From the NCBI GenBank assembly GCA_963721165.1, contig CAVRIE010000009.1, forward strand, positions 19,800-83,799: a stretch of 64,000 nt of DNA, written 5' to 3'. The translations under genes and the position numbers were made by a program. This document shows positions 1-64,000 of the stretch, one piece after another. Within the stretch, counting starts at the first letter, position 1. Each line of letters opens with the position of its first letter. Source of the DNA: an uncultured Actinomycetota bacterium. Its GTDB lineage: Bacteria > Actinomycetota > Actinomycetes > Propionibacteriales > Nocardioidaceae. A model generated the notes under the pieces. The model saw only the letters and a list, made by a program, of their open reading frames with translations. It ran no database searches and had not been told where the DNA came from.

Positions 1-1
1 G

Positions 2-253
2 GCGCTGCGCATCTCTGCCGAGACGCTCTACGTCCGGGCCGGCATCCTCGACCCGAACGACGCGCAGGTCCGGTCCGTGGAGCTGGCGATCCTCGCCGAC
101 CCGGGGCTGACCGAACGGCAGAAGCAGTCGCTGTTGGACGTCTACCAGTCTTTCCGCGCAGCCAACGGCACACCGGTCGAGCCAGTCCCCGGCTCGGCCG
201 AACCAATCACTCCCGGCGTGGACTCGGATGACGCCGGGGACAACAGGAGGTAA
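2..253 (+). CDS. XRE-family HTH transcriptional regulator, C-terminal part (Rv0474-like), truncated by window edge
   Basis: Frame from base 2 reads ALRISAETLYVRAGILDP...LTERQKQSLLDVYQSF to TAA at 251-253; lies upstream of hbhA and DUF2516 homologues as in mycobacteria. Confidence 0.8.
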   Translation, partial: ALRISAETLYVRAGILDPNDAQVRSVELAILADPGLTERQKQSLLDVYQSFRAANGTPVEPVPGSAEPITPGVDSDDAGDNRR

Positions 254-257
254 GCAG

Positions 258-914
258 ATGGACGTCAAGAAGATCGACGCAACCCGCCCGTTCTACGCCG
301 TTGTCGGCGCCACCGACCTCGCGGTCGAGTACGCCCGCAACTACACCGCGGACGTGCAGGCTCGCTTCGCCAAGCTCGAGCTCGAGCCCAAGGCCCTGGG
401 CGACCAGGCCCGGACGGTCCTCACCGCCCGCATCGACGAGCTGAACAAGGACGCCAAGGGCGCCCGCAGCAACGTCGAGACGCGCGCCAAGGAGGCTCGC
501 AGCACGGTCGAGACGCGCGCCAAGGAGGCCCGCGAGCAGATCGAGCAGTACCTCAACGAGATCGAGTCGTACCTGAACGAGACCGCTTCTGACGTCACCG
601 AGACCTACGGCGACCTCGCGGAGCGTGGCCGCAAGCTCGTGGCGCGGATCCGTCGCCAGCAGGCCACCCAGGACGCCAAGGCCGCGACCAAGAGCACGGT
701 GACGAAGGCCAAGACCGCCCGGACCCAGACCAAGAAGTCCGCGAAGGCGACGGCCGGCACCGCCAAGACCGCGGCGAAGTCCACCTCGGCGTCGGCCAAG
801 AAGACCGCCGGCACCGCGAAGACCAGCGCCAAGAGCACCAGCACGGCTGCCAAGAAGGCTGCGGACGCCGGCACCAAGGCTGCCTCGGACGCCGCTGACA
901 AGGTCGGCGACTGA
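258..914 (+). CDS. hbhA: Heparin-binding hemagglutinin (HBHA)-like protein
   Basis: AGGAGG at 245-250, ATG 258; N-terminal PFYAVVGATDLAV, coiled-coil centre, Lys/Ala/Thr-rich C-terminal repeats; synteny. Confidence 0.75.
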   Translation: MDVKKIDATRPFYAVVGATDLAVEYARNYTADVQARFAKLELEPKALGDQARTVLTARIDELNKDAKGARSNVETRAKEARSTVETRAKEAREQIEQYLNEIESYLNETASDVTETYGDLAERGRKLVARIRRQQATQDAKAATKSTVTKAKTARTQTKKSAKATAGTAKTAAKSTSASAKKTAGTAKTSAKSTSTAAKKAADAGTKAASDAADKVGD

Positions 915-934
915 CCTCAGGTAGTCCCATTCAG

Positions 935-964
935 CGAAGCCCCCGCCGAACGGCGGGGGCTTCG
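935..964 (+). terminator. Intrinsic terminator hairpin after hbhA
   Basis: cgaagcccccgccg-aa-cggcgggggcttcg perfect inverted repeat followed by tctcgttt. Confidence 0.8.
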
Positions 965-1012
965 TCTCGTTTGGGGAAGGGGCGCTGTCGTGCGAACGCG
1001 TAAGATCGACCT

Positions 1013-1300
1013 GTGCCGTTCGTCCTCGACATCCAGAACTCGATCCTCCTGGTCGCCACCCTCGCGCTCTTCGCGCTCGAGGCGTGGGCCTTCATCGACG
1101 CCGTCGCGCGCCGCCCCGAGGAGTTCCAGGCCGCCGACAAGCAGAACAAGAAGTTCTGGCTGATCATCCTCGGCATCGCCCTCGTGGCGCACATGCTGAT
1201 CTGGCACCCGATCAACATCCTCAACATGATCGGTGCGGTCGCCACGATCGTGTACCTGGTCGACGTACGTCCTGCGCTTCGGTCACTCACCCGACGCTGA
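1013..1300 (+). CDS. DUF2516 family small membrane protein (Rv0476-like)
   Basis: AFIDAVARRPEEFQAADKQNKKFWLIIL and VYLVDVRPALR motifs; synteny with hbhA. Confidence 0.85.
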   Translation: MPFVLDIQNSILLVATLALFALEAWAFIDAVARRPEEFQAADKQNKKFWLIILGIALVAHMLIWHPINILNMIGAVATIVYLVDVRPALRSLTRR

Positions 1301-1434
1301 ACCGCCGCTTCGGGCTGGTCTGAGCCTGTCCGGGCCAGCTGAGGCGATATATCCCGTTTCACCGAAACTGCCGGTCTCGCGCGCTTACCCTTCTTTGGGG
1401 AAGGAACGCCGAGGCTTGTGGGAGGTGGGTCGGC

Positions 1435-2875
1435 GTGGCGGAAAGCAACCGCGTCCGGCGTCACATCTCGCGCCTGCTTCTGGCCGTAGCGGCGGCCGAC
1501 CTGCTGGTCGTTTCGTCGGCGATCCTGGTCGCCTGGGAGCTGCAGGCTCAATCTCGACCTCGGTATCTGGGCAGCCGACGCTCGCCCCTATGAGGCCCTG
1601 TCGAGCACATTCGGCCCGTGGATCGCGCTTGTCTGGATGGCGCTGCTGTTCCTGCAGGGTGCGTACACCAGCCGCAACTTCGGCGCGGGGCCGGAAGAGT
1701 TCAAGGTCATCCTCATGGGCTCTCTGCTCTCTGCCGGTGCCGTGGGGCTGTTCTGCTACCTCGCGAAGATCGACCTCTCCCGCGGCTTCCTCCTGCTGAC
1801 CTTCTTGCTCGGAATCCCGACGCTGCTGACGGAGAGGTACGTCGCACGAAAGCTCGTCCACCGCGCCCGTGCGCGGGGGCGGCTGCTCCGCCGGGTCGTG
1901 GCGGTCGGAGGCCCCCTCGACATCGCCGAGCTGGTGACCGTGCTCAACCGCGAGCGAAACGCCGGGTTCAGCATCGTCGGGGCATGCATGCCGAGCGGCA
2001 TCACTGTGGATCCCGAGCAACTGCCGGTGCCGCTCCTCGGCTCCGTGGCCGACACGCGTCGCGTCTGCGAGGAGCAGGGAGCGGACACCGTCCTCGTCGC
2101 GCGGGGCGGCTACTCCTCCTCAGCGGATCTCCGGCAGATCGCCTGGGACCTCGGCGACTCGCAGATCGACCTCGTCGTTGTGCCGTCCCTGACGGATGTC
2201 GCCGGCCCGAGGATCCACATGCGGCCGGTCGGTGGTCTGCCGCTGCTGCACGTCGAGGGCCCTCAGGCGACCGAGGCGGGCGGGCTCGGCAAGCGGCTCT
2301 TCGACGTCCTCGGCACGTGCGTCGTACTCCTGCTCGCGACTCCGGTCATGCTCGCCGTCGCCCTCGCCATCTGGCTGGAGGACCGCGGGCCGATCCTGTA
2401 CCGCCAGCTCCGTATCGGTCGCGACGGACAGTCGTTCGACTGCCTGAAGTTTCGCTCCATGTACGTTGACGCCGACGGGCTGGAGAAGGAGCTTCGCGAC
2501 CTCGTCGAGCACGATGGCGCCCTGTTCAAGCACCCCCGCGATCCTCGTGTCACGAGGGTCGGGAAGTTCATCCGGAGGTACTCCCTCGACGAGCTGCCCC
2601 AGCTCTTCAACGTGCTTCTCGGGGAGATGAGCCTCGTCGGGCCACGCCCTCAGCAGGTGTGGGAGGTGGAGACCTACACCGACTCGGCCCGTCGCCGGCT
2701 GCTGGTGCGGCCGGGCATGACCGGCCTGTGGCAGGTGTCCGGTCGGTCGTCGCTGAGCTGGGACGAGGCTGTCCGGCTCGACCTCTACTACGTCGACAAC
2801 TGGTCGATGCTGACCGACCTCGTGATCATGACGAAGACCGTCAAAGCCGTGCTGTCCACGAACGGCGCCTACTGA
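1435..2875 (+). CDS. Polyprenyl-phosphate glycosylphosphotransferase (sugar transferase, WcaJ/CpsE type); +1 frameshift near 1542
   Basis: C-terminal KFRSM, DPRVTRVGKFIRRYSLDELPQLFNVLLGEMSLVGPRP, RPGMTGLWQVSGRS, LDLYYVDNWS; RBS GGAGG 1421-1425 and GTG 1435 give an N-terminal TM segment that joins ORF 1637..2875 after removing one base. Confidence 0.9.
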
Positions 2876-2940
2876 GCCTCCGCGCGCGGCGTCCGCGGCT
2901 CGTTGGTTTGGTGTGGCCAAGTTCTGGCTACTTCGCGGGC

Positions 2941-3985
2941 ATGGCCCGCCTCCGCACCGTCTCGCCCAACAGCTCGGGCTGGACACGACGCCGCTCCGGC
3001 AAGGGGTTCGTCTACGTCGACGCCTCCGGTGCGCGGCTGTGCGATGAGGACTCAGAGCGCTGCAAGGCGCTGGTGATCCCTCCCGCGTGGGAGGAGGTCT
3101 GGATCTGCCCCCAGCCCAACGGCCACATCCAGGCGGTCGGGCGTCGACGCGGCGGGTCGGAGGCAGTACCTCTACCACCCCGAGTGGCGCGTCAAGCGCG
3201 ACAAGATGAAGTTCGACCGGGTCGCCGAGGTCGCGGCGATGCTGCCCAAGGCGCGGGCGGCGATCCTCGAGCACATCGCCCTCGACGGCATGCCGATGGA
3301 ACGGGCGGCAGCGACCGCCGTACGCCTCCTCGACCTCGGCTACTTCCGGATCGGGTCCGACTCGTACGCCGACTCCAACGGCAGCTTCGGGCTGACCACG
3401 CTGGAGAAGCGGCACGTGCGGCGCTCGCAGGGTCGGCTGGTGTTCTGCTTCATCGGCAAGTCGGGGGTCGAGCACTGCATCGAGATCGACGACCCGCTGG
3501 CGGTCTCGGCCGTGGAGACCATGCGCCGGCGACGCGGCGGAGGGGACCGGCTGCTGGCGTACCGCGACGGCCGGCTGTGGAACCCGCTCGATGCTGTCGC
3601 GGTCAACGGCTACCTCCGGGACACCACTGGGGCCGAGATCACCGCGAAGGACTTCCGGACCTGGCACGCCACCGTGCTCGCGGCCGTGTCGCTGGCCTCC
3701 TCGGAGGAGCCGGGTGAGTCCAAGGCGTCGCGCAAGCGGGCGGTGCGGAACGCGATGGTGGAGGTGTCGGAGTACCTCGGCAACACCCCGACCATCGCCC
3801 GCAGCTCCTACGTGGACCCCCGCGTGATCGACCTCTACGAGGACGGTACGACGATCGCCTCCGCCGTACGCCGTTCGTACGACTCGCCTGACGAGCGGCA
3901 GATCGCCCTGGAGCGAGCGGTGCTGCGGATGTTGCAGGAGGACGCGGCCTCCTCGGAGCGGGCAGCACGTCGCAAGGCCGCCTGA
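2941..3985 (+). CDS. Bacterial DNA topoisomerase IB; frameshift near 3140
   Basis: IPPAWEEVWICPQPNGHIQAVG joins VDAAGRRQYLYHPEW after removing one G; FRIGSDSY, FIGKSG, KDFRTWHAT, LGNTPTIARSSYVDP. Confidence 0.9.
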
Positions 3986-4172
3986 GGCGCTCTCGGATTG
4001 TCGAACTGGACCCCGGGCTAACGGCCGTTGCGCCAGGATCGGTAGCTTTCGCGTTCATCGGCGGGAGGGCCGCGCTCGGCAGCAATCTAGAGGTGTGCCG
4101 AAGTCGGTACACACGAGACGAACGGTGCTAAGGCATGGAACGTCAAGGCGACCTGTGTACGCCCGTGATGCC

Positions 4173-4841
4173 CTACGTCGCGTTGCCGCACGACGTGGCC
4201 GAGTGGATGGGCATGGATCGAAGCCGCGGCGCCGCTGGCGGTTGCCCGGTCGGAGATACTAGCTCCACGGCTCGCGCGGCGTAGGTCTCGGCCACCGCCG
4301 CGTGGCTCCGCCGCCGGGGCTCGGCGGGCATCAGGATCGTGCTCAGCATCCGGCGCCGCCGTCCGGGCTTCGGCTCGTTCTCCAGGCGCGGCCGCAGCAC
4401 CTCCACCAGGTCGGCGATGAGCTCGTCGGTCTCCTCGTCGGAGAGGTACATCGCGGCGAACCGGTAGCCCACCCGGTCACGCGCCAGGTCGACGTCGCCT
4501 TGCGCGAGGTACCGGTCGAAGTCCGCGAGCCGGCCGGTCATGAAGGCCACGAAAGCCTGGCTGTGCTGCTCCGGCGTCATGGTGCGCTGCCTCTTCGCCG
4601 CCGAGGACGACGTTCTCGCTCTTCACCCGGTAGGTCCGCTCGAACGTCCCGCGCACCTTGCGCTCCTCCACCACCTCGAGCGCGCCGCCCTCGAGCAGCG
4701 TCGCGATCTGGCGGTAGAGGGTCGCCGCGGGATGTCCGGCAGCTCCTCGCGCAGCTGGGCCGTCGTCAGCTCGCGGTTGCCGACGAGCGCCTGGAGGATG
4801 CGCATCCGGACGGGATGGAGGATCAGGTCGGTGGTGCCCAC
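4173..4841 (-). CDS. ArsR/HTH_20-like transcriptional regulator; frameshifts near 4728 and 4590
   Basis: Pieces LILHPVRMRILQAL...TTAQLREELPDIP + ATLYRQIATLLEGGALEVVEERKVRGTFERTY + MTPEQHSQAFVAFM are colinear across three frames. Confidence 0.75.
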
Positions 4842-4939
4842 GGGCTGCCTCGTTCTCAGGATTGACGTACGCTCCGTCGACGTCGTTCGCTGACGGCCTC
4901 GCGCCGCGCGGGACTGCGAGCACCGGGGCGCGCAGTCCG

Positions 4940-5305
4940 CGCGCGGCGCGCGAAGCTCAAGGCCACGACGACGATGTCGCGCGGCTCAACCTGGCGCGCG
5001 TCAACGCGAAGTGGTTCCGCGAGTACCTCGCCTACGACCCGGCCGACGACCTGCCCAAGATCGACGTGCCCGTTCTTGCGCTTACGGGGACCAAGGACCT
5101 CCAGGTCGACCCGGCTGACCTTGCGGTCGTCGCCGACCGGGCGGCCGGTCCGGTCGAGACCCATCTCGTCGAGGACCTGACGCATTCCCTGCGTCGGCAG
5201 GCGGGCGCGCCGTCGCTCTCGCGGTACAAGCAGGAGGTCCGCGAGCCGGTGGATGCAGAGGTCGTCGCGATCGTCCAGGGCTGGGTGAAGCGCTACATCG
5301 TGTGA
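4940..5305 (+). pseudogene. C-terminal fragment of an alpha/beta hydrolase
   Basis: YDPADDLPKIDVPVLALTGTKDLQV (acid) and LTHSLR (His) present; no nucleophile GxSxG region and only about 100 bp between it and the divergent regulator. Confidence 0.6.
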
Positions 5306-5351
5306 GATCCAGCTCTGGTGGCTTCTCGGCCTGGGGACGGATGTCGGAAAC

Positions 5352-5373
5352 TGTCGGTGGCCTCTCGTAGATT
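5352..5373 (+). promoter_or_regulatory. RecA-NDp / PafBC-type DNA-damage promoter
   Basis: TGTCGGTG-(8 nt)-TAGATT matches the tTGTCRgtg-N8-TAnnnT consensus. Confidence 0.75.
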
Positions 5374-5378
5374 CGTAT

Positions 5379-5394
5379 TCGAACAGGTGTTCGA
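5379..5394. promoter_or_regulatory. LexA (SOS) box
   Basis: TCGAAC-AGGT-GTTCGA, exact actinobacterial consensus, between the -10 and the RBS of the HNH gene. Confidence 0.85.
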
Positions 5395-5410
5395 GCGACA
5401 GGAGGCGTCG

Positions 5411-6950
5411 ATGGATCCAAGTGGCACAGACACGATGACCCGAGGGGCTCCGCCGGGCGATGGTGGCGCGCAGCCGGGATGGTGGTGCGCAGCCGGGCGA
5501 CGACGGGGTGGAGGTCGCGAAGGGGGAGAAGCGCCTTGCGGATCGGATCCTTCTCGACGACGCTCTCGAGGCGATGGTCGCGGAGAACCGGTCCCGGGCG
5601 ATGCGACTCGATGCGGTCAGCGAGTTCCACGCGCGCCGGGTGGCAGAGGCGGAGACGCGAGGGTCCGGTGCTCCCGGTTTCTTCGTCCTGACTCCGCTGC
5701 AGGCGACCAAGGTCGAGTTCTGCCCGCTCCTCGGCATCGGTGAGCTGATGTTGCAGTTCGACCTGGAGCTGACCGACGGTCTCAAGCAGTGGTTCCCGCG
5801 CCTGTGGCGCCGCTGCATGAAAGGTCGGCTGGACATCGGCCGGGCAAGGCTCGCCTACGACCAGCTGCAGAACCTGACCAACGACGCCGACAAGGCGGCC
5901 TTCGCGGAGCTCATCGAGGAGATGTTCGACCGGATGGACGATCCTGCCTCGCCGCTCTACCCGGTGAGCCGCACGACGTTGCAGCGCGCGATCCGCCGCA
6001 GGTGCTTGAAGTTCCCGCAGAAGAGCGAGGACGACAACTTCGGCGAGGCGTTCAAGAAGCGGCGGGTCAAGCTCGAGACCGACGAGAACGGCATGGGAAG
6101 TCTGAGCGTGAGTACGGCGGTGCACGATGCCATGACCGCCGACTACCGCCTGACCCTCATCGCCAAGAAGCTGGGCGAGGCCAAGGGCGAGACCCGCACC
6201 CTCGACCAGCGCCGCGCCGACGTGTGCATCGACCTCATCCTGGGTCGTCTGACCGTCGGAGCGACCGACGGTGAGCTCGAGGATGACAGCACGGGTGGTG
6301 GGGACGACCCAGCGGAGACCTTCGAACGCAAGCCCGTAGGCAGGTTCGCCCGGCCGATCATCAACGTGACCGTCCCGATCACGACACTGATGGGCCTGAG
6401 CGACGAGCCCGGCGTGATGGCAGGTGGCACGTCCCTCCCGGCGGACGTCACGCGGCACATCGCGACGGACCCGGACGCGACGTGGTACCGGCTCCTCACA
6501 GACCCGGCCGGCGGGTTCCTGGAGCTCTCGACGACGAGCTACACGCCGACCGATGCCATCTGGCGATGGACCGTCGCCTGCAACCAGAAGTGCATCTGGC
6601 CCGGATGCTGCCGCCCGGCGACGGTCATCGAGCTGGACCACCGAATCCGGTTCCCGCTCGGGAAGACCTCGACATGCAACCTCCAGCCGCTGTGTCGCCG
6701 ACACCATCACGTCAAGCACTCGGAGGGCTTCTCGGTCGTACTCGAGGCCGACGGGTCCTACACGTGGACGAGCCGGTTCGGGAGCACCTTCCGGACGCCG
6801 GCGCCGGAGTACCCGATCGCGGTGTGGCCCGAGGACGTGCCGGCGCCGCCCTCGGCCGAGGTGGTGGAGGCGGCGGCCAAGGTCGATCTCGCGTTCCGCT
6901 CGATCGTGGAGCGGGAGTTCGAGGCGGTGATCGTCCGGTGTCACTCCTGA
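5411..6950 (+). CDS. DUF222 (13E12 repeat family) HNH endonuclease-domain protein; probable frameshift near 5480
   Basis: RTLDQRRAD, C-terminal CIWPGC...ELDHRIRF...NLQPLCRRHHHVKH; RBS GGAGG 5401-5405 before ATG 5411; main ORF 5460..6950. Confidence 0.85.
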
Positions 6951-6984
6951 CCAGGCTCCGAGCCGTTCGAACGATCCTTGCTCG

Positions 6985-7050
6985 CGAGCTCGCCAGAGGT
7001 CGAGCGCGCCAGAGGTCGGCGGCGCCCGTCGAGATCGCCAGAGGCCGAGC
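6985..7050 (+). repeat. Short 16-bp repeats cgagNNcgccagagg (3 copies)
   Basis: Copies at 6985, 7001 and 7030. Confidence 0.6.
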
Positions 7051-7072
7051 ACGCCGTCGTAGAGTCGCTGGT

Positions 7073-7558
7073 ATGGAGCTGACGGTCGTCGAAGGAGACA
7101 TCACCCAGCAGAAGGTGGACGCGATCGTGAACGCCGCCAACGAGCGCATGCGCGGTGGCGGTGGGGTCGACGGCGCCATCCATGGCGCGGGTGGACCCGC
7201 AATCCTCCAGGACTGCATCGAGCGCTTCCCCGATGGGCTGCCCACCGGTGAGGCGGGCTGGACGACTGCCGGGAACCTCCCCGCCAAGTGGGTCATCCAC
7301 GTCGTCGGGCCGGTCTACGGCGACGGGACGCGGGACCAGCTCGTCTCCTGCTACGCCAACGCGCTCCGCGTAGCCGACGAGTTAGGGGCACGGTCGGTGG
7401 CGTTCCCGCTGGTCTCGGCTGGCGTCTACGGCTGGCCCCGAGAGGACGCGATCCGCGCGGCGGTCGACACGATCCGCGGCACGCCGACCGCTGTCTCAGA
7501 GGTCCGACTCGTGGCGTTCGGGCGTCCGACGTACGACGCCATGCAAGCCGCCCTCTGA
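7073..7558 (+). CDS. Macro-domain protein (O-acetyl-ADP-ribose deacetylase, YmdB-like)
   Basis: VEGDITQQKVDAIVNAAN..MRGGGGVDGAIH, VIHVVGPVY, SVAFPLVSAGVYGWP; TAGAGT -10 six nt upstream suggests a leaderless transcript. Confidence 0.92.
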   Translation: MELTVVEGDITQQKVDAIVNAANERMRGGGGVDGAIHGAGGPAILQDCIERFPDGLPTGEAGWTTAGNLPAKWVIHVVGPVYGDGTRDQLVSCYANALRVADELGARSVAFPLVSAGVYGWPREDAIRAAVDTIRGTPTAVSEVRLVAFGRPTYDAMQAAL

Positions 7559-7721
7559 TCGGACCGAACGGCTCATCGTTCCCAGAGCACCGGATTACCC
7601 CATTCTGAGGGTGTTCCCCCTACGTCCGGGCTTTACCGTCGAAGAGTCCACAAGACTTGCAGGGGGGCTGCGGGTGATCGATGCCTATCCCGGTGCGCGG
7701 GCGCCGGAGGGGAAGTGCACG

Positions 7722-8941
7722 ATGCGGTCCACATCTGGTCGCCGCACCCTCCGGTCCGCGGTGTCGGTCGGCCTCGCCGTTTTCGTCGTCGGTGTCACGA
7801 GCGCTGCCTACCCAGAAGGCAACGAGAACTCAGGCTCATCATCGACAGCCTCGAACGGCTCCGCCGGCAACTCGTATATCGATGGCACCCAGCCCGGCGG
7901 CGACCTCCAAACGACTGACGGCACACCAACCGGGGAACAGCCAACTGACGGGGTGTCGCCTCCGGATGTGTCTCCACCGGTCGTGGCTCCACCGGTCGTG
8001 TACTCCGCCGGTCGTGTCTCCGCCTGTTGTGACTCCGCCTGTTGTGAGCTCCGCCGGTCGTGTCTCCGCCTGTTGTGACTCCGCCGGTCGTGTCTCCGCC
8101 TGTTGTGACTCCGCCGGTTGTGTCGACCACGTCCGACTGGAACCTCAATTTCACCTACGGCACGACCAACAACGGTGTCACCACGAACGACAGTTTCAAC
8201 AACGGCAGCTTCTGCAACGGGTCGTCCTCGGACTGTCGGTGCAACGACAGTTCTCACTGTGACGGCTCGAGCTGGCGGTGCGATAGCGGGAGCTTCTGCA
8301 ACGGGTCGTCCTCGGACTGTCGGTGCAACGACAGTTCTCACTGTGACGGCTCGAGCTGTGGGTGCGATAGCGGGAGCTTCTGCAACGGGTCGTCCTCGGA
8401 CTGTCGGTGCAACGACAGTTCTCACTGTGACGGCTCGAGCTGTGGGTGCGATAGCGGGAGCTTCTGCAACGGGTCGTCCTCGGACTGTCGGTGCAACGAC
8501 AGTTCTCACTGCGACGGCTCGAACTGCCGGTGCGACAGCAACAGCGCGCACTGCGACCACTCGAACTGCCGTTGCAACAACGACAATCACTCGTCGGACG
8601 GCAACTGCGGCTGCGACCGGGACACCGGCAACTCGACGGTGACGATATCGCCGGTCGCCACCCCGACAACGGTGCCCGTCACGGTGCCTGTCACGACGCC
8701 GGTCACGGTGCCTGTCACGACGCCGGTCGAGACGACCGTTCCGGCGGCTCCCGTGGTGACCCAGGCCGCCGTGCCGGCCGTCGTGGCAGCTCCCGTGGCA
8801 GCGCCTGCGCCCGCGGCTGCCCCGAGCCAGGGGACGCTGCCCAGGGTGGGTGCCGACTCGAAGGATGACCTGTTGGCCTTCGGAGGTGCCGCGATGCTGC
8901 TCACGGGGATCGTGCTGCTGCGGCTCCAGAGAAGGACCTAA
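7722..8941 (+). CDS. Secreted Cys-rich repeat protein with LPxTG-like (LPRVG) sorting signal; two +1 indels in the VSPPV repeats
   Basis: Signal peptide MRSTSGRRTLRSAVSVGLAVFVVGVTSAAY; Pro/Val repeats; Cys-rich repeats; Thr/Pro/Ala stalk; LPRVG + hydrophobic helix + RLQRRT. Confidence 0.8.
7953..8119 (+). repeat. 15-bp tandem repeat encoding V[S/T/A]PP[V/D] x11
   Basis: gtgtctccgcctgtt / gtgactccgccggtc units; two units are 16 nt (7998, 8044). Confidence 0.9.
8204..8539 (+). repeat. 84-bp tandem repeat x4 encoding GSFCNGSSSDCRCNDSSHCDGSSCGCDS
   Basis: Unit starts at 8204, 8288, 8372, 8456. Confidence 0.95.
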
Positions 8942-9002
8942 GAGCTGGCGCCGGCCGCTACCCAATCCCACCCGGCCGGCGCTGGGATACCTCCCAAGGA
9001 AA

Positions 9003-9038
9003 GTGGGCGGCAGTCTCTCAGTCGAGACTGCCGCCCAC
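9003..9038 (+). terminator. Terminator hairpin, copy 1
   Basis: gtgggcggcagtctc-tcagtc-gagactgccgcccac, 15-bp stem. Confidence 0.8.
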
Positions 9039-9265
9039 GGTTCGTTGTGAGGGTGCGGTGGACGGTCCCCCAAGCGACCGACGCCCACGCGTCTTTGGTG
9101 AAGACGGTGAGTCTGGCCTTCCCGCACCAGCTCGGAACTACCCGATTTTGAGGGCGCCTTTACTTACTTCGCGCTTTAGCGTCCCACAGGCAAAGGAGGC
9201 TTGCGCGGAGCTGCGTGCGAGCGACGACGATCCCGGCTCATTGTGCCGGAGGGTGGAGAAGCGTC

Positions 9266-10295
9266 ATGCATTGCTTACGTACTCGCGGGCATACGTTCCG
9301 CGCTGTCGCATCGGTCGGAATGGCCGTGTTCGTGCTCGGAGTCACCAGTCCGTCCTACGCCGACGACGGCAACGGCTCCCATGGGAACTCGTCTCACCAG
9401 GAGAAGTGGGCCGGCGAGAACTCGGCGGCGGCAACTGGGACGGCGGGAAGTCCGGCGGCGACAACTGGGATGGGGGAAGTCCGACGGCGGCAAGGAGTCC
9501 GGCTGGGACGGGGGAGAAGTCCGGCGGCGACAACTGGGACAGCGAGGAGTCCGGCTGGGACGGGGAGAAGTCCGGCGGCGACAACTGGGGCAGCGAGGAG
9601 TCCGGCTGGGACGGCGAGAAGTCCGGCGGCGACAAGGAGTCCGGCTGGGACGGGGAGAAGTCCGGCGGCGACAAGGAGTCCGGCTGGGACGGGGAGAAGT
9701 CCGGCCGTGACAAGTGGCACGGAGAGGACCACGGGGACAAGGACCACGGGGACAAGGACCACGGGGACAAGGACCACGGGGACAAGGAGCACGGGGACAA
9801 GGACCACGGGGACAAGGAGCACGGGGACAGGGACGCACGGGGACAAGGAGCACGGGGACAAGGAGCACGGGGACAAGGACCACGGGGACAAGGACCACGG
9901 GGACAAGGAGCACGGGGACAAGGAGCACGGCGACAAGGACCACGGGGACAAGGACCACGGCGACAAGGAGCACGGCGACAAGGACGACGAGGAAGAGTGC
10001 GAGTGCCCGAAGGAGGAGAAGCCTGAGAGAGGAGGTCCCGCCCGCTGAGCAGCCTCAGGAGCAGCCCGCTCCGCCCGAGGCCGTCCCGGCTGAGCAGCCC
10101 GCGCCTCCTGCGGAGGTCCCTGCCGCGCCGGCCGTCGCACCGGCCCCCGAGGCAGCGCCTGCCCCGGCCGCAGTGGCTCCGACCCAGGCTCTGCCGTCGG
10201 TCGGTGCCGACCCGGTGGACGAGGCCCTGGCGTTCGTAGGGGCCGGGATGGTGCTCTCGGGAGCCACCCTGCTGTGGCGTCGCAGAAGGGCTTGA
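9266..10295 (+). CDS. Secreted His/Trp/acidic repeat protein with LPxTG-like (LPSVG) sorting signal; several indels within the repeats
   Basis: Signal peptide MHCLRTRGHTFRAVASVGMAVFVLGVTSPSYA; ESGWDGEKSGGD repeats; HGDK[DE] repeats; Pro/Ala/Glu stalk; LPSVG + hydrophobic helix + WRRRRA. Confidence 0.8.
9430..9717 (+). repeat. 39/51-bp repeats encoding ESGWDGEKSGGD(K / NW[D/G]SE)
   Basis: gagtccggctgggacggggagaagtccggcggcgac repeated. Confidence 0.85.
9718..9985 (+). repeat. 15-bp tandem repeat cacggggacaagga[c/g] encoding HGDK[D/E] x17 after a leading HGED
   Basis: Counted directly; the unit at 9820-9835 is 16 nt. Confidence 0.95.
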
Positions 10296-10356
10296 GATCT
10301 GGCGCCGATCGCTGACCAGACCCAACCCGGCCGGCGCGCAGCAAGCTCACATGGAA

Positions 10357-10392
10357 GTGGGCGGCAGTCTCTCAGTCGGGACTGCCGCCCAC
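10357..10392 (+). terminator. Terminator hairpin, copy 2 (near-identical to 9003-9038)
   Basis: gtgggcggcagtctc-tcagtc-gggactgccgcccac, followed by ggggtttg. Confidence 0.8.
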
Positions 10393-10401
10393 GGGGTTTG
10401 C

Positions 10402-10434
10402 GCGGTGGTTGGTTTCGACAGGCTCAACCACCGC
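10402..10434. repeat. REP-like palindromic element (GGTTTCGACAGGCTCAACCA type)
   Basis: gcggtggttg-gtttcgacaggct-caaccaccgc; related copy at 63905-63928. Confidence 0.7.
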
Positions 10435-10441
10435 TGCCGCG

Positions 10442-11200
10442 CTAGCGGGGGGCCATGCGCAGGGCGCCGTCCATCCGGATGACCTCGCCGTTGAGGTAGT
10501 CGTGGTTGATGATCGTGAGGGCGAGCTGGGCGTACTCCTCGGGCCGGCCGAGCCGCTGCGGGAACGGCACGCCCGCGGCGAGCGCCGCCCGGAACTCCTC
10601 GGCCACCGTCGCGAGCATCGGGGTCTCCACGATGCCGGGTGCGATCGTGCAGACCCGGATGCCGTACTGCGCGAGGTCCCGCGCGGCCGGGAGGGTGAGC
10701 CCGACGATGCCGCCCTTCGAGGAGGCGTACGCCGCCTGGCCGACCTGACCGTCGTACGCCGCGATGCTCGCGGTGTTGATGATGACGCCGCGCTGGTTGA
10801 ACTCGTCGCCCTCGGTCTTCGCGATCTCCTCCGAGGCGACCGCGAGCACGTTGAAGGTGCCGACCAGGTTCACCTGCACGACCTTGGCGTAGAACCCGAG
10901 GTCGTGGACGCCCTTCTTGCCGAGGATCCGCATCGACGGGCCGATGCCGGCGCAGTTCACGACCGTCCGCAGGGGTACGTCGGACGCTGCCGCCTGTGCG
11001 ACGCCGGCGCGGACCTGCTCCTCGTCGGTGACGTCCACCGCGACGTACTCGAGGCCCTTCACCTCAGGCGCGTTGTCGATCGACTGCGGCAGGTCGAACG
11101 CGAAGACCTTCGCGCCCTGGTCGACCAGGGCCGCGGCCGTCGCGGCGCCCAGGCCGGATGCGCCTCCGGTGACGATCGCGGCGGTGTTCTCGAGCTTCAT
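10442..11200 (-). CDS. SDR, type II 3-hydroxyacyl-CoA dehydrogenase (HSD10-like)
   Basis: TGGASGLG, NCAGIG, RGVIINTASIAAYDGQVGQAAYASSKGG, DGALRM. Confidence 0.9.
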   Translation of the reverse strand: MKLENTAAIVTGGASGLGAATAAALVDQGAKVFAFDLPQSIDNAPEVKGLEYVAVDVTDEEQVRAGVAQAAASDVPLRTVVNCAGIGPSMRILGKKGVHDLGFYAKVVQVNLVGTFNVLAVASEEIAKTEGDEFNQRGVIINTASIAAYDGQVGQAAYASSKGGIVGLTLPAARDLAQYGIRVCTIAPGIVETPMLATVAEEFRAALAAGVPFPQRLGRPEEYAQLALTIINHDYLNGEVIRMDGALRMAPR

Positions 11201-12390
11201 CAGTTGTTCTCCTGTGTCGTCGGGCGGCTGACCGTGACCGACCCCTTGTTCTCGCGGTCGAGGTGGCGGGCGATCACCATCCGCTGGATCTGGTTCGTGC
11301 CCTCGAAGATCTGCATCACCTTCGCCTCGCGCATGTAGCGCTCGACGGGGAAGTCACGGGTGTAGCCGTACCCGCCGAGCACCTGCACCGCGTCGGTCGT
11401 GACCTTCATGGCGTTGTCGGTTGCGACCATCTTCGCGATGCTCGCCTCCCGGCTGAACGGCAGCCCCTGGTCCTTGCGGCGGGCCGCGGCCAGGACGGTC
11501 GCCCGGGCGGACTCCACGGCCGCGGCCATGTCGGCGAGCACGAACGCGAGCCCCTGGTGCTCGATGATCGGCCTGCCGAAGGTCTCACGCTCCTTGGCGT
11601 AGGCGACCGCCGTGTCCAGCGCGCCCTGCGCGAGGCCGGTCGCCACCGCGGCGATCCCGAGCCGGCCCGAGTCGAGGCCCTCCAGCGCGATCCGAAGGCC
11701 TTCACCCTCGGCGCCGAGCCGCCGCTCGACGGGGATGCGCACGTTCTCGAACCGCATGGTCGCCGTCGCGGACCCGGTGAGGCCCATCTTCCGCTCCGGC
11801 GCGTCGGCGACCAGGCCGGGCGTGTCGGCCGGGACCAGGAAGCACGAGATGCCGTTGCGGTCGTCGCTGGTGCGGGCCATCACCTTGTAGAAGTCGGCGT
11901 ACCCGCCGTGGGTGGTCCACGCCTTCGCGCCGTTCAGCACGTACTCGTCGCCCTCGCGGACCGCCCGCGTCCTCATCGTCGCGGGGTCGGAGCCGGCGTG
12001 GGCCTCGGAGAGGCAGTACGCCCCGAGCTGCTCGCCGCTCAGCATCCCGGGGAGCCAGCGCTGCTTCTGCTCCTCGGTGCCACGGGTGAACAGGCCGAAG
12101 CACGACAGGGCGTGCACCGAGACGCCGACCCCGACGGAGGACCAGACCGCCCCGATCTCCTCGAGGACCTGGAGGTAGACCTCGTACGGCTGACCCCCTC
12201 CGCCGTACTCCTCGGGGTAGGGGAGGCTCAGCAGCCCCGCCCGGCCGAGGGTCCGGAACACCTCGCGCGGGAAGGTCTCGGTGGCCTCGGCCTCCGCGAC
12301 CGGCGGAGCGAGCTCCTTCAGGGCCAGGTCGCGGGTGAGCTCGATCAGGTCGGCTGCCTCTTCGGTGGGCATGACGCGCGTTGCGGGCAT
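11200..12390 (-). CDS. Acyl-CoA dehydrogenase
   Basis: AYCLSEAHAGSD, LNGAKAWTT, RETFG, VQVLGGYGY, IFEGTNQIQR. Confidence 0.93.
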   Translation of the reverse strand: MPATRVMPTEEAADLIELTRDLALKELAPPVAEAEATETFPREVFRTLGRAGLLSLPYPEEYGGGGQPYEVYLQVLEEIGAVWSSVGVGVSVHALSCFGLFTRGTEEQKQRWLPGMLSGEQLGAYCLSEAHAGSDPATMRTRAVREGDEYVLNGAKAWTTHGGYADFYKVMARTSDDRNGISCFLVPADTPGLVADAPERKMGLTGSATATMRFENVRIPVERRLGAEGEGLRIALEGLDSGRLGIAAVATGLAQGALDTAVAYAKERETFGRPIIEHQGLAFVLADMAAAVESARATVLAAARRKDQGLPFSREASIAKMVATDNAMKVTTDAVQVLGGYGYTRDFPVERYMREAKVMQIFEGTNQIQRMVIARHLDRENKGSVTVSRPTTQENN

Positions 12391-12437
12391 GGGGGTCCTT
12401 CTCTCGGTTCAGTCGCGTCTCACTCTAGGACGGCCGG

Positions 12438-14142
12438 TTAGCGTTCGCTAACTCGCGGCTGCATGTACACGGCGAGCATGCAGACGTCGTCGGCCCGGGT
12501 CGGGGACTCGAGGAGCGCCGTCTTCGCCCGCGCGCACATCTCCGCGGCGCTGGTCACGCCATGATCCCCGAGGGCGCCGGCGAGGGCGTCGAGGCCCTGC
12601 CCGAGTCGAGCGCCCCCTGTCCTCCACGAGACCATCGCTGAAGAGCAGGAGCCCCGAGCCGGGCGGCAGGTGATGAGTGGCGACGTCGTACTCCGCGTCG
12701 TCCGCGACCCCGAGCATCAGCCCGCCTGCACTGCTGAGGTACTCCGGCCCGCCGGGGCTTGTCATGACCGGCGGCGGGTGACCGGCGTTGGCGTAGGTCA
12801 GCTCGCCGGTGTTCACGTCGAGGACGCCGAGGAACACCGTGGCCATCGCCTCGGGCAGGAGCCGGGCAGTGCGGCGTTGGTCCGCTCCAGCACCCGGCCC
12901 GGGCGCGGGTCGTCGACGGCGAAGGCGCGTAGCGCGTTGCGGACCTGGTTCATGGCCGAGGCCGAGGCGAGGTTGTGCCCCACCACGTCACCGATCACGA
13001 CACCGAGCAGCCCCTCGCCGAGCGGGAACGCGTCGTACCAGTCCCCGCCGACCTCGACACCCTCGGTGGCCGGAAGGTAGACCACGGCGAGGTCCACGCC
13101 CGGGACGCTCGGCAGCTCGTCGGGAAGGACCGAGCGTTGGAGGACCTCCGACACGCTGTGGTCACGGGCGAACGTGTCGACGTTCGTGAGCCCGACGCTG
13201 ATCCGGCGGCCGAGCTCCTCCGCTACGGCCAGGTCGAACTCGCTGAACACGGGCCGCTCGTGCGATCGCCCGAGCACGAACACGCCCAGGTGCTCCGCTC
13301 CCTGCGTGAGCGCGATGGCGATGAAGCTGCCGGCGTTCAGCTGGTCGGCCACCTCGCCGAGGCGGGGATCCAGCTCGGGCCACGAGGCGCGGTGCGCCGC
13401 GACGTCCTGGACCAGCTGGCTCTTCCCGGTCAGGTAGGCCGCCTGGAACGCGACGCTGTTGCCCGGCGAGATGGGGTCATCGAGCAGGCGACTCCAGGAC
13501 CGCCGTAGCCGCTGGGTCGCGATGCACCGCGGCGGTGGCACGCAGGCTGTCGTCCTCGGTCGGCAGGAACACGGCGGCGAGGTCGGCGACCGAGGGGACG
13601 ACGAGCCGCGTGACCTGGTCGAGCATGTCCTCCCGGCTGTGCGTGGCAGCGACGAGGGCGCCGGCACCGAGGAGAAGGTTCAGCTGCTCCTCGGCGTTCT
13701 GTGCCTCGAGCTGGGCGGCGTGGGCCGACGCGACGAGCTCGGCGCGCTCCTCCTCGGCTCGCTGCCGTTCGGACAGGTCGGCCAGGAAGACGATCCAGGT
13801 GAGCGGCTCGTGCTCGACGACGGCGGCTCCCAGGAGCACCGGGACCCTCCGGCCGGACCGGTGGAAGAACTCCTTCTCGAAGGGTTCGCAGGCGCCGGTG
13901 CTCCGTAGCTGATCGACCGCGACCACGTCGCGCTCGACCCACTCGGGAGGGGTCATCGCCTTCCAGTCCACCCCGTCTGTCGCCAGGTCCTCGCGGCTGT
14001 AGCCGATCATGTCGAGGAAGGCGTCGTTCGCGTCGAACACCCGGTCCTCGTTCGCGACCGCGATCGCCAGCACGTTCGAGTCCCTGAGGCGCGCGAGCAG
14101 GCTGTCCCGGTCGCGCAGCTCCGCGGTGGTGAGCCGGGTCAC
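12438..14142 (-). CDS. PAS-GAF-PP2C (SpoIIE) phosphatase; about 3 frameshifts
   Basis: GTG 14142 with GGAGGGAGG RBS; PAS (DANDAFLDMIGYSREDL, EKEFFHRSGRRVPV), GAF, VGGDWYD, VIGDVVGH, NAGHPPP, FSDGLVE, RADDVCML in successive ORFs 13477..14241, 12813..13667, 12448..12846, 12438..12635. Confidence 0.85.
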
Positions 14143-14179
14143 GGCTGACCACCTCCCTCCCCTGCTCAGTCCGCCCGGG

Positions 14180-15799
14180 TCACTCAGCCTGGGCGATCTC
14201 GGCGTGCTCCTCACGCAGCTCCCGCTTGAGGATCTTGCCACTGGGGTTCTTCGGCAGCGCCTCGGCGATGACCACGCGCTTGGGGGTCTTGTAGCCCGCG
14301 AGGTGCTTGCGGGCGTGCTCGATGACGTCCTGCTCGGTCAGCGACGCGTCGGGCTTGGGTACGACGACCGCCACGACCGCCTCGATCCACCGCGGGTGGC
14401 TCACGCCGAACACCGCGACCTCCGCGACGCTGTCGAGCTGGTAGATCGCCTCCTCGACCTCGCGGCTCGCGACGTTCTCGCCGCCGGTCTTGATCATGTC
14501 CTTCTTGCGGTCCACGACGGACAGGCGGCCGTCCTCGTCGAGGAAGCCGAGGTCGCCGGAGTGGAACCACCCGTTGCGGAACGCCTCCGCGGTCTTCTCC
14601 TCGTCCTTGTAGTAGCCGAGCATCGCGTGCGGGCTGCGGTGCACGATCTCGCCGACCGTGCCGGGCGGCACCGGGTTGTCGTCGTCGTCGACGACCCGGG
14701 TCTCGACGTTGAGCGCGGCCCGCCCGGCCGAGCCCGCGTGGCTGAGCTGCTCCTCGGGGCCGAGGATCGTGGCGAGCGGCGCCATCTCGGTCTGGCCGTA
14801 GAAGTTCCACAGCCGCACGTTCGGCAGCCGCTCCCGGAGCTCGTTGAGCACCTCGACCGGCATCGCCGAGGCGCCGTAGTAGCCCTTGCGGAGGCTCGAC
14901 AGGTCCGTGTTGTCGAAGTCCGGGCAGCGCAGCAGCGCGATCCACACGGTCGGCGGCGCGAACAGCTTCGTCACGTGCTCGGTCTCGATCGTGCGGAGCA
15001 GGGCCGCCGGGTCGGGGCCCGGGAGGATGATGCTGGTCGCGCCGAGGTACATGTCCGGGCCGAGGAAGCAGTCGAGCTGCGCGCAGTGGTACAGCGGGAG
15101 CGAGTGCACCTCGACGTCGCCGGACTCCATGCCGCCGTCGACGATGCAGGAGACGTACTGCCACATCAGCGACCGGCTCGAGAGCTCGGCGCCCTTGGGC
15201 CGCGACTCGGTGCCGCTGGTGTACATCAGCCGCAGCGGGGCGTCGTCCTCCACGATCACCGTGGGCGCCTCGCCGTCGTGCTCGAACCAGGTGCGTACGT
15301 CGACCCAGCCGTCGGGCCCGCCGTCCGCCGCCTCGGCCGACCCGGACCCGATCACCGCCTTGATGCGGACCGACCCGGCCGCCGCGGAGCTCAGCGCCGC
15401 CTCGGCGGTCTTGACCAGGGCCTCCTCCACGACGAAGGCCGAGGACTCGCTGTGGTCGAGGATGTAGGCGATCTCGTCGGGGCCGAGCATGAAGTTGACC
15501 GGCACGAGGGTCACGCCGAGCCGCGCGGTCGCGAAGCTCAGCACGACGAACTGCCAGCAGTTGTGGGAGAGCAGCGCGAGACGGTCGCCCTTCTGCAGGC
15601 CCGCGGCGTCGAGCGCGGCCGTCGTACGGCTGATGAGTGCCTCGAGCTCGGCGAAGGTGAGCCGGGTGTCCCCGTCGACGAGGGCGAGCTTGTCGGGGAA
15701 CCGGTTGGCGGTGCGACGCGGCAGGTCGCCGAGCGCCTGGTGGCGGGCCTGAGGGATCAAACCCTGAGGGATCAAACCCTGAGCGATCAGTGACGACAT
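14180..15799 (-). CDS. Fatty acyl-CoA synthetase (AMP-binding)
   Basis: MYTSGTESRPKG, FYGQTE, WFHSGDLG, DRKKDMIKTGGENV, PKNPSGKILK. Confidence 0.93.
   Translation of the reverse strand: MSSLIAQGLIPQGLIPQARHQALGDLPRRTANRFPDKLALVDGDTRLTFAELEALISRTTAALDAAGLQKGDRLALLSHNCWQFVVLSFATARLGVTLVPVNFMLGPDEIAYILDHSESSAFVVEEALVKTAEAALSSAAAGSVRIKAVIGSGSAEAADGGPDGWVDVRTWFEHDGEAPTVIVEDDAPLRLMYTSGTESRPKGAELSSRSLMWQYVSCIVDGGMESGDVEVHSLPLYHCAQLDCFLGPDMYLGATSIILPGPDPAALLRTIETEHVTKLFAPPTVWIALLRCPDFDNTDLSSLRKGYYGASAMPVEVLNELRERLPNVRLWNFYGQTEMAPLATILGPEEQLSHAGSAGRAALNVETRVVDDDDNPVPPGTVGEIVHRSPHAMLGYYKDEEKTAEAFRNGWFHSGDLGFLDEDGRLSVVDRKKDMIKTGGENVASREVEEAIYQLDSVAEVAVFGVSHPRWIEAVVAVVVPKPDASLTEQDVIEHARKHLAGYKTPKRVVIAEALPKNPSGKILKRELREEHAEIAQAE
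15748..15790. repeat. 15-bp tandem repeat cctgagggatcaaac (2 full copies + 1 degenerate) in the 5' end of the synthetase
   Basis: Encodes LIAQGLIPQGLIPQ on the minus strand. Confidence 0.8.
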
Positions 15800-15809
15800 G
15801 GTGTGCTCC

Positions 15810-17246
15810 TCAGCTCTGACGGATGGTGACCTGCCGGCCGATCAGCCGGAGCAGGAGATAACCCACGATGGCAGCAACCAGGCTGCCGAGCAGGATGCCG
15901 AGCTTCGCCACCTCGATCACGGCACCGTCCTTGAAGGCCAGGTTGGCGACGAAGATGGCGACGGTGAAGCCGATGCCGGCCGTCGCGGAGACGCCGAGCA
16001 GGTGGGCCTGGGTCATGCCGGAGGGGTACCTCGCGAGCCGGAGCCTCACCATCAGCCACGAGGCGCCGAAGATCCCGATCGTCTTGCCGAGGACGAGGCC
16101 GAGGGCGATGCCGAGCACCACCGGGTCGGCGAGCCACTCGCTCACCGGCACGTCGGGGAACGGGAGTCCTGCGTTGGCGAAGGCGAACAGCGGGACGATG
16201 CCGAAGGCGACGTACGGCGCGAGCACGGTCTCGTTGCGGTGCAGCGGCGACTGGGTCTCGAGGGTGAGCCGCCGGATCTCGCGGAGCGTGTGGTCGTTCG
16301 CCTCGTGCTCGTCGGCGGTGACCACGCCGTCGGCGTTGCGGTCGACGACCTCGTTGACCAGGCGGGTGGCGACGTCGGGGTAGAGGTTCGGCGGCAGCAG
16401 CGCGAAGGCCGGCGTGATCAGGCCGAACGCGACGCCGATGATCGTGGCGTGGACGCCTGACTCGTGGAGGGCGTACCACCCGATGCCGCCGAGCAGGATG
16501 TAGGCGCCGATCGCCCGGACCCGCGCCCGCTGCAGGAAGAGGGCGGCGACCACGGTGGCGGCCGCGACGAGCAGCCAGACGATCGACACCCCGCCGGTGT
16601 AGAAGATCGCGATCACGAGGATCGCGCCGAGGTCGTCCACGATCGCCAGCGTGAGCAGGAACAGGCGCGCGCCGAAGGGCACCCGGCTGCCCAGCGAGGT
16701 GAGCACGGCGACCGCGAAGGCGATGTCGGTGGCCATCGGGATGCCCCAGCCGCTCAGGTGCGGGCCGCCGGCGTTGAAGGCCACGTAGATCGCCGCGGGC
16801 GCGAGCATGCCGCCGACCGCGGCGACGATCGGCAGCGCCGCGGCCTTCGGGTCGCGCAGCTCCCCGAACACCAGCTCCCGCTTGATCTCCAGGGAGACCA
16901 GCAGGAAGAACAGCGTCATCAGGCCGTCGTTGACGACCTCGCGGAGCGTGAGGTCGAGCAGGTGGAGGTCGCCGACGTGGAACACGAGGTGGCTCTCCCA
17001 GAAGCGCTCGTAGTCCGCGTAGAGCGGCGTGTTGGCGATGACCAGGGCGGCGACGGTGGCGAGCAGGATGACGACCGCGCTGCTGGTCTCGATCTGCATC
17101 AGGTTCTGCAGCGGCCGCACCAGGCGCCGGGGGACGAAGCGGTCCGTCTCGCGCCAGCTGGGCGCAGCGAACTGCCGTGCCCCTTCGGTGGGCGCCCCTT
17201 CGGTGGGCCCCCCTGAGGTGGGCGCTGTCTCGGGCGGCATCGTCAC
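15810..17246 (-). CDS. nhaA: Na+/H+ antiporter NhaA
   Basis: VNDGLMTLFFLLVSLEIKRE, GIPMATDIAF, LAIVDD, GIGFTVAIF. Confidence 0.93.
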   Translation of the reverse strand: MTMPPETAPTSGGPTEGAPTEGARQFAAPSWRETDRFVPRRLVRPLQNLMQIETSSAVVILLATVAALVIANTPLYADYERFWESHLVFHVGDLHLLDLTLREVVNDGLMTLFFLLVSLEIKRELVFGELRDPKAAALPIVAAVGGMLAPAAIYVAFNAGGPHLSGWGIPMATDIAFAVAVLTSLGSRVPFGARLFLLTLAIVDDLGAILVIAIFYTGGVSIVWLLVAAATVVAALFLQRARVRAIGAYILLGGIGWYALHESGVHATIIGVAFGLITPAFALLPPNLYPDVATRLVNEVVDRNADGVVTADEHEANDHTLREIRRLTLETQSPLHRNETVLAPYVAFGIVPLFAFANAGLPFPDVPVSEWLADPVVLGIALGLVLGKTIGIFGASWLMVRLRLARYPSGMTQAHLLGVSATAGIGFTVAIFVANLAFKDGAVIEVAKLGILLGSLVAAIVGYLLLRLIGRQVTIRQS

Positions 17247-17303
17247 TTCCTAAGCAGGCAGGGTCCCTTCAGGTTATCGACCCGGATCATCGGCCGGGGT
17301 CGG

Positions 17304-17897
17304 TCATCGGCCCGTGGCGCCGACGATCCGCAGGGCCAGGTCGCTGTAGTGGCGGGCGATCTGGTCGGGGGTCCATTCGCCCTCGTCGCGGTACCACCGC
17401 GCGACGTCGATGCCCAACGACAGCAGCGCGAGCGCCGTCATGTGCGGGTCGGGCGTCTCGAAGACCCCCGCCGCGACGCCGCGCTCGACGACGTCGCGCA
17501 TCTCCTGCTCGATCTGGCGCCGGATCGCCGCGATCTCCTCGAGGTGCTCCGGCGAGAGCGCGGCGAGCTCGTAGTTCACGATGCGGGCGCCGGTGTGGTC
17601 CTCGGCGTGGTAGACGACGAAGGCGTGTACGACGGCCAGCAGCTGCTCGCGGGGGTCGCGCGAGGTGGCCACGGCCTCCCGCACCAGCGCGAGGGTCTTC
17701 TCGTGACCCGCGCGGCTGATCTCGTGGAGCAGCTCCTCCTTGGAACGGTGGTGCACGTAGAGCGCGGCGGGGCTCATCCCGGCGCCCGAGGCGATGTCCC
17801 TGGTCGACGTACCGTGGAAGCCCTTGGCCGCGAACGACTCCACCGCCGCGGCCCGGAGCCGGGCGCGGGCATCAGGTGGTTGACGGATCTGCTCCAC
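17304..17897 (-). CDS. TetR-family regulator
   Basis: FAAKGFHGTSTRDIASGAGMSPAALYVHHRSKEELL; GTG at 17897. Confidence 0.9.
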   Translation of the reverse strand: MEQIRQPPDARARLRAAAVESFAAKGFHGTSTRDIASGAGMSPAALYVHHRSKEELLHEISRAGHEKTLALVREAVATSRDPREQLLAVVHAFVVYHAEDHTGARIVNYELAALSPEHLEEIAAIRRQIEQEMRDVVERGVAAGVFETPDPHMTALALLSLGIDVARWYRDEGEWTPDQIARHYSDLALRIVGATGR

Positions 17898-17907
17898 CTG
17901 AGGAACG

Positions 17908-17943
17908 CTAAGCGAACGCTTAGGGGCTAAGCAAGCGCTTAGC
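17908..17943. promoter_or_regulatory. Tandem palindromic operators CTAAGC[G/A]-NN-CGCTTAG
   Basis: ctaagcgaacgcttag (17908-17923) and ctaagcaagcgcttag (17927-17942) in the divergent tetR/SDR gap. Confidence 0.75.
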
Positions 17944-17967
17944 CGGGACATCGGAAGGGCTAGCGCA

Positions 17968-18721
17968 TTGAAGAGGTTCGAGGGCAAGGTCGCGATCGTC
18001 ACCGGAGCCAGCCGGGGGATCGGTCTCGGGATCGCGGAGCGGCTCGTCGCCGAGGGCGCGAAGGTGACCGTCACCGCACGCAAGCCCGAGGCGCTCGAGG
18101 AGGCGGCGAAGAGCCTCGGCGGACCTGATGTGGCCCTCGCCGTTGCCGGGAAGGGCGACGACGTCGAGCACCAGGCCGACGCGATCCGCCAGACCATCGA
18201 GACCTTCGGCAGCGTCGACCTGCTGGTGAACAACACCGGCATCAACCCGGTGTACGGGCCGATGGTCGAGCTCGACCTCGGCGCCGCCCGCAAGATCTTC
18301 GAGGTCAACTGCCTGGCGGCGCTGTCGTGGGTGCAGCAGGCGTACAAGGCGTGGATGGGCGAGCACGGCGGCTCGGTCGTCAACGTGTCGTCCGTCGGCG
18401 GGCTCAAGCCGGCTCCCGGGCATCGGGTTCTACGGCGCCAGCAAGGCGATGCTGAACCACATCACCCAGGAGCTCGCCGTCGAGCTCGGCCCCGACATCC
18501 GGGTGAACGCGGTCGCCCCTGCCGTGGTGAAGACCAAGTTCGCGACCGCGCTCTACGAGGGCCGCGAGGACGAGGTGTCCGCGACCTACCCGCTCAAGCG
18601 GCTCGGTGTCCCGGAGGACATCGGCAGCGTGGTGGCGTTCCTGCTGTCCGAGGACGCGGCGTGGCTGACCGGCCAGGTCGTCGTGATCGACGGCGGGCTC
18701 ACGCTCACCGGCGGCGTCTGA
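17968..18721 (+). CDS. SDR oxidoreductase (DHRS4-like); frameshift near 18420
   Basis: TGASRGIG, NNTGINPVYGP, then IGFYGASK when reframed, IRVNAVAPAVVKTKFA. Confidence 0.88.
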
Positions 18722-18722
18722 C

Positions 18723-19511
18723 ATGGACGTCGACGGAGCGGGCGTCGTCGTCACCGGCGCCGGCCACGGCATCGGCCGCGCCATCGCCGAGCGGATGGCA
18801 GCCCAGGGTGCCCGCGTGGTGGTCAACGACCTCGACGGCGAGGCTGCCGAGCAGGTCGCCACGGCGATCGGCGGCGGCCTCGCCGTGCCCGGTGACGCCG
18901 CGTCCGAGGAGGGGGTCGCGGAGCTCGTCGCCGCGGCGCGCGACCACCTCGGCAGGATCGACGTCTACTTCGCCAACGCCGGCATCGACGTCGGCCAGGG
19001 CCTCGGCGCCCCCGAGGACGACTGGGCGCGCGCGGTCGACGTCAACGTGATGGCACACGTGCGGGCCGCGCGGCAGCTCGTGCCGACCTGGCTCGAGACC
19101 GGCGGCGGGCGCTTCGTCGTCACGGCGTCGGCGGCCGGGCTCCTCACGATGCTCGGCAGTCCGGTCTACTCGGTCACCAAGCACGCCGCGGTGGGCTTCG
19201 CGGAGTGGCTCTCGGCCACCTACGGCCACCGCGGGATCGTCGTACAGGCGATCTGCCCCCAGGGCGTCCGCACGCGGATGCTGGAGGAGGCCGGCCCGCT
19301 CCAGGAGCTGCTCTCCCACGACACCGCGCTCGAGCCGGAGCAGGTCGCCGACACGGTGTTCCACGCCCTGCAGGACGACCGGTTCCTGATCCTGCCGCAC
19401 CCGGAGGTCGCGGAGTACTACAAGCTCCGCGCGAGCGACACGGACCGCTGGCTGGCCGGGATGCGGAAGCTGCAGCGGCGGCTGGACGAGGCGACGGGCG
19501 CGGCCGAGTGA
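18723..19511 (+). CDS. SDR oxidoreductase
   Basis: TGAGHGIG, NAGI, TASAAGL, YSVTKHA. Confidence 0.9.
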   Translation: MDVDGAGVVVTGAGHGIGRAIAERMAAQGARVVVNDLDGEAAEQVATAIGGGLAVPGDAASEEGVAELVAAARDHLGRIDVYFANAGIDVGQGLGAPEDDWARAVDVNVMAHVRAARQLVPTWLETGGGRFVVTASAAGLLTMLGSPVYSVTKHAAVGFAEWLSATYGHRGIVVQAICPQGVRTRMLEEAGPLQELLSHDTALEPEQVADTVFHALQDDRFLILPHPEVAEYYKLRASDTDRWLAGMRKLQRRLDEATGAAE

Positions 19512-20527
19512 CCCCCGCCGAGCTCCCCGGCCTGGACCTCGACCGGTTCCGCACGTTCTTCGAGAAGGCCTGCCCGGGCGAGGTCACCGGGCCGCTGACC
19601 GGTTCGCTCGTCGCGGGCGGCAAGTCCAACCTGACCTACATCGTCGGCGACGGCCACCGCGAGTGGGTGGTGCGACGCCCGCCGCTCGGCCACGTGCTGG
19701 CCACCGCGCATGACATGACGCGGGAGTACCGCGTGATGACCGCGCTCCGGGACACCGACGTCCCCGTGCCCAGGACGTACGCCCTGTGCGAGGACGAGTC
19801 CGTGACCGGAGCGCAGTTCTATGTGATGGAGCGCGTGCACGGGACGCCGTACCGCACTGCCGCGGAGCTGGAGGCCCTGGGCCCGGAACGGACGGCCGCG
19901 ATCTCGCGAAGGACCGTCGAGACCCTCGCCACCCTGCACTCGGTCGACCCGGCCGCGGTCGGGCTGGCGGACTTCGGGCGGCCGGAGGGCTTCCTCGAGC
20001 GGCAGGTCCGCCGCTGGAAGAAGCAGCTCGACGCCTCGCACAGCCGCGACCTGGCCGGCGCCGACGAGCTGCACGCCCTGCTCGCCGCGAACATCCCGGC
20101 CGAGCAGACCCCGGCGATCGTGCACGGCGACTACCGCCTCGACAACCTGCTCGTCGACTCCCAGGACCGGATAGCCGCGGTCATCGACTGGGAGATGGCC
20201 ACGCTCGGCGACCCGCTGACCGACGTCGCGCTGATGGTCGTCTACCACCGCCTCGCCGCCCTCGACGCCGCTGTGGCCGACGCGTCGACGGCCGCCGGCT
20301 TCCTCAGTGAGGCCGACACGATCGAGCTGTACGGCTCACGGAGCGGGCGCGACCTGTCGGCCATGGGGTTCTACCTCGGGCTCGCCGCCTTCAAGCTCGC
20401 GGTGATCCTGGAGGGCATCCACTTCCGCTACACCCAGGGCCAGACCGTGGGCGAGGGGTTCGACTCCGTCGGCGCCTCCGTCGAGCCCCTGATCAACGCA
20501 GGCATCACCTCGCTGAAGGAGAACTGA
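19508..20527 (+). CDS. APH-family phosphotransferase (ACAD10/11 kinase-like, LvaA-like)
   Basis: GGKSNLTY, RRPPLG, AHDMTREY, VHGDYRLDN, IDWEMATLGDPLTD; GTGA overlap at 19508. Confidence 0.9.
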   Translation: MTPAELPGLDLDRFRTFFEKACPGEVTGPLTGSLVAGGKSNLTYIVGDGHREWVVRRPPLGHVLATAHDMTREYRVMTALRDTDVPVPRTYALCEDESVTGAQFYVMERVHGTPYRTAAELEALGPERTAAISRRTVETLATLHSVDPAAVGLADFGRPEGFLERQVRRWKKQLDASHSRDLAGADELHALLAANIPAEQTPAIVHGDYRLDNLLVDSQDRIAAVIDWEMATLGDPLTDVALMVVYHRLAALDAAVADASTAAGFLSEADTIELYGSRSGRDLSAMGFYLGLAAFKLAVILEGIHFRYTQGQTVGEGFDSVGASVEPLINAGITSLKEN

Positions 20528-20528
20528 C

Positions 20529-21766
20529 ATGGAGTTCGCGTACGACGCCCGCACCGAGGAGCTCCGCGAGCAGCTGCTCGCGTTCATGGACGAGCACATC
20601 TACCCGAACGAGGCGCTCTTCCACGAGCAGCTCGACGCGCTCGAGAACAAGTGGGACTGGACCTCCGCGCCGGTGATGCAGGAGATCCGGGCCGAGGGCA
20701 AGAAGCAGGGGCTCTGGAACCTCTTCCTCCCCGGCGAGCACGGCGCCGGCCTCACGAACCTGCAGTACGCCCCGCTCGCCGAGATCACCGGCCGCTCCGG
20801 CCACCTCGCGCCCGCCGCCCTCAACTGCGCCGCCCCGGACACCGGCAACATGGAGGTGCTCGCGCAGTTCGGCAGCGAGGAGCAGAAGGAGCGCTGGCTG
20901 TCGCCGCTGCTCGACGGCACGATCCGCTCGGCGTTCGCGATGACCGAGCCGGACGTGGCCTCCTCCGACGCGACGAACATCAGCACCACGATCGAGCGCG
21001 ACCTTCGACGGCTGGGACCAACGGCGGATATGTCCTCAACGGCCGCAAGTGGTGGATCACCGGGGCGATGGCTCCCGCCTGCGAGATCTTCATCGTGATG
21101 GGCAAGACCGACTCATCAGCCGACAGGCACCGGCAGCAGTCGATGATCCTGGTCCCGCGCGACGCCCCCGGCCTCGTCGTGAAGCGCGGCATGGAGGTCT
21201 TCGGGTACGACGACCACGAGCACGGCGGCCACGCGGAGCTCGAGTTCAACGACGTCCGCGTCCCCGCCTCGAACCTGATCGGCGAGGAGGGCACCGGGTT
21301 CGCCATCGCGCAGGCCCGCCTCGGCCCCGGCCGGATCCACCACTGCATGCGCGCGATCGGTGTCGCCGAGCGGGCGATCGAGCTGATGTGCAAGCGGTCG
21401 GTCGAACGGGTCGCGTTCGGCAAGCCTCTTGCGAGCCAGGGCGTCGTGCGCGAGTGGATCGCGGAGTCGCGGGTGAAGATCGAGCAGCTGCGCCTGCTCG
21501 TGCTCAAGACCGCCTGGCTGATGGACACCGTCGGCAACAAGGGCGCGCACACCGAGATCCAGGCGATCAAGATCGCCACCCCCGAGACCGTCCAGTGGAT
21601 CCTCGACAAGGCGATCCAGGTGCACGGCGGCGGCGGCCTGTCCCAGGACTTCCCGCTGGCCCAGCAGTTCGCCGGCATCCGCACGCTCCGCTTCGCCGAC
21701 GGCCCGGACGAGGTCCACAAGATGTCCCTGGCCCGCAGGGAGATCAAGAAGCAGGTGGGGCTGTGA
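20529..21766 (+). CDS. Acyl-CoA dehydrogenase (ACAD10/11-like, LvaC-like); frameshift near 21002
   Basis: [74 protein letters not shown]. Confidence 0.9.
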
Positions 21767-22975
21767 GCTCGCCTGCCGCGAGGACGTTCGCCGCGACCTC
21801 GCGGAGCGGGTCGAGAAGCTGCTCTCGTCGTGCCCGCCTGCCTCCACGGACCGGCTGGAGTTCCTCCGCGCCCGCTTCGACGCGGGGCTCGCGTGGGTGC
21901 ACTTCCCCGAAGGGCTCGGCGGGCTCGGGCTCGCGCGTGGCTTCCAGCAGTACGTCGAGCAGCTGCTCGCCGAGGCCGGGGCGCCGGACAACGAGCCGCG
22001 CAAGATCGGGATCGGCCTCGGCATGGCCGCACCCACGATCCTGGCCTTCGGCACCGAGGAGCAGAAGCAGCAGTTCCTCCGCCCGTTGTGGACCGGCGAG
22101 GAGGTGTGGTGCCAGCTGTTCAGCGAGCCCGGCGCCGGGATCCGACCTCGCCGCGCTCGCGACGCGGGCGGTCCGTCACGGCGACGGGCCCGACGCGACC
22201 TGGGTCGTGAACGGGCAGAAGGTCTGGACGTCGAGCGCCCACAAGGCACAGCGGGCGATCCTCGTGGCGCGCACCGACCCGGATGCGCCCAAGCACAAGG
22301 GCATGACGTACTTCCTCGCCGACATGACCGACCCCGGCGTCGACGTACGACCGTTGCGCCAGCTCACCGGCGAGGCGGAGTTCAACGAGGTCTTCCTCTC
22401 CGACGTACGCATCCCCGACGCCCACCGCCTCGGCGAGGTAGGCGACGGCTGGAAGGTCGCGAACGCCACGCTGATGAACGAGCGTGTCGCGATCGGCGGG
22501 CACGCCGCACCGCGCGAGAGCGGGATGATCGGCCGAGGTCGCGGAGACGTGGCGTTCACGCCCGGAGCTGCGCACGCCCGGGATGCATGACCGGCTGATG
22601 TCCGGCTGGGTCGAGTCGGAGGTCTTCCGGCTGACCGGCGCGCGCCTGCGGCAGAAGCTCGCGGTCGGGGCGCCGGGCCCCGAGGGCTCCGCGATGAAGC
22701 TGACCTTCGCCCGGCTCGCCCAGGAGCTCAGCGGGCTCGAGGTCGAGCTGCTCGGCGAGGACGGCCTGCGTTACGGCGACTGGACGATGACCCGGCCCGA
22801 GCAGGTCGACTTCACCGGTCGCGACGCCGGCTACCGGTACCTCCGTGCCAAGGGCAACTCCATCGAGGGCGGCACCTCGGAGATCCTGCGCAACATCGTC
22901 GCGGAGCGGGTCCTCGGCCTGCCGACCGAGCCGCGCGTCGACAAGGACATCCCGTGGAAGGAGATCCCGCGATGA
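21763..22975 (+). CDS. Acyl-CoA dehydrogenase; frameshifts near 21775, 22140, 22545
   Basis: [19 protein letters not shown] + [45 protein letters not shown]. Confidence 0.85.
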
Positions 22976-24225
22976 GCTCGGACCTCAACCTGCTCTACAC
23001 CGACGTCGAGGACGACCTGCGCTCGTCGGTGCGGGACCTGCTCTCGTCGCGTTGCCCTGCTGACGCGGTGATCGCGATGTACGACGGCGACCGCTCGCTC
23101 GTCGCGCCCCTGTGGCGGTCGCTGGCCGTCGAGCTCGGGCTGGCGGGGCTGCTCGTGCCGGAGTCCTTCGGCGGTGCCGGGGCTTCTGCTCGGGAGGCGG
23201 CGGTCGTGCTCGAGGAGCTCGGCCGGTTCGCCGCGCCGGTGCCGTTCCTGACCAGCTCGGTCGTCGCCACCGCGGTGCTCGGCGGTGGGTCGCCTGCCGG
23301 TTCCGTGCACGTGCACGGTTTTGACGGCGGAGCGGCCGGATCGCGCGTCGATTCCGGGCAGGTGCACGATTCTGGCGAGGGAGCGGCCGGATCGCGCGTC
23401 GATCCCGTGCATGTGCACGATTCTGGCGAGCTGGGTGCCTCCTTGCTCGCGGAGTTGGCGGCGGGGGAGCGTACGGCGGCCCTGGCGGTGCCGCTGGCGG
23501 CGAGCCCCTGGTCCTTCGAACCCACTGTCACCGCGTCAGGCGATGCGCTGACCGGCCGGGTGACCTCGGTGGCGGGTGCGCTGGAGGCGGATGTGCTGCT
23601 GGTGCCGGTCGCCGTGGACGGGGGCGGCTCGGCCGGGGTCGAGGTGCGCGCGGTCGACGCTGCGGACGCCGAGATCACGCCGGTGACCTCCCTCGACATG
23701 ACGCGCCAGGTCGCCGACGTGTCGTTCGACGGCGCGTCGTCGCGGGTCGTCGTACCCGCAGACTCCGGCGCAGCCGCGGTGCGGAACGCCCTCCAGGTGG
23801 GAGCCGCGCTGATGGCGTCCGAACAGGTCGGTGTCGCGCAGTGGTGTCTCGACACGACGGTGGCGTACCTCAAGGAGCGGCGCCAGTTCGGCCGCGTCGT
23901 GGGCGGCTTCCAGTCGTTGAAGCACCGCCTCGCGGACCTGTACACGCTGGTCGAGCAGGCTCGTGCCGCAGCGCGCTACGCCGCAGCCACGGTCGCGGAG
24001 GGCGACCCGGACCAGGAGGTCGCGGCTTCGGTGGCCCAGGCGTACTGCTCCGACGTCGCCGTGAAGGCGGCCGAGGAGTGCGTGCAGCTGCACGGCGGGA
24101 TCGGCATGACCTGGGAGCACCCGGCGCACCTGTACCTCAAGCGCGCCAAGGCGGACCAGATCGCCTTCGGCACGCCGGGGGCGCACAGGGCCCACCTCGG
24201 CGAGCTCGTCGACCTGCCCGCCTGA
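22972..24225 (+). CDS. Acyl-CoA dehydrogenase with about 50-aa repeat-derived insertion
   Basis: LEELGR, SLDMTR, ERRQFGRVVGGFQSLKHRLAD, VQLHGGIGMTWEH. Confidence 0.9.
   Translation: MSSDLNLLYTDVEDDLRSSVRDLLSSRCPADAVIAMYDGDRSLVAPLWRSLAVELGLAGLLVPESFGGAGASAREAAVVLEELGRFAAPVPFLTSSVVATAVLGGGSPAGSVHVHGFDGGAAGSRVDSGQVHDSGEGAAGSRVDPVHVHDSGELGASLLAELAAGERTAALAVPLAASPWSFEPTVTASGDALTGRVTSVAGALEADVLLVPVAVDGGGSAGVEVRAVDAADAEITPVTSLDMTRQVADVSFDGASSRVVVPADSGAAAVRNALQVGAALMASEQVGVAQWCLDTTVAYLKERRQFGRVVGGFQSLKHRLADLYTLVEQARAAARYAAATVAEGDPDQEVAASVAQAYCSDVAVKAAEECVQLHGGIGMTWEHPAHLYLKRAKADQIAFGTPGAHRAHLGELVDLPA
23303..23430 (+). repeat. In-frame copy of the 51-bp GTGCACGATTC repeat family
   Basis: Palindrome ccgtgcac|gtgcacgg (23303-23318); units start at 23311, 23362, 23413; homologous to 56246-56413. 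Confidence 0.85.
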
Positions 24226-24283
24226 CCGGCCCCTCCGCCGTACCCACGGGCCCACCTTCGAGCGGGTCGGCCGAGGCAGGCGC

Positions 24284-24679
24284 TCAGGCTATTCGGCGGC
24301 CGGTGATGTCGCGCCAGCGAATCCTCACGTAGAGCGCTCGCGGACCGGCGGCCCAGGGCCCCGGCTCGTGGGCCCAGCGGATCTGCTCGATCTCCTCGAT
24401 GTCCTCGACGATCTCGCCGCGGCCGACCACCACCACGCTCCAGCCCGTGCGGGTACTCGTGTCGATGCTGTCGACCTCGAAGGCGATGTCGCCGGACCAG
24501 CCGTAGGTGCCGAGCACGCTGTAGGGCGTGGTGCGGAAGACGACCGAGTCCTCGTGGATGCTGAAGTTGACCGGTACGACATGGGGACCGGTGGGGGTGC
24601 AGATCGCCGCGCGTCCCACGACCTGCGCGCTGATCAGCTCCTTGCATTCGTCGGCGGAGAGCTCCACGAGTACGCCCAT
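24284..24679 (-). CDS. Pyridoxamine 5'-phosphate oxidase-like FMN-binding protein
   Basis: ELSADECKELI, VGRAAI, PHVVPVNF, VFRT, FEVD, GWSVVVVG. Confidence 0.85.
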   Translation of the reverse strand: MGVLVELSADECKELISAQVVGRAAICTPTGPHVVPVNFSIHEDSVVFRTTPYSVLGTYGWSGDIAFEVDSIDTSTRTGWSVVVVGRGEIVEDIEEIEQIRWAHEPGPWAAGPRALYVRIRWRDITGRRIA

Positions 24680-24827
24680 GACGTGCCCCCTCCCTGCTAT
24701 AGCCCTGCGGCTCCAGCATCCGGCCGCCGGCCGTGGTCCCGGATGAGGCGAAAGGCCCGGCGCGACCTGCCGGTGGTCCAGGGTTCCGTCGTATGCTGCC
24801 GCGACCGCGAACCACATGGAGGCCTGG

Positions 24828-25760
24828 ATGCCCGTCGACCCGCACATCGCGCCGCTGCTCGAGCTGCTCGCCACCGTCCCGCCGATGAGCGAGGGATCGC
24901 CGGAGGCGGCTCGTGAGGCGTTCCGCCGGCTCACCGTCGAGGGCCGCCGGCCGGAGCAGGTGGTGCAGGTCGGTTCGGTCGAGGACACGACCATCCCCGG
25001 TCCGGCGGGAGACCTGGCAGCGCGGGTCTACCGTCCCTCGGCGGAGGGCCCGCTCCCGACGGTGATGCTCTTCCACGGCGGCGGCTGGGTGATCGGCGAC
25101 CTCGACACCCACGACAGCATGGCGCGCAGCATCTGCCGCGACTGCGACGCGGTCGTGGTGTCGGTCGACTACCGGCTCGCGCCGGAGGCGCCGTTCCCCG
25201 CGGCGGTGGACGACGCGCTCGCCGCGACGCGGTGGGTCGCCGACCGCCTGGCCGACTTCGGCGGTGACGCCCGGCTGGCTGTTGCAGGCGACAGCGCGGG
25301 CGGCAACCTCGCCGCCGTCGTGGCGCAGCAGCTCCGCGACTCAGGCGGCCCGACCCTGGCGGCGCAGCTCCTCGTCTACCCGGCCACCGACGTGAGCGGC
25401 GACTTCGCCTCGCGGACCGAGAACGCCGAGGGGTACTTCCTCGACCTCCCGACGATGGTGTGGTTCATGGAGCACTACGCCGCCGACGCCGCCGCGCACG
25501 AGGACCCGCGGCTGTCTCCGCTGCGCCACCCTGACCTCTCCGGCCTGCCGCCGGCGGTCATCGTCACCGCGGAGTACGACCCGCTGCGCGACGAGGGGGA
25601 GGCCTACGCCACCGCGCTGACCGAAGCCGGTGTGGAGGTCGACGTACGACGGTTCGACGGGATGATCCACGGGTTCTTCGACATGGGCGCCTACTCACCC
25701 GGGGCGCAGGCGGCCGTCGACGAGTCCTGCGCGATGTTCGCCAAGCTGCTGTCCCGGTAG
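24828..25760 (+). CDS. HSL-family lipase/esterase
   Basis: FHGGGW, VDYRLAPE, GDSAGGNL, YDPLRDEG, HGF. Confidence 0.93.
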   Translation: MPVDPHIAPLLELLATVPPMSEGSPEAAREAFRRLTVEGRRPEQVVQVGSVEDTTIPGPAGDLAARVYRPSAEGPLPTVMLFHGGGWVIGDLDTHDSMARSICRDCDAVVVSVDYRLAPEAPFPAAVDDALAATRWVADRLADFGGDARLAVAGDSAGGNLAAVVAQQLRDSGGPTLAAQLLVYPATDVSGDFASRTENAEGYFLDLPTMVWFMEHYAADAAAHEDPRLSPLRHPDLSGLPPAVIVTAEYDPLRDEGEAYATALTEAGVEVDVRRFDGMIHGFFDMGAYSPGAQAAVDESCAMFAKLLSR

Positions 25761-25783
25761 TCGACGCCGTAGCCGCAGCCGCG

Positions 25784-27058
25784 TCAGCTCGTGATGGCGG
25801 CGGCACCGCGGCTGGAGTGGCCCGTCGCCATCAGGCCGAGGACGAGGAGCAGCCGGTCGCGGGGGACCTGGAGGCTGCGACCCGTGAGCTGCTCGATCTG
25901 CTTCATCCGGTAGATCACGGTGTTGCGGTGGCAGTAGAGCGCCTCGGCGGCGTGGGTCGGCGACCCGTTGTGCTCCAGGAGGGCCAGCAAGGTCTGGATG
26001 AGCAGGTCGGCCTGGTGCTGAGGCTGCGCGAGCAGCGACCCGATCGACTCCTCGACCAGCAGGGAGGCCACCTCGGGGCTCCCGTTGAGCAGCACCTCGG
26101 GCAGCCGGTCGCTGGCCGAGACCACCTGGACCTGGCCACGCGGGACGGTCTGGGCGGCCCGAGTAGCCAGCAGGTAGGCGGAGGCGAAGCCGGCGATGCC
26201 GTCTGCTGACGTCGCGACCCCCGCACGACCGGCGGCGCTCGGCGACAGCAGCTCGACGAGACCGGCGGCATCGGTGTCGCCGAGCGGCACGAGCCCGAAG
26301 TAGGCGCCCCCGCGGATGTGCCAGTGCGAGACGCGGCCGGCGCGTTCCAGACGGTCCTCCGCCGCCCGGAGCGGCTCGTCGAGCGACTCGTCGAACGGGG
26401 CCACCACACAGGCGACCGGCTCGTCGGCGCTGACCCCGAGGGTCTCGGCTGCATCCTGTGCGAACGCCGGGTCCGCCCCGCGGCCCTCCACGAGCCCGTC
26501 GAGGAAGCTCTGCTGGCGTTGCAGGTCGCGGCGCTGGAGCCGGGCGGACTCCCGGCGGTAGGACTCGACGAGCACGGCGTTCTGCACGTCGAGCGCGTTC
26601 CAGATGCGCTGGCCGGCCATCAGCAGCACGTGGTCGTCCACCCCCAGGTCCTGCCGGGCGCCCTGGTCGAGCAGCGCCTCCCAGAGGACGCGGGTGCCCA
26701 GGCTGTAGGCGTTGAGCACCAGCTCCATGGGTACGCCTTGTCGGGCGCGTCGTCGTCCGGTCTCTCGCCAGACGTCGGTGGCCTTCTTGCCCGGCTCGGT
26801 CTGCCCGGCCATGGTCAGGATCCCGCGACGGACGTGCTCCCGCGTGCTGGTGCGGACGTCGGCGCGCAGGTCGTGACCGGCCTTGTCGTACCACTCCCGG
26901 TCCTTCTCGAACAGCGTCAGCGAGATGTCGTCGGCGATCGCGTCCGCCCGGTCGATCAGGGAGGCCCACGCGAGCCGGATCTGGTGCTCGAGCGCTTCGT
27001 CGGCCGGCTCGATCGCGCGCGTGAGCGCTGAGCCCCTCGGCATCCGCGACTCCTTCAT
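25784..27058 (-). CDS. PucR/CdaR-family transcriptional regulator
   Basis: C-terminal HTH AAEALYCHRNTVIYRMKQIEQLTG; divergent from the ABC operon. Confidence 0.88.
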   Translation of the reverse strand: MKESRMPRGSALTRAIEPADEALEHQIRLAWASLIDRADAIADDISLTLFEKDREWYDKAGHDLRADVRTSTREHVRRGILTMAGQTEPGKKATDVWRETGRRRARQGVPMELVLNAYSLGTRVLWEALLDQGARQDLGVDDHVLLMAGQRIWNALDVQNAVLVESYRRESARLQRRDLQRQQSFLDGLVEGRGADPAFAQDAAETLGVSADEPVACVVAPFDESLDEPLRAAEDRLERAGRVSHWHIRGGAYFGLVPLGDTDAAGLVELLSPSAAGRAGVATSADGIAGFASAYLLATRAAQTVPRGQVQVVSASDRLPEVLLNGSPEVASLLVEESIGSLLAQPQHQADLLIQTLLALLEHNGSPTHAAEALYCHRNTVIYRMKQIEQLTGRSLQVPRDRLLLVLGLMATGHSSRGAAAITS

Positions 27059-27269
27059 GCGAGCCACGTTCGCACTCCGAGCACAGTAAAGCCACCCCAA
27101 ATGCCCCTCTTGGGGCGGTTAGCACGACCCATTTTGTGCATTGCGCCCATATCCCTTTCTGTGCGGGGCGACCAAAGTGGTGGCGGTCACACCCGCGCAG
27201 GCCACACGAGGGAGCCGGAGTGAGCGAGACCGTCGCCGAGCCAGTGAACACCGGAACGCCGCCTTCACG

Positions 27270-28052
27270 ATGTCCGACGTCGGGGTGAGCTTCGGCGGCA
27301 TCGTGGCGCTCAGCGGCGTCGCCCTCGACGTGCAGCCGAACCAGGTGCTCGGCGTCATCGGTCCCAACGGGGCGGGCAAGACCACCCTTTTCAACGTCGC
27401 CTGCGGGTTCGTCCAGCCGGACACCGGCCGGCTCACCTGGCGAGGTCGTGAGCTGAGCCGGCTCCGTCCGCACCAGCTCGCCGGGCTCGGCATCGGACGG
27501 ACCCTGCAGGGCCTCGGACTGTTCGACCGGATGACGGTGCTCGAGAACGTCATGGTCGGCGCCGACCGTCACGCCAAGGCGGGGTTCCTCGCCGGGCTCA
27601 TCGCCCTCCCGCGCAGCACGAAGGACGAGCGAGCGCTGCGTGACCGCGCGATGACCGTCCTCGCGGAGCTCGGGATCGAGGAGTACGCCGGACGCCTCCC
27701 CACGAGTCTTCCCTACCCGGTCCGCAAGCGGGTCGCTCTGGCGAGGGCGCTGGTCAGCGAACCAGAGCTGCTGCTGCTGGACGAGCCGGCCAGCGGGTTG
27801 TCCAACGACGAGATGAGCGAGCTCGGTGACCAGATCCGCGGCCTCACCGGCCGGATGTCGGTGATGCTCGTGGAGCACCACATGGACCTCGTGATGAGCG
27901 TGTGCGACCACATCGTCGTGCTCGACTTCGGGAAGGTCATCGCCCGCGGCACCCCCGACGAGGTGCGCAACGACCCGGCTGTGCTCGCCGCCTACCTCGG
28001 CGACGAGGTGTCGCACCGGTCGACCGACCTCCTCGCCGAGGGAGGGCGGTGA
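27270..28052 (+). CDS. HAAT-family ABC transporter ATPase (LivG-like); true start may be GTG 27220 with a frameshift
   Basis: GPNGAGKTT, LLLLDEPASG, VEHHMD. Confidence 0.9.
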   Translation: MSDVGVSFGGIVALSGVALDVQPNQVLGVIGPNGAGKTTLFNVACGFVQPDTGRLTWRGRELSRLRPHQLAGLGIGRTLQGLGLFDRMTVLENVMVGADRHAKAGFLAGLIALPRSTKDERALRDRAMTVLAELGIEEYAGRLPTSLPYPVRKRVALARALVSEPELLLLDEPASGLSNDEMSELGDQIRGLTGRMSVMLVEHHMDLVMSVCDHIVVLDFGKVIARGTPDEVRNDPAVLAAYLGDEVSHRSTDLLAEGGR

Positions 28053-28759
28053 CCATGCTCGACGTACACGAGCTGACCACGACGTACGGTCCGGTGACGG
28101 CCCTCGACCACGTCTCCTTCTCCGCGCCGAAGGGCAAGGTCACCGCGGTGCTCGGCGCGAACGGGGCGGGCAAGACCACGTTGCTCCGCACGCTGTCCGG
28201 CCTGATCCGGCCGAGCCACGGCAAGGCGGAGCTCGAGGGCACGGACCTCGTCCGGACCCCGGCGGAGAAGATGTCGGCGATGGGCCTGGCCCACGTGCCC
28301 GAAGGCCGCGGTGTGATCACCGAGCTGACCGTCGAGGAGAACCTCCGGCTCGGGGGTCTCGGGCGGGCCGACAGGTCGAAGCCTGCCGACATCGACCGGG
28401 TCTACTCACTCTTCCCGGTCCTCGGCGACCGGCGCAGCGCCACGGCCGACACGCTCTCCGGCGGCGAGCGGCAGATGCTCGTGATCGGCCGCGCCCTCAT
28501 GGCGAACCCCAAGATCCTGCTGCTCGACGAGCCTTCGCTCGGGCTCGCGCCGCGGATCGTCGCCCAGATCTTCGACCTGCTCAAGACGCTCGTGGAGACG
28601 GACGGGCTCACCGTCGTGCTCGTCGAGCAGAACGCCCGCAGTGCCTTGTCCATCGCCGACTACGGCGTCGTGCTCAACCTCGGCCGGCTCGTCGTCCACG
28701 AGGCCGCCGACGTGCTCGCCGCGGACGAGAAGCTCCGCCACGCCTACCTCGGATTCTGA
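28049..28759 (+). CDS. HAAT-family ABC transporter ATPase (LivF-like)
   Basis: GANGAGKTT, HVPEGR, LSGGERQM, LDEPSLGLAP, VEQNA. Confidence 0.92.
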   Translation: MTMLDVHELTTTYGPVTALDHVSFSAPKGKVTAVLGANGAGKTTLLRTLSGLIRPSHGKAELEGTDLVRTPAEKMSAMGLAHVPEGRGVITELTVEENLRLGGLGRADRSKPADIDRVYSLFPVLGDRRSATADTLSGGERQMLVIGRALMANPKILLLDEPSLGLAPRIVAQIFDLLKTLVETDGLTVVLVEQNARSALSIADYGVVLNLGRLVVHEAADVLAADEKLRHAYLGF

Positions 28760-28793
28760 CCAGACCGCACCCCTACCGCCGCCGGGAGAACTC

Positions 28794-29672
28794 GTGCAGC
28801 AGTTCCTCACCATCGCGTTGACCGGGCTGACACTCGGCTTCGTCTATGCCGCGTTCGCGCTCGCGCTCGTGCTGATCTGGCGCTCGACGCGGATCGTCAA
28901 CTTCGCCCAGGCGCCGATGGCGATGATCACCACCTACATCGCGCTGGTGCTCATCGACGCGGGGGCGTCGTACTGGGTCGGCTTCGCCGCTGCCCTGGTG
29001 TCCGGGCTGGTCCTGGGGGCCTTGGTCGAGCGGGTCTTCGTGCGCCCCGTGGAGGGCAAGTCCGAGATCAACGCGGTGATCCTCACGCTGGGCCTCTTCA
29101 TCGTGATCCACGCTCTGGCAGCGGTGATCTTCGGCTCGCGCTACCGCTCCTTCCCGGCACCGTTCGGACTGCGCGGGTTCCAGATCGGCGACATGCGGAT
29201 CGCGCTCACCGGGTTCGGCATCTTCACGATCGTGGCCGTGCTGGTGACGATGGGCCTGCTCGTCGCGCTGTTCCGGTTCACCGACCTGGGTCTGAAGATG
29301 CGCGCCTCGGCGTTCAACGCGGAGGTGGCCAGACTCCTCGGCGTCAAGGTCGGCCGGATGCTGACCTTGGGTTGGGCGCTGGCCGCGCTCGTCGGGTCGC
29401 TCTCGGGCCTCCTCATTGCCGGCGGCAGCCTCGTGCACCCGTCGTACATGGACTCCGTCGTCGTCTACGGCTTCGTCGCCGCTGTGCTCGGTGGGCTCGA
29501 CAGCCCAGTGGGCGCGGTGATCGGCGGCCTGCTGCTCGGCGTCTCGCTCAGCTTCGTCAGCGGGTACGTCGGCTCCGAGGTCGTCGCGCTGGCCGCTCTC
29601 GTGATCCTCATGCTCGTCCTGCTCCTCAAACCCGGTGGCCTGTTCTCCCACGCAGCAGAGCGGAGGGTCTGA
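28794..29672 (+). CDS. HAAT-family ABC permease (LivH-like)
   Basis: IVNFAQ, LGLKMRA, AAVLGG; multi-TM. Confidence 0.9.
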   Translation: MQQFLTIALTGLTLGFVYAAFALALVLIWRSTRIVNFAQAPMAMITTYIALVLIDAGASYWVGFAAALVSGLVLGALVERVFVRPVEGKSEINAVILTLGLFIVIHALAAVIFGSRYRSFPAPFGLRGFQIGDMRIALTGFGIFTIVAVLVTMGLLVALFRFTDLGLKMRASAFNAEVARLLGVKVGRMLTLGWALAALVGSLSGLLIAGGSLVHPSYMDSVVVYGFVAAVLGGLDSPVGAVIGGLLLGVSLSFVSGYVGSEVVALAALVILMLVLLLKPGGLFSHAAERRV

Positions 29673-30788
29673 ATGGCCTCGCTGCCCGCACCCATGACCA
29701 AGCTCTCCGAGTCCACCCTGCTGCGGCACGTCCTGCTCGCGGTGGCCGGCCTCGTCGTCGTGATCCTCGTGGTCGAGACCAGCAGCGACTTCCGCAGCGC
29801 ACAGTTCGCCGCCATGGCGTACCTCGGCATCGCCGCCGGCGGGCTCACCGTGCTGACCGGCCTCAACGGCCAGATCTCGCTGGGACACGGCGCCTTCATG
29901 GCGATCGGCGCCTACACCACCGCGCTGCTCTACCAGGACGCCGAGCCGGTGCTTCCCGTGGTGGGCGCCCTGGCCGCGGCCACCATCGTCGCGCTGGTCG
30001 TCGGCGCTGCGGTCGGTGTCGCGGCGGCGCGGCTCCACGGGCCCTACCTGGCGGGCGCCACGCTCGCCCTCGCCATCGCGGTCCCCGGAATCGCCGTCTT
30101 CTTCGACGAGACGTTCGGTGGCGAGCAGGGACTCACCGTGCGGCTTCCCGAGGTCCCGAGCTGGTTCGCCGACATCGTCTTCTTCATCACCGCGCACGAC
30201 GTGTCGAGCAGCAAGTACGTCGCCTACATCGGCTGGCTGTCGCTGATCGGCGTCTTCGTGCTGCTCGCGAACCTCTCCCGCAGCCGGGTCGGCCGGACCT
30301 GGCGGGCAGTCCGCGACGACGAGGTCGCTGCGGAGCTGGCCGGGATCAACCTGGGCCGTGCCCGGGTGCTCGCCTTCCTGGTGAGCGCGGCGTGTGCCGG
30401 GCTGGCCGGGTCCGTGATGGCGATGGCCGTCCGGCTCACCGCTCCGAGCGGCTTCACGCTCACGCTCTCGCTGACCCTTCTGACCGCGGTCGTGCTCGGC
30501 GGGCTCGGGAGCCTGCTCGGCGCGCTGATCGGCGCCGCCCTGCTCACGTTCCTGCCGCAGGTCGTCACAGGCGTGGGTGCCGACCTCGGCCTCAGCGACC
30601 TGCAGTCCGCCGAGCTCGCGCCGCTCGTCTACGGCCTGACGATGGTGCTCGTCATCCTGCTCGCTCCCGCCGGGATCGTCGGCAGCGCTCGCGGGTGGGC
30701 GCGTCGACGCGCCGAGAGGCGAGGACGACCGGCGTCATCCGGGGGAGCCGAGGAGCGGCCGGCCGAGAAGGTCCAAGAACGCGCATGA
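29673..30788 (+). CDS. HAAT-family ABC permease (LivM-like)
   Basis: GQISLGHGAFMAIGAY, GPYLAGATLA, RAVRDDEVAAELAGIN. Confidence 0.9.
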   Translation: MASLPAPMTKLSESTLLRHVLLAVAGLVVVILVVETSSDFRSAQFAAMAYLGIAAGGLTVLTGLNGQISLGHGAFMAIGAYTTALLYQDAEPVLPVVGALAAATIVALVVGAAVGVAAARLHGPYLAGATLALAIAVPGIAVFFDETFGGEQGLTVRLPEVPSWFADIVFFITAHDVSSSKYVAYIGWLSLIGVFVLLANLSRSRVGRTWRAVRDDEVAAELAGINLGRARVLAFLVSAACAGLAGSVMAMAVRLTAPSGFTLTLSLTLLTAVVLGGLGSLLGALIGAALLTFLPQVVTGVGADLGLSDLQSAELAPLVYGLTMVLVILLAPAGIVGSARGWARRRAERRGRPASSGGAEERPAEKVQERA

Positions 30789-30850
30789 GTCCCTGCTCCC
30801 GCGCCGGCGGGGCAGCAACAGGAGCTGGCAACTACAGGAGGCAACACCAC

Positions 30851-32188
30851 ATGAAGAGATGGACGAGAAGCCTGGCCCTGGCGACCAGTGTCATCACGAC
30901 GGGGGCCCTGGTCGCCGCGTGTGGCGCCGGAAGCAGCCGGGAGGAGTCGAGCGGAGCCTCTGCATCCGAGGTGGGGATCACCGACAGCTCGATCAAGATC
31001 GGTGCGCACTTCCCGCTCACCGGCGTCGCGGCCCCGGGTTACAGCGAGATCCCGAGCGGCATGAAGGCCTACTTCGACTACGTCAACGCGAACGGTGGCG
31101 TGAACGGCCGCAAGATCGAGTTCGTGGTCCGCGACGACGGCTACAACCCCACGAACACCAGCCAGGTCACCAACGAGCTGGTGCTCAAGGACCAGATCTT
31201 CGCGATGGTCGGCGGTCTCGGCACCCCGACGCACGCCGCCGTCGTCGACTTCCTCAACTCCGAGAAGGTGCCCGACCTGTTCGTGTCCTCCGGCGCGCTC
31301 CAGTGGGGCGACGACGTCGAGGCGAAGCCGTACACCTTCGGCTGGCAGCCCGACTACGAGAGCGAGGGCAAGATCATCGGCCAGTACGTCGCCGAGAACA
31401 TGCCCGACGCCAAGGTCGGTCTGTTCCTCCAGGACGACGACATGGGCCGGGACGGCGAGAAGGGCATCCGCCGGTTCCTCGACAAGCAGATCGTCGCGGT
31501 CGAGCGGTACACCTCCGGCAACACCGACGTCGCTCCGCAGATCGCCGGCCTCCAGGCCAAGGGCGCGGACCTCGTGCTCAGCTTCAACACCCCGTCGTAC
31601 ACCGCCCTGAGCCAGCTCGTCTCCATGAAGCTCAACTACAAGCCGAAGTGGTTCTACGCCAACATCGGCTCCGACCCGACACTCGTCGGCTCGCTGCTCT
31701 CGAAGTTCTCCGAGGGCAAGGTCGACGGCGCCCAGCCGCTCGACGGCGTGCTCACCACCGAGTACCTGGCCGGCGTGGACTCACCGGACGACCCGTGGGT
31801 GAAGCTGTGGCAGAAGGTCTGGGACGAGAACGGTGACAAGGGGGACCTCACCAACTACCGGGTCTACGGCATGGCCAAGGCCTACGCCTTCGTGCAGGCG
31901 CTCCAGGCCGCCGGCGAGAACCCGACCCGCGAGAGCATCGTCGAGGTCACCGAGAAGTGGGACTCGAAGACTCCCGGGCCGGAGCTGGCTCCCTTCCGGT
32001 TCTCCTCCGATGGCCACATGGGCATCTCCGGGATGCGGATCGTCGAGCTCGAGGGCGGTGCCGGCAAGGACCTGACGCCGGTCCTGGTCACCGACAACGG
32101 CGACGCCCCGATCGAGGAGGACGCGTCCGGCCAGGGCGATGACGCCCCTCCGGCCGACGGCGTCCCCGAGGTCGAGCCGGCCGGCTGA
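30851..32188 (+). CDS. ABC substrate-binding lipoprotein (periplasmic binding protein type 1)
   Basis: Lipobox LVAAC; GVNGRKIEFVVRDDGYNP; RBS AGGAGG upstream. Confidence 0.9.
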   Translation: MKRWTRSLALATSVITTGALVAACGAGSSREESSGASASEVGITDSSIKIGAHFPLTGVAAPGYSEIPSGMKAYFDYVNANGGVNGRKIEFVVRDDGYNPTNTSQVTNELVLKDQIFAMVGGLGTPTHAAVVDFLNSEKVPDLFVSSGALQWGDDVEAKPYTFGWQPDYESEGKIIGQYVAENMPDAKVGLFLQDDDMGRDGEKGIRRFLDKQIVAVERYTSGNTDVAPQIAGLQAKGADLVLSFNTPSYTALSQLVSMKLNYKPKWFYANIGSDPTLVGSLLSKFSEGKVDGAQPLDGVLTTEYLAGVDSPDDPWVKLWQKVWDENGDKGDLTNYRVYGMAKAYAFVQALQAAGENPTRESIVEVTEKWDSKTPGPELAPFRFSSDGHMGISGMRIVELEGGAGKDLTPVLVTDNGDAPIEEDASGQGDDAPPADGVPEVEPAG

Positions 32189-32219
32189 CCGTCGTACTCA
32201 TCGCTCTGGAGGAGGAAGC

Positions 32220-33719
32220 ATGACCTCGCTCTCGCTCGCTGCCGTGCTCGCCGAGTCGGCCCGTCGCGTGCCCGACAAGCTCGCCGTCGTGGAGGGAGAC
32301 CTCCGGCTCAGCTACGCCGAGCTGTGGCGCGACGCCCGTCGCTACGCGGCGGCCCTCGTCGAGCGCGGCATCGGGCGGGGCTCCCGTGTAGGTCTGCTGG
32401 CGCCGAACGTCGTGGACTTCGTCCGCGGGTACTTCGGCATCCTCTCCGCCGGTGGCGTGGTGGTCCCGGTGCCGACCCTGCTCAACGGCAACGAGGCGGC
32501 GTACATCCTGTCGCACTCCGGAGCGCAGACCCTGCTCTACGAGGCGGGGTACGCCTCCATCGCCTCGCACGCCGCGGCCGCCGCCGGGGTGGAGGCCTGG
32601 CCGGTGGAGGGTTTCGCCGACGGGGCGGAGCCGGTGCGGACCTACGCGACCCGTGAGGCCGAGGACCCCGCGGTCGTCTTCTACACGAGCGGTACGACGG
32701 GCCGCCCCAAGGGCGCGGTCCTCACGCATCTCAACCTGGTGATGAACTCGACCGTCAACGCGTTCGACGCCAACCCGATCCGGCGTGACGACATCGTGAT
32801 GGGCTGCCTCCCGCTGTTCCACACCTTCGGGCAGACGGTGTCGATGAACTCCACGTTCCGGGTCGGGGCCACGCTGCTCCTCCAACCGCGCTTCGACGCG
32901 CCGACCGCGATCGAGCTCATGCACCGCGAGGCCGCGACGCTCTTCTTCGGCGTGCCGACGATGTACGTCCAGCTCCTCGAGGCATCCGGGTCGGCCGTCG
33001 AGCTGCCGCGGCTGCGGGACTGCATCTCCGGCGGTGCGTCGCTCCCGGTGGTGGTGCTCGAGAAGTTCGAGACGGCCTTCGACACGACCGTGTACGAGGG
33101 CTACGGCCTCTCGGAGACCTCGCCGACCGCGACCGTCAACCAGCCGTGGTTCGGCACCCGGCCCGGCACGGTCGGCCACCCGATCTGGGGCGTCGAGGTG
33201 GAGGTCGCCGACGAAACCGTCGACGACCGCATCGTGCTGCTCGACACAGGCGCGCTCGGCGAGATCGTGGTGCGCGGTCACAACGTCTTCGCCGGCTACC
33301 TCGACAACCCCGAGGCCACGGCGGAGGCTGTTGTGGACGGCTGGTTCCGCACCGGTGACATCGGACGCAAGGACGAGGACGGCTTCATCTCGATCGTCGA
33401 CCGCAAGAAGGACCTGATCATCCGAGGCGGCTTCAACGTCTACCCGCGCGAGGTCGAGGAGGTCCTCATCCGCTACCCCGGCGTGGCGCAGGTCGCCGTG
33501 ATCGGCGTACCGGACCCGGAGAAGGGCGAAGAGGTGTGTGCGGTGGTCGTACCCTCCTCTCCCCGCGGCGTGGACGCCGATGCGCTCGTGGAGTGGTCGC
33601 GGGAGCAGCTGGGCCGGCACAAGTACCCGCGCATGGTCGAGGTGGTCGACGAGCTGCCGCTCGGCCCCACCCACAAGGTGCTCAAGCGTGAGCTGCGAGC
33701 GCAGCTCGCCCGCTCGTGA
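32220..33719 (+). CDS. Long-chain fatty acid-CoA ligase
   Basis: FYTSGTTGRPKG, EGYGLSET, WFRTGDIG, DRKKDLIIRGGFNVYPREVEE. Confidence 0.93.
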   Translation: MTSLSLAAVLAESARRVPDKLAVVEGDLRLSYAELWRDARRYAAALVERGIGRGSRVGLLAPNVVDFVRGYFGILSAGGVVVPVPTLLNGNEAAYILSHSGAQTLLYEAGYASIASHAAAAAGVEAWPVEGFADGAEPVRTYATREAEDPAVVFYTSGTTGRPKGAVLTHLNLVMNSTVNAFDANPIRRDDIVMGCLPLFHTFGQTVSMNSTFRVGATLLLQPRFDAPTAIELMHREAATLFFGVPTMYVQLLEASGSAVELPRLRDCISGGASLPVVVLEKFETAFDTTVYEGYGLSETSPTATVNQPWFGTRPGTVGHPIWGVEVEVADETVDDRIVLLDTGALGEIVVRGHNVFAGYLDNPEATAEAVVDGWFRTGDIGRKDEDGFISIVDRKKDLIIRGGFNVYPREVEEVLIRYPGVAQVAVIGVPDPEKGEEVCAVVVPSSPRGVDADALVEWSREQLGRHKYPRMVEVVDELPLGPTHKVLKRELRAQLARS

Positions 33720-33744
33720 ACCCCCAACAAGACAAGGCAGACCG

Positions 33745-34926
33745 ATGGACCTGAACCTCAGCGACGAAGAACGCGAGATCCGCGAGTGGGTGCGCACGTT
33801 CGTGCGCAAGGAGATCATGCCGCTCGAGCAGGAGGTGCTCGCCCGGGAGCGGCGCAACGAGCGTGGCCTGAAGGAGGAGGAGCTCGAAGCCCTTCAGGAC
33901 AAGGCGAAACAGTCCGGTTTCTTCGGGGTGCACACGCCCGAGGAGTACGGCGGGATGGGACTCGGCGCGGTGATGAACGCCCTCGTCGAGGTCGAGCTCG
34001 GCCGGTCGTTCGTGCAGTTCAAGTTCGCCGGGGACGCCGACAACATCCTGTACTTCGCGAACGAGGAGCAGAGGAAGCGCTACCTCGTGCCGACGATCAA
34101 CGGTGAGCGCAAGAGCTGTTTCTCGATCACGGAGCCCGGAGCGGGTTCGGACGCCCGGGCGATCCGGACCTCCGCCGTACGCGAGGGCGACGAGTGGGTG
34201 ATCAACGGCGAGAAGACGTTCATCACCGGAGGCAACGAGGCCGACTTCACGATGGTCTTCGCGGTCACGGACCCCGAGAAGCACAGGGAAGGGCGATCCT
34301 CCGAGTCCGTCACCTGCTTCCTGGTCGACCGGGAGCAGGGCTGGAAGTCCGAGTACATCGACACGATGGGCGAGTGGGGGCCGGCGTCGCTGGTCTTCGA
34401 CGACGTGCGCGTGCCTCACTCCGCGATCCTCGGCGAGGAGGGCAAGGGCTTCGAGCTCGCGATGCGGTGGATCGGCAAGGGCCGCTACCTGCTGCCCGCT
34501 CGTGCGCTCGGCGCGTGTGAGCGCCTGGTCGAGATGGGCATGGAGCACGCCCGCAACCGGGTGACCTTCGGCAAGCCGATCGCCGACCGGCAGGCGATCC
34601 AGTGGATGATCGCCGACTCCGCCGTGGAGATCGAGGCGCTGCGCTGGCTGGTGCTGTCCGCCGCCTGGCAGGTCGACGCCGGGCTCGACTCCCGCCAGGC
34701 CCAGTCGATGGCGAAGCTGTACGGCGGCGTCAGGGCCAACGAGATCGTCGACCGGGTGCTGCAGATGCACGGCGGCATGGGCTACACGCGTGAGCTCCCT
34801 GTCGAGCGGTGGTACCGCGAGCTGCGGCTGCTCCGCATCTACGAGGGGACCGACGAGATCCAGCGCCGGACCATCGCCCGCAACCTGTTGAAGGGCCACG
34901 CGTCGATCCGCGGCCACCTCGGCTGA
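33745..34926 (+). CDS. Acyl-CoA dehydrogenase
   Basis: CFSITEPGAGSD, NGEKTFIT, RVTFGKPI, QMHGGMGY, IYEGTDEIQR. Confidence 0.93.
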   Translation: MDLNLSDEEREIREWVRTFVRKEIMPLEQEVLARERRNERGLKEEELEALQDKAKQSGFFGVHTPEEYGGMGLGAVMNALVEVELGRSFVQFKFAGDADNILYFANEEQRKRYLVPTINGERKSCFSITEPGAGSDARAIRTSAVREGDEWVINGEKTFITGGNEADFTMVFAVTDPEKHREGRSSESVTCFLVDREQGWKSEYIDTMGEWGPASLVFDDVRVPHSAILGEEGKGFELAMRWIGKGRYLLPARALGACERLVEMGMEHARNRVTFGKPIADRQAIQWMIADSAVEIEALRWLVLSAAWQVDAGLDSRQAQSMAKLYGGVRANEIVDRVLQMHGGMGYTRELPVERWYRELRLLRIYEGTDEIQRRTIARNLLKGHASIRGHLG

Positions 34927-34945
34927 GTCCGAGTCGGCCGGCGCG

Positions 34946-35410
34946 TCAGGAGTCTCGGCGCAGGGTCCACGGGAGGTCGGGGTCGGCGCCCTGGATCTCC
35001 AGGGCCGCGACGGTGATCCGCGCGAGGCCCGCGGCGTCGGACTGCGGCCACTCCACGACGGTGTAGTCGGGCGCGTACGGCTCGTAGTGGCCGGGGTCAC
35101 CGGGGCCCTTCCAGCCGAGGTCCCGGATGCTCCGGTCCTGCTCCTCGGTGATCTCCACCTGGCCGCCGACGAGAGTGGCGCCGCCGAGGGTGCCGAGGAC
35201 GAGCCCCTGTCCCTGGCCGGCGAACTGCGCGACGTAGCCCGAGGGGAGCCGGACCGGCGGCTTGGTGCGGAAGAGCCCGCGGCGCGGCTCGGACCAGCGC
35301 TGCTGCTCGGGCGGGACCTCGTGGTCGAAGACCAGGAACTCGACCTCGGAGAGGGTCGCCAGCTCCGAGGCGAGGCGGTCGCGCCACCGGTCCCAGCGGG
35401 GGTCGGCCAT
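34946..35410 (-). CDS. Hypothetical protein, possibly TY-Chap/YbjN-like chaperone fold
   Basis: Good codon bias; RBS AGGAG upstream of ATG 35410; Y-x-QF ... LGWxxP pattern recalled from TY-Chap families, not verified. Confidence 0.55.
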   Translation of the reverse strand: MADPRWDRWRDRLASELATLSEVEFLVFDHEVPPEQQRWSEPRRGLFRTKPPVRLPSGYVAQFAGQGQGLVLGTLGGATLVGGQVEITEEQDRSIRDLGWKGPGDPGHYEPYAPDYTVVEWPQSDAAGLARITVAALEIQGADPDLPWTLRRDS

Positions 35411-35491
35411 GGTGCTGCTCCTGTCCGGGTGCTCGGGGCAGAACGGGACGGGCCGGGCATGTCGACCCACCCGGAGGGTACCTTTTCGGAC

Positions 35492-35782
35492 GTGAGCGGT
35501 GGATACGCACTCGAGCCGGCCGAGCTCGACGCGATCGTGGGTTTCCTGAGCGACGCCGAGTCCGAGCTGCATGACGACGTGAGCTCGCTGTCGGTGTCCC
35601 CCGACGCGGGCCGCAGCACCGACGAGGTCGCGAAGGCCTTCGGCACACTCGCGGTCGCGGGGGGAGCCCTGGCCGAGAGGATCGGTGTCATCTCGTCGAC
35701 GCTGGCCGACAACGTCGCGCGTTACCGCGACGCCGAGGAGCGCGTGGCCGGCTCCTTCCGACAGGACGGCCTGCAGCCGTGA
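35492..35782 (+). CDS. Small WXG100-like type VII secretion substrate/partner
   Basis: 96 aa helix-turn-helix pattern, C-terminal YRDAE (YxxxD/E signal); GTGA overlap with the next gene. Confidence 0.7.
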   Translation: MSGGYALEPAELDAIVGFLSDAESELHDDVSSLSVSPDAGRSTDEVAKAFGTLAVAGGALAERIGVISSTLADNVARYRDAEERVAGSFRQDGLQP

Positions 35783-36999
35783 GCGCCGTGATCGACCTAC
35801 AGGTGCACGGTGATGTGGGCGCCTGCGCGGAGGCCGTACGCCGGGGCAGGCAGGCGTCCGAGGCCGTTGACGCGGCCATCGCCCACCTGCGCAAGGCGGG
35901 CGACGACAGCCGCGACTGGACCGGCATCGCGGCCGACTCGTTCCGGGGCGAGCTCACCGAGGTGCGGACCGACCTGTCCGACCTCCACGGAAGGCTCGGC
36001 GACGCCACCCGGGCGCTCAGCACCTTTGCCGACGAGCTGGTCTCGGTGCGCAGCAAGCTGGCCGACGTCCGCGACTTCGCCGCCTCGCACGGCCTGACTG
36101 TGGGTGAGCACACGGTGACCGCGCCGGCCACGCCGTCGGGCGACGCTGACCAGGCGACCATCGACGCGCACAACGAGAAGGTGGGCCACTGGAACACCGC
36201 CGTGGAGATGGCCGAGGGCGCGCGGTCCAAGGAGGCCGGTGCGCACGAGCAGCTGACCTCGAGCCTCCAGAAGGTCGACGGCGACGGCTGGCTGGAGAAC
36301 CTCCTCGAGCGACTCGGCATCCTGCCGCCGGACAACATGGACGGAGTCACCGGGTCCGGGTGGCTCGCCGGTCTCGGCCTCACCGCCTTCGGCGTACAGG
36401 CAGAGGCGATGGCGCGGGCGGTCCTCGGCCGCTGGCAGCCGTGGTTCAAGGGCCCGAACGGGTGGCGGCTGGGATCGCCGTACGGCCTTTCCGCGTGGGA
36501 GCGCTTCAAGCTGGGGCTGCGCACCGGCGAGACGGCGGCGCGGGACTGGCGCGCCTACCCCTACCAGTCGGCTGCGCGTGGCCGGTGGTCCACCGCGGGC
36601 AAGTGGGCCGGGCGGATCGGTATCCCGATCACGGCGGCGACGTCCGGGTGGGAGCAGTGGCAGGCCGACGCCGACGACCCCTCGCTCGACACCGGTGAGC
36701 GGGTGGACCGCACCGCCACCAAGGCCGCGACGACCACCGCCGGGGCCATCGTCGGCGCCAAGGGCGGCGCGATGCTCGGCGGGGCGATCGGCACCGCGAT
36801 CGCCCCGGGTGTCGGGACCGTCGTCGGTGGGGCGGTCGGTGGCCTGGTCGGCGGCGTCGGAGGAGCGATGGCCGGAGGTGCGGTCGGTGACTTCGTCAAC
36901 GAGCAGTGGGACGGCGCCGCGCACGCGGTCGGCGACGCGGCCGACACCATCGGTGAGGGACTCTCGGACGCCGGCGACGCTCTGACATTCTGGGACTGA
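35779..36999 (+). CDS. WXG100-domain putative type VII effector with C-terminal glycine zipper
   Basis: DWTGIAADSF (WxG); C-terminal GAIVGAKGGAMLGGAIGTAIAPGVGTVVGGAVGGLVGGVGGAMAGG. Confidence 0.75.
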   Translation: MSAVIDLQVHGDVGACAEAVRRGRQASEAVDAAIAHLRKAGDDSRDWTGIAADSFRGELTEVRTDLSDLHGRLGDATRALSTFADELVSVRSKLADVRDFAASHGLTVGEHTVTAPATPSGDADQATIDAHNEKVGHWNTAVEMAEGARSKEAGAHEQLTSSLQKVDGDGWLENLLERLGILPPDNMDGVTGSGWLAGLGLTAFGVQAEAMARAVLGRWQPWFKGPNGWRLGSPYGLSAWERFKLGLRTGETAARDWRAYPYQSAARGRWSTAGKWAGRIGIPITAATSGWEQWQADADDPSLDTGERVDRTATKAATTTAGAIVGAKGGAMLGGAIGTAIAPGVGTVVGGAVGGLVGGVGGAMAGGAVGDFVNEQWDGAAHAVGDAADTIGEGLSDAGDALTFWD

Positions 37000-37000
37000 C

Positions 37001-37387
37001 ATGACCTCCGTACTCGTCCTCCTCCTGTCCGTGCTCGCCGTCCTGGCCGCCGTGGCCCTGGCCGGGTACGCCGTTGCATGCCGCCGGGGGCGCACACCCG
37101 AGCGGCGAGAGTGGGCCTTCGGCAGCGAGGAGACCGCTCGGACCACGATCCTGATGCTGCCGGGAGGTGCGGCGATGCTTGCTGCGGCCGGCTTCCTGGG
37201 GCTGACCCGGGTCACGGACGCGGTCGCTCCGCTCGTCGCGTTCTGCGCCCTCGTCGGCGTAGTGCCGGTGCTCTGGGCCGGGCTGCGCCTGCCGGTGCCG
37301 CTGGCCTTCTACCCGGCATGGGCGCGGGAGCAGCGGGCGCGCGTCCGGGCCCGGGCGAAGGCGGGTTCGACGGGACGCAAGGCCTGA
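37001..37387 (+). CDS. Small 3-TM membrane protein, candidate immunity protein
   Basis: Three hydrophobic segments; starts 1 nt after the effector stop. Confidence 0.55.
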   Translation: MTSVLVLLLSVLAVLAAVALAGYAVACRRGRTPERREWAFGSEETARTTILMLPGGAAMLAAAGFLGLTRVTDAVAPLVAFCALVGVVPVLWAGLRLPVPLAFYPAWAREQRARVRARAKAGSTGRKA

Positions 37388-37854
37388 TGCTCCTCGAGCT
37401 GAGCGGCCCCTCCGGGTGCGCCCGAGTGCTCCTGCCCACCGGCTGGGAAGAGCTGGGCGACCCGGCTCCCGGCACCGCGGTCGCGGTCGAGCCCGCCGAA
37501 GCCTCCGCAGGCGGCTTCGGCAGCAACCTCGTGCTGTCCGGCGCCGACAACGACGGCCTCTCCTTCCGCGACTGGCAGGTGACCACCGACCAGCTGCTGC
37601 CCCGGATGCTCACCGACTACCTGCTGCTCGACCTCGAGCGGTGCCAGGTGGCGGGGCGTCCGGGCGGCCGGAGGCTCGCCCACCACATCACGCCCGACGG
37701 CGTCGCGGTGACGATGGAGCAGTGGTTCACCGCGGTCGACGGCGTGGGTTGGACGCTGACCGCGACCGTGGACTCGTTCAGGTACGACGAGCAGGCGGAG
37801 CTGCTCGCACGGGCGGCCGCGGGCCTCGAGATCGGCGCGGGGGCGACCCGATGA
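37387..37854 (+). CDS. DcrB/DUF1795 (PsbP-fold)-like cytoplasmic protein
   Basis: LPTGW, FGSNL, YLLLD, VTMEQW, TLTAT pattern; no signal peptide; TGA/ATG overlap. Confidence 0.55.
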   Translation: MLLELSGPSGCARVLLPTGWEELGDPAPGTAVAVEPAEASAGGFGSNLVLSGADNDGLSFRDWQVTTDQLLPRMLTDYLLLDLERCQVAGRPGGRRLAHHITPDGVAVTMEQWFTAVDGVGWTLTATVDSFRYDEQAELLARAAAGLEIGAGATR

Positions 37855-38474
37855 GCATCCGGGTGGACGGCCGGGTGGTCCGTCTCACCGACACCGACTT
37901 CCAGGACCTCGTCCGCGGGGAGGCCGCTCCCTCGCTCGCGGACGCGCTCTCGGTGCCAGGCGTGCCCGAGGCGCTGGAGGCCGTGCGCTCCCCGCTCGCC
38001 GTGCTGAACATCGCCGTCGCCGGCCGCAGCCATCTCCTGAGCCACCAGGCGTGGGTCACCCCGGACGCCGTGGCCCTGCTGCTCGACGTGCGCGAGGGTG
38101 AGCGCCAGCTCATGGCATTGCCGCCAGCGCTGCTCGCGTCCGGGCTCGCCCGACTGCTGCGGCTCGGTCCGCGCCGAGTCGCCGAACGGGCCCCAGGCGA
38201 GGCCGACGGCGCGGTCCTCGCGGACCTGTTCTCGGCGACCGAGATCCTCCGGCGCTCCGCCTTCGAGACGCTGGACGTGGACCTGGCGTGGAACCTCGGT
38301 CTGTCGTGGCCCGGCGGCGACCGCTGGATGAGCGGACTCGACGGCAGGGACGGGCTGTGGTTGGTCGCGGGCGACGAGGCCGCGCCACGGCTCGAGCCGA
38401 GCACGGCCACGGACGTCTGGCGTCGGCTCACCACGCTTCTCGTCGGGGTCGACGCCCCTCAGCTCGCCGGCTGA
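37851..38474 (+). CDS. EspG-like ESX secretion-associated protein
   Basis: LASGLARLLRLGPR and C-terminal GLW...LEPSTATDVWRRL pattern; ATGA overlap; locus context. Confidence 0.5.
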   Translation: MSIRVDGRVVRLTDTDFQDLVRGEAAPSLADALSVPGVPEALEAVRSPLAVLNIAVAGRSHLLSHQAWVTPDAVALLLDVREGERQLMALPPALLASGLARLLRLGPRRVAERAPGEADGAVLADLFSATEILRRSAFETLDVDLAWNLGLSWPGGDRWMSGLDGRDGLWLVAGDEAAPRLEPSTATDVWRRLTTLLVGVDAPQLAG

Positions 38475-38487
38475 GGCACCGGGCCCG

Positions 38488-38569
38488 TAGAACATGCACT
38501 GGGCCGCTCCCGGAGGGACATCCCCGCCTGACGCCGTACTGCGCCGGGACGACTGCATGTTCTGCGGGC
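38488..38569 (+). repeat. 82-bp direct repeat, left copy, with inverted ends AGAACATGCA...TGCATGTTCT
   Basis: Matches 39511-39593 with 2 substitutions and 1 indel. Confidence 0.92.
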
Positions 38570-38600
38570 CCGGGCCAACTCAGCCGCTGCGGGCCCGGGT

Positions 38601-38620
38601 CCTGTGGACGACGGGATGCG
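38601..38620 (+). promoter_or_regulatory. Motif cctgtggacgacgggatgcg upstream of DUF559 gene 1
   Basis: 18/20 identical to 55185-55204; about the same distance to the start codon (51 vs 50 nt). Confidence 0.65.
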
Positions 38621-38651
38621 GAGGTGATCGCGGCCCGGCATCCTCTCCCGG

Positions 38652-39554
38652 GTGAGACCGGAACAGGCGCTCGTCAGGCTCGGCGGGATTGCAGACACGA
38701 AGACGCTCAGGCGCTTCGCGTCACGAAGACAGATACGGAAAGCCGTGGCCAGCGGCGCGATCGTCCGGGACGCCCGTGGACGCTACTCGCTTCCCTCCGC
38801 GTCTGAGGCCCTCAGAGCCGCCAGTCGGCTGAGCGCTGTGGTGTCGCATGTGAGTGCTGCCCAGGTCCACGGGTGGGAGGTCAAGCATCCACCGGCACTC
38901 CCCACGGTGACCGTGCCTCGCAATCGCCGGGTCGCACCTGAACGGCGAGAGGGGGTGGACGTCAAGTGGGCGCACCTCGCTCCACAGGAGGTTCTGAGCG
39001 GGCGTGTCACGTCGTACGGCCGGACGGTCATGGACTGCGCCAAGCACCTGCCGTTCGACGAGGCGCTCGCCGTCGCGGACTCGGCACTGAGGCACGGCAA
39101 CGTGACGAGGTCATGGCTCATCGAGCTGGCCGGCCGGATGCCCGATCGCCACCGCGAACGCTGCCTTCGCGTTGCCCTCGCTGCAGACCGGCGTGCGGCC
39201 AACCCTTTCGAGTCCGTGCTGCGGGCGATCGGGCTCGACATCCCGGAGCTCGTCCTGGAGCCGCAGGTCGTGATCTCGGGCGAGGAGTTCTCGGTCCGCC
39301 CGGACCTCGTCGACGAGAGGCGAAGGGTCGCCGTGGAGGCTGACTCGTTCGAGTGGCACGGCAAGCGGAAGGCGCTCCACGCGGACTGCCATCGCTACAA
39401 CGCGCTCGCCCTCGACGGCTGGCTCGTGCTGCGGTTCAGCTGGGAGGACGTGATGTTCCAGCCCGACTACGTGCGGCGATGTCTCCTCATGGCCTCCCGC
39501 CGCGTGCCCTTAGAACATGCACTCGGCCGCTCCCAGAGGGACATCCCCGCCTGA
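38652..39554 (+). CDS. AbiEi-N / DUF559 (Vsr-like PD-(D/E)XK) nuclease-domain protein
   Basis: N-terminal wHTH (GAIVRDARGRY); C-terminal RPDLVD..RVAVEADSFEWH..D..RYN.L..GWLVLRFSWEDV. Confidence 0.85.
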   Translation: MRPEQALVRLGGIADTKTLRRFASRRQIRKAVASGAIVRDARGRYSLPSASEALRAASRLSAVVSHVSAAQVHGWEVKHPPALPTVTVPRNRRVAPERREGVDVKWAHLAPQEVLSGRVTSYGRTVMDCAKHLPFDEALAVADSALRHGNVTRSWLIELAGRMPDRHRERCLRVALAADRRAANPFESVLRAIGLDIPELVLEPQVVISGEEFSVRPDLVDERRRVAVEADSFEWHGKRKALHADCHRYNALALDGWLVLRFSWEDVMFQPDYVRRCLLMASRRVPLEHALGRSQRDIPA

Positions 39555-39593
39555 CGCCGTACTGCGCCTGGGACGACTGCATGTTCTGCGGGC
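39511..39593 (+). repeat. 83-bp direct repeat, right copy; overlaps the last codons and stop of the DUF559 gene
   Basis: tagaacatgcactcggccgctcccagagggacatccccgcctgacgccgtactgcgcctgggacgactgcatgttctgcgggc. Confidence 0.92.
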
Positions 39594-39647
39594 TCGGCAA
39601 CCAGCCCGGCAACCAGCCGGCAACCCGGGGCCGGCAGCCCGGCGGGC

Positions 39648-41553
39648 TCAGCCGTTGCGGCGGCTGCGGGCTGCGCTGCGGGCGCGCAGACTCTGGTCGA
39701 GCACGACCTTGCGGATCCGCACCGACTCCGGCGTGACCTCGACGCACTCGTCCTCGCGGCAGAACTCCAGGCACTGCTCGAGCGAGAGCTTCTTCGGCGG
39801 GATCAGCTTCTCGAAGTTGTCCGACGTGGAGGAGCGGACGTTGGTCTGCTTCTTCTCCTTGGTGATGTTGACGTCCATGTCGTCCTCGCGAGAGTTCTCG
39901 CCGACGATCATGCCTTCGTACACCTCGGTGGTCGGCTCGATGAACATCGTGCCGCGCTCCTGCAGGTTGGTCATGGCGTACGCCGTCGCCGCTCCCGCCC
40001 GGTCGGCCACCAGGGAGCCGGAGGCGCGGGAGCGGATCTCGCCGGCCCACGGCTCGTAGCCCTCGAACACGTGGTGCGCGATGCCGGTGCCGCGGGTGTC
40101 GGTGAGGAACTCGGTGCGGAAGCCGATCAGGCCACGCGCGGGCACGAGGAACTCCATCCGGACCCACCCGGTGCCGTGGTTGGTCATCTGCTCCATGCGG
40201 CCCTTGCGGACGGCGAGGAGCTGGGTGATCGTGCCGAGGTACTCCTCGGGCGCGTCGATGGTCAGCCGCTCCACGGGCTCGTGGATCTTGCCGTCGATCT
40301 CGCGGGTGACCACCTGCGGCTTGCCGACGGTGAGCTCGTAGCCCTCACGCCGCATCTGCTCGACCAGGATCGCGAGCGCGAGCTCACCACGGCCCTGGAC
40401 CTCCCAGGCGTCGGGGCGCTCGGTCGGGAGGATCTTGATCGACACGTTGCCGACGAGCTCGGCGTCGAGGCGGTCCTTGACCAGGCGGGCGGTGACCTTG
40501 GAGCCCTTGACCCGGCCGGCGAGCGGCGAGGTGTTGGTGCCGATGGTCATCGAGATCGCCGGCTCGTCGACCGTGATCAGCGGCAGCGCGCTTCGGGTCG
40601 TTGGGGTCGGCGAGGGTCTCGCCGATCATGATGTCGGGGATGCCGGCGATGGCGACGATGTCACCGGGGCCGGCGGACTCGCCCGCCTTGCGCTCGAGGC
40701 CCTCGGTCACGAGGAGCTCGGTGATCTTGACGTTCGACACGGACCCGTCACGCTTCATCCACGCGACCTGCTGGCCCTTCTTGAGGGTGCCCTCCTTGAC
40801 GCGCACCAGCGCGAGGCGGCCCAGGAACGGGCTCGAGTCGAGGTTGGTCACGTGCGCCTGCAGCGGCGCGTCCTCGTGGTACACCGGGGCCGGGATGGTC
40901 TCGATGATGGTCTGGAACAGCGGCTCGAGGTTCTCGCTGTCGGGCAGCCCGCCGTTGTCCGGCAGCTTCAGCGACGCGCGGCCGGCCTTGGCGCTGGCGT
41001 AGACCACCGGGAAGTCGAGTGCCTCGGCGTTGTGGCTGTCGTCGAGCAGGTCCATGAACAGCTCGTAGGTCTCGTCGACGACCTCGCTGATCCGTGCGTC
41101 GGCGCGGTCCACCTTGTTGACGACGAGTACGACGGGCAGGTCGGCGTTGAGGGCCTTGCGGAGCACGAACCGGGTCTGGGGGAGCGGACCCTCGGACGCG
41201 TCCACGAGCAGCACGATGCCGTCGACCATGGACAGGCCGCGCTCGACCTCGCCGCCGAAGTCCGCGTGACCGGGGGTGTCGATGATGTTGATCGTCATCG
41301 CGCCGCCCTCGACGGACTGCGCGGCCTCGCCGGTGTACCGGATCGCGGTGTTCTTCGCGAGGATCGTGATGCCCTTCTCGCGCTCGAGGTCGCCGGAGTC
41401 CATGGCGCGCTCGTCGACGTGCTGGTGCTCGCCGAAGGCGCCGCCCTGCCACAGCATCGCGTCCACGAGCGTCGTCTTGCCGTGGTCGACGTGCGCGACG
41501 ATTGCGACGTTGCGCAGGTCGGAGCGGCTCTTGCGGGTGGTGTTCTCGGACAT
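39648..41553 (-). CDS. typA: Translational GTPase TypA/BipA; +1 frameshift near 40591
   Basis: LRNVAIVAHVDHGKTTLVD, EREKGITILAK, DTPGHADFGGEVER, NKVD, VQGRGELAL, LSLEQCLEF..EDECVEVTP. Confidence 0.96.
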
Positions 41554-41711
41554 GCGGCTGCGAACTCTGCTTTCGGGTTGAGGCTCCGGCGCGACGTCAT
41601 ACGACGGGGTCGGTGTTGCGACCAGGGTGGACGCCGCTGCGGAAAGACACTCCATTCTACCGGCGGGAGGGGCGTGAGCCGAATCGCGCGCTCGTCGTAC
41701 TGTCAGGAGGC

Positions 41712-42686
<975 letters not shown>

Positions 42687-42690
<4 letters not shown>

Positions 42691-43494
42691 GGACCGAGCT
42701 CGCCGGCGGGCGACCTGCTCGTACGGCGGAGCGACCACATGGTCGAGGTGGTGTTCAACCGGCCCGAGCGGCACAACGCGTTCACCAGCGGCACCTACGA
42801 GGGCCTGCTCCAGGTCTGCGCGGAGCTGCACGACGACCACGACGTCCGCGTCGTCGTGTTCCGCGGGGCCGGCGGGCGCGCCTTCGCCGCGGGCAACGAG
42901 ATCTCCGAGTTCACCTCGCTCGCCGACGGCTCCGGCGGCGTGGCCTACGAGGCGAAGGTCGGCCGGGTGCTCCGGGCGATCGCGGAGCTGCCACAGGTCA
43001 CCGTCGCGGCCGTGGAGGGCATCTGCGTCGGCGGCGGACTGGCGGTGGCGACGCACTGTGACCTCAGGATCGCCACGGAGGGGTCCCGCTTCGGGTACCC
43101 GATCGCCCGCACGCTCGGCAACGCGCTCTCCGCCTTCATCGTCTACCGGTGCGCGAGCGTCTTCGGGGAGTCGCTGACCCGCGAGATGCTCCTGGCCTCG
43201 CGCCTGGTCGACGCCGAGAGGGCGTTCAACGTCGGCGCCGTGATGAGCGTGGTCCCGCCGGAGGGGATCGAAGACGAGATCCGCGACCTGGCCGACGGCA
43301 TCGCCGCTGCCTCTCCGATGACGCTCACCGCCACCAAGGAGCAGCTGCTGCGCCACTCCGACACGCTCGAGGTCTCGCCGGCCGACGACGTGGAGCGGCT
43401 CGAGAAGGTCTACGGCGCCCCGGACTTCCGCGAAGGGGTCCGCGCGTTCCTCGCCAAGGAGAAGCCGCGGTTCGGGGAGGGGGCCGGTCGATGA
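42687..43494 (+). CDS. Enoyl-CoA hydratase/isomerase family; start 42687 needs a frameshift, otherwise 42739
   Basis: FNRPERHNA, AFAAGNEI, EGICVGGG, DLRIA, DFREGVRAF. Confidence 0.88.
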
Positions 43495-44267
43495 CCCACC
43501 CGGTCGACGAGCTGGCCGGCCTGCTCGCCGCGAGCCGGCGGGTGACGACGTTCACCGGCGCCGGTGTCTCGACCGAGTCCGGCATCCCCGACTTCCGCTC
43601 GCCGGGCGGCGTGTGGACCCGCTACGACCCGCGGGACTTCACCTTCGACAGGTACGTCGACTCGGCGGAGGTGCGAGCGAGCTCGTGGGCCATGCGGCGG
43701 GAGTTCTTCGCCCGGGACGTCCAGCCCAACCCCGCCCACCGTGCGATCGCCCGGATCGAGTCAGCGGGGCGGAGCCACGGCGTCGTCACGCAGAACATCG
43801 ACGGTCTGCACCAGCTCGCCGGCTCCACGAACGTCGTGGAGATCCACGGCACCGCCCGCGAGGTGATGTGCATCGGCCACGCGCCACGGCACGGGACCCC
43901 GGACGGGTGCGGGTTCACCGCGCCGTACACGTGGGCGTTCGAGCAGGTCGACGCGGGCGACCCCGACCCGAGCTGTCCGCGGTGCGGCGGCCTCGTGAAG
44001 TCCTCGACGGTGTCGTTCGGGCAGGTGCTCCTCCCCGGCGTGGTCGAGCAGGCCACGATGCTCGCGACGACCGGCGACCTGATGCTCGCCGTCGGCTCGT
44101 CGTTGCAGGTGTGGCCGGCCGCGGACCTCCCTGTCCAGGCCACCCGGGCCGGCGTACCCCTGGTGATCGTGAACGACGAACCAACGCCCCTGGACGACCT
44201 GGCGACGCTGGTCGTGCGCGGGCGGGCCGGCGAGGTGCTCCCGGCGGCTGTCGACTCCGTCCTCTGA
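43491..44267 (+). CDS. cobB: Sir2-family NAD-dependent deacylase
   Basis: GAGVSTESGIPDFRS, TQNIDGLH, EIHG, CPRCGG, VSFGQ, GSSLQVWPAA. Confidence 0.88.
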   Translation: MTHPVDELAGLLAASRRVTTFTGAGVSTESGIPDFRSPGGVWTRYDPRDFTFDRYVDSAEVRASSWAMRREFFARDVQPNPAHRAIARIESAGRSHGVVTQNIDGLHQLAGSTNVVEIHGTAREVMCIGHAPRHGTPDGCGFTAPYTWAFEQVDAGDPDPSCPRCGGLVKSSTVSFGQVLLPGVVEQATMLATTGDLMLAVGSSLQVWPAADLPVQATRAGVPLVIVNDEPTPLDDLATLVVRGRAGEVLPAAVDSVL

Positions 44268-44352
44268 CAGCACTCGCCGACTGGGCAGCAGAGGGTTTGC
44301 CCGGTTCGACCCCGGGTACGCCCGCGTTGTCGCGGCACCGGCGAGCGGACCC

Positions 44353-44376
44353 CCCTCAGAACCGGGCTTCTGAGGG
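44353..44376. terminator. Hairpin between convergent genes
   Basis: ccctcagaa-ccgggc-ttctgaggg. Confidence 0.45.
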
Positions 44377-44457
44377 AACACCGGGTGCGGAGGCGCGCTT
44401 TCTAGCAGCAGGGGTCGCGCCTCCGTACCCCCCTTTTCACAGCGCTGCGAACGGGCG

Positions 44458-45222
44458 TCAGTCGAAGACCCGGTGCACCTTGTGCTGGGCGGCCTGGGCC
44501 CGCGGCCGGATCACGAGCTCGTCGATGTTCACGTGCGAGGGCCGGGTCACGACCCAGGCGATCGCGTCGGCGATGTCCTCGGCGACCAGCGGCTCCGCGA
44601 CCCCGGCGTACACCTGCTCCGCCTTCTCCCGGTCCCCGCCGAAGCGGACGACTCCGAACTCGTCGGTCCTGACCATGCCGGGCGCGATCTCGCTGACCCG
44701 CACCGGCTGCCCGCACAGCTCGAGGCGCAGCGTCTCGGTGACGACCTGGGTGCCGTGCTTCGCCGCGGTGTACCCGCCGCCGCCCTCGTAGGCGATCCGG
44801 CCGGCGGTCGAGCCGACGTTGACGACGACGCCGTCGCCGCTGGCGACGAGCGCGGGGAGCAGGGCCTTCGTGACGTTGAGCAGCCCGATCACGTTCACCT
44901 CGTACATCGCGCGCCAGTCGTCGGGGTCGGCCTCGGCGACGGGGTCGGACCCGAAGGCGCCTCCGGCGTTGTTGACGAGCACGTCGAGCCGGCCGCCGAC
45001 CTGCTCCGCAAGGGCGGCGACGTCCCCGGTCGAGGTGACGTCGCAGCTGACCGCCGTGCCCCCGATCTCGTCGGCCAGGGACTGCACCCGGTCGGTACGG
45101 CGGGCGGCGCAGATCACGTGGTACCCCTCGGCGGCGAGGCGTCTCGCCGTGGCGGCGCCGATGCCGCTGCTGGCTCCGGTGACGACTGCGGTGCTGGGGG
45201 AGGTCTGCTGATCGCTGGTCAT
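44458..45222 (-). CDS. SDR oxidoreductase (YdfG-like)
   Basis: TGASSGIG, NNAGGA, YTAAKHG, EIAPGMVRT, RPSHVNIDELVIRP. Confidence 0.9.
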   Translation of the reverse strand: MTSDQQTSPSTAVVTGASSGIGAATARRLAAEGYHVICAARRTDRVQSLADEIGGTAVSCDVTSTGDVAALAEQVGGRLDVLVNNAGGAFGSDPVAEADPDDWRAMYEVNVIGLLNVTKALLPALVASGDGVVVNVGSTAGRIAYEGGGGYTAAKHGTQVVTETLRLELCGQPVRVSEIAPGMVRTDEFGVVRFGGDREKAEQVYAGVAEPLVAEDIADAIAWVVTRPSHVNIDELVIRPRAQAAQHKVHRVFD

Positions 45223-45302
45223 GTTCGGGATTCTTGCAGTCGCGTAGCCCGAGGGCCGGGCAGGGGGTGCGCCCTCGGGGACGAAAAGGCACACTTGTCC
45301 GC

Positions 45303-45749
45303 ATGACATCGAGGAGAATCGCGTCGATCGGGGCCGTCGTGGGAGGCGTCGGCTGGCTTCTCATGGCCGGTCTGATCTGGCTGAGCGGCGGCGACGGCGG
45401 TCAGCTCGGGACGTGGATGTACCAGTTCGGGCTGGCGGCGTTCGCCGTGGGACTGGCAGCCGCGGGGTACACGCTCGTGGAGAAGGCCCCGGTCTGGCTG
45501 CGCGGCATCGTCGCCGTCGCGACGTGCTTCTTCGTGCTGATGGTGTGGCTCATGGTCGACCCGGCGATCAAGGCGCTCTTTCCCGGCGACTCATGGCTCC
45601 ACGAGGCGGTGAGCGAGCTCGCCGCCGGGTTCGCCGCCGTGGTGCTCGGCTTGTGGGAGCAGCGGCGGATCGCCGCGAGGGCCCCCGTCGACCCGCGTGG
45701 GACGCGCCGGGCCGAGCCGCCCGTCCGGGGGCGTCGGGCCGCCCGCTGA
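45303..45749 (+). CDS. Hypothetical membrane protein (4 TM)
   Basis: Four hydrophobic segments, typical codon bias. Confidence 0.7.
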   Translation: MTSRRIASIGAVVGGVGWLLMAGLIWLSGGDGGQLGTWMYQFGLAAFAVGLAAAGYTLVEKAPVWLRGIVAVATCFFVLMVWLMVDPAIKALFPGDSWLHEAVSELAAGFAAVVLGLWEQRRIAARAPVDPRGTRRAEPPVRGRRAAR

Positions 45750-45780
45750 ACGTCGACGGGGTGGTAGACACCACTTTGCC

Positions 45781-45799
45781 TGAGGTAAGGCTTACCTAA
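45781..45799. promoter_or_regulatory. IdeR/DtxR/DmdR1 iron box
   Basis: TGAGGTAAGGCTTACCTAA matches TWAGGTWAGSCTWACCTWA at 18/19 positions. Confidence 0.85.
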
Positions 45800-45811
45800 T
45801 AACCTTGCCCG

Positions 45812-48522
45812 GTGCGTCTCGCCCCCACCGATCCTCTCCCCGCTGCCTGCTCCCGGCTCCGGGCGCGGTGCCGTTCGCGGCCCGGCTCGCGCAGTTCGGC
45901 GACCGGGTCGCGGTGCGTACGTCGGGGGAGACGCTCACCTACGCCGAGCTCGCCCGGCTGGTCGCGCGGCGCGCTGAGCTCCTCGGCGGCACCCGTCGGC
46001 TGGTGCTCGTCGCGGGTGCCAACCGCCTCGACGCGCTCGTCACCTACCTGGCCGCCCTCTCCGCGGGCCATCCGGTGATCCTCGTGCCCGGCGACAACCC
46101 CGGGAACCTCGAGGCGGTCGTCCGGGCCTACGACCCCGACGTCGTCGCGGGACCTGACGGTGAGCTCGCCGAGCGGCGGCCCGGCACCGCCCACGACCTG
46201 CACCCCGACCTCGCGCTCCTGCTGTCCACCTCCGGCTCCACCGGCTCGCCCAAGCTGGTGCGGCTCTCCGCCGAGAACGTCCAGGCCAACGCCGCGTCGA
46301 TCGCGTCCTACCTCTCCATCCGGCCCTCCGACGTGGCGGCGACGACGCTGCCGATGCACTACTGCTACGGGCTGTCGGTCATCAACAGCCACCTGCTCGT
46401 CGGCGCCTCGCTCATGCTCACCTCGCTGTCGGTGGTCGACGGCTGCTTCTGGGACGAGTTCCGTGACGCGGGGGCCACGACGTTCGCGGCGGTGCCGTAC
46501 ACCTTCGACCTGCTCGACCGGGTCGGCTTCGACGCCATGGACCTGCCCTCGCTGCGCTACGTCACCCAGGCCGGCGGCCGCCTCGCGCCCGAGCGGGTCC
46601 GCCGCTACGCCGAGCTCGGCCGGAGCCGGGGGTGGGACCTGTTCGTGATGTACGGCCAGACCGAGGCCACCGCGCGGATGGCCTACCTCCCTCCGGACCT
46701 CGCGCTGACCTCGCCGGGCGCGATCGGCGTGCCCGTGCCGGGTGGGTCGTTCCGCCTGGAGCCGCTGCCGGAGGTGCCGCTGACGCGCAGGGGTGCGCCG
46801 GACGTGGGGGAGCTGGTCTACGACGGGCCGAACGTGATGATGGGCTACGCCGAGTCGCCGGCCGACCTCGCCCTGGGGCGGGTCACCACGTCGTTGCGGA
46901 CCGGTGACGTCGCCCGTCGTACGCCCGAGGGGCTGTTCGAGATCGTCGGCCGCCGCAACCGGTTCGCCAAGGTCTTCGGGCTGCGGATCGACCTCGACGA
47001 GGTGGAGCGGGTGTACGCCGACGAGGGGATGCTCGTCGCGTGCGCCGCGGCCGAGGGCGCCTCGGGGGAGCGGCTCGTGGTCGCGGTCTCCGACGACGCC
47101 GGCCCGGTCGACGTCACGCGGGTCGCGGCCGTGGCGAAGGAGCACGTCGGCCTGCCACCCGGGGCCGTCGCCGTGTGCCCCGTGCGCGAGGTGCCGCGGC
47201 TGCCCAACGGCAAGCCGGACTACCGCGCGGTGGCCGCTCTCGCGGTGGGTCAATACCCAGGTATGTCGGAACTGCTCTCGACGGCGAGCTTGCCACGGGA
47301 GGAGCAGTCCCCGCATCCCTGGTAACTCGCCAGACCCCGGTACGACGGGCGCGCGGCTGCGCGAGGTCTACGCGGAGGTGCTCCGGCGCGACGTCGTCCG
47401 CGACGAGGACACGTTCGTGTCGCTGGAGGGCGACTCGCTGTCCTACGTCGAGATGTCGATCCGGGTGGAGGAGGTGCTCGGCCACCTCCCGCCGAACTGG
47501 CACGTCACGCCGATCGGGGAGCTCGCCCCCCGCGAGGGGCGGGCCCGACCCGGCCGGTCGCTCGAGATGAACGTGCTGCTGCGAGCCCTGGCGATCATCG
47601 CGATCGTCGGCACGCACGCCAACCTCTTCGTCGTCCTCGGCGGCGCACACGTCCTGCTCGGTGTCGCCGGCTTCAACTTCGGCCGGTTCCACCTGACCGG
47701 CGCTCCGCGCGCCGAGCGGGTACGCCACCTCGCGTCGAGCATCACCCGGATCGCGGTGCCCTCGGTCGTCGTCATCGGGGTCGTCGCGGCGTTCACCGAG
47801 GGGCTCGGCTGGCGCAACGCCCTCCTGCTCAACGGCGTCCTGGGGTCGCGCGGTTGGACCGAGCCCGCCTGGCACTACTGGTTCATCGAGGCACTGCTCT
47901 ACACGCTGGTCGCACTCACCCTCGTCATCGCGTTGCCGGTCGTGGACCGGGCCGAACGCCGATGGCCGTTCTGGGTGCCGATGACGCTTTCCTGCGCTCG
48001 GGTTGCTCGACGCGCTACGAGATGGTCGAGGTCATGGGCGGCGACGTCATCCACCGCGCGAACGTCGTGTTCTGGCTGTTCGCGCTCGGCTGGGCGACGG
48101 TGAAGGCCGCCACGACGTCGCAGCGGGTCCTCGTCACGGTCGTCCTGGTCGCGAGCGTCCCCGGCTTCTTCGACGACCTGGCGCGTGACGCGGTCGTCGT
48201 CGCGGGCCTGCTCGCGCTCGTCTGGGTCCGCGCGGTCCGGGTGCCCGCGTGGGCTGCTCGCCTCACCGGCACCCTCGCGAGCGCCTCGCTCTACGTCTAC
48301 CTGGTGCACTGGCAGGTCTACCCGTACCTCGAGGACGAGGTGCCGTGGCTCGCGACGGTGCTGTCCCTCCTCGCCGGCATCGTGGTGTGGCAGGCCGTGG
48401 ACCGGGTCACCCCGCCCGTCGTACGCCTTGCCCGCGAAGCGGCCTCCCGGGGCGTCATCACCGCTGCAACGGTCCGCGAAGAGTGGCGTTGGGGGAATGG
48501 GGAACAATCTCGCGTGGTTTGA
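45812..48522 (+). CDS. NRPS-like adenylation - carrier protein - membrane acyltransferase (AT3-like); frameshifts near 45845, 47250-47330 and 47990
   Basis: A motifs [32 protein letters not shown]; carrier [11 protein letters not shown]; AT3-like [27 protein letters not shown] in ORFs 45805..47325, 46904..48103, 47854..48522. Confidence 0.8.
48494..48519 (+). promoter_or_regulatory. SigR/SigH-type promoter upstream of mshA
   Basis: GGAAT-N18-GTT exact spacing. Confidence 0.7.
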
Positions 48523-48544
48523 CCCAACGGAGGTATGCCGTTTC

Positions 48545-49843
48545 GTGAGCTCTGTGTCCCCAGGCCCGGGCCGTCCCGTGCGCGGCCGCGTCGCGATGAT
48601 CAGCCTGCACACGTCCCCGCTCGACCAGCCGGGGACGGGTGACGCGGGCGGCATGAACGTGTACGTCATCGAGCTGTCCAAGCGGCTCGCCGAGCGCAAC
48701 ATCGCCGTGGAGATCTTCACGCGGGCGACCTCCTCCGCCCTGCCGCCCGTGGTCGAGGCGGCCCCCGGCGTCTACGTGCACAACGTCCACGCGGGGCCGT
48801 TCGAGGGGCTCTCGAAGAACGAGCTGCCGCCGCAGCTGTGCACGTTCGCCCGTGAGGTGCTCCGGGCCGAGGCGGGTCACGAGCAGGGCTGGTACGACCT
48901 CGTGCACAGCCACTACTGGCTCTCCGGCCAGGTCGGCGCGCTGGTCCGCGACCGGTGGAGCGTGCCGCTCGCCCACTCGATGCACACGATGGCCAAGGTC
49001 AAGAACGAGATGCTCGCCGAGGGCGACACCCCCGAGCCGATGGCTCGGGTGATCGGCGAGGAACAGGTGGTCGAGGCCGCCGACATGCTCGTCGCGAACA
49101 CCGACATCGAGGCCAAGCAGCTGATCAACCTGTACGACGCCGACCCCGGCCGCGTCGAGGTGGTGCACCCCGGCGTCGACCTGGGCGTGTTCCGGCCGGT
49201 CGGCCAGGCCGTTGCGCGGGCCCGGCTGGGCCTCCCCGCGGACGCCCACGTGCTGATGTTCGCGGGCCGGATCCAGCCCCTCAAGGCGCCCGACGTCCTG
49301 CTCCGGGCCGTCGCGGTGCTGCTCGAGCGCGACCCGACACTGCGCGACCGGCTCGTCGTGCCCGTTGTCGGCGGCCCCTCGGGCACCGGGCTAGAGCACC
49401 CCGAGTCGCTCGCCCAGCTCGCCACGTCCCTCGGCCTCGACGACGTCGTGCGCTTCGTCCCGCCGGTTGCGCAGTCGACCCTGGTCGACTGGTACGCCGC
49501 CGCGACACTCGTCTGCGTCCCGTCGTACAACGAGTCCTTCGGTCTGGTCGCCGTCGAGGCCCAGGCAACCGGTACGCCGGTCGTGGCCGCAGCCGTGGGG
49601 GGCCTCACGACCGCGGTGCGCCACGGCGTCTCCGGGCTGCTCGTCGAGGGGCACGACCCGGCCGACTACGCCCGCGCGTTCGAGCGGATCCTGCACCAGC
49701 CGGCGTTCCGCGAGGAGCTCTCCGCGGGCGCCGTACGCCAGGCCGCGAACTTCGCCTGGGAGGCTACTGCCGAGCGCACCGTCGAGGTCTACCGCCAGGC
49801 GAGCGCCGCCATGCGCAGCGACCTCGAAGGGATGACCCCATGA
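48545..49843 (+). CDS. mshA: D-inositol-3-phosphate glycosyltransferase
   Basis: [65 protein letters not shown]. Confidence 0.95.
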
Positions 49844-50385
49844 CCGAACCGCTCCAGCAGTCCACGACCGATGAGCAGAAGGCCGCCGCCGCCACGCTCC
49901 GCGAGGTCTTCGACGACCACGAGCTGGAGTGGAAGGAGATCGAGGACGGCATGTTCACGGTCGTCCTCCCCGGCGAGAAGAAGCTCCAGACCCCGTGCCG
50001 CTTCGACGTCGGCGAGCACGCCCTGGGCATCCACGCCTTCGTCGCGCGCCGACCCGACGAGAACCACGAACGCGTCTACCGTTGGATGCTCGAGCGGAAC
50101 CTGAAGCTGTACGGCGTCTCGTTCGCCCTCGACCACACGGGCGACATCTACCTCGACGGCCGGTTGCCGCTCTCCTCGGTGACACCGGACGAGATCGACC
50201 GGCTGCTCGGCGCGGTGCTGTCGTACGCCGACGAGTCGTTCAACACGATCCTCGAGCTCGGCTTCGCCACGTCGATCCGCCGCGAGTGGGACTGGCGCAA
50301 GTCCCGCGGCGAGTCGACGCGGAACCTCGAGGCGTTCCGCGGCTGGCTCGAGCGCGGCGAGGAGCCCCCGCCCCCGTCGGAGTGA
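49840..50385 (+). CDS. YbjN-domain protein (Rv0487-like)
   Basis: [35 protein letters not shown]; ATGA overlap with mshA. Confidence 0.85.
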
Positions 50386-50398
50386 CCACCGGGCGCCG

Positions 50399-51352
50399 TC
50401 AGCGGCACTCCGCGGTGTCTGCGGGCACGGCCGGGACCGGTCCGGCGGCGGCCTCGGGCCCGGCAGCCGCCGTACGCCGGACCCGCCCCTTCTTGCGGGT
50501 CAGCGCCACGCCGGCCAGGCACAGCGCGCCACCGACGAAGGCCAGCGCCGGAGGCACCTCGCCGAGGAACAGCCACCCGAGGAGCACCGTGATGGGCGGC
50601 ACGAGGTAGGTCGTCACGCCGAGGCTCGAGGCGTTCATGTGGGTGAGCGCGTAGGCCCACGTGGTGAACGCGATCGCGGTGGGGAACACGCCGAGGTAGA
50701 CCACCCACCACAGGGAGGCCGCGGGTGCGGTGCTCGCGGCTTCCACCAGCTGGCCCGCGAACGGCAGACACGCCACCGCGCCGACCGTGCACGCGACCCA
50801 GGTCACCTGGATCGCGGGAAGCCTGCCCATGACCGGCTTCTGGACGATCATGCTGATGCTGTACGCCAGCGCGGCGAGCAGGGCGAGTGCGACCCCCACC
50901 CAGTCGCGGTCGGCGCCACCGCCGGACGTTGCGAGCGCGATGACGACCACTCCCGCGAACGCGATCGCGAGCCCCGGTCCGGCGTACACCGAAGGGCGCT
51001 CGTGCAGGAACAGCACCGCGAGCACGGTCATCAGGATCGGCGCGAACTGGATCAGGATGCTGGCGGTGCCGGCGTCGATCCGGGTCTCGGCGGCGTTGAG
51101 CGCGATGTTGTAGAGGGCGTACCAGAGCAGCCCGATCGCGACCAGCCGCGGCCAGTCCGCCCGGGACGGCCACGGCGGCCGCCGTACGGACATCAGTACG
51201 CCGAGGCAGACGCTGCCGACGAGGAGGCGCCCCAGGGAGAGCGCTCCGGGCGTGACGTCGGGGCCGAGGTGACGGATCGCCACGAAGGCGGACGCCCAGA
51301 AGAACAGGGTGACGGCGACGGCCGACAGCGGCAGGAGACGGGAGCGAGGCAC
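50399..51352 (-). CDS. DMT/EamA-family transporter
   Basis: Ten TM in two EamA repeats; WASAFVAIR, LFLHER, LFLGE. Confidence 0.9.
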   Translation of the reverse strand: MPRSRLLPLSAVAVTLFFWASAFVAIRHLGPDVTPGALSLGRLLVGSVCLGVLMSVRRPPWPSRADWPRLVAIGLLWYALYNIALNAAETRIDAGTASILIQFAPILMTVLAVLFLHERPSVYAGPGLAIAFAGVVVIALATSGGGADRDWVGVALALLAALAYSISMIVQKPVMGRLPAIQVTWVACTVGAVACLPFAGQLVEAASTAPAASLWWVVYLGVFPTAIAFTTWAYALTHMNASSLGVTTYLVPPITVLLGWLFLGEVPPALAFVGGALCLAGVALTRKKGRVRRTAAAGPEAAAGPVPAVPADTAECR

Positions 51353-51395
51353 GAGTTCGAGCCTAGGACGGCGCCGGGGAACCGCCTAGCGGGTT

Positions 51396-52073
51396 TCAGA
51401 CCTCCAGCTTGTAGCCGAGGCCCCGCACGGTGATGAGGTACTTCGGCGACGCGGGGTCCGGCTCGATCTTGGCGCGCAGGCGCTTCACGTGTACGTCGAG
51501 CGTCTTCGTGTCGCCGACGTAGTCCGAACCCCACACCCGGTCGATCAGCTGCCCGCGGGTGAGCACCCGGCCCGGGTTGCGCAGGAACATCTCGAGGAGC
51601 TCGAACTCCTTCAGCGGCAGCTTGGTGTCCTCGCCCCCGACCGTCACCACGTGCCGCTCGACGTCCATCCGCACCGGCCCCGCCTCGAGGGTCGCCGGGG
51701 CGAGCTCAGGCTCGGTGCCCCGCCGCAGCACAGCGCGGATCCGCGCCACGAGCTCGCGAGGGGAGTACGGCTTGGTGACGTAGTCGTCGGCGCCGAGCTC
51801 GAGCCCGACCACCTTGTCGACCTCGCTGTCCTTGGCGCTGACCATGATCACCGGCACGTTCGAGGTCTGCCGGATCACCCGGCACACCTCGGTCCCGGGC
51901 ATGCCAGGGAGCATCAGGTCGAGCAGCACGATGTCCGCGCCCGTCCGGTCGAACTCCGCGATCGCGTCGGGACCCGTGGCGGCGAGGCCGACCTCGAACC
52001 CCTCCTTGCGAAGCATGTACGCCAGGGCCTCGCTGTAGCTCTCTTCATCCTCGACGACGAGTACCCGTGTCAC
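51396..52073 (-). CDS. regX3: OmpR-family response regulator RegX3
   Basis: VLVVEDEESY, LLDLMLPG, GADDYVTKPYS, VWGSDYVGDTKTLDVHVKRLR. Confidence 0.92.
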   Translation of the reverse strand: MTRVLVVEDEESYSEALAYMLRKEGFEVGLAATGPDAIAEFDRTGADIVLLDLMLPGMPGTEVCRVIRQTSNVPVIMVSAKDSEVDKVVGLELGADDYVTKPYSPRELVARIRAVLRRGTEPELAPATLEAGPVRMDVERHVVTVGGEDTKLPLKEFELLEMFLRNPGRVLTRGQLIDRVWGSDYVGDTKTLDVHVKRLRAKIEPDPASPKYLITVRGLGYKLEV

Positions 52074-52114
52074 GGGCTTGCCTCCTGCTGGCTGTGTTGG
52101 TCACTGTGGTCTGG

Positions 52115-53311
52115 TCACTGGGTCGGTCGGGCCCGCGGCCCGGCTGGTCGTGATGGTTCTGGGTTCTGGGGGTACGACGCCGGGCTGCTCGTGCTCGCCC
52201 GGCGGGGCAGGGTCAACGTGAACGACGACCCCTCCCCGGGGGAGGACCAGACCCGGACCTCACCGCCGTGGGACGCCGCCACGTGCTTGACGATCGACAG
52301 TCCGAGACCGGTGCCTCCCGTGGAGCGGTGACGTGCAGGGTCGACCCGGTAGAACCGCTCGAAGATCCGGTCCAGCTCAGCGGCCGGGATGCCGATGCCC
52401 TGGTCGGTCACCGTGATCTCGACCATCTGGTCCGCCGCCTTGGCCGCCACCACGACATTGGAGCCGTCGGGCGAGTAGGCGACCGCGTTGGCCACGAGGT
52501 TCCCCACGGCGAGCGCGATCTGGTCGGCGCTGCCGAGCGCCTCGAGGCCGAGGTCGCCGTGCTGCACCACGGAGATGTGCTTGGTGGTGGCGTCGATGGA
52601 GCTCGCGTCGATGGCACGCGCCACGATGTCGTCCACGTCCACCGTCGAGGGCGCCTCGAGCGGCTCGTCGCCCTGGAGCCGGGACAGCTCGATGATCTGC
52701 TGCACCAGCCGGCCGAGGCGCTCGCTCTCCTTCTGCATGCGGTCCGCGAAGCGCTTGACCGCGGCAGGGTCGTCGGAGGCCTCGCGCACGGCCTCGGCGA
52801 GGAGGTTGATCGCGCCGACCGGGGTCTTGAGCTCGTGGGAGACGTTCGCGACGAAGTCCCGCCGGATCGCCTCGACACGGCGTTCGCGGGTGCGGTCCTC
52901 CACGAGGGCGAGGACGAGGCGTGAGCTGAGCGGCGCCACCCGGGCCGTGACGTGGACCGGCGGGTGCCCCCCGCGCTGGGTCAGGGTGAACTCCGTCTCC
53001 CGGATCTGCCCGTCGCGGCGTACCTGCCGCACCAGGTCGGCCAGCTCGTCGACCGCGAGCTCCTTGCCGCGGACCAGCCCCAGGGCATGGGCCGGCGCCG
53101 AGGCCTTGAGCACCTCGTCGTTCTCGTTGACGACGAGCGCACTGCTGCGCAGGACGCTGAGGACGGTGGCCACCCCGGCCGGAACAGCCGGCTCCTCGTG
53201 CGGCGGGATCCGGAGCCGTTGCTGCTCGCTGACCCTCCAGGCGAGGACGACGCCTGCGCCCAGCACTGCGCCGAGCAGCGCGAACAGGAGGGCCTGCGTC
53301 GTCGGGTCCAC
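52115..53311 (-). CDS. senX3: Sensor histidine kinase SenX3
   Basis: RRDFVANVSHELKTP, NLVANAVAYS, DQGIGI, RFYRVDPAR, GTGLGLSIVKH. Confidence 0.92.
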   Translation of the reverse strand: MDPTTQALLFALLGAVLGAGVVLAWRVSEQQRLRIPPHEEPAVPAGVATVLSVLRSSALVVNENDEVLKASAPAHALGLVRGKELAVDELADLVRQVRRDGQIRETEFTLTQRGGHPPVHVTARVAPLSSRLVLALVEDRTRERRVEAIRRDFVANVSHELKTPVGAINLLAEAVREASDDPAAVKRFADRMQKESERLGRLVQQIIELSRLQGDEPLEAPSTVDVDDIVARAIDASSIDATTKHISVVQHGDLGLEALGSADQIALAVGNLVANAVAYSPDGSNVVVAAKAADQMVEITVTDQGIGIPAAELDRIFERFYRVDPARHRSTGGTGLGLSIVKHVAASHGGEVRVWSSPGEGSSFTLTLPRRASTSSPASYPQNPEPSRPAGPRARPTQ

Positions 53312-53382
53312 ACCAAGATCGTACGCAGACGCGACGGAGCACCTCGCCGCCCAGCCGTTCCCGCGAGAGGGGTTAGGCGACT

Positions 53383-53404
53383 GTTCACCTCCAGTTCACG
53401 CCCC
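53383..53404 (+). promoter_or_regulatory. PHO-box-like 11-bp direct repeats
   Basis: GTTCACCtcca GTTCACGcccc in the senX3/phoU divergent gap. Confidence 0.75.
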
Positions 53405-53443
53405 TCTCCCATTTGGTCACCCGCTGTCATTACGGTAGGCGGC

Positions 53444-54100
53444 ATGCGGAACGCCTACTACGACCAGCTGGACGCCGTCGTCGACGAGCTCGTGACCATG
53501 ACCCACGAGGTCGGCACGGCCGTCGGCCAGGCCACCAGAGCCCTGCTCGAGGCCGACGCCGAGATCGCCGAGCAGGTGATCTCGCACGACGAGCACATCG
53601 ACTCCGAGCGCGACCGGATCGAGGAGCTGAGCTTCGAGCTGCTCGCCCTGCAGCAGCCGGTGGCCGGCGACCTGCGGATGCTCGTCGCGGCGCTGCGGAT
53701 GGTCTCCGACCTCGAGCGGATGGGCGACCTGTGCGTGCACGTCGCGAAGATCGCGCGCCTGCGAGTGCCGGACGTGGCGATCCCCGACGAGATGCTGCCC
53801 ACCATCAAGCGGATGGCCGAGGTGGCCGAGGAGATGGTCGCCAAGGTCGAGAACGTCATCGCCCACCGTGACGTCGAGGCTGCGATCGAGCTCGAGCGCT
53901 GCGACGAGGAGATGGACCAGCTGCGCCGCTCCTCGTTCCGCCAGATGCTCAGCGACGACTGGGCCCACGGCGTCGAGCCGGCCGTCGACATCGCCCTCCT
54001 CGGGCGCTACTACGAGCGCATCGCCGACCACGCCGTGTCCCTCGCCCGCCGCGTGGTCTTCCTCGTGACCGGAGAGCACCCCGCGGTCATCGACGCCTGA
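53444..54100 (+). CDS. phoU: Phosphate signalling protein PhoU
   Basis: QQPVAGDLR, DLERMGDL, DEEMDQL, YERIADHAV. Confidence 0.95.
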   Translation: MRNAYYDQLDAVVDELVTMTHEVGTAVGQATRALLEADAEIAEQVISHDEHIDSERDRIEELSFELLALQQPVAGDLRMLVAALRMVSDLERMGDLCVHVAKIARLRVPDVAIPDEMLPTIKRMAEVAEEMVAKVENVIAHRDVEAAIELERCDEEMDQLRRSSFRQMLSDDWAHGVEPAVDIALLGRYYERIADHAVSLARRVVFLVTGEHPAVIDA

Positions 54101-54136
54101 CGGTGCAAAGGCGGCCGGCCCTGCGATGATGGGGCC

Positions 54137-54934
54137 ATGGCCGAAGTTCACCAGGCCGCCTCTTCGACGGCGGTCGACTTCGTGTCGGCCTATGCCACTG
54201 CGGCCGCCGAGCTCGTCGAGGCCATCCCGTCCTGCGACATGGCGGCCCGCGTCCCCGCCTGTCCGGGCTGGTCGACGTACGACCTCCTGGTCCACGTCGG
54301 CAACGTCCACGCCTGGGCAGCGACGATCGTGGAGACCGGCCGGGAGGCGCCTGAGCAGGACGACCGGCCCGGGTCGCGCCGCGCGAAGTCGGTCGCGCGG
54401 TGGTACTCCGGCAAGGCCGAGGACCTCTTCCAGGTGCTCCGCGCCGCCCAGCCGGGGGACCCGTGCTGGACCTTCTCGGCCGGCCACTCGACCAAGGCCT
54501 TCTGGCCACGGCGGCAGACCCACGAGACCCTGGTGCACCTCGCGGACCTGCGTCAGGCGGCAGGGCGTACGGCGGACATCCCGGCGCCGTTGGCCGCCGA
54601 CGGGGTCGCCGAGGTGCTCGAGGTGTTCCTGCCGCGGATGCACGCCCGCGGCCGACCCGCCAGGCTGGACGCGCAGGTCCTCCTCCACGCGCACGACACC
54701 GGCGACGCGTGGTTGCTGACCCCCTTCCGCGGGGAAGGCCCACCCTTGGTTCGGCGCATCGGGCTGAGCGGCGGCCCCGACTCGCACGTCCAGGACCTGG
54801 ACCGGGTCAGCGCGCCCGCGGCCGACCTCATGCTGCTGCTCTGGAAGCGACTGCCCGTCGACCACCCCGGACTGACCCTCGACGGCGACCGCGACCACAT
54901 CCTCGCGTTCCTCACCTCCCCGCTCACCCCCTGA
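54137..54934 (+). CDS. Mycothiol-dependent maleylpyruvate isomerase family (DinB/MDMPI)
   Basis: VPACPGWSTYDLLVH, RRQTHETLVH..D, ADGVAE. Confidence 0.85.
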   Translation: MAEVHQAASSTAVDFVSAYATAAAELVEAIPSCDMAARVPACPGWSTYDLLVHVGNVHAWAATIVETGREAPEQDDRPGSRRAKSVARWYSGKAEDLFQVLRAAQPGDPCWTFSAGHSTKAFWPRRQTHETLVHLADLRQAAGRTADIPAPLAADGVAEVLEVFLPRMHARGRPARLDAQVLLHAHDTGDAWLLTPFRGEGPPLVRRIGLSGGPDSHVQDLDRVSAPAADLMLLLWKRLPVDHPGLTLDGDRDHILAFLTSPLTP

Positions 54935-55062
54935 CACTCGCCCCCGCGCCGCCCCCGCCCGGTCGCCCGCCCGCCGCCCGCCCGTCCCCGCCCTGCCCGG
55001 CCCGCCGCCGCGGCCGCCCGCTGGCCCGCATGGCCGCGCCACGGCGACCGCCGCTCTGCCTG

Positions 55063-55143
55063 GCAAGAATCGTGCATGTGCGAGGTTCTTACGGCCGGAC
55101 GGCCGCTGGCGCCGCAAGGATCGTGCACCTGCACGATCCTTGC
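55063..55143. repeat. 51-bp repeat family, left cluster (two minus-strand units + palindrome)
   Basis: gcaagaatcgtgca at 55063, gcaaggatcgtgca-cc-tgcacgatccttgc at 55114-55143. Confidence 0.88.
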
Positions 55144-55184
55144 CGCCCGACTCGCCTGAACCGGCACGCGCCCAGGGGGTCGGG

Positions 55185-55204
55185 CCTGTGGATGACGAGA
55201 TGCG
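55185..55204 (+). promoter_or_regulatory. Motif cctgtggatgacgagatgcg upstream of DUF559 gene 2
   Basis: 18/20 identical to 38601-38620. Confidence 0.65.
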
Positions 55205-55234
55205 CGACGCCGCACCCCTTGGCAACCTCGTCGA

Positions 55235-56189
55235 ATGACCACGTTGAAGGCCTCGTCCGTCGTCCTCGTCACCACGCCTCGAGACTCGCCGACCGTTCAC
55301 ACGCGCCGACGCGCTGGCGGCAGGGATCCCGGCACGAGACCTTCGCGGCTCGAAGTTCCGGCGGATCTTCAACGGCGTCTACATCGACGCGCGCGTGCCC
55401 GACCATCCGCTGATTCGCGCCGAAGCGGCGCTGCTCGTGCATCCCCCGACCGCGTTCGCCAGCCACGTCACGGCTGCGCGGGTGCACGGACTGCCTGTGC
55501 CCACCCACCACGCAGAGCATGTGACGGTGGTGTCAGCCGCCGACCGGAGCAAGCGCGCCGGGATCAAGTGCCACGTCGCCGGCACTGACGACGTCGTCGA
55601 GATCAGCGGTGTCCGTGTCTCCGGACCGCATCGGATGTTCGTCGAGCTCGCGCCCATGTTGTCGTTGGTCGACCTCGTCGTGGTCGGTGATGCTCTGGTG
55701 CGGCTCGGGAAGACCACACCGGCGGCTCTCGCGGCGGCGTGCGAGCGGAGCGACGCGCGGCATGCGACAGAGGCACTTCGCGCGGCCCGCTACGTCCGGA
55801 AGGAGGTCGACTCCCCGATGGAGACCCGGCTGCGCATGCTGATCGTGCTCGCCGGCCTGCCCGAGCCAGAGGTCAACCACAAGATCCGCGACGAGCACGG
55901 ACGGGTGACCCGACGCTTCGACCTGAGCTATCCCAGCGTCCGGCTGATCGTGGAGTACGACGGCCGCCAGCACGTCGAGATCCAGCAGAACTGGACGTCG
56001 GACCTCGAGCGCCGTGAGGAGTTCGACGACTCGGGCTGGCGGATTCTCGTCGTGACGAGCGACGGCATCTACAAGGACCCCGCCAAGACCGTTGCGCGCG
56101 TGCACCGGGCGCTTCGCAGTCAGGGGTGGCGCGGCCTGCCGACACGAACCTCCGACGCCTGGCGCCCCCACTTCCGCGGCCGGAGCTGA
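55235..56189 (+). CDS. DUF559 (Vsr-like) nuclease-domain protein; frameshift near 55280
   Basis: PFTRADALAAG...FRRIFNGVY; DSPMETRLR; RFDLSY...IVEYDGRQH...DLERRE...GWRILVVT. Confidence 0.85.
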
Positions 56190-56236
56190 CCCGCGCTCGG
56201 TCGAGCCGCGGAAGGCGCGGGGCGCCGGGGCGAAAC

Positions 56237-56413
56237 ATCGTGCACGTGCACGATTCTTGCGCCGCGAGCGACCGGATCGGCGTCGAACCTTCGCAGGTGC
56301 ACGATTCTTGCGCGGCGAGCGACCGGATCGGCGTCGAACCTTCGCAGGTGCACGATTCTTGCGCGGCGAGCGACCGGGTCGGCGTCAAACCTTCGCACGT
56401 GCACGATTCTTGC
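56237..56413 (+). repeat. 51-bp repeat family, right cluster: 18-bp palindrome + 3 full units + 1 partial
   Basis: atcgtgcac|gtgcacgat (56237-56254); units start at 56246, 56297, 56348, 56399. Confidence 0.95.
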
Positions 56414-56462
56414 CGCCGGGTGCGGGCCGCCGGGCGCATGCACCCGGCCAGGCCGCGCGGGG

Positions 56463-57221
56463 TCAGCGGCCCTGGTTGGCGACTGCCTGGATCGCCTCGG
56501 CGGCGGCCTCGGGGTCGAGGTACTGGCCGCCACGCTCGAGCGGCCGCATGTGCTGGTCGAGGCGGTACACGAGCGGGATCCCGGTCGGGATGTTGAGACC
56601 CACGACAGCCTCCTCGCTCATGTCGTCGAGGTGCTTGACGAGGGCGCGGAGCGAGTTGCCGTGCGCAGCGACGCAGACCGTCTGGCCGGCGCGGAGGTCG
56701 GGGACGATCGCGTCGTACCAGTAGGGGAGCATCCGCTCCACGACGTTCGCGAGGCACTCGGTGCGCGGCATGATCTCGTCGGGGAGGTCGGCGTAGCGGC
56801 TGTCACCGGTCTGCGACCACTCGTCGTCGTCGTCGATCGGCGGGGGCGGGGTGTCGTACGAGCGGCGCCAGAGCATGAACTGCTCCTCGCCGTACTTCTC
56901 CATCGTCTCCTTCTTGTTCTTGCCCTGCAGCGCGCCGTAGTGCCGCTCGTTGAGGCGCCAGGAGCGCTTCACCGGGATCCAGTGCCGGTCGCACTCGTCG
57001 AGGGCGAGCTGGGCGGTGCCGATCGCCCGGCGCAGCACGGAGGTGTGGAGTACGTCGGGAAGCAGACCCGCCTCGGCGATCAGCGTGCCGCCGCGGATCG
57101 CCTCGGCGCGGCCCTTCTCGGTCAGGGGTACGTCGACCCAGCCGGTGAAGAGGTTCTTCGCGTTCCAATCGCTCTCGCCGTGGCGGAGCAGGACCAGGGT
57201 GTACGGGGCCTCAGCACTCAT
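56463..57221 (-). CDS. gpmA: 2,3-bisphosphoglycerate-dependent phosphoglycerate mutase
   Basis: [55 protein letters not shown]. Confidence 0.96.
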
Positions 57222-57263
57222 GGGCGACACACTAGCGCCGGCCCGACCGAGGCCGTTCCAGGG

Positions 57264-57749
57264 TTACGGGAGCGGGACGTCCGCGAAGTCGCCACGGTGT
57301 GCGACGACCGGCACGTCGAGGGTGACGCTCTCGGCGTTCTGGAAGCTGAAGGTGAGCGTGACGAAGGCGCCGGACGTCACGCCCTGGCCCTTGACCGCGA
57401 CCGGGGTCTTCTCGTCGGCGAGCTGCACCGCGCCGCCGGGGGCGATCTTGATCGGGGCCGAGAGCGTGGCGGTGACGCCGGAGTCCTCACCGGAACCGGC
57501 CACCTGGGTCAGGGCGTCGCCCTTCTGCGTGTTGTTCGCCAGGCCCGCGACGAGCGTTCCGCTGCCGTCCTCGCCCGAGACCACCGCTGCGTGGAGTACG
57601 TCGACCTGGCCGCTGCGCTCGTTGACCCCCACGCCTGGGTTGTACACCCGGTCAGTGGGCTGGTTCAGGCCGCACGCGGACAGCATCGGAGCGAGCACGA
57701 GGGCTGCGACAGCGATGCTGCGACGAAGGGTGACGTTCACGTTCTCCAC
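57264..57749 (-). CDS. Lipoprotein (LpqE-like)
   Basis: Lipobox LSAC; TFSFQNAESVTLDVPV; position near carD. Confidence 0.7.
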   Translation of the reverse strand: MENVNVTLRRSIAVAALVLAPMLSACGLNQPTDRVYNPGVGVNERSGQVDVLHAAVVSGEDGSGTLVAGLANNTQKGDALTQVAGSGEDSGVTATLSAPIKIAPGGAVQLADEKTPVAVKGQGVTSGAFVTLTFSFQNAESVTLDVPVVAHRGDFADVPLP

Positions 57750-57859
57750 GGTTCCTCTCGGTGGACCCGCGCACGGGGCGGGAGCGACCAGTTCGGACGA
57801 TGCGGCTCAGCGAGGGCGCTGTGGCGCCCAGGACCGCAAAACAGCCAGGAGTCTAGCGT

Positions 57860-58577
57860 TTATTGACCGATCCCCACCGTGAGCCCTGCCACGAAGATGC
57901 CTGCGGCGACGAGCGCGGTGTAGGTCACGGAGATCCACAGCAGGGCCGGGGCGCCGATCTTGAGCGCGATGCGCAGCGGCAGGTGCCGGACGCCGGTCTC
58001 GTTGTCCTGAACGAGGTCCGGGAGGGTGTTGAGGAAGTGGATGCCGATGCCCAGCAGGGCGGCCAGGACGGTCATCGCCCAGGTCGGCGGGGACCCGTGC
58101 ATGCCGCCGCCGAGCCCGCCGTACGACAGGAACGCCGGGAGCAGGCCGAACGACACGATGTAGGGGAGCGGGGAGAGCACCGACTTCTTGAACCACAGGT
58201 TGTAGAGCCACGCGGAGGCGACCGCGCCCAGGTGCGCGAGGCCGGCGTAGGTGCCGTTGGCGATCGAGAGCGGGATCACCGCGAGCACGGCCACGGCGAT
58301 GGCGAACGTCACGGTGCCGGGGTCGATCCAGCCCATCGCGACGGGCTTGTCGAGGCGGCCGACCTCACGGTCCCGGTCGCGGTCGACGACGTCGTTGAGC
58401 CAGCCGACGGTGAGCTGGCCGGTCAGGACGGTGGCCGCCACCAGGCCCACCTCGAGGAGGTGGACGGCCGGTGAGAGCGGCAGCGGCGGAGAGGCCGACG
58501 GTCATGGCCAGGGTGGGCAGCGGATGGCTGGACAGGACGAGGGACAGGGTCGTGCCCCGCTGCTTCCTGAACTTCAT
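57860..58577 (-). CDS. UbiA-family prenyltransferase; frameshift near 58455
   Basis: WLNDVVDRDRD...DKP, HFLNTLPDLVQD; multi-TM; N-terminus SHPLPT in ORF 58365..58577. Confidence 0.85.
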
Positions 58578-58811
58578 GGCTCGCAGTATCGACCACCCGG
58601 CCGGTCGATGGGTGGACCACCCCGCGATTCGCAGGGAAACACAGGGGATTCGGTCGGTTCGTCATGTCCGGTAGTCGGGTGCCGAGGCCCCGCGACGCAC
58701 ACGAATCGGTCATCTGTCAAGCCCCGATTTGGCCTCTGACCTGCGCAAACGCCAAAAGGGCCGGCTCGGATGACGTGTTAGACTAGTCACCTAGGAAGGG
58801 GTACTTGGCAC

Positions 58812-59297
58812 ATGACATTTACCGTCGGCGAAACGGTTGTTTATCCAAATCACGGGGCCGCAGTAATCGAGGACATCGAGACCCGCCAGATCAAGGGAGA
58901 GGACCGTCAGTACCTCGTACTACGGATCGTCGCCCAGCAGGATCTGGTCGTCCGAGTCCCTGCTTGCAACCTGGATCTCGTAGGTGTGCGGGACGTAGTC
59001 GACAAGGAGGGTCTGGACCGAGTCTTCGAGGTGCTGCGCGCGGCGCACACCGAGGAGCCGACCAACTGGTCGCGTCGGTACAAGGCCAACCTCGAGAAGC
59101 TGCACTCCGGTGACGTGATGAAGGTTGCCGAGGTCGTCCGTGACCTGTGGCGCCGCGAGCGTGACCGCGGCCTCTCCGCCGGCGAGAAGCGGATGCTGGC
59201 GAAGGCTCGCCAGATCCTCGTCTCCGAGCTCGCGCTCGCCGAGCGCACCAACGAGGACAAGGCCGAGGCCCTCCTCGACGAGGTTCTCGCCTCCTAG
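58812..59297 (+). CDS. carD: RNA polymerase-binding transcription factor CarD
   Basis: [42 protein letters not shown]. Confidence 0.96.
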
Positions 59298-59314
59298 AGA
59301 GACAGCGCTCATCC

Positions 59315-59349
59315 GAAGGCCCCCGGGACACGCCGTCCCGGGGGCCTTC
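59315..59349 (+). terminator. Hairpin after carD
   Basis: gaaggcccccgggac-acgcc-gtcccgggggccttc, 15-bp stem. Confidence 0.75.
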
Positions 59350-59365
59350 GTGGTCTGATGGGCCG

Positions 59366-59959
59366 GTGAGCCACTACGACGACGGCCCCGGGCCGGCCAG
59401 GCCGATGGGCCAGGTCCCCACGACCGGCCGCGGCTCGATGCCCTTCGCGATGCTCGACGGGGAGCCGCTCGTCGCACTCGCGTCGTTCGCGCTGGAGGAC
59501 GCCGGCGTCGAGCTCGTCGACTTCAACGTCCACCTCGCGGATCTCCACGACCGGCACCGGCCGCTCGTGCTCCACGACCCGCTGTGTCCGCTCACCCCGG
59601 TCGACTTCCTCCGCGAGGCCGTCGAGGTCGCGGTGGACGACGACGTCGTGGTGGTCGGTGTGCTCCCGGTCACGGACACGATCAAGTCCGTGCACGCCGG
59701 CGTGGTCGGCGAGACGGTCGACCGCGAGGCGCTGTGGACGCTCGCCTCGCCCGTCGTACTCCCCGCTTCGGCGGTCGCCGAGCTCGAGGGCTGGCCGGAC
59801 GCCGACGACCTACCCGCACTGGTGACCCGGCTGCGCGAGCGGTTCGAGGTCCGGTTCGTCGAGGCTCCCGCGCTGGGCCGACGAGTCGAGGACGAGTCGT
59901 CGCTCGCACTGCTCGAGGCGCTGGCAGCCGAGCAGGCCGGCCAGACGGCCGAGGCGTGA
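59366..59959 (+). CDS. Degenerate IspD-like cytidylyltransferase paralogue
   Basis: VLHDPLCP, LPVTDTIK, TVDREALW retained; LAAGxGxR, QTPQ and KIT motifs absent. Confidence 0.65.
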   Translation: MSHYDDGPGPARPMGQVPTTGRGSMPFAMLDGEPLVALASFALEDAGVELVDFNVHLADLHDRHRPLVLHDPLCPLTPVDFLREAVEVAVDDDVVVVGVLPVTDTIKSVHAGVVGETVDREALWTLASPVVLPASAVAELEGWPDADDLPALVTRLRERFEVRFVEAPALGRRVEDESSLALLEALAAEQAGQTAEA

Positions 59960-59963
59960 GTCC

Positions 59964-61457
59964 TCAGCGGTCCTTGCTGGTGGCGATCGCGAGATAGGAG
60001 TACGACGGTCCGCGCCCGTCTCGTGGGCTGAGCGCGGGGCAGCCGCGGCGGAGGTCCTCGCAGCGCACCCGGCGTCCACCGTCGTGCCCGAGGTCGAGCC
60101 GCGACCGGTAGTAGAAGCTGTAGACGTTCCCGTCGCCGTCCGGGTCGACCGACGCCTCGATGCCGTCCCGGCGCCACCGGTCGGTGAGGAGGCGACGCTG
60201 CGCGCGCCGGTCACCCTTGACGTACCTGTCGAACCACGCGGTGGTGTACCACGACGAGGCGTCGATCCCGCGCAGCGTCGCCCCGAAGACGGGCATCGGC
60301 AGGTAGGACCACTCGTAGTGCGTGCCGCCGCGGATCACGATCTCGCCGGTGTCGACGCCGGCCTTCGAGAACGCGTAGGACGCCCTCGCCTTGTCGCGGG
60401 GGTCGGGCTCGGTGGTGAAGGGCGTGGGTGTGAGGAAGTAGTCGGCCGAGAGACCGAGCGAGGGCACGCGCAGCCGCGGCTTCCCGAGCCCGCCGGTGCC
60501 GCAGCCGCCGTCGCCGGAGCCGGGCGTGCTGGACGGACGGCTCGCGTCGCACAGGTTGTCCCAGGCCACGACCGCGTCGACCCGGCGGTCCTGCTGGCCG
60601 ACCCAGCTCACTCCGCTGGCGCCGAACGAGTGGCCGGCGAGGCCGATCCGGGTCCGGTCGACGAGACGCCAGAACGGGTTGTGGTGTGTGGCGAGGCCGT
60701 CGGCGACGCGCTGCTTCTGCTTGTCGCAGTGGCTGGTGCCGGAGCGGCTCGGCCGCGGGCAGTACGGCTTGCCCGGTCGCGAGAGCGCGAAGTCGATGGA
60801 GTCCTGGGTGTGGTCGAAGAAGGTCACTCCGGTGCTCTGCGACGGGAAGCCCTCACCGGCGTCCGCCCCCTCGCCGAAGGTGTCCGAGCGGCCCTGCATC
60901 TGCGGGTCGCGCGTGAGCACGACGTAGCCGGCCTTGGCGAGGGTCTGGGCCGCCCACCAGTACAGCTCCTCGCTGGCCTGCACCGAGCCGTTGGTGATCA
61001 CGACCAGCGGCCGCTTCGCGGGCCCTGCCTTGGTCGCCCAGACGTGTCCGGCCATCGTCGAGCCGTTGCGCGCGACGAAGTGCACCGGCTTCACCATCCC
61101 GTAGCCGCGGTCGGCCCAGTGCGCGAGCCGGGTGTCGCCGCCACAGGCCAGCGCCTTCGACCAGCACAGGTCGGTGACGAAGAGCCGGCCCGGGTCGGTG
61201 GCCTGCTCGACGACGCCCCCGGAGAACGAGCCGGCGCCCTGGGTCGCCTGGTCCGCCAGGGCTCTGGGGGTCAGGTAGTCCGAGGCGCGCTCGCCCTGCT
61301 TGCTGTAGTTCGCCGCCTCCCGCGCGGGGTCCACCGGGTCGCCCTCGGCGCCGCGCGCCGGGTTGGCCAGCATCGTCGGCAACGCGAGCAGAGCCGCGAG
61401 CAGGGCGGCCAGCAGCGCGACGAGCAGGTTGCTGACGGTCGTGGGGAGGCGGCGCAT
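59964..61457 (-). CDS. Secreted alpha/beta hydrolase
   Basis: Signal peptide; GLAGHSFGAS nucleophile elbow; GGTHYEW. Confidence 0.8.
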   Translation of the reverse strand: MRRLPTTVSNLLVALLAALLAALLALPTMLANPARGAEGDPVDPAREAANYSKQGERASDYLTPRALADQATQGAGSFSGGVVEQATDPGRLFVTDLCWSKALACGGDTRLAHWADRGYGMVKPVHFVARNGSTMAGHVWATKAGPAKRPLVVITNGSVQASEELYWWAAQTLAKAGYVVLTRDPQMQGRSDTFGEGADAGEGFPSQSTGVTFFDHTQDSIDFALSRPGKPYCPRPSRSGTSHCDKQKQRVADGLATHHNPFWRLVDRTRIGLAGHSFGASGVSWVGQQDRRVDAVVAWDNLCDASRPSSTPGSGDGGCGTGGLGKPRLRVPSLGLSADYFLTPTPFTTEPDPRDKARASYAFSKAGVDTGEIVIRGGTHYEWSYLPMPVFGATLRGIDASSWYTTAWFDRYVKGDRRAQRRLLTDRWRRDGIEASVDPDGDGNVYSFYYRSRLDLGHDGGRRVRCEDLRRGCPALSPRDGRGPSYSYLAIATSKDR

Positions 61458-61487
61458 GTCGTACCCAACGAGGCACCGCGGAGGGCG

Positions 61488-62223
61488 TTACCCCTTGTGC
61501 AGCAGCCGTTCGGCCAGCGAGACGTCCTCGGGGAAGGTGATCTTGATGTTCGTCGCGGGGCTCGGCACGCAGTGGATCGCGAGGTCGGTGTACGCCTCGA
61601 TGCAGCTCGCCGTGTCGGTGCCGGTGAACCCGTCCCGGTCGGCGTCCCGATAGGCCTCGAGGAGCGGTCCCGCCCGGAACGCCTGCGGTGTCTGTACGGC
61701 GACCAGCTCGCTGTCCCGGGACTCGCCGGACCGTCGCGGGACGAGCGACCGCTGTGCTCGCACGGGAAGGGCCCCGCCGTGCTCGTGCGCGCTCCGGATC
61801 ACCGCCTCGAACAGGTCCACCTCCGCGAGCGGGCGCGCGGTGTCGTGGATCGCGACGACGTCGACCTCCCCGGCATCGACAGCGCCGGCCACGGCCTGCA
61901 GGGCGTTCCACTCCGACCCGTGGCGGGTGCTTCCGCCCGGCACGATCCAGACCTGTGCGCCGGGAAACCGCGCCGCGAGCTGCTCGAGCCCGCGGTCGAT
62001 CTCGGCGCGGTCCTCGGGGCGGATCACGAGCACGACGTGCGTGACCCCGGGCAGCTCGAACGCGCGACGCAGCGACCAGGTGAACACGGGCTCGCCGAGG
62101 AGGGGGAGCAGCACCTTGTTCGTCCCGGCCCCGACCCGGCGGCCCTCACCCGCGGCGAGCAGCACGACCGCCGTACGCGGGAGGTCGGATGCGGAAGGCG
62201 CTGGGCTCGCGGGACTGAGTCAC
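61488..62223 (-). CDS. ispD: 2-C-methyl-D-erythritol 4-phosphate cytidylyltransferase; probable start GTG 62223 with a frameshift (ORF track 61488..62165)
   Basis: LLAAGEGRR..NKVLL, GGSTRHGSE, IHDTARP, VQTPQAF, GTDTAS, NIKITFPED. Confidence 0.85.
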
Positions 62224-62241
62224 GCCGCACACCGTATCCGT

Positions 62242-63051
62242 TCAGGCGGCTGCGCCGACCTCGCGCCAGAACGAGTCGACGAGGGCGTTCCACTCGTCCG
62301 GCACCTCCTGGAACGGCTGGTGGGACTCCTCCTGCAGCACCTCGAAGCGGGCGCCGGGGATGCGCTCCGCGACAGCGCGGCAGAGCTCGGGCCGGCTGGT
62401 CGGGTCACGGCCCCCGGCGAGCACCAGCGTGGGCGCGGTGATCTGCGGGAGGCGGTCGCTCGTGTCGTGCTCCATGAAGGCGTCGAGGAAGCGCTGGAGG
62501 TCCTCGGTGCTCTGCTTGTGGGGGAAGGCGAGGACCTCCTCGATGATCTGGTCGACGGTCCCGTCGTTGTGGGCGCGTGCGGTGTAGATCCACAGGAAGA
62601 AGGACTCGAGGAACGCGCGCTCGCTCGGCGCGGACTCGGCGAGCCAGCGCACGAAGCTCCCCCACGAGCGGAGGAAGGGGTCCGGAGCGGGCCAGGTGCT
62701 CTGCAGGACGAGGCTGCGGACCCTGTCGGGATGCCGAAGGGCCAGCTCCTGGGCGATGATGCTCCCGCCGGAGAACCCGGCGACGTGGGCCGCGGGCACG
62801 CCGACGGCCCCGAGGACCTCCGCCGCGTCGTCCGCCATCTGCTCCACCGTGACCGGCCCGCTCGGCATGGCGGTCCGACCCGCGCCACGGTTGTCGAAGG
62901 CGGTCAGGCGGTACCGGTCGGCCAGCCCGTCCAGCTGGAACTGCCAGGACTCGACGGTGTCACCGAGCCCGCCGATCAGGAGGACGTCCGGTCCCTCACC
63001 GACCTGCTCCACCCAGATGTCCAGGTCTCCCGCGCGCACATGCTCACCCAT
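62242..63051 (-). CDS. Alpha/beta hydrolase (Abhydrolase_1)
   Basis: FDNRGAGRT, HVAGFSGGSI, LAGGRD, SHQPF. Confidence 0.9.
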   Translation of the reverse strand: MGEHVRAGDLDIWVEQVGEGPDVLLIGGLGDTVESWQFQLDGLADRYRLTAFDNRGAGRTAMPSGPVTVEQMADDAAEVLGAVGVPAAHVAGFSGGSIIAQELALRHPDRVRSLVLQSTWPAPDPFLRSWGSFVRWLAESAPSERAFLESFFLWIYTARAHNDGTVDQIIEEVLAFPHKQSTEDLQRFLDAFMEHDTSDRLPQITAPTLVLAGGRDPTSRPELCRAVAERIPGARFEVLQEESHQPFQEVPDEWNALVDSFWREVGAAA

Positions 63052-63138
63052 CCGTCAACGGTGCCCCGCTCGATCTGGGCGTCGCAATGGTCCATGCGCG
63101 CGGTCTCACAGGGCCCGTTGTGAGGAAGTGAGGAGAAG

Positions 63139-63192
63139 TTGACCTCGCGGGCACATCGGCACAGCGCCGGCGAAACACCGGGTTCCTAGCGT
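63139..63192 (+). promoter_or_regulatory. Possible GlnR sites + -10 (TAGCGT) of narK
   Basis: ttgAC-N6-ggcAC-N6-acaGC-N6-gaaAC 11-bp phasing (3 of 4 AC); TAGCGT at 63187-63192. Confidence 0.4.
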
Positions 63193-63278
63193 CAGGGCCA
63201 CTGAACACGCAGGCCCGGAGGCCGCACGACGGGGTGCGGCTCCGGGCCTGCTCCTGCCGAACATCTCAGGAGCCCGCC

Positions 63279-64000
63279 ATGACCGTCGCCGAGACCCCGA
63301 CCGGAACCCCGCCCTCCCCGCCGACCACCGACACCGGGAGCCCTCGCCGCGGAGGAAGGTGGATCGAGCACTGGGAGCCCGAGGACCAGGCGTTCTGGGA
63401 CGGCGGAGGCCAGAAGGTCGCCCGGCGCAACCTCGTGTGGTCGATCCTGGCCGAGCACATCGGGTTCTCCGTCTGGATGCTGTGGAGCGTCAGCGTGGTG
63501 TACCTGGTGCAGGCCGGCTTCGACTTCACCGTCGACCAGCTGTTCTGGCTGGCCGCGATCCCGAGCCTGGTGGGGGCGACGATGCGCTTCCCCTACACGT
63601 TCGCGGTGGCCCGCTTCGGCGGCCGCAACTGGACCGTGGTGAGCGCGTCGCTGCTGCTCGTGCCCTGCGCGTTGCTGGTGGTGTGCGTGTCGAACCCCGC
63701 GACGCCGTACTGGATGTTCGTGCTCGCGGCGGTCACCGCCGGCCTCGGTGGCGGCAACTTCGCCTCGAGCATGGCGAACATCTCCTACTTCTACCCGGAC
63801 GCCAAGAAGGGCTGGGCCCTCGGCCTGAACGCCGCCGGCGGCAACATCGGCGTGAGCACGGTGCAGTTCATCACCCCGATCATCGTGGGCGTGAGCGTCG
63901 TCGGGGTCTCGACAAGCTCGACCACCGGTCCGGGCTCGACCGCCGGTGGGCCGAACCTCGAGAACGTCGCGCTCGTGTGGGCGCCGCTCGCCGTCGTGGC
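63279..64000 (+). CDS. narK: NarK/NasA-family nitrate/nitrite MFS transporter, truncated by window edge
   Basis: WEPEDQAFW, ARRNL..S..AEHIGFSVW, RFPYTF, FGGR, GGGNFASSMANISYFYP..KKGWALGLNAAGGNIG. Confidence 0.93.
   Translation, partial: MTVAETPTGTPPSPPTTDTGSPRRGGRWIEHWEPEDQAFWDGGGQKVARRNLVWSILAEHIGFSVWMLWSVSVVYLVQAGFDFTVDQLFWLAAIPSLVGATMRFPYTFAVARFGGRNWTVVSASLLLVPCALLVVCVSNPATPYWMFVLAAVTAGLGGGNFASSMANISYFYPDAKKGWALGLNAAGGNIGVSTVQFITPIIVGVSVVGVSTSSTTGPGSTAGGPNLENVALVWAPLAVV
63905..63928 (+). repeat. REP-like element GGTCTCGACAAGCTCGACCACCGG, in-frame inside narK
   Basis: Encodes VSTSSTTG; same family as 10402-10434. Confidence 0.7.

Follow-up and report, generated by a model that had tools for sequence, protein, structure and literature searches.

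Two adjacent plus-strand units (7590–9050 and 9130–10392) of the window, the 64,000-nt stretch of Nocardioidaceae DNA analysed here, form a duplicated cassette of the sortase type. Wall-anchored proteins of this kind are ordinary, but the fast-evolving repeat heads match no described family. The pair are probably tandem paralogues that encode lineage-specific, Sec-exported, sortase-type surface proteins at a hypervariable locus, with the breaks in their reading frames being assembly errors.

Common ends and unrelated centres

The two units are homologous at both ends far above chance, and share a leader, a signal peptide, a Pro/Ala stalk, a C-terminal sorting-type tail and a 3′ hairpin. By local alignment, with dinucleotide shuffles as the control, the leaders are identical at 71 of 94 positions (z = 9.5). 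The signal-peptide coding regions are also alike (z = 7), as are the regions coding for the stalk and sorting tail (123/158, z = 17) and the 3′ UTRs (82/98, z = 38). The shared parts described in an earlier note on this DNA were therefore confirmed where that note had placed them. Its description of the central domains as unrelated was also borne out (z = 1.3); both central regions are tandem arrays, as identified by TRF, and the peptides it had quoted were found in the sequence. The features of the two units are as follows.

7590–7721, plus strand: gene 1 leader, with the conserved box TTACCCCATTCTGAGGGTG at 7595–7613 and a ribosome-binding site GGAGGGGAAG at 7706–7715
7722–8941, plus strand: gene 1, Cys-repeat surface protein, 405 aa once stitched
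7722–7808, plus strand: gene 1 signal peptide MRSTSGRRTLRSAVSVGLAVFVVGVTSAAY, by eye, with a basic N-region, a hydrophobic core and small residues
7953–8124, plus strand: PPVV[S/T] 15-nt tandem array (TRF, 15 nt × 11.3), 11 units, two of them with one extra base
8203–8578, plus strand: Cys-rich repeats, with the 84-nt unit SFCNGSSSDCRCNDSSHCDGSSCGCDSG in four copies plus degenerate units
8640–8836, plus strand: gene 1 Thr/Pro/Val/Ala stalk, from the translation; aligns with the stalks of gene 2 and of the related genome G004
8837–8938, plus strand: gene 1 sorting-type tail, LPRVG followed by a hydrophobic helix and RLQRRT
8942–9050, plus strand: gene 1 3′ UTR, with hairpins at 8945–8985 and, terminator-like, 9003–9038; fold −73.7 kcal/mol
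9130–9265, plus strand: gene 2 leader, with the conserved box CTACCCGATTTTGAGGGCG at 9138–9156 and a ribosome-binding site at 9248–9261
9266–10295, plus strand: gene 2, surface protein with Trp/Gly/acidic and HGDK[D/E] repeats, 342 aa once stitched
9407–9714, plus strand: Trp/Gly/acidic repeats of the EKSGGDNWDSEESGWDG type (TRF periods 51 and 39 at 96%)
9725–9993, plus strand: HGDK[D/E] array (TRF, 15 nt × 17.9), 17 perfect 15-nt units if the extra G at 9835 is left out
10191–10292, plus strand: gene 2 sorting-type tail, LPSVG followed by a hydrophobic helix and WRRRRA
10296–10392, plus strand: gene 2 3′ UTR, with a hairpin at 10357–10392

Within the repeats, TRF resolved the Cys units as 84 nt × 4.0 at 96% (8203–8539) and placed the 51- and 39-nt Trp/Gly/acidic units at 9493–9714. 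The leader box occurs in this genome only upstream of gene 1 and gene 2, and the gene 1 leader also resembles that of its orthologue in G004. An Rfam scan of 7000–10600 (E ≤ 1) returned only two chance matches, both on the minus strand, the leader belonging to no known riboswitch or leader family; a sigma-70 scan found no promoter. The consensus fold of three leaders had a few compensatory pairs, three sequences being too small a sample for any conclusion.

Each 3′ UTR has a terminator-like hairpin of 36 nt with a 15-bp stem. The genus as a whole conserves this hairpin (GGGCGGCAG..CTGCCGCCC), which was duplicated along with the gene, and the gene 2 copy lies at the position of a bidirectional terminator that is shared with the convergent SDR gene in relatives. 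Metagenome contigs contained no exact match to the hairpin. A minus-strand ORF across gene 1 (7808–9127, 439 aa) was set aside as a shadow ORF, being Arg-rich and antisense to the repeats, with no coding signal except for a short stretch antisense to the stalk.

Relatives at the locus and the sorting signals

The locus is the interval from a macro-domain gene to a convergent SDR/acyl-CoA dehydrogenase pair in a genus of the Nocardioidaceae. Across 20 genomes of this genus, what lies in the interval is mostly a single LPXTG gene bearing a conserved Cys domain (PQP.SNAD..GGANG.CPGGPYCST..GKPCAGCVGKADNKNPKGQ..GYECD..NPAHTGC). This domain is ∼90 aa long with six invariant cysteines, and its family was found at 227 loci in Actinomycetota. 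Neither window gene has one, and the only tblastn match in their own genome is at G000:C16, where there is a frameshifted copy of this type (G000:C16:63455-64505). The window genes share with the family the locus, signal peptide, stalk, tail and terminator, in ∼20 syntenic genomes.

Intact LPXTG genes built in the same way occupy this locus in relatives within the genus, with three head types and often in tandem. G004 has two, of 280 and 515 aa, which score 17.0 and 20.1 bits against TIGR01167 (cut-off 15.9). The 515-aa LPATG protein is orthologous to gene 1 (E 7e-18 and 8e-10), with the alignment at 7e-18 running through the Cys repeats, and its tail is 65% identical to that of gene 2. It combines Cys repeats with Trp motifs and two DDDHHGDKSD units. 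In G003, a Trp/Asp/His/Cys-repeat LPATG gene lies beside a gene with the conserved domain, and shares with gene 2 both the His/Asp/Trp head type and an ECE(C/F)P..EVPP..EQP junction. In G008, an Illumina MAG, one frame is open from signal peptide to LPVTG through a Trp/Asp/Arg/His/Cys head; L106 has an LPPTG gene with HGDKD repeats. The gene 2 head type recurs in G003/L070, G008/L080 and L106. All these syntenic LPXTG genes differ from the window genes in having Thr at P1, other repeat unit sequences and other copy numbers.

The modular build with different heads proposed in the earlier note is thus upheld, since the genus shows, at one locus, a common build with varied heads that are of low complexity or rich in Cys. 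The payloads are not cleanly swapped, however, in view of the G004 orthologue of gene 1. As that one protein has both types of motif, the two window genes look as if motifs found side by side had been expanded differently in each.

By eye, a basic N-region precedes a hydrophobic core at the start of both proteins (..AVSVGLAVFVVGVTSAAY and ..VASVGMAVFVLGVTSPSYA), and the signal peptides are homologous to each other and to those of relatives. Both C termini have a hydrophobic segment and then a positively charged tail (..LLAFGGAAMLLTGIVLLRLQRRT and ..ALAFVGAGMVLSGATLLWRRRRA). The pentapeptides are LPRVG in gene 1 and LPSVG in gene 2, rather than LPXTG, with GTG (8846–8848) and GTC (10200–10202) as the Val codons. 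Neither tail matched TIGR01167 or PF00746 at E ≤ 1, though the orthologues of a relative do match. These are the segments that the earlier note had called sorting signals.

In tails at related loci, the P1 residue is Thr in 86 of 88 and Ala in the other two, and never Val. Within the genome itself, Val at P1 is also seen in a third gene (C9:15252), and these three genes all have frame breaks. The change from Thr to Val requires two substitutions per gene and is not an indel-type error; a search for a nucleotide context that would make it a systematic base-calling error found no consistent context. Characterised sortases all cleave after Thr, in Thr-Gly (PMC5148588). The genome has one sortase, which is intact (G000:C10:145943-146365), scores 192.5 bits against the class E sortase model NF033747 (cut-off 160), and has the His, TLTTC Cys and Arg residues all in place.

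Class E sortase substrates, such as the long chaplins of Streptomyces and the SrtE substrates of Actinoplanes (PMC5148588, PMC13251363), resemble the window genes in having a signal peptide, a Pro-rich wall-spanning stalk, a C-terminal pentapeptide, a hydrophobic helix and a basic tail. The likeness extends to the genome having just one class E sortase and to the relatives' orthologues, whose LPXTG tails pass TIGR01167. In contrast, the window genes have Val rather than Thr at the scissile position, their heads are unrelated to chaplin or any other described domain, and their ORFs are interrupted here. Wall display, which the earlier note had proposed, is uncertain in this case, since Val occupies P1 and the assembly interrupts the frames, two points that the note had not mentioned. 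The staphylococcal Sdr and Clf proteins are also of the LPXTG type, with long, fast-evolving acidic Ser-Asp repeats that form much of their exposed part and recall the repeat-dominated build of the window genes. However, they have folded ligand-binding A domains, whereas in the window genes the repeats are the only head, and there is no sequence relationship.

Interrupted reading frames

To link signal peptide, repeats and anchor, two frame changes are needed in gene 1 and five in gene 2. Gene 1 is read in frame 0 at 7722–8001 (ATG 7722), in frame 1 at ∼8003–8047 and in frame 2 until the stop at 8941, its pieces appearing as ORFs 7611–8078 and 8060–8941. The changes correspond to two 16-nt units in the 15-nt array (7998–8013 and 8044–8059), each with one additional base. 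Gene 2 passes from frame 2 (ATG 9266) to 1 (∼9424), 0 (∼9477, in a G-run), 1 (∼9512, in a G-run), 2 (9835) and 0 (∼10028), where the change at 9835 is an extra G and the last frame ends at the stop at 10295. Codon-usage Viterbi alone recovered f2>f1>f0>f1>f2, and the final switch to f0 (∼10028) came from the manual stitch. Each break in either gene is a 1-base departure from the repeat consensus. The counts given in the earlier note (28 Cys and ∼18 HGDK units) are correct for the stitched proteins, but neither gene is one ORF as encoded; similarly, a signal peptide and an anchor lie on one protein after stitching only, and not in the given frames.

Genome-wide, codon-usage Viterbi identified 726 same-strand frame switches without a nearby stop, 210 of them stringent, on nearly every contig. 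Most of the 210 (179) appear as insertions, but this bias was left out of the evidence because the filter, which requires the old frame to stay open well past the switch, detects insertions more readily at high GC. Single Pfam or NCBIfam models are split between frames in SpoIIE, AcrB, a PLP decarboxylase, CarB and GcvP; SMC-like and TypA-like genes also have breaks, and at least eight further split genes lie within the window. As frame breaks are found across the whole assembly, including CarB and GcvP, the seven interruptions in the pair most likely stem from consensus errors in an assembly prone to them, and not from biology. It is probably a long-read metagenome assembly; many of the relatives are Nanopore-only soil MAGs with one round of Medaka polishing (PMC12313526).

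An alternative that we think unlikely, while taking it seriously, is that both genes are real, decaying pseudogenes in a lineage that is losing its sortase substrates, with LPxVG as a degenerate motif. The signal peptide is out of frame with the anchor in both genes, and their seven breaks within 2.2 kb make for a density ∼20 times that of the genome as a whole (roughly 1 per 6–8 kb). Breaks affect six of the genome's eight sortase-type genes, and Val at P1 coincides exactly with three of the broken ones and is never seen in relatives. However, wholesale decay that reached CarB, GcvP and the SMC-like and TypA-like genes, core genes with like breaks, would be implausible for a free-living actinobacterium of 4.4 Mb. 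The pair also shows no in-frame stops, deletions or decay of repeat units: variation among the HGDK units is confined to third codon positions on either side of the shift, plus one K>R. Furthermore, the breaks in the sortase substrates all fall within repeats, low-complexity stalks or tandem duplicates, which is where consensus polishing fails. Given hundreds of single-base frame breaks in the assembly, claims about integrity, pseudogenes or unusual motifs need a check against the reads.

Nature of the heads

No family in Pfam, NCBIfam, PDB or Rfam describes the heads, in agreement with the earlier note, which had recognised no described family. Among the Pfam rows, Methanobactin (E = 0.75) and Extensin_1 (far under its cut-off) were dismissed as spurious, and Pentapeptide_2 as a compositional match to the repeats (23.6 bits for an ORF piece and 27.0 bits for the stitched protein, against a cut-off of 26.4). 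A search of 1.8 billion protein representatives found no homologues of the gene 1 Cys repeats beyond low-complexity matches; ORF 8060–8938 gave 11 weak matches, all compositional (unrelated Cys-rich or Thr/Pro-rich proteins), and with the stitched protein as query low-complexity candidates dominated, with zero true relatives. An AlphaFold2 single-sequence model of the same ORF was uninformative (pLDDT 43.6). A protein-guided metagenome scan with gene 2 returned three loci and no true orthologue. One of these loci encodes a small His-rich LASTG protein and adjoins a sortase.

The earlier note had suggested a paired system for capturing soft and borderline metals as one possibility, beside adhesion. 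A pair dedicated to extracellular metal capture, with Cys for soft metals (such as Cu, Cd and Zn) and His for borderline metals (such as Ni, Zn and Cu), we judge improbable. The case for it is compositional: once stitched, gene 1 has 28 Cys with nine CxC, and gene 2 has His at every fifth residue through 17 units, with Asp and Glu making up 25%. At least four genomes of the genus have a head of the His/Asp/Trp-rich type, so this composition appears to be maintained. However, searches of Pfam, NCBIfam and PDB matched the proteins to no metal-binding model or structure, metallothioneins and histidine-triad proteins included, and sequence, homology and neighbourhood (macro-domain, SDR and acyl-CoA dehydrogenase genes) give no pointer to metals; at ∼20 syntenic loci there is no metal transporter, sensor or resistance gene nearby. 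The head types are inconsistently paired, with most species having neither and G004 both in one protein, and anchoring is itself uncertain here. Moreover, exported Cys in even numbers are usually disulfides in Actinobacteria, which counts against capture. CxC-rich gene 1 recalls the metallothioneins SmtA and BmtA, and the regular His of gene 2 recalls His-rich proteins such as Hpn and the pneumococcal histidine-triad proteins. Metallothioneins are cytosolic, though, and the histidine triad is HxxHxH, whereas the window proteins are exported and have H-x4-H, no metal-gene context and no model match.

We give similarly little weight to a reading in which the frames are intact, the genus keeps envelope-tethered, intrinsically disordered proteins with His/Asp/Trp-rich and Cys-rich repeats as cation- or mineral-binding coats, and LPxVG is genuine, being either accepted by the lineage's class E sortase or deliberately uncleavable (a membrane tether instead of a wall link). 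Such a coat would be a natural counterpart of engineered poly-His surface display. Finally, it is very hard to credit that the frame changes switch the proteins on and off by slipped-strand phase variation or programmed ribosomal frameshifting: the breaks do lie in tandem repeats, and two mutually compensating ones in G5 runs (9477 and 9512), but there are no long homopolymer or dinucleotide tracts as in phase variation, five of the seven are outside homopolymers, read-through of either gene would take several consecutive shifts, and identical-looking breaks occur in hundreds of ordinary genes.

Each cassette brings its own leader, signal peptide, low-complexity head, Pro/Ala/Thr stalk, tail and terminator hairpin. 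If the genes are, as we favour, tandem paralogues for exported sortase-type proteins whose breaks arose in assembly, the whole cassette would duplicate and the heads would change through expansion and contraction of short tandem repeats, which would account for the unrelated centres between homologous ends. The stalk would be long enough to cross the wall and may display a strongly charged, hydrophilic head. Retention in the envelope could depend on the single class E sortase or, should cleavage be blocked by Val at P1, on nothing but the C-terminal helix. As the number of Cys in the repeats is even (28), they would most likely be disulfide-bonded outside the cell and not free thiolates. The His/Asp/Glu/Trp head would be a polyanionic, probably disordered coat, which could bind cations or surfaces.

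The locus is an example of whole-cassette duplication accompanied by the remaking of heads through tandem-repeat turnover. Provided that the organism itself has them intact, the genes would add a group with undescribed repeat heads, Cys-rich or His/Asp/Trp-rich, to the sortase-type proteins of soil Nocardioidaceae. The recurrence of the His/Asp/Trp composition in several species may offer a reasonable lead, and a lead only, towards an interaction with cations or mineral surfaces.

Shared ends and repeat centres of the two units

The interval between the macro-domain and SDR genes holds two forward-strand units, gene 1 (the Cys-repeat unit, 7590–9050) and gene 2 (the Trp/Gly/acidic and HGDK[D/E] unit, 9130–10392). 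Where two positions are given, the first belongs to gene 1.

Ends at 7558, forward: macro-domain gene, left border of the interval
7595–7613 and 9138–9156, forward: conserved box in a leader of ∼130 nt with a GGAGG-type ribosome-binding site
7722 and 9266, forward: start ATG, with a signal-peptide-like N terminus downstream
8837–8851 and 10191–10205: LPRVG region (gene 1) and LPSVG region (gene 2)
9003–9038 and 10357–10392, forward: 36-nt hairpin with a 15-bp stem, in a 3′ UTR of ∼100 nt
10442–11200, reverse: convergent SDR gene, right border of the interval
11200–12390, reverse: acyl-CoA dehydrogenase gene, beyond the SDR gene

At their 3′ coding ends both units have a Pro/Ala/Thr stalk followed by a tail made up of a pentapeptide, a hydrophobic helix and an Arg-rich end. 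Homology between the units was scored against dinucleotide shuffles. The leaders were identical at 71/94 positions (z = 9.5), and high scores were also obtained for the signal-peptide coding regions (z = 7), the stalk and tail (123/158, z = 17) and the 3′ UTRs (82/98, z = 38), with no similarity between the centres (z = 1.3). The shared ends are clearly homologous, and by these scores the arrangement described in an earlier note, homologous ends around unrelated repeat centres, is real and significant.

The centres of both genes are tandem arrays:

PPVV[S/T] array, gene 1: 15 nt × 11
Cys unit of 28 aa, gene 1: 84 nt × 4, 96% identity
Trp/Gly/acidic units, gene 2: 51 and 39 nt
HGDK[D/E] array, gene 2: 15 nt × 18

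Neither gene is a single open frame. Two units of the 15-nt array in gene 1 are 16 nt long (7998–8013 and 8044–8059), so that the frame changes from 0 at the signal peptide to 2 at the Cys repeats and anchor. The coding signal of gene 2 runs through frames 2, 1, 0, 1, 2 and 0, with switches near 9424, 9477, 9512, 9835 and 10028. Run blind to the stitching, a Viterbi scan on codon usage recovered the path f2>f1>f0>f1>f2, that is, through the fourth change; the last change (10028) comes from the manual stitch alone. Joined by hand across the frame changes, gene 1 gives 405 aa with 28 Cys and 9 CxC motifs, and gene 2 gives 342 aa with 22 His, 17 HGD[KR][DE] motifs, 12 Trp and 86 Asp+Glu. The 28 Cys and ∼18 HGDK units counted earlier are exact for these stitched proteins; the same count left the interrupted frames unmentioned, and the intact genes that it implied are not borne out.

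The codon-usage model of this genome calls most of gene 1 non-coding (7542–8573), and the G+C content there (0.62) is below that of the surroundings; both features probably reflect a Ser/Asn/Cys/Asp-rich composition. Just upstream of the macro-domain gene there is a 496-aa ORF (5460–6950), which by eye we take to be an HNH endonuclease of the type typical of actinobacterial DUF222/13E12-repeat proteins.

Frame breaks and the quality of the assembly

Assembly quality was tested by a six-frame codon-likelihood Viterbi scan of the whole genome (4.36 Mb, 18 contigs), in which the window is G000:C9:19800–83799. The scan returned 1731 same-strand frame switches; the old frame stayed open for at least 24 nt beyond the switch in 726 of them, and 210 satisfied stringent criteria. 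These 210 were spread over nearly every contig and showed no homopolymer enrichment. The cases sampled were single conserved domains divided between two frames: SpoIIE (profile positions 2–92 and 100–189), AcrB (462–686 and 690–908), PLP decarboxylase (8–178 and 226–361), CarB (174–467 and 479–769) and GcvP (383–674 and 680–939). Within the window there are at least eight further split genes, such as a TypA-like GTPase at 40588, and frame-break sites lie at about 3137, 12859, 18410, 22141, 22531, 40588, 41908 and 47986. An acyl-CoA dehydrogenase gene is also among the ordinary conserved genes with single-base frame breaks, of which the assembly has hundreds.

The loss of all the split conserved genes in a free-living actinobacterium is unlikely; therefore, the assembly has a substantial single-base consensus error rate. 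Among the public relatives retrieved, many are soil MAGs built from Nanopore reads only (records named MFD...), for which the source paper used Flye assembly and one Medaka round (PMC12313526), and the error profile suggests that the window's own genome is likewise a Nanopore-type MAG.

All the breaks in gene 1 and gene 2 are one-base departures from the repeat consensus. Deleting one G (9835) turns the HGDK array into 17 perfect units, which on both sides of the break vary solely at third codon positions, plus an adjacent K>R. Such a pattern points to an artefact or a very recent change rather than to an old pseudogene. We consider an assembly artefact the probable source of the breaks. Real decay, to which we give a much smaller chance, would fit their density (7 per 2.2 kb, ∼20 times the genome mean) and the finding that six of the eight sortase-type genes in this genome are broken; however, the breaks in those genes all fall within repeats, low-complexity stalks or tandem duplicates, where the alignment of reads and their polishing can be trusted least and co-assembled strains would diverge most. 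Whether artefact, as we favour, or decay, claims of gene integrity or pseudogenes on this genome need read support.

Relatives at the same locus

Searches of 27 genomes of the genus recovered the macro-domain gene in 21, and downstream DNA was taken for 19. Most of these have a single LPXTG gene between the macro-domain and SDR genes, encoding the same kind of signal peptide, a conserved domain of ∼90 aa and then a variable Pro-rich stalk. In alignment the domain has six invariant Cys (PQP.SNAD..GGANG.CPGGPYCST..GKPCAGCVGKADNKNPKGQ..GYECD..NPAHTGC). Pfam, NCBIfam and PDB gave no match to the domain, which is apparently undescribed. It sits in LPXTG proteins and is present at 227 loci in Actinomycetota (Nocardioidaceae, Frankiaceae, Pseudonocardiales, Mycobacteriales and Acidimicrobiales). 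The window genome's own copy is on another contig (C16:63455–64505) and is frameshifted as well.

The relative G004 has two intact genes at this locus: a conserved-domain gene (280 aa, LPPTG; L016:5485–6327, the site of the ∼90-aa domain) and an orthologue of gene 1 (515 aa, LPATG). The leader and signal-peptide DNA of this orthologue is ∼70% identical to that of gene 1, and the protein match (E 7e-18) extends across the Cys repeats, stalk and tail. The 515-aa protein also has Trp motifs, Gly/Thr/Asp repeats and two DDDHHGDKSD units, and its match to gene 2 is limited to the signal peptide (18/21) and tail (22/34). The head type of gene 2 is found in three other genomes. In the relative G003 a Trp/Asp/Arg/His/Cys-repeat LPATG gene in one frame adjoins the conserved-domain gene and shares with gene 2 an ECE(F/C)P..EVPP..EQP junction into the stalk; in G008, an Illumina MAG, one open frame runs from the signal peptide through a head like that of gene 2 to LPVTG; and the related locus L106 has an HGDKD-repeat LPPTG gene, frameshifted too.

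Across the genus the hairpin GGGCGGCAG..CTGCCGCCC is a conserved bidirectional terminator between the surface-protein and SDR genes, duplicated along with the gene wherever two genes are present. The leader box precedes gene 1, gene 2 and the G004 orthologue and was found nowhere else. The cassette with exchangeable heads proposed earlier is broadly right across the genus, except that the heads are not unrelated modules swapped in; they come from short motifs, able to co-occur in one protein, that expanded differently.

Tails and possible function

The tails of gene 1 (LPRVG, Val codon GTG) and gene 2 (LPSVG, GTC) are LPxVG. TIGR01167 and PF00746 did not match them, though both match the G004 orthologues, and the LPXTG-type signals implied earlier are not borne out. 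A third Val tail, LPGVG, is encoded just upstream of the window by a gene ending at 15252 of the same contig (motif near 15150); the remaining five of the genome's eight sortase-type tails have Thr. Among 88 tails at related loci, 86 have Thr at P1, two have Ala and none has Val. All characterised sortases cleave after Thr, class E enzymes cutting LPETG and LAETG (PMC5148588). Thr>Val takes two substitutions in every case, a kind of change unlike the indel errors found elsewhere in the assembly, and a search for a sequence context that would explain a systematic miscall found none. LPxVG may reflect a true change of specificity, a tail that escapes cleavage and leaves the protein tethered to the membrane, or decay. 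A single class E sortase, intact, is encoded in the genome.

The LPGVG gene belongs to a second tandem sortase-type pair with an Ig-like domain (G000:C9:14500–15800, ∼4–5 kb upstream of the window start). This first gene has a signal peptide and, within its Ig-like domain, two frame changes that compensate each other; the second (LPSTG) is without a signal peptide and begins just past a palindromic repeat element. Elements of this kind flank the pair, where they translate as ..GFDRLNHR.., and resemble GGTTGGTTTCGACAGGCTCAACCACC, a palindromic repeat at 10407–10432, past the gene 2 terminator and before the SDR gene. On a metagenome contig (L138:577–2211, Ga0068861_100088570) the gene for a small secreted protein rich in His, Glu, Lys and Asn, with a LASTG tail, immediately precedes a sortase gene; this is a further His-rich sortase substrate found in nature, unrelated in sequence.

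The duplicated cassette is partly confirmed and its earlier interpretation partly supported: gene 1 and gene 2 are sortase-type surface proteins, an already known kind, with lineage-specific repeat heads in an error-prone assembly. No family, structure or RNA match was obtained, a single-sequence structure model was uninformative, and metal-related genes were absent from the neighbourhood in every genome examined; a paired metal-capture system, as the earlier note had proposed, finds no support here. Composition is the sole pointer to function. Sec would export the proteins, and either the class E sortase or the C-terminal helix would keep them at the envelope, with the Pro-rich stalk spanning the wall and exposing a charged hydrophilic head.

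Exported actinobacterial proteins typically pair cysteines. Gene 1 has six Cys per 28-aa unit and an even total, and its 28 Cys are more likely to be disulfide-bonded than to be metal-binding thiolates. For the gene 2 head, with His at every fifth residue and 25% acidic residues, binding of divalent cations or of charged surfaces is a plausible hypothesis; recurrence of this composition in several species suggests that it is maintained.

Follow-up and report, generated by a model that had tools for sequence, protein, structure and literature searches.

A cysteine-rich 28-residue tandem repeat in a predicted wall-anchored protein of an uncultured genus of soil Actinomycetota

In the genome of an uncultured actinobacterium (4.36 Mb in 18 contigs, 70% GC), a window of 64,000 nucleotides at 19800-83799 of contig C9, by which we mean the whole stretch of DNA analysed here, contains four 84-bp units that translate into a 28-residue repeat of unusual cysteine density; very probably, these units are coding and form the payload of a surface-anchored protein. 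The repeat type is new but falls within a known kind, namely, the sortase-type wall-anchored repeat proteins, and it is present in two species of an uncultured genus. The best explanation of the locus as a whole, which we hold to be about evenly balanced, is that a cell-surface protein of approximately 405 residues displays the Cys repeat as its payload. The parts of the locus are as follows.

7590-7721, + strand: conserved leader/promoter region, which aligns with the leader of the paralogue and with leaders in relatives
7722-8000, + strand: start codon, Sec-type signal peptide MRSTSGRRTLRSAVSVGLAVFVVGVTSAAY and Ser/Gly/Asn/Thr-rich N-terminal segment (frame A)
7953-8122, + strand: V-x-P-P-V-encoding array with ~11 copies of a 15-bp unit (Tandem Repeats Finder, period 15; unit-by-unit parse)
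8123-8203, + strand: Asn/Thr-rich linker STTSDWNLNFTYGTTNNGVTTNDSFNN; its counterpart in the orthologue from genome G004, DFNMSDWNALWSNNGSS, precedes the Cys repeats of that protein
8204-8539, + strand: four 84-bp Cys-repeat units, each of 28 residues with 6 Cys and 1 His (Tandem Repeats Finder and codon-by-codon reading)
8540-8623, + strand: degenerate, older Cys-repeat tail (HCDHSNCRC...NCGCDRD, 5 Cys), with GC3 of ~0.9-0.95 around it
8624-8836, + strand: Pro/Thr/Val/Ala-rich segment, presumed wall-spanning stalk; the G004 orthologue has its TTPVT stalk in colinear position
8837-8941, + strand: sortase-type sorting signal (LPRVG at 8837-8851, helix LLAFGGAAMLLTGIVLL at 8870-8920, RLQRRT at 8921-8938, stop)
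9003-9038, + strand: hairpin with a 15-bp stem, a candidate terminator (-39.9 kcal/mol and z = -8 for the 61-nt stretch around it)
9266-10295, + strand: tandem paralogue, with leader, signal peptide, stalk, LPSVG and hairpin as in gene 1 and with at least five changes of frame

Tandem Repeats Finder reports a period of 84, 4.0 copies, 96% matches and a score of 618 at 8203-8539, and codon-by-codon reading places the unit starts at 8204, 8288, 8372 and 8456; both bear out the four 84-bp units, and the latter also the degenerate tail, that had been proposed from the letters of the DNA in an earlier, sequence-only reading. The unit reads GSFCNGSSSDCRCNDSSHCDGSSCGCDS, with its cysteines spaced C-x6-C-x-C-x5-C-x4-C-x-C, and the tail at 8540-8623 translates to NSAHCDHSNCRCNNDNHSSDGNCGCDRD. 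Our recount agrees with the sequence-only reading on the six Cys and one His per 28 residues, on the alternation of C-x6-C-x-C and C-x4-C-x-C modules, and on the total of 28 Cys over the units and the tail. The TGG that it had pointed out in unit 1 is present as well: at 8273-8275, this Trp codon replaces the fifth Cys, which is encoded by TGT in units 2 and 3 and by TGC in unit 4. The 140-residue core is made of 10 residue types only (S39, C28, D21, G16, N15, R8, H7, F4, W1 and A1), with Cys accounting for 20% of the module; each unit has two CxC motifs and, as its sole regular aromatic residue, a single Phe, and a hydrophobic core is absent. The sequences of units 2 and 3 agree at every position (100% identity), which indicates that the expansion of the array is recent. 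The near-identical DNA of the four units is uninformative on selection at the protein level, and the region is of low complexity, recently amplified and possibly mis-assembled.

The Cys-rich frame is the coding frame. It belongs to ORF 8060-8941, where GC3 is 0.78-0.95, whereas the remaining two codon positions have a GC of 0.30-0.72, and it continues without a stop through the Pro/Thr/Val/Ala stalk, LPRVG, the membrane helix and RLQRRT. The GC3 profile, this continuity into the sorting signal and the existence of an orthologue together uphold the assumption of the sequence-only reading that the Cys-rich frame is the one translated. It is barely conceivable that the repeat is non-coding in this frame, that is, a mere DNA tandem repeat or part of a gene on the opposite strand: such a GC-rich repeat is open in several frames, among them the minus-strand ORF 7808-9127, but the third-position GC of the latter is only ~0.35, and only the Cys frame leads into the sorting signal and matches the orthologue. 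The signal peptide is encoded in another frame, that of ORF 7611-8078 (frame A), in which GC3 is highest at ~7680-7860 and whose ATG is preceded, at a distance of ~9 nt, by the ribosome-binding site GGAGGGG.

The orthologue, from genome G004 of the same genus, is one intact ORF and matches both pieces of the window gene, the N-terminal piece with 44% identity (the frame-A segment against residues 2-84 of the orthologue) and the Cys/C-terminal piece with 52% identity, which shows that the two window ORFs are one gene. The comparison with the window protein gives 40% identity over 268 aa (E = 1e-17). The locus was found by a synteny walk from the adjacent SDR gene, the product of which is 89% identical, and the orthologue and the window gene both stand beside this gene. 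The G004 protein consists of a signal peptide, GGDTGGGTTT repeats, DWNALWSNNGSS, the Cys repeats, two DDDHHGDK tracts, the TTPVT stalk and an anchor with the canonical LPATG, its C-terminus reading APSQGELPATGAD...WSRRRA. Its Cys units (CDGSSFDCHNG and CDRSTFDCNNR) differ from those of the window, so that, judging by the alignment, the Cys frame is conserved as a protein in a second species despite the remodelling of the repeat unit. The Cys repeat was not found in six-frame protein searches of 40 relatives or when GTDB genomes and JGI metagenomes were scanned for patterns, and a database of 5.8 billion proteins contained no match for the whole protein, for its Cys region or for that of the G004 orthologue. 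The direct searches missed this true orthologue because of its low complexity, and neither it nor the window protein is among the results of any of the large protein searches.

In the assembly, the gene appears to be broken, probably by consensus errors. The secretion signal is present from 7722, and it is in frame with the Cys repeats in the intact G004 orthologue; in the window, two +1 shifts separate it from the Cys frame. The sequence-only reading, which spoke of an exported protein, did not notice that these frameshifts cut the repeat off from the signal peptide; the extracellular nature that it ascribed to the module is supported, but the signal peptide that would account for export is, as assembled, out of frame with the repeat. 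Each shift is caused by a 16-bp unit in the V-x-P-P-V array, at 7998-8013 (GTG-TA-CTCC...) and at 8044-8059 (GTG-AG-CTCC...), and the GC3 phase steps from A to B to C within the array. The extra base of each 16-bp unit falls on the sole variable site of the repeat (GTG[T/A/G]CT), with both alternative alleles placed side by side. The paralogue contains one unit that reads GAC-G-CAC where the others alternate between GAC and GAG, which brings the shifted units of 15 bp plus one base to three (two in gene 1 and one in gene 2), and two more of its shifts are changes in the length of G-runs, a -1/+1 pair.

We consider it likely that the frameshifts are consensus artefacts, arising in repeats or in regions that vary between strains, because both alleles occur at the polymorphic site, aminoacyl-tRNA synthetase genes amounting to ~9 kb of the window genome are intact, a sister genome in the same genus is a Microflora Danica soil MAG, and the same neighbourhood in the relative G015 also contains many shifts. 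Slippage of 15-bp units leads to the gain or loss of whole units, not of single bases at a polymorphic site. The main alternative, which we think unlikely, is a decaying pseudogene locus, in which the shifts are real, both tandem genes are dead, and the replacement of Thr by Val in both sorting motifs is itself a sign of decay. Such decay would fit the two shifts in gene 1 and the at least five in gene 2, the LPRVG and LPSVG motifs in place of LPxTG, the other surface genes on the contig, 9-13 kb upstream, that also seem to be frameshifted, and the integrity of the core genes, which implies that the shifts are local rather than genome-wide. It is harder to reconcile with the absence of any in-frame stop or deletion, with the high GC3 over all pieces of the genes, with the identity of units 2 and 3 and the recent expansion of the array that this entails, and with the form of the shifts (both alleles, or homopolymers), which 15-bp slippage is not expected to generate. 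Moreover, position 4 of the motif is Val, Ala or Thr in this genus, intact genes included (e.g., LPAAG in G023). With respect to consensus artefacts, the locus carries a more general implication: in tandem repeats of long-read MAGs, single-base consensus errors may hide genes of this kind from gene callers and protein databases.

Comparison of the sequences indicates that the window gene and its paralogue belong to a genus-specific family at a conserved locus, whose members retain the leader, signal peptide, stalk and anchor but exchange the payload repeat, and that the payloads, be they Cys-rich, HGDK/DHHGD or Asp/Trp/Arg, are interchangeable. In the paralogue, the payload comprises G/E/K/S/W repeats followed by 17 HGDK(D/E) units and then by DEEECECP. 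A conserved 6-Cys payload with GKPCAGCVGKADNKNP is present in the relatives G003, G004, G021 and G023; G003 and G008 have one of Asp/Trp/Arg/His, with DHHGD tracts and Cys at periodic positions; the Ser/Asp/Asn/Gly/Cys payload occurs only in the window genome (G000) and in G004. The neighbouring genes encode a DUF2516 protein, a sugar transferase, a topoisomerase IB-like protein, a DUF222 protein, a macro-domain protein, an SDR and an acyl-CoA dehydrogenase; among these neighbours, there is no metal transporter, metal regulator or other metal-linked gene.

The reading frame, the architecture, the intact orthologue and the genes for a class E sortase and for VKOR are established, and from these we infer export, wall anchoring and display of the payload. 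A sortase sorting signal consists of a pentapeptide, a hydrophobic helix and a basic tail, where the pentapeptide is LPXTG or one of the accepted LAXTG, LPXTA and NPXTG (PMC13251363). The window protein has the three-part layout, and its hydrophobic segment with the basic RLQRRT behind it is what the C-terminus of an LPXTG protein should contain, but Val takes the place of the scissile Thr (LPRVG; LPSVG in the paralogue), so that neither protein has the LPXTG pentapeptide with Thr at the cleavage site. The pentapeptides of the orthologues are LPATG, LPPTG or LPVTG. The Pfam profile Gram_pos_anchor (PF00746) has no match in the window protein at E <= 1, while the G003 proteins do match it, gene B with 25.7 bits against a cut-off of 20, and, in NCBIfam, the tail of a family of LPXTG surface proteins weakly matches the window sorting signal. 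One sortase is encoded in the genome (Pfam Sortase), and it is assigned to class E by NCBIfam NF033747 (192.5 bits versus a cut-off of 160). Under the proposed mechanism, the Sec signal peptide would export the protein, which requires both frameshifts to be artefacts; LPRVG, the membrane helix and the basic tail would hold it in the membrane; the LPATG orthologue would be linked to peptidoglycan by the single class E sortase of the genome; and the Pro/Thr/Val segment would, by analogy, span the wall.

With the LPXTG sortase-dependent proteins, including actinobacterial substrates of class E, the window protein has in common the signal peptide, the Pro-rich segment, the layout of the sorting signal and the class E sortase, and its orthologues with canonical LPATG or LPPTG match Gram_pos_anchor; it differs in having LPRVG, in lacking a globular ligand-binding domain, and in that its payload is solely the low-complexity Cys repeat. 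The staphylococcal Ser-Asp repeat (Clf/Sdr) proteins are similar in their wall anchoring, in their long hydrophilic Ser/Asp-rich repeats and in the variable length of the DNA arrays. However, the SD repeats are free of Cys and form a stalk below a folded adhesin, whereas the window repeat contains 20% Cys and apparently is the payload itself, and we found no sequence relationship between it and the SD repeats of Clf/Sdr.

The sequence-only reading had left the choice between a disulfide-stapled fold and metal chelation; we are slightly inclined to regard the module as disulfide-stapled rather than as carrying free thiolates. This leaning is based on three observations. The Cys counts of eight family members (28, 28, 10, 10, 6, 6, 8 and 6), about six of these proteins being effectively independent, are all even. 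The genome contains a VKOR gene (78 bits, above its cut-off), so that the even number of Cys and the oxidative folding machinery expected of a disulfide protein are both at hand (28 Cys and VKOR). Furthermore, under a crude prediction of localization, even Cys counts are overrepresented among the exported soluble proteins of this genome (146 even and 85 odd, 63% even) compared with the cytoplasmic ones (345 and 445, 44% even; Fisher p = 2e-7). In actinobacteria such as Mycobacterium, Actinomyces and Corynebacterium, VKOR re-oxidises an exported DsbA-like oxidase. The Cys parity and the presence of VKOR suggest that the 140-residue Ser/Asp/Asn/Gly/Cys module could undergo extracellular oxidation through the DsbA/VKOR pathway, and the product would be a chain of small disulfide-stapled knots, with ~3 disulfides per 28 residues. 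Conceivably, the loops of such knots, lined with Asp, Asn, Ser and His, offer a dense hydrophilic surface for cations or minerals.

Disulfide stapling is favoured over metal binding by thiolates, and it appears improbable that the repeat is a surface-displayed module similar to metallothioneins, with reduced Cys and His in Cu(I), Zn or Cd thiolate clusters that sequester or buffer metals at the wall. The composition does resemble that of a metallothionein, with high Cys content (28 in 140 residues), two CxC motifs per unit, His beside Cys, a Ser/Gly/Asn/Asp matrix and few aromatics, and in its CxC/His makeup the repeat resembles fungal Cu-metallothioneins and the mycobacterial MymT. The 17 HGDK(D/E) units of the paralogue, the DDDHHGDK that follows the Cys repeats in the same chain of the G004 orthologue and the DHHGD tracts in family members from G003 and G008 point in the same direction, and these His/Asp modules of the paralogue and the orthologue are a hint of metal binding rather than of a purely structural role. 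Thiolate binding, however, would not demand the Cys parity that is seen in 8 of 8 family members, and VKOR and the even-Cys bias of the exported proteins are typical of organisms that form disulfides. No metallothionein family profile matches the repeat in Pfam or NCBIfam at E <= 1, no metal transporter or regulator lies nearby, a riboswitch is absent, and the CsoR operators (ATACCCCC...GGGGGT) are spaced differently from the leader motif of the family. The description as metallothionein-like in the sequence-only reading is thus apt for the composition (CxC, Ser/Gly/Asn/Asp) but finds neither a family match nor a linked metal gene, riboswitch or operator, and, of its two options for the cysteines, the parity, VKOR and the export bias incline the balance to disulfides, whereas the genomic context lends no support to a link with metals. 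Fungal Cu-MT, MymT and the cyanobacterial SmtA, for all their likeness in Cys content, CxC motifs, Ser/Gly/Asn/Asp matrix and occasional His, are small and cytosolic; the window module, in contrast, is repetitive, predicted to be exported and wall-anchored, and belongs to a strictly even-Cys family in a disulfide-forming organism. A search of the literature revealed no natural wall-anchored protein of the metallothionein-like type.

It is, likewise, very improbable that the Cys repeat is a diverged form of the bacterial disintegrin-like Cys-rich repeat (PF00200-type, ECRxSxGxCDxAEFCTGSSADCPxD). An exhaustive phmmer search yielded seven matches, the best with 68 bits and E = 9e-14, to proteins with Pfam Disintegrin repeats, and the FCxGSSxDC motif is common to the two. 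The high total, however, arises because four near-identical copies match many copies in the target. The repeat profile aligns to a single window unit with 11-15 bits over 14 residues only (CDxxxFCxGSSxDC), which correspond to positions 8-21 of its 32 positions, and the older tail scores -7.4 bits, no better than shuffled sequences. The score of the unit was reached by 0 of 2000 full shuffles and by 3 of 2000 in which the Cys positions were fixed. Pfam Disintegrin has no match at E <= 1, the period is 28 rather than 32 aa, and there are six rather than four Cys per unit (C-x6-C-x5-C-x6-C in the disintegrin-like repeat). We therefore reject homology with disintegrins, the single-unit and shuffle tests leaving nothing but the 14-residue motif. 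Pfam and NCBIfam scans of both gene pieces and of the paralogue detected no real family, with nothing at E <= 1 for the window protein, and a sequence search of the PDB returned only insignificant matches of the LDL-receptor class A-like type; hence, the claim of the sequence-only reading was not contradicted by a known domain in Pfam, NCBIfam, the PDB or the profile test, and the profile search that it had suggested produced no family that fits the repeat. The structure prediction that it had also proposed, an AlphaFold2 single-sequence model, has a pLDDT of 42 and is uninformative, with no usable fold. In more general terms, the repeat is similar to small disulfide-rich repeats (disintegrin-like or Myxococcus-type, LDL-receptor class A and thrombospondin type 3) in its length and Cys number (28-40 aa and 4-6 Cys in this class), its Asp/Asn/Ser-rich loops, the lack of a hydrophobic core and the secreted or surface location, and, in the case of the bacterial disintegrin-like repeats, in FCxGSSxDC; it differs from them in period, Cys number and spacing and in the absence of a calcium signature (DxSDE or DxDxDG).

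If made and displayed, the protein would represent a previously undescribed repeat type, with 20% Cys, no hydrophobic core and a distribution limited to two species-level genomes, hosted by a family of fast-evolving wall-anchored proteins in uncultured soil Actinomycetota. It would provide a compact test case for the use of disulfide- or ligand-rich low-complexity surface arrays by Gram-positive soil bacteria and, as a second question, for the origin of new repeat payloads within a conserved export-and-anchor cassette. A bolder proposition, to which we attach little probability, is that this uncultured soil genus possesses a dedicated locus that displays interchangeable metal-ligand arrays (CxC-rich, HGDK/DHHGD and Asp/Trp/Arg) on its wall. 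If so, the locus would parallel, in nature, the metallothioneins and His-tags that have been engineered for surface display, its arrays would serve metal scavenging, detoxification or attachment to minerals, and the Cys repeat would be their thiol-based or redox-switchable version.

The flanking elements are also common to the two tandem genes. The leader of gene 1 aligns with 9133-9265 upstream of the paralogue, with the leaders in G003, G004 and G021 and, more weakly, with that in G023. When the leaders and genes were scanned against Rfam, only noise and no riboswitch emerged. The leader element is (A/T)(C/T)TACCC-N5-TGAGGG(T/C)G, with TACCC...TG(A/G)GGGTG as its family-wide form. It was considered as a CsoR (copper) operator and rejected as such: the genome's own CsoR sites, ATACCCCC-N-GGGGGT, are nearly contiguous, whereas the halves of the leader motif are 7-8 nt apart. 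A TAGCGTC box is present in the leaders of most family members, with TACCGTC in gene 1. The candidate terminator hairpin recurs after the paralogue, at ~10355-10394, with 97.5% identity over 40 nt, and has no other copies in the genome; TACCC...TGAGGG, searched with a gap of 4-6 nt between its halves, occurs in the whole genome only at the two leader sites.

The leader upstream of both surface-protein genes (window 7590-7721 and 9133-9265) is kept throughout the gene family in the genus, recurring in L005, L007, L008 and L011, the loci extracted from relatives, and the family leaders have in common the element ACTACCC-N4/5-TG(A/G)GGGTG and, for the most part, also TAGCGTC. The TACCC...TGAGGG element occurs in genome G000, from which the window derives, at the two window leader sites only. 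No regulator was identified for the leader elements, and their spacing, unlike that of the CsoR operators of the same genome, does not support a CsoR-operator identity. Elsewhere in G000, the stretch C10:673050-673130 contains a pair of CsoR-type operators of textbook form, CATACCCCCTAGAGGTATATG and GATACCCCCAGGGGGTTTAG, with a CsoR-family gene directly downstream.

The features considered here are the following.

Window 5460-7558: DUF222 gene and macro-domain gene, directly upstream of the surface-protein genes
Window 9266-10295: tandem paralogue, with G/E/K/S/W repeats, then 17 HGDK(D/E) units, then DEEECECP
L005 258-1175, L007 236-1147, L008 2085-2927 and L011 3461-4468: LPXTG-type proteins with a six-Cys module, from four relatives
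G000 C9:17730-19510 (L004 3329-5114): apparently split gene, in at least four frames, adjoining polysaccharide genes
G000 C9:14650-15780 (L004 254-1379): two adjacent small sorting-signal proteins, with C-terminal motifs LPGVG and LPSTG

Since the DUF222 and macro-domain genes hold the same position in the relative G021 (L007), the surface genes occupy a conserved junction. The DUF222 gene presumably contains an HNH nuclease motif, judging by its sequence, although Pfam reported none. The module common to the four relatives spans approximately 75 amino acids (GxCPGGxYCSTRDG...GKPCAGCVGKADNKNPxGQ...GYECDxNxGxGxxNPAHTxC), and when one of these proteins, the G003 member, was scanned against Pfam at E <= 0.1, the anchor motif alone was matched.

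The tandem paralogue contains at least five reading-frame changes. In one of them, the shifted unit at 9820-9835, the D/E-variable site carries GAC-G-CAC; a further two, at approximately 9470-9516, are each an altered G-run length. The split gene on contig C9, which is presumably DUF4012-like, judging by its sequence, adds to the evidence that such shifts cluster in surface-related, probably strain-variable regions. Many frame changes are also present in the syntenic region of the relative G015 (L006; C2:5500-17500), where they affect genes that, judging by sequence, presumably encode a DeoR-type regulator, PdxA and a transporter. Because the aminoacyl-tRNA synthetase genes of G015 are intact, assembly quality varies within these MAGs.

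The small sorting-signal pair lies approximately 4-5 kb ahead of the window start. LPGVG, LPRVG and LPSVG, the three Val-type motifs of G000, all fall within 15 kb of contig C9. The N-terminal part of the LPGVG open reading frame is apparently out of frame.

Follow-up and report, generated by a model that had tools for sequence, protein, structure and literature searches.

The genome of an uncultured member of the Nocardioidaceae contains a tandem array that encodes a histidine at every fifth residue among acidic neighbours, which raises the question of whether the array belongs to a real surface protein and, if so, what such a protein could do outside the cell. We have analysed the array within a stretch of 64,000 nucleotides (the window), and all of its features described below are on the plus strand. 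Tandem Repeats Finder (TRF) detects a 15-nt repeat at 9725–9993 (period 15, 17.9 copies, 92% matches, score 438). When anchored on the His codon, the array shows 18 CACGG starts from 9718 to 9971. Combining TRF, this anchoring and codon-position GC, we describe it as HGED (12 nt) followed by 17 units of 15 nt, 9718–9985, with the consensus CACGGGGACAAGGAC/G, i.e., HGD[K/R][D/E], encoded by CAC GGG/GGC GAC AAG/AGG GAC/GAG. With 17 occurrences of the unit in this array, against nothing but isolated single matches in the rest of the 4.36-Mb genome, the repeat is real and far beyond chance. In the literature, we have found no mention of the strings HGDKD and DHGDK, and the sole match to HGDKE was an unrelated nitrogen-fixation preprint.

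The array encodes 88 residues, among which are 18 His (20%) and 35 Asp+Glu; that is, the His density is high and the neighbours are acidic. The spacing between His residues is five throughout, and the unit has no hydrophobic residue. Directly 3' of the array is DEEECECP at 9986–10009 (GAC GAG GAA GAG TGC GAG TGC CCG), which starts a junction, DEEECECPKEEKPE (9986–10028), that parallels ..GECEFPEEVPP.. in the orthologue of a related genome, G003. The CxC ending is not conserved, as the relatives have ECEF, KCDEDEY or SHC. Unit 8 (9820–9835, CACGGGGACAGGGACG) has 16 bases, so that the unit spacing is 16 between 9820 and 9836, and the array is thus not one open reading: units 1–8 are in frame 1 and units 9–18 in frame 2 (coordinate mod 3). 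An earlier note on this DNA had described HGDK[D/E] x17 ending in DEEECECP at 9718–10010. The repeat itself and its composition of one His, one Lys and two acids per pentapeptide unit agree with our analysis, but the end was placed one base too far, one unit reads HGDRD, and the frame is broken at unit 8.

We have delimited the gene around the array to 9266–10295 by repeat consensus and codon-position GC, which needs five frame changes. In this reading, to which we would give about an even chance, the array is the His-rich passenger part of a small, secreted protein of the cell surface, with ~343 aa in the read-through translation and of the type that we call gene B, in a Nocardioides-like genus. 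The gene begins with a start codon and a Sec-type signal peptide, MHCLRTRGHTFRAVASVGMAVFVLGVTSPSYA (9266–9361, frame 2), whose ..FVLGVTSPSYADD.. signal is also present in the orthologues; cleavage after SYA is a by-eye prediction from the sequence. It is followed by Trp/Gly/acid repeats of the form (E/G)KSGGD(N/K)(W/E)..SGWDG (9407–9714, in frames 1, 0 and 1, with TRF periods of 30, 39 and 51 nt and a GC3 of 0.92–0.98 in the chosen frames), the His array and its junction, and a Pro/Ala/Glu-rich stalk of the wall-spanning type (10029–10190, frame 0), for which the orthologues have the same kind of stalk. In the read-through translation, the C-terminus resembles a sorting signal (10191–10295), with LPSVG at 10191–10205, a hydrophobic segment ALAFVGAGMVLSGATLLW at 10224–10277, the positive tail RRRRA at 10278–10292, and then the stop.

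The earlier note makes no mention of the five frame changes, two of which are of the −1 type and lack one base each: the first (9423–9426) relative to the repeat consensus (gagaagtCCggc versus gagaacTCggc), and the second (9470–9476) with gatgggggaag in place of gacggggagaag. The other three are of the +1 type. The third change (9509–9515) has one extra G (gacGGGGGagaag versus gacGGGGagaag of the sister units), the fourth (9830–9835) lies inside the array, where unit 8 has an extra G plus AAG>AGG, and the fifth (10026–10034) has one extra base in cctgagAgaggagg; the frame as sequenced terminates at 10046–10048.

The mature part of the read-through protein has 281 aa, a pI of 4.45 and a charge of −49 at pH 7, and consists of 19% Gly, 30% Asp+Glu, 11% Lys, 7% His and 4% Trp, with a GRAVY of −1.9; the array alone has a GRAVY of −2.9. 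AlphaFold2 run on the single sequence gives no secondary structure (mean pLDDT 55, pTM 0.13). This output is consistent with a disordered tract, with the reservation that a low single-sequence pLDDT is no proof of disorder.

How such a protein would be kept at the cell surface depends on its C-terminus. The motif LPSVG has Val at the scissile Thr position, and neither TIGR01167 nor PF00746 matches the target gene at E<=1. The orthologue anchors are LPATG, LPPTG or LPVTG, and the two genes of G004, the only orthologues scanned, pass TIGR01167 (cut-off 15.9 bits) with scores of 20.1 and 17.0. Inside the source genome, Val in place of Thr recurs in the upstream paralogue (LPRVG) and in a third protein encoded just beyond the window (LPGVG); among the 101 signals in related loci, none has Val at the Thr position. 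We have considered LPxVG as a systematic consensus artefact, and this is ruled out because the counts of T>V and V>T between orthologues are symmetric (20 versus 20). A single sortase gene is present in the genome (PF04203, 84 bits, G000:C10:145943-146365, G000 being the source genome). The protein would be held at the surface in either of two ways, i.e., linked to the wall if the sortase accepts LPSVG, or else through its C-terminal membrane segment. The earlier statement that the tract is displayed on the wall is weakened by a sorting motif that neither model matches and by the broken frame of the gene, but the predicted C-terminal membrane segment would still give surface retention. In Corynebacterium diphtheriae, ZnuF lacks a sortase motif altogether and still arrives at the wall (PMC12445094).

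The gene shares its flanking elements with a tandem paralogue upstream (7717–8941), whose leader, signal peptide, stalk and hairpin are the same, and which carries Cys-rich 84-nt repeats as payload, ends in LPRVG at 8837–8851, and is also frame-split, within its VSPPVV repeat. The conserved promoter/leader (9140–9265) is common to this paralogue and to gene A and gene B of all the genus members examined. The 15 upstream regions that we have aligned contain ACTACCC-N7-GAGGGTGTC, a TAGNGT -10-like box, a TCCGGC..GCCGGA hairpin and a GGTGGGGAG Shine-Dalgarno sequence. The leader folds no better than its shuffles and has no Rfam match, the scan giving two sub-threshold chance matches in the neighbouring paralogue. 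Known metal-regulator boxes were not recognised by eye in the leader, where only an ACCC-N7-GGGT dyad was noticed. Downstream of the gene is a hairpin with a 15-bp perfect stem (10357–10392), and an identical element is located 3' of the paralogue (9003–9038); the two fold with −36.8 and −37.6 kcal/mol and z values of −5.5 and −6.4.

Database searches place the gene outside described families. In Pfam and NCBIfam nothing relevant was found, apart from a sub-threshold Pentapeptide_2 (PF01469) match, and no relevant match exists in PDB. The read-through protein has no match at E<=1e-3 among 5.8 billion proteins, a search that is probably limited by composition-bias correction; a metagenome scan returned three compositional matches only, and the passenger of G003, used as a query, retrieved only itself among 201 Nocardioidaceae genomes.

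On the other hand, gene order reveals a clear context. In most members of the genus, the same SDR and acyl-CoA dehydrogenase (ACAD) genes are accompanied by a gene that we call gene A. Its product consists of a signal peptide, a conserved eight-Cys core (..GGANGQCPGGPYCSTRDGS..GKPCAGCVGKADNKNP..GYECD..NPAHTGC), a stalk rich in Pro, and LPXTG. No Pfam model covers gene A, which occurs at 226 loci across Actinomycetota and is present, for example, in the cultivable relative Nocardioides jiangsuensis. Gene B, which is present in some genomes only, combines a gene A-like leader, signal peptide, stalk and anchor with a passenger of fold-less repeats. The target shows all the features by which gene B is defined, namely adjacency to SDR and ACAD, the shared leader, the signal ..FxxGVTxPxYAD.., HGD[K/R] before a Cys junction, the Pro stalk and the sorting signal. 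Gene B is absent from most genus members, from which we regard it as dispensable.

Intact gene B orthologues adjoin the same SDR and ACAD genes in G003, G004 and G008, and have the signal peptide, stalk and LPXTG in common. Their passengers are very different. That of G003 contains HHGDHHGDHHGDH, DHGDRDWGD and ..GECEFPEEVPP.. (anchor LPATG), that of G004 has CDGSSFDCHNGC repeats and then DRDDDHHGDKS x2 (LPATG), and that of G008 has DWHGDWHGRHD.. and ..KCDEDEYTPP (LPVTG). In G015, gene B has DHGRWD x4 and LPPTG, and is frame-split in its repeats at least twice. In all the compared orthologues, an HGD[K/R]-type motif stands right before the Cys residues and the stalk, and it is at this spot that the target has its expanded array. 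Although the repeat unit sequences are completely replaced across orthologues, the enrichment of His, Cys, Trp and Asp persists, with 2.3–13% His in the orthologues (background 2.3%) and up to 9.6% Cys (background 0.8%). As judged from these comparisons, gene B is a lineage-specific family without a Pfam or NCBIfam model, in which the chassis is kept and His-, Cys- or Trp-rich acidic repeats are swapped.

The most telling counterpart of the array is in the metagenome-assembled genome (MAG) MFD05674.bin.1.229 (L060), where the order is gene A, gene B, SDR (80% identical) and ACAD (82% identical). Its gene B contains CACGGGGACAAGGAC x6 and CACGGCGACAAGGAC x2, i.e., HGDKD x8, at L060:8533-8655, and BLASTP aligns the two arrays with 36/41 identities (E 7e-17). 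Because the nucleotide unit is the same, including the minor Gly codon GGG, we argue for common descent of the two arrays. The 17 copies here versus 8 in this syntenic orthologue mean that array length varies between lineages, which bears out the suggestion of the earlier note that the locus is length-variable. The gene B of L060 also has DHGGDKG, DHGDG and GEHGG repeats, four different His-Gly-acid repeat types in all; its mature protein contains 46 His (13%), its anchor is LPPTG, and its frame is split once inside the repeats.

Concerning function, our best guess is metal capture at the cell surface, a putative role that we read from composition and hold at somewhat below an even chance. On the mature surface protein, the tract would form a disordered brush that itself has a net charge of about −17. 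Divalent ions of transition metals (Zn, Ni, Cu, Co) could be bound at the envelope by its 18 imidazoles and 35 carboxylates, and the captured metal might serve for buffering or supply. Copy number would shift in 15-nt steps by slippage or recombination. We favour metal capture because the enrichment of ligand residues outlasts the turnover of the units, and because surface zinc binders such as ZnuG/CmrA, Pht and ZepA are known. A metal transporter, a metal chaperone or a known metal-regulator box was not found nearby.

Several known systems can be compared with this protein. Helicobacter Hpn and Hpn-like proteins, the tails of HypB, UreE and SlyD, and the His-rich loops of ZnuA, AdcA and ZinT indicate that such a composition binds Ni and Zn. 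The target likewise combines many His with Asp/Glu in a probably flexible segment, but those tracts are cytoplasmic or on a folded binding protein, are not regular pentapeptides, and are not wall-anchored. ZnuA and ZinT are mentioned in PMC10957091. Wall-anchored zinc-binding proteins do exist in Actinobacteria (PMC12445094): ZnuG/CmrA of C. diphtheriae are surface proteins with sortase signals that bind zinc through His/Asp ligands, at a site in a folded region of ~150 aa bracketed by HxD and HxH, and they are zinc-regulated and encoded in the znu cluster (PMC12445094). The HGD of the target is literally an HxD string, but the target has no HxH, no fold, and no znu-type neighbours or metal locus. 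Extracellular zinc capture by surface or sorted proteins is known from streptococcal Pht proteins and Anabaena ZepA (PMC10957091). Pht proteins differ in having HxxHxH triads in folded repeats, which are not in the target, nor does the target have a Pfam match; ZepA differs in being a folded PEP-CTERM protein, whose motif is not in the target either.

In respect of architecture, the target resembles LPXTG cell-wall proteins (TIGR01167/PF00746) in its signal peptide, Pro-rich stalk, pentapeptide with hydrophobic segment and basic tail, and sortase in the genome, but differs in having LPSVG without a model match and a passenger without any folded domain. With pentapeptide-repeat proteins (PF00805/PF01469) it shares the five-residue periodicity, but these need a central hydrophobic residue (A[D/N]LXX) for their beta-helix, and HGDKD has none. 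Membership in this family can be rejected, as PF01469 scores 14.6 bits on 9517–9834 against a cut-off of 26.4 and AlphaFold2 predicts no strands. A metallothionein, which needs CxC/CxxC clusters through much of the protein, is rejected as well, as the mature target has two Cys (0.7%) and the Cys-rich protein is the paralogue. Overall, the target is a new, lineage-specific surface protein of the sortase type with low-complexity repeats, which is a known kind of protein.

Even if the protein is intact and displayed, it might bind no transition metal specifically, and might instead form a brush of the hydrophilic, dehydrin-like or polyampholyte kind that retains water or acts in spacing, a charge layer that switches with pH, or an acidic coat that binds Ca2+ or minerals. 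We consider this rather unlikely. The low GRAVY of the mature part and its share of Gly and Asp+Glu fit such a brush, as do the absence of a predicted fold and the charge of the array, which goes from about −18 at pH 7 to about +2 at pH 5. The surroundings, without metal genes or metal-regulator boxes nearby, also agree with it, and close orthologues exchange much of their His for Trp, Arg and Asp and include DxDG-like strings. Moreover, the staphylococcal Sdr and Clf proteins use short-period acidic repeats as stalks: their SD repeats are acidic and of low complexity, lie near the wall anchor, vary in copy number between strains, and, being glycosylated, carry a folded domain for ligand binding at some distance above them. 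The target also has short-period acidic tandem repeats near a wall anchor, but they are not homologous to SD repeats, have His every five residues and make up the whole passenger. The target can hardly be a mere spacer, because without a folded domain there is nothing to display. What argues more generally against a brush indifferent to transition metals is that His or Cys is enriched in every orthologue despite the complete turnover of the units, and that L060 reaches its His content of 13% through four different His-Gly-acid repeat types. Metal capture, as far as composition can tell, is the reading that we prefer over it.

Both functions presuppose that the gene is intact, and the five frame changes could mean either consensus errors or true decay. 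We have examined the assembly quality of the source genome with the 113 intact ORFs (>=200 aa) from a 176-kb contig of G004, a genome of the same genus, 88 of which have orthologues with >=70% identity here. Actually, 22 of these 88 genes, although intact in G004, are split over two or three frames in the source genome, with 28 junctions in ~108 kb, or 0.26 per kb, according to tblastn junction alignments. Nearly all the junctions are single-base insertions in the source genome and are not confined to homopolymers, as seen in local alignments. Five of six junctions checked fall inside Pfam domains that are continuous in G004, i.e., Aldedh, ACAD-M, BPD_transp_2 (a branched-chain permease), LigB and Aldo_ket_red; the sixth is located in the translation GTPase BipA, at a position between two domains. 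As a reverse control, we have taken 65 ORFs intact in the source genome, of which 6 look split in G004; these overlap in part with the events above, viewed from the opposite genome. The gene rpoB is intact in the source genome and rpoC is cut by the contig end. A blastn gap census was too noisy at 85% identity for typing the errors, so the tblastn junctions and the polarisation by Pfam domains have been used instead.

Assembly error is the likelier cause, given that one-base insertions within conserved enzyme domains split about a quarter of the tested orthologues; it is implausible that a free-living soil actinobacterium with a 4.4-Mb genome has a quarter of its enzymes broken. Bacterial gene decay, in addition, is the opposite of such insertion-biased damage. 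Overall, we think that the five frame changes are probably consensus errors of a long-read MAG and that the real gene is intact. The named relatives are Nanopore-only MAGs of the Microflora Danica project, polished with one round of Medaka (PMC12313526), and the source genome is presumably a MAG of the same kind.

On the other hand, the gene could be a true pseudogene that lost its function after tandem duplication and payload replacement, in which case the frameshifts and the change from Thr to Val would be real and the array a relic, with translation as HGDK no longer running through all of it. We regard this as unlikely, but as a serious rival. Over its 1.03 kb, the gene has five frame changes, a density that exceeds the genome background (0.26 per kb) ~19-fold, and two of the five are deletions, whereas the background consists almost entirely of insertions. 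To explain this excess, one has to assume in addition that errors concentrate in repeats and G-runs, or else that the gene has really decayed. A split frame and LPxVG are found in both tandem genes, whose T>V changes do not come from a systematic artefact, and gene B is dispensable in the genus. It is also intact in G003 and G004, which come from the same kind of MAG project. However, as one-base insertions occur genome-wide inside conserved enzymes, and once between BipA domains, the frameshifts here are of little weight. The units flanking each shift keep a GC3 of 0.94–0.98 and differ almost only at synonymous or D/E sites, and no stop codon or large deletion has accumulated. Furthermore, gene B of two other MAGs with long contigs (G015 and L060) is split within the repeats as well, which points to a technical hotspot. 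An intact gene with consensus errors is thus the reading that we retain. More generally, the source genome has one frameshift per ~4 kb, conserved enzyme genes included, so that broken genes, odd ORFs and 'pseudogenes' in the window should not be taken as biology without read support.

As to the frame, which the earlier note had named as a ground for refutation, HGDK is, by its codon-position composition, the translated frame both before and after the shift; neither the remaining frames nor the opposite strand fits. Its GC1/GC2/GC3 values are 0.67/0.43/0.98 before the +1 change at 9835 and 0.77/0.24/0.94 after it, compared with ~0.70/0.45/0.97 in intact neighbour genes; because this profile is typical of the genome in both parts, the HGDK reading holds on either side of 9835. 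In every segment of the gene, the chosen frame has such a genome-like profile, with a GC3 of 0.92–0.98 and a low GC2. That another frame or strand is the gene, or that the array is non-coding, is hardly credible: all six frames are open across the array owing to the high GC, and an ORF caller would give 9215–10048 with a first half reading TGTRT, but the genome profile appears in the HGDK frame only, and intact orthologues show HGD[K/R] at the corresponding position, in one frame with their signal peptide and anchor.

Should the tract bind metals, it would give a soil actinobacterium a simple and tunable means of holding or excluding trace metals at its wall, with a capacity set by a slippage-prone 15-base repeat, and the tract would also offer a natural display scaffold for metal-capture peptides. 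A broader and distinctly speculative view, which we think is probably not correct as a whole, is that soil Nocardioidaceae have a system of payload cassettes, in which a fixed chassis carries swapped or expanded fold-less repeats of metal ligands and builds up a wall-tethered, extracellular metal-buffering layer. The chassis may consist of the shared promoter/leader, the signal peptide, the Pro-rich stalk, the sorting signal and the 3' hairpin. The payloads may be of the His/Asp type in the target and L060, of the Cys type in the paralogue and G004, and of the His/Trp/Asp/Cys type in G003, G008 and G015. In the source species, the LPxVG variants could indicate that wall linkage has given way to retention in the membrane or to release, and the capacity and selectivity of the layer would be tuned by repeat type and copy number.

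The target gene (gene B, window 9266-10295) and gene A, an LPXTG protein gene beside the same SDR/ACAD genes in most genus members, are preceded by a conserved promoter/leader in all genus members examined. It is found at window 9140-9265 and 7590-7721, and in the upstream regions of the loci L013, L026 and L028-L039 from other genomes or metagenomes. It includes ACTACCC-N7-GAGGGTGTC and a TAGNGT box; a TCCGGC..GCCGGA hairpin abuts the Shine-Dalgarno sequence. The leader has no Rfam match, and folds no better than its shuffles.

The gene A protein, for which there is no Pfam model, carries an invariant eight-Cys core (GGANGxC..YCST..GKPCAGCVGKADNKNP..GYECD..NPAH..C). Occurring at L013:6485-7327, L026:158-1075 and 226 genome-contig loci, gene A is broadly spread in Actinomycetota (Nocardioidaceae, Frankiaceae, Pseudonocardiales, and Mycobacteriales). 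In the source genome it is absent at the syntenic site and is found on another contig (C16:63458-64484).

The upstream tandem paralogue (window 7717-8941) contains Cys-rich 84-nt repeats; what it has in common with the target gene is the leader, signal peptide, stalk, and 3′ hairpin. Two near-identical 36-nt palindromes follow the paralogue (9003-9038) and the target gene (10357-10392), with perfect 15-bp stems of about −37 kcal/mol, and look like a dispersed REP-like element serving as terminator.

Like the target gene, the paralogue is frame-split, with about two frame shifts within its VSPPVV 15-nt repeat. Besides the target, eight window genes whose orthologues in the same-genus genome G004 are intact are each broken across two or three frames (about 2941-3958, 17968-18718, 20529-21763, 21031-22503, 39696-41646, 41643-42687, 45847-48519, and 57863-58790), mostly by one-base insertions; those scanned with Pfam include BipA/TypA, an acyl-CoA dehydrogenase, and an aldo/keto reductase. 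Broken window ORFs should be taken as probable assembly errors.

On contig C1 of the source genome, rpoC (110-520) is truncated by the contig end after about 138 residues, and the remaining part was not recovered from the assembly. Next to it, rpoB (650-4345) is intact.

In three sorting-signal-like C-termini of the source genome, Val replaces the scissile Thr: LPSVG in the target gene (window 10191-10205), LPRVG in the upstream paralogue (8837-8851), and LPGVG at about 15140 of C9, outside the window. Five others in this genome have a normal LPxTG, and none of the 101 signals in related loci shows Val at this position. Since T>V and V>T changes against G004 are symmetric genome-wide (20:20), the Thr-to-Val change looks real.

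The source genome has a second secreted His/acid repeat protein outside the window (C15, about 179760-180640, + strand). Its signal peptide is followed by a long Asp/Glu/Ser region and [S/D]HADED x9, and it lacks an anchor; an ECF-type sigma factor gene lies directly downstream. Elsewhere, locus L126 (Ga0068861_100088570, 577-2211) encodes a small high-GC surface protein with a KEHGNEEHGNKE His/acid stretch and an LASTG signal, immediately followed by a sortase gene. This protein is a further His/acid low-complexity sortase substrate from soil Actinobacteria.

Follow-up and report, generated by a model that had tools for sequence, protein, structure and literature searches.

Which reaction sequence could be served by a tightly packed cluster of two short-chain dehydrogenases/reductases (SDRs), one APH-fold kinase and three acyl-CoA dehydrogenases (ACADs) in an uncultured soil member of the Nocardioidaceae? 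The cluster occupies positions 17968–24225 of the window, as we call the whole stretch of 64,000 nucleotides analysed here. Judging from the predicted proteins, we hold with moderate confidence that it is a TetR-repressed catabolic operon that would prepare 4-oxo- and 4-hydroxyacyl-CoAs for β-oxidation.

All six genes lie on the forward strand in the order SDR1, SDR2, kinase, ACAD1, ACAD2 and ACAD3, and their Pfam domains follow suit (adh_short, adh_short, APH and three Acyl-CoA_dh N/M/C sets). Each of the five junctions is a 1-nt spacer or a 4-nt overlap: TGAcATG joins SDR1 to SDR2 and the kinase to ACAD1, GTGA joins SDR2 to the kinase and ACAD1 to ACAD2, and ATGA joins ACAD2 to ACAD3. These domains and junctions bear out the content, order and close coupling of the genes given in the preliminary description, which did not notice that the frames of SDR1, ACAD1 and ACAD2 are broken. 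A TetR-family regulator (17304–17898, reverse strand; Pfam TetR_N and TetR_C_24) diverges from the operon, its start uncertain between GTG at 17898 and 17930. Its NCBIfam matches, to the acyl-CoA-responsive FasR and FadR types, are weak; in many actinobacterial loci an orthologue likewise faces away from the operon. An inverted-repeat search of the tetR–SDR1 intergenic region finds two tandem 16-bp palindromes, CTAAGCGAACGCTTAG and CTAAGCAAGCGCTTAG (17908–17942), which are identical in 8 of 8 congeneric loci, while the spacer that follows differs in both length and sequence. These palindromes are presumed to form the TetR operator. Tight junctions, conserved operator palindromes and the linkage of the modules across taxa speak for the six genes as one functional unit.

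Three of the six genes are interrupted by four frameshifting insertions that are unique to the window when it is compared with seven congeners: one extra base at ~18419 in SDR1 (CCCGGG, against CCCCC-GG in relatives), a 17-nt insertion at 21003–21019 in ACAD1, and single extra bases at ~22141 and ~22534 in ACAD2. If the insertions are real, SDR1, ACAD1 and ACAD2 are recent pseudogenes and the lineage is genuinely losing the operon, a reading that we regard as unlikely. Frameshifts are indeed about three times as dense here as elsewhere (four in 6.3 kb of operon against five in ~26 kb of the other window genes compared), the ACAD1 insertion is directly followed by diverged sequence, which is atypical for a single-base consensus error, and the same assembly has rpoB, secA and ileS unbroken. 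Against decay, however, that assembly leaves the essential gyrA in six fragments and typA in two; four further window genes are broken along with those of the operon, and of the 31 genes of the window that have an orthologue in G004, 7, typA among them, are read in more than one frame. Two congeners assembled into few contigs (G003 and G015) also have single-base indels of their own in this operon. The dN/dS values of the broken-gene pieces (0.06–0.27) are as low as those of intact genes (0.09–0.14), and no premature stops or deletions were seen in the correct frames, which likewise counts against decay. Because gyrA and typA are broken too and purifying selection persists, we read the four insertions as assembly errors. 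The frameshifts in SDR1, ACAD1 and ACAD2 are thus most likely consensus errors, and the operon is therefore probably intact in the organism.

The chemistry of the operon is best approached through its kinase and ACAD1. The kinase (19508–20527, forward strand) is intact, 339 aa long and of the ACAD10/ACAD11 type (Pfam APH, 3.6e-57). Its PDB matches include 9o56 (1.5e-63), 3dxp (2.9e-57) and the kinase domain of mouse ACAD11 (5.8e-49), and it retains the ACAD10/11-type motifs HGDxxxxN (as IVHGDYRLDN) and DWE. ACAD1 (20529–21766, forward strand; Pfam N domain in one frame, M and C domains in another) is an acyl-CoA dehydrogenase of the ACAD10/ACAD11/LvaC type; its intact orthologue scores 454 bits to mouse ACAD11 against 162 bits to the best ordinary ACAD. 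The window's own C-terminal piece of ACAD1 retains both the phosphate-binding motif R...RIHHCMR and, within ADGPDEVH, the catalytic Asp. This Asp, like the Arg and the HCMR motif, is reported to be unique to ACAD10/11 and LvaC and required for phosphate elimination (PMC12440821). The kinase is presumed to be a 4-hydroxyacyl-CoA kinase, and ACAD1 an enzyme eliminating phosphate from 4-phosphoacyl-CoA. Scores and motifs thus favour the proposal, already made in the preliminary description, that an APH kinase and an ACAD10/11-type ACAD would process 4-hydroxyacyl-CoA via 4-phosphoacyl-CoA.

Mammalian ACAD10/ACAD11 (mouse ACAD11, PDB 8v3u/8v3v; PMC12440821, PMC11342911) combine in one fused protein the two catalytic domains that the kinase and ACAD1 match, whereas the window has two translationally coupled genes. 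The window pair presumably carries out the same conversion (4-hydroxyacyl-CoA to 4-phosphoacyl-CoA to 2-enoyl-CoA). Unlike the mammalian proteins, it is embedded with two SDRs, an α2β2 ACAD and a TetR repressor, and no HAD domain or gene occurs in the operon in this genus. Split bacterial kinase/ACAD pairs can substitute for ACAD10 domains in vitro (PMC11342911). One such pair, the kinase (Q63VL0) and ACAD of Burkholderia pseudomallei, likewise consists of separate ACAD10/11-type proteins; it belongs to another phylum and replaced ACAD10 domains in vitro.

SDR1 (17968–18721, forward strand; Pfam adh_short over two frames) is DHRS4-like and FabG-like, and its intact G006 orthologue of 250 aa has DHRS4 as closest solved relative (2e-49). 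SDR2 (18723–19511, forward strand) is intact, with 262 aa (Pfam adh_short, 1.8e-42); its NCBIfam matches are to generic SDR subfamilies only, and a search of solved structures found no close relative. The roles proposed for both are inferred from operon context and DHRS4 similarity only.

ACAD2 and ACAD3, described at first as two additional enzymes, look rather like the α and β subunits of a single ACAD, a heterotetramer of the ChsE4–ChsE5 type. ACAD2 (21763–22975, forward strand; three Pfam domains in three frames) is the α-type subunit: its closest solved relatives are Tcur3483 and ChsE4 (4x28_A), its top NCBIfam match is pimC_large, and it alone retains the catalytic Glu (IEGGT) and the AGSD motif (SEPGAGSD; alignment A1). 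ACAD3 (22972–24225, forward strand; frame open) is the β-type subunit by solved relatives (Tcur3481 and ChsE5, 4x28_D), NCBIfam (top matches IpdE2 and pimD_small) and alignment A1, where it has Phe or Leu in place of the catalytic Glu, lacks AGSD and alone keeps R..FG....Q. This motif split agrees with the division of labour between subunits of heteromeric ACADs (PMC11153573, PMC8399759). The pair resembles the known α2β2 enzymes (ChsE4–ChsE5 = FadE26–FadE27, 4x28; Tcur3481–Tcur3483, 6wy8/6wy9; IpdE1–IpdE2; PimC–PimD) in having two adjacent ACAD genes, in placing the catalytic Glu and flavin-ring motif in one subunit and the motif holding the ADP part of FAD in the other, and in matching the corresponding α and β chains. 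It differs in its low similarity (105–120 bits to solved relatives and below every NCBIfam cut-off; ACAD3 scores 183 against 450 for IpdE2), in the MCAD-type C-terminal position of the ACAD2 catalytic Glu, in its linkage to a kinase and an ACAD10/11-type enzyme rather than to steroid genes, and in an in-frame insertion of ~155 nt (~52 aa) in ACAD3 (23289–23444, forward strand). This insertion is repeat-encoded, with a 51-bp unit present 2.5 times at 23301–23430 (87% matches, Tandem Repeats Finder); it is absent from G006, G004 and G015 and partial in other congeners. A stretch 81% identical to it lies at 56239–56363 of the window.

The operon recurs in Actinomycetota, among them Nocardia, Streptomyces, Amycolatopsis and Micromonospora. 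A frequent longer form reads thiolase–SDR1–SDR2–ZnADH–HAD–SDR3–MaoC–APH–ACAD1–ACAD2–ACAD3; this layout is widespread, and the six-gene operon is a shortened version of it. Beyond the six genes, the longer form codes for a thiolase, a reductase of the Zn-ADH type, a HAD phosphatase, one more SDR and a MaoC hydratase. Of 151 genomes sampled from the phylum, both the kinase and the ACAD1-type gene are present in 68, the kinase only in 9, the ACAD only in 3 and neither in 71, and the two genes are adjacent in at least 14 genomes besides G000. In a set of 80 named actinobacterial loci, the kinase occurs together with ACAD1 in 59, with ACAD2 in 34, with ACAD3 in 33, with SDR2 in 32 and with SDR1 in 31, and 16 of these 80 loci have a HAD gene inside the operon. 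Elsewhere the modules are rearranged but remain linked, as ACAD1–ACAD2–ACAD3, ACAD2–ACAD3–APH, APH–ACAD2–ACAD3–ACAD1 or SDR1–APH–ACAD2–ACAD3.

The levulinate-type character suggested in the preliminary description stands as to kinase/ACAD chemistry, which the sequences support, but not as to composition. The lvaABCDEFG operon of Pseudomonas putida KT2440 with LvaR (Rand et al. 2017; PMC9399607, PMC12440821, PMC11342911), whose pathway is described in PMC9399607, likewise unites the three activities of an SDR, an APH-type kinase and an LvaC-type ACAD, and removes a 4-oxo/4-hydroxy group via 4-phosphoacyl-CoA; for the window operon this route is putative and compared by gene content. That the window holds a true orthologue dedicated to levulinate (4-oxopentanoate) is nonetheless very improbable. 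The junctions leave no room for a small LvaB-like gene, the LvaE ligase and the transporters are missing from the operon, and a TetR repressor stands where lva has the activator LvaR. The window operon also has two SDRs, and its additional heteromeric ACAD would not be needed for a C5 acid. LvaA shares only 29% identity with the ACAD10/11 kinases (PMC11342911), whereas the window kinase matches those strongly. The longer forms hold β-oxidation partners (thiolase, MaoC, SDR3) that make up a full enzyme set, and therefore suggest longer chains.

A further possibility concerns the kinase, which might phosphorylate a lipid alcohol (1-O-alkylglycerol or monoacylglycerol) in an operon for glycerolipid salvage. 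According to a 2026 preprint (10.1101/2025.09.10.675409), 1-O-alkylglycerols are substrates of ACAD10 and of several prokaryotic homologues of the kinase; ACAD10 and the purified homologues phosphorylate chimyl alcohol, in some cases only if acetyl-CoA is present. The closest solved match of the window kinase, 9o56, is probably that preprint's Caldalkalibacillus thermarum enzyme, to judge from name, length and date. The two kinases share the catalytic Asp, Asn and DWE, but differ in catalytic motif (HYDxK in the Caldalkalibacillus enzyme against HGDYR in the window), and the substrate reported for the Caldalkalibacillus enzyme is a lipid alcohol. A hormone-sensitive-lipase-type esterase is encoded at 24747–25760, 0.5 kb downstream, which would suit salvage; it lies, however, outside the operon and past a convergent gene. 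We give this reading little credence: the kinase gene is translationally coupled to an ACAD with a phosphate-binding HCMR site, elsewhere it is found among acyl-CoA enzymes (MaoC hydratase, SDRs, thiolase, ACADs), and the preprint's survey links the kinase to AGPS-bearing organisms.

Catabolism of steroid or bile-acid side chains or rings, raised because α2β2 ACADs are known mainly from there and suggested by the steroid ACADs that are the closest solved relatives of ACAD2/ACAD3 and by the IpdE2 match of ACAD3, is highly improbable given the modest scores far under family cut-offs, the non-steroid pimeloyl-CoA dehydrogenase large subunit as top NCBIfam match of ACAD2, the lack of any steroid ring or side-chain enzyme among 20 annotated neighbouring genes, and conserved partners in the 80 loci that are a kinase, an ACAD10/11-type ACAD, SDRs, MaoC, HAD and thiolase.

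In the preferred pathway, the preparation of 4-oxo/4-hydroxyacyl-CoAs for β-oxidation, SDR1 and/or SDR2 would turn a 4-oxoacyl-CoA into its 4-hydroxy counterpart by reduction, or else interconvert hydroxy and oxo groups at a neighbouring position. The kinase, by homology and its conserved catalytic residues, would then phosphorylate the 4-hydroxyl with ATP. ACAD1, which has the family-defining active-site residues, would eliminate the phosphate through transient FAD-dependent oxidation, elimination and reduction to give a 2-enoyl-CoA. ACAD2 and ACAD3 may act as one α2β2 ACAD, ACAD2 supplying the active site and ACAD3 the remaining half of the site for FAD, roles that we infer from their complementary motif loss; they would dehydrogenate a putative substituted or bulky acyl-CoA in adjoining β-oxidation cycles. 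The larger substrate envisaged earlier gains some support here, as ACADs of the heterotetrameric type have to date been described for bulky steroid-type acyl-CoAs. The lack of a CoA ligase gene in the operon counts against this pathway.

What is new here is the linkage of a split ACAD10/11-type pair to an α2β2 ACAD and SDRs: most likely a known chemistry in an undescribed yet widespread actinobacterial layout.

Window positions 17968-24225 carry six co-directional genes, delineated from codon-position G+C plots and Pfam matches. They encode two short-chain dehydrogenases/reductases (SDR1 and SDR2), an APH-fold kinase and three acyl-CoA dehydrogenases (ACAD1, ACAD2 and ACAD3). The window has a G+C content of about 70% and corresponds to C9:19800-83799 in a genome of 18 contigs and 4.36 Mb; its nearest named relatives are metagenome-assembled genomes of Nocardioidaceae. 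A TetR-family gene (17304 to about 17898) lies divergently upstream, and a convergent PNPOx-like gene downstream closes the unit. The junctions read, in order, TGAcATG, GTGA, TGAcATG, GTGA and ATGA, with 1-nt spacers or 4-nt overlaps throughout, and because of them the coupling of all six genes claimed in the preliminary description can be regarded as real.

Two tandem 16-bp palindromes, CTAAGCGAACGCTTAG and CTAAGCAAGCGCTTAG, occupy 17908-17942 inside the 70-bp spacer between tetR and SDR1. Both are invariant across eight congeneric genomes, while the spacer beyond them is variable; they have the look expected of a putative TetR operator. Scans of 17250-24800 returned no sigma-70 promoter or intrinsic terminator, such scans being uninformative for an actinobacterium of 70% G+C. 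Beyond the PNPOx-like gene, and outside the operon, lies a plus-strand gene (24747-25760) for a LipP1-family esterase of the hormone-sensitive-lipase type (397 bits, above cut-off), which is conserved in two congeners, G006 and G004.

The 4-hydroxy-acid route, built on a kinase and a phosphate-eliminating ACAD, has been worked out recently in Pseudomonas, Burkholderia and mammals. The kinase and ACAD1 genes are adjacent and coupled in the window. Against mouse ACAD11, an intact ACAD1 orthologue reaches 454 bits, and against 4hr3, an ACAD of the same type from Mycobacteroides abscessus, 446 bits; the best ordinary ACAD gives 162 bits. At the C-terminal base position, aligned to 8v3u, ACAD1 has a catalytic Asp where Glu is usual (ADGPDEVH; D753 in mouse ACAD11); IFEGT and IYEGT stand there in the window's ordinary ACADs. 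The HCMR motif and an upstream Arg, both in the ACAD1 piece 21029-21766, align column for column with ACAD11. In the mouse enzyme, R626, H634 and R637 hold the 4-phosphate; the Arg, HCMR and the catalytic Asp are unique to ACAD10/11 and LvaC and needed for phosphate elimination (PMC12440821). Among solved structures, the kinase resembles the ACAD11 kinase domain (5.8e-49), 3dxp and 9o56, and its catalytic loop IVHGDYRLDN (HGDxxxxN) and DWE motif VIDWEMATLGDP align to ACAD11 and 9o56. An HxDxxxxN loop and a DWE metal-binding motif are features of this kinase family (PMC12440821; preprint 10.1101/2025.09.10.675409).

HGDxxxxN, DWE, the Asp, HCMR and the 454 versus 162 bits uphold the earlier assignment of an APH kinase paired with an ACAD10/11-type ACAD. 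Judged by sequence, the pair is of this type in every feature compared except one: the ACAD1 reading frame is interrupted in this assembly by a 17-nt insertion (21003-21019). Separate Burkholderia pseudomallei proteins can replace either ACAD10 domain, and the ACAD reaction proceeds without an external electron acceptor (PMC11342911). The ACAD1-kinase module presumably works like ACAD10/11 and LvaA/LvaC. A live alternative is that the kinase phosphorylates an alkylglycerol, an activity assigned to ACAD10 and some prokaryotic homologues (preprint 10.1101/2025.09.10.675409), but the acyl-CoA gene context of the operon speaks against such a substrate. The genome also holds a second APH-fold kinase, a 37% identical paralogue at G000:C10:331546-332427 (minus strand); with the query used, no second ACAD10/11-type ACAD turned up there.

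Three of the operon genes, SDR1, ACAD1 and ACAD2, have no open frame in the window, which the preliminary description overlooked. SDR1 switches frame at a 1-base insertion (about 18419), ACAD1 at its 17-nt insertion and ACAD2 at two 1-base insertions (about 22141 and 22534). All four are private to the window in an eight-genome alignment, and all six genes are intact in G004, G006, G014 and other congeners. A three-way indel count (window, G004, G014) was too noisy owing to intergenic and compensating gaps; instead, each gene was examined for G004 protein alignments spread over more than one frame of the window. This was the case for 7 of the 31 window genes with a G004 orthologue. Among them is typA/bipA, encoding a translational GTPase (39648-41655, minus strand), which reads in two frames split near 40590-40604; its halves match model positions 1-291 and 289-594, placing the split at about 290. 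For the essential gyrA (G000:C10:502251-504739), the family model is matched in six consecutive pieces in different frames, with about five frameshifts in 1 kb. Since rpoB, secA and ileS are whole in the same genome, the assembly errors cluster locally.

Other few-contig assemblies (G003 and G015) have private single-base indels of their own within the operon. Measured against G006, the pieces of broken genes have a dN/dS of 0.06-0.27, and the intact genes one of 0.09-0.14. The operon frameshifts are thus likely consensus errors of the assembly. The 17-nt insertion in ACAD1, the odd one out, is probably, though not certainly, an artefact as well; alternatively, single-base errors may have blurred a genuine insertion of 15 or 18 nt that kept the frame. 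A REP-like origin for it was rejected: 20991-21040 matched only itself genome-wide (blastn-short), and a REP-like palindrome at 10402-10434, with about 16 genome copies, resembles the insertion over only about 10 bases.

Three further window genes are interrupted where their G004 orthologues are intact: one for an 868-aa protein with an N-terminal AMP-ligase domain (45868-48519, plus strand, two shifts), one for an aldo-keto reductase (41643-42690, plus strand, one shift) and one for a 273-aa protein (57863-58670, minus strand, one shift). A PAS-GAF-SpoIIE (PP2C phosphatase) gene at 12438-14142 (minus strand), for which G004 has no orthologue, apparently extends over three frames. The assembly breaks many genes, including essential ones, and apparent pseudogenes in it should not be trusted at face value.

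The preliminary description counted two additional ACADs. Both genes are present, but on their complementary motifs ACAD2 and ACAD3 look like the predicted alpha and beta subunits of one heteromeric enzyme rather than two enzymes. The best solved relatives are 6wy9_A (Tcur3483) and ChsE4 (4x28_A) for ACAD2, and 6wy8_A (Tcur3481) and ChsE5 (4x28_D) for ACAD3, subunits of heterotetrameric alpha2beta2 ACADs. The nearest NCBIfam models, all below cut-off, are PimC for ACAD2 and IpdE2/PimD for ACAD3. The two genes are adjacent with an ATGA overlap. In alignment A1, the catalytic Glu is present in ACAD2 (IEGGT) and replaced by Phe or Leu in ACAD3 (IAFGS, VALGT or IAFGT); by the same alignment, the flavin motif EPGAGSD occurs in ACAD2 alone, and R..FG....Q occurs in ACAD3 alone, being lost in ACAD2. 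[quoted passage not shown] ACAD3 also contains, in its N-terminal part, an in-frame, repeat-encoded insertion of about 52 aa (23289-23444), a 51-bp unit present 2.5 times and rich in GTGCAC; it is absent from three congeners and shorter in others, and an 81%-identical stretch lies at window 56239-56363.

The operon is widely distributed. Most of the 18 sampled congeners carry the six-gene form at 78-90% nucleotide identity. Across 151 sampled genomes of the phylum, 68 have both the kinase and an ACAD1-type gene, 9 the kinase only, 3 the ACAD only and 71 neither; these tallies take in five unpublished genomes (G031, G048, G078, G112 and G118), on which no single claim depends, and related genomes do not count as independent. 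At least 14 sampled genomes besides that of the window have the two genes side by side. In addition, 80 named loci holding a kinase 60-95% identical to that of the window were fetched, and their proteins were clustered into families; they include Nocardia, Streptomyces, Amycolatopsis, Prauserella, Micromonospora, Actinomadura, Terrabacter, Cryobacterium, Pimelobacter simplex and others. The kinase family is present in 76 of the 80 loci, and the ACAD1 family accompanies the kinase in 59. ACAD2 occurs in 34, ACAD3 in 33, SDR2 in 32 and SDR1 in 31. Families beyond the six core genes, assigned by Pfam, are a MaoC hydratase (42 loci), a third SDR (SDR3, 39), a HAD phosphatase (16), a thiolase (12) and a Zn-ADH-type reductase (11).

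In many Actinomycetota the operon is extended; its fullest form, found for instance in loci L082, L084 and L118, has a TetR gene before thiolase-SDR1-SDR2-ZnADH-HAD-SDR3-MaoC-APH-ACAD1-ACAD2-ACAD3. Rearranged orders also occur (ACAD1-ACAD2-ACAD3, ACAD2-ACAD3-APH, APH-ACAD2-ACAD3-ACAD1 and SDR1-APH-ACAD2-ACAD3), and because they stay linked, the three modules appear to work together. In eight or nine Amycolatopsis loci a phosphotriesterase-family lactonase and a CoA ligase are present as well, which fits entry of gamma-lactones into the pathway. In L124, L126, L128, L131, L135, L140 and L152, all Amycolatopsis, a lactonase-like gene and an AMP-forming ligase adjoin SDR3-MaoC-APH-ACAD1-ACAD2-ACAD3. 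The genus of the window has the short form. Possible thiolase, SDR3 and MaoC orthologues are located at other sites of the window's genome, and none for HAD was detected there at E < 1e-20. The HAD protein of the longer operons has the lipid-phosphatase domain of soluble epoxide hydrolase as its best solved relatives. The HAD, kinase and ACAD genes of these operons parallel the three domains of mammalian ACAD10.

Compared with the Pseudomonas putida levulinate (lva) operon, as outlined in a secondary description (PMC9399607), the window operon shares the LvaC-type active-site residues in ACAD1 but lacks LvaB, an in-operon ligase and LvaR. LvaB is a small partner required alongside LvaA, whereas the 1-nt spacers and 4-nt overlaps here leave no room for a small gene. 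The lva operon holds the acyl-CoA synthetase LvaE; the nearest AMP-binding gene in the window (14180-15841) is oppositely oriented and separated from the operon by nhaA and tetR. Where lva has the activator LvaR, the window has the divergent TetR-family gene and tandem palindromes.

In the proposed pathway, an SDR would reduce a 4-oxoacyl-CoA, as gene context suggests; the best solved relative of SDR1 is the carbonyl reductase DHRS4. The kinase would then phosphorylate the 4-hydroxyl of the acyl-CoA and ACAD1 would eliminate the phosphate to yield a 2-enoyl-CoA, on the grounds of homology and conserved catalytic residues. The alpha2beta2 ACAD might dehydrogenate substituted or bulky acyl-CoAs in neighbouring cycles, again from context. 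Because longer operons and lactonase-bearing forms exist, medium- or long-chain hydroxy or oxo fatty acids and gamma-lactones are suggested as candidate substrates, beyond levulinate alone.

A broader reading, tentative and on balance unlikely, combines a self-contained beta-oxidation line for hydroxy/oxo fatty acids, a non-steroid alpha2beta2 ACAD and an unfused counterpart of ACAD10. If true, the fullest, 11-gene operon would carry out beta-oxidation of mid-chain hydroxy/oxo fatty acids and their gamma-lactones, with plant cutin or suberin monomers and 10-hydroxy- or 10-oxostearate as candidate substrates. The operon's alpha2beta2 ACAD, specialised for acyl-CoAs with polar substituents, would then be the first of its class to act on something other than steroids. 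All three ACAD10 domains would have a prokaryotic equivalent in the separate HAD, kinase and ACAD genes, and bacterial genetics could settle the present dispute over ACAD10 function.

In the literature searched, no publication on the actinobacterial operon itself was found, nor a description of the HAD-containing 11-gene form or of the conserved association between the kinase-ACAD1 pair and an alpha2beta2 ACAD plus SDR pair. In Actinomycetota, among them Streptomyces, Nocardia, Amycolatopsis and Micromonospora, the kinase and ACAD1 are retained within a conserved operon. They are accompanied there by a heteromeric ACAD and several SDRs, and longer forms add a HAD phosphatase and a full beta-oxidation set. 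This operon setting suggests that the ACAD10-type kinase serves acyl-CoA metabolism in bacteria and that alpha2beta2 ACADs have a non-steroid role; the cultured strains named among the carriers are places to look for the substrate.
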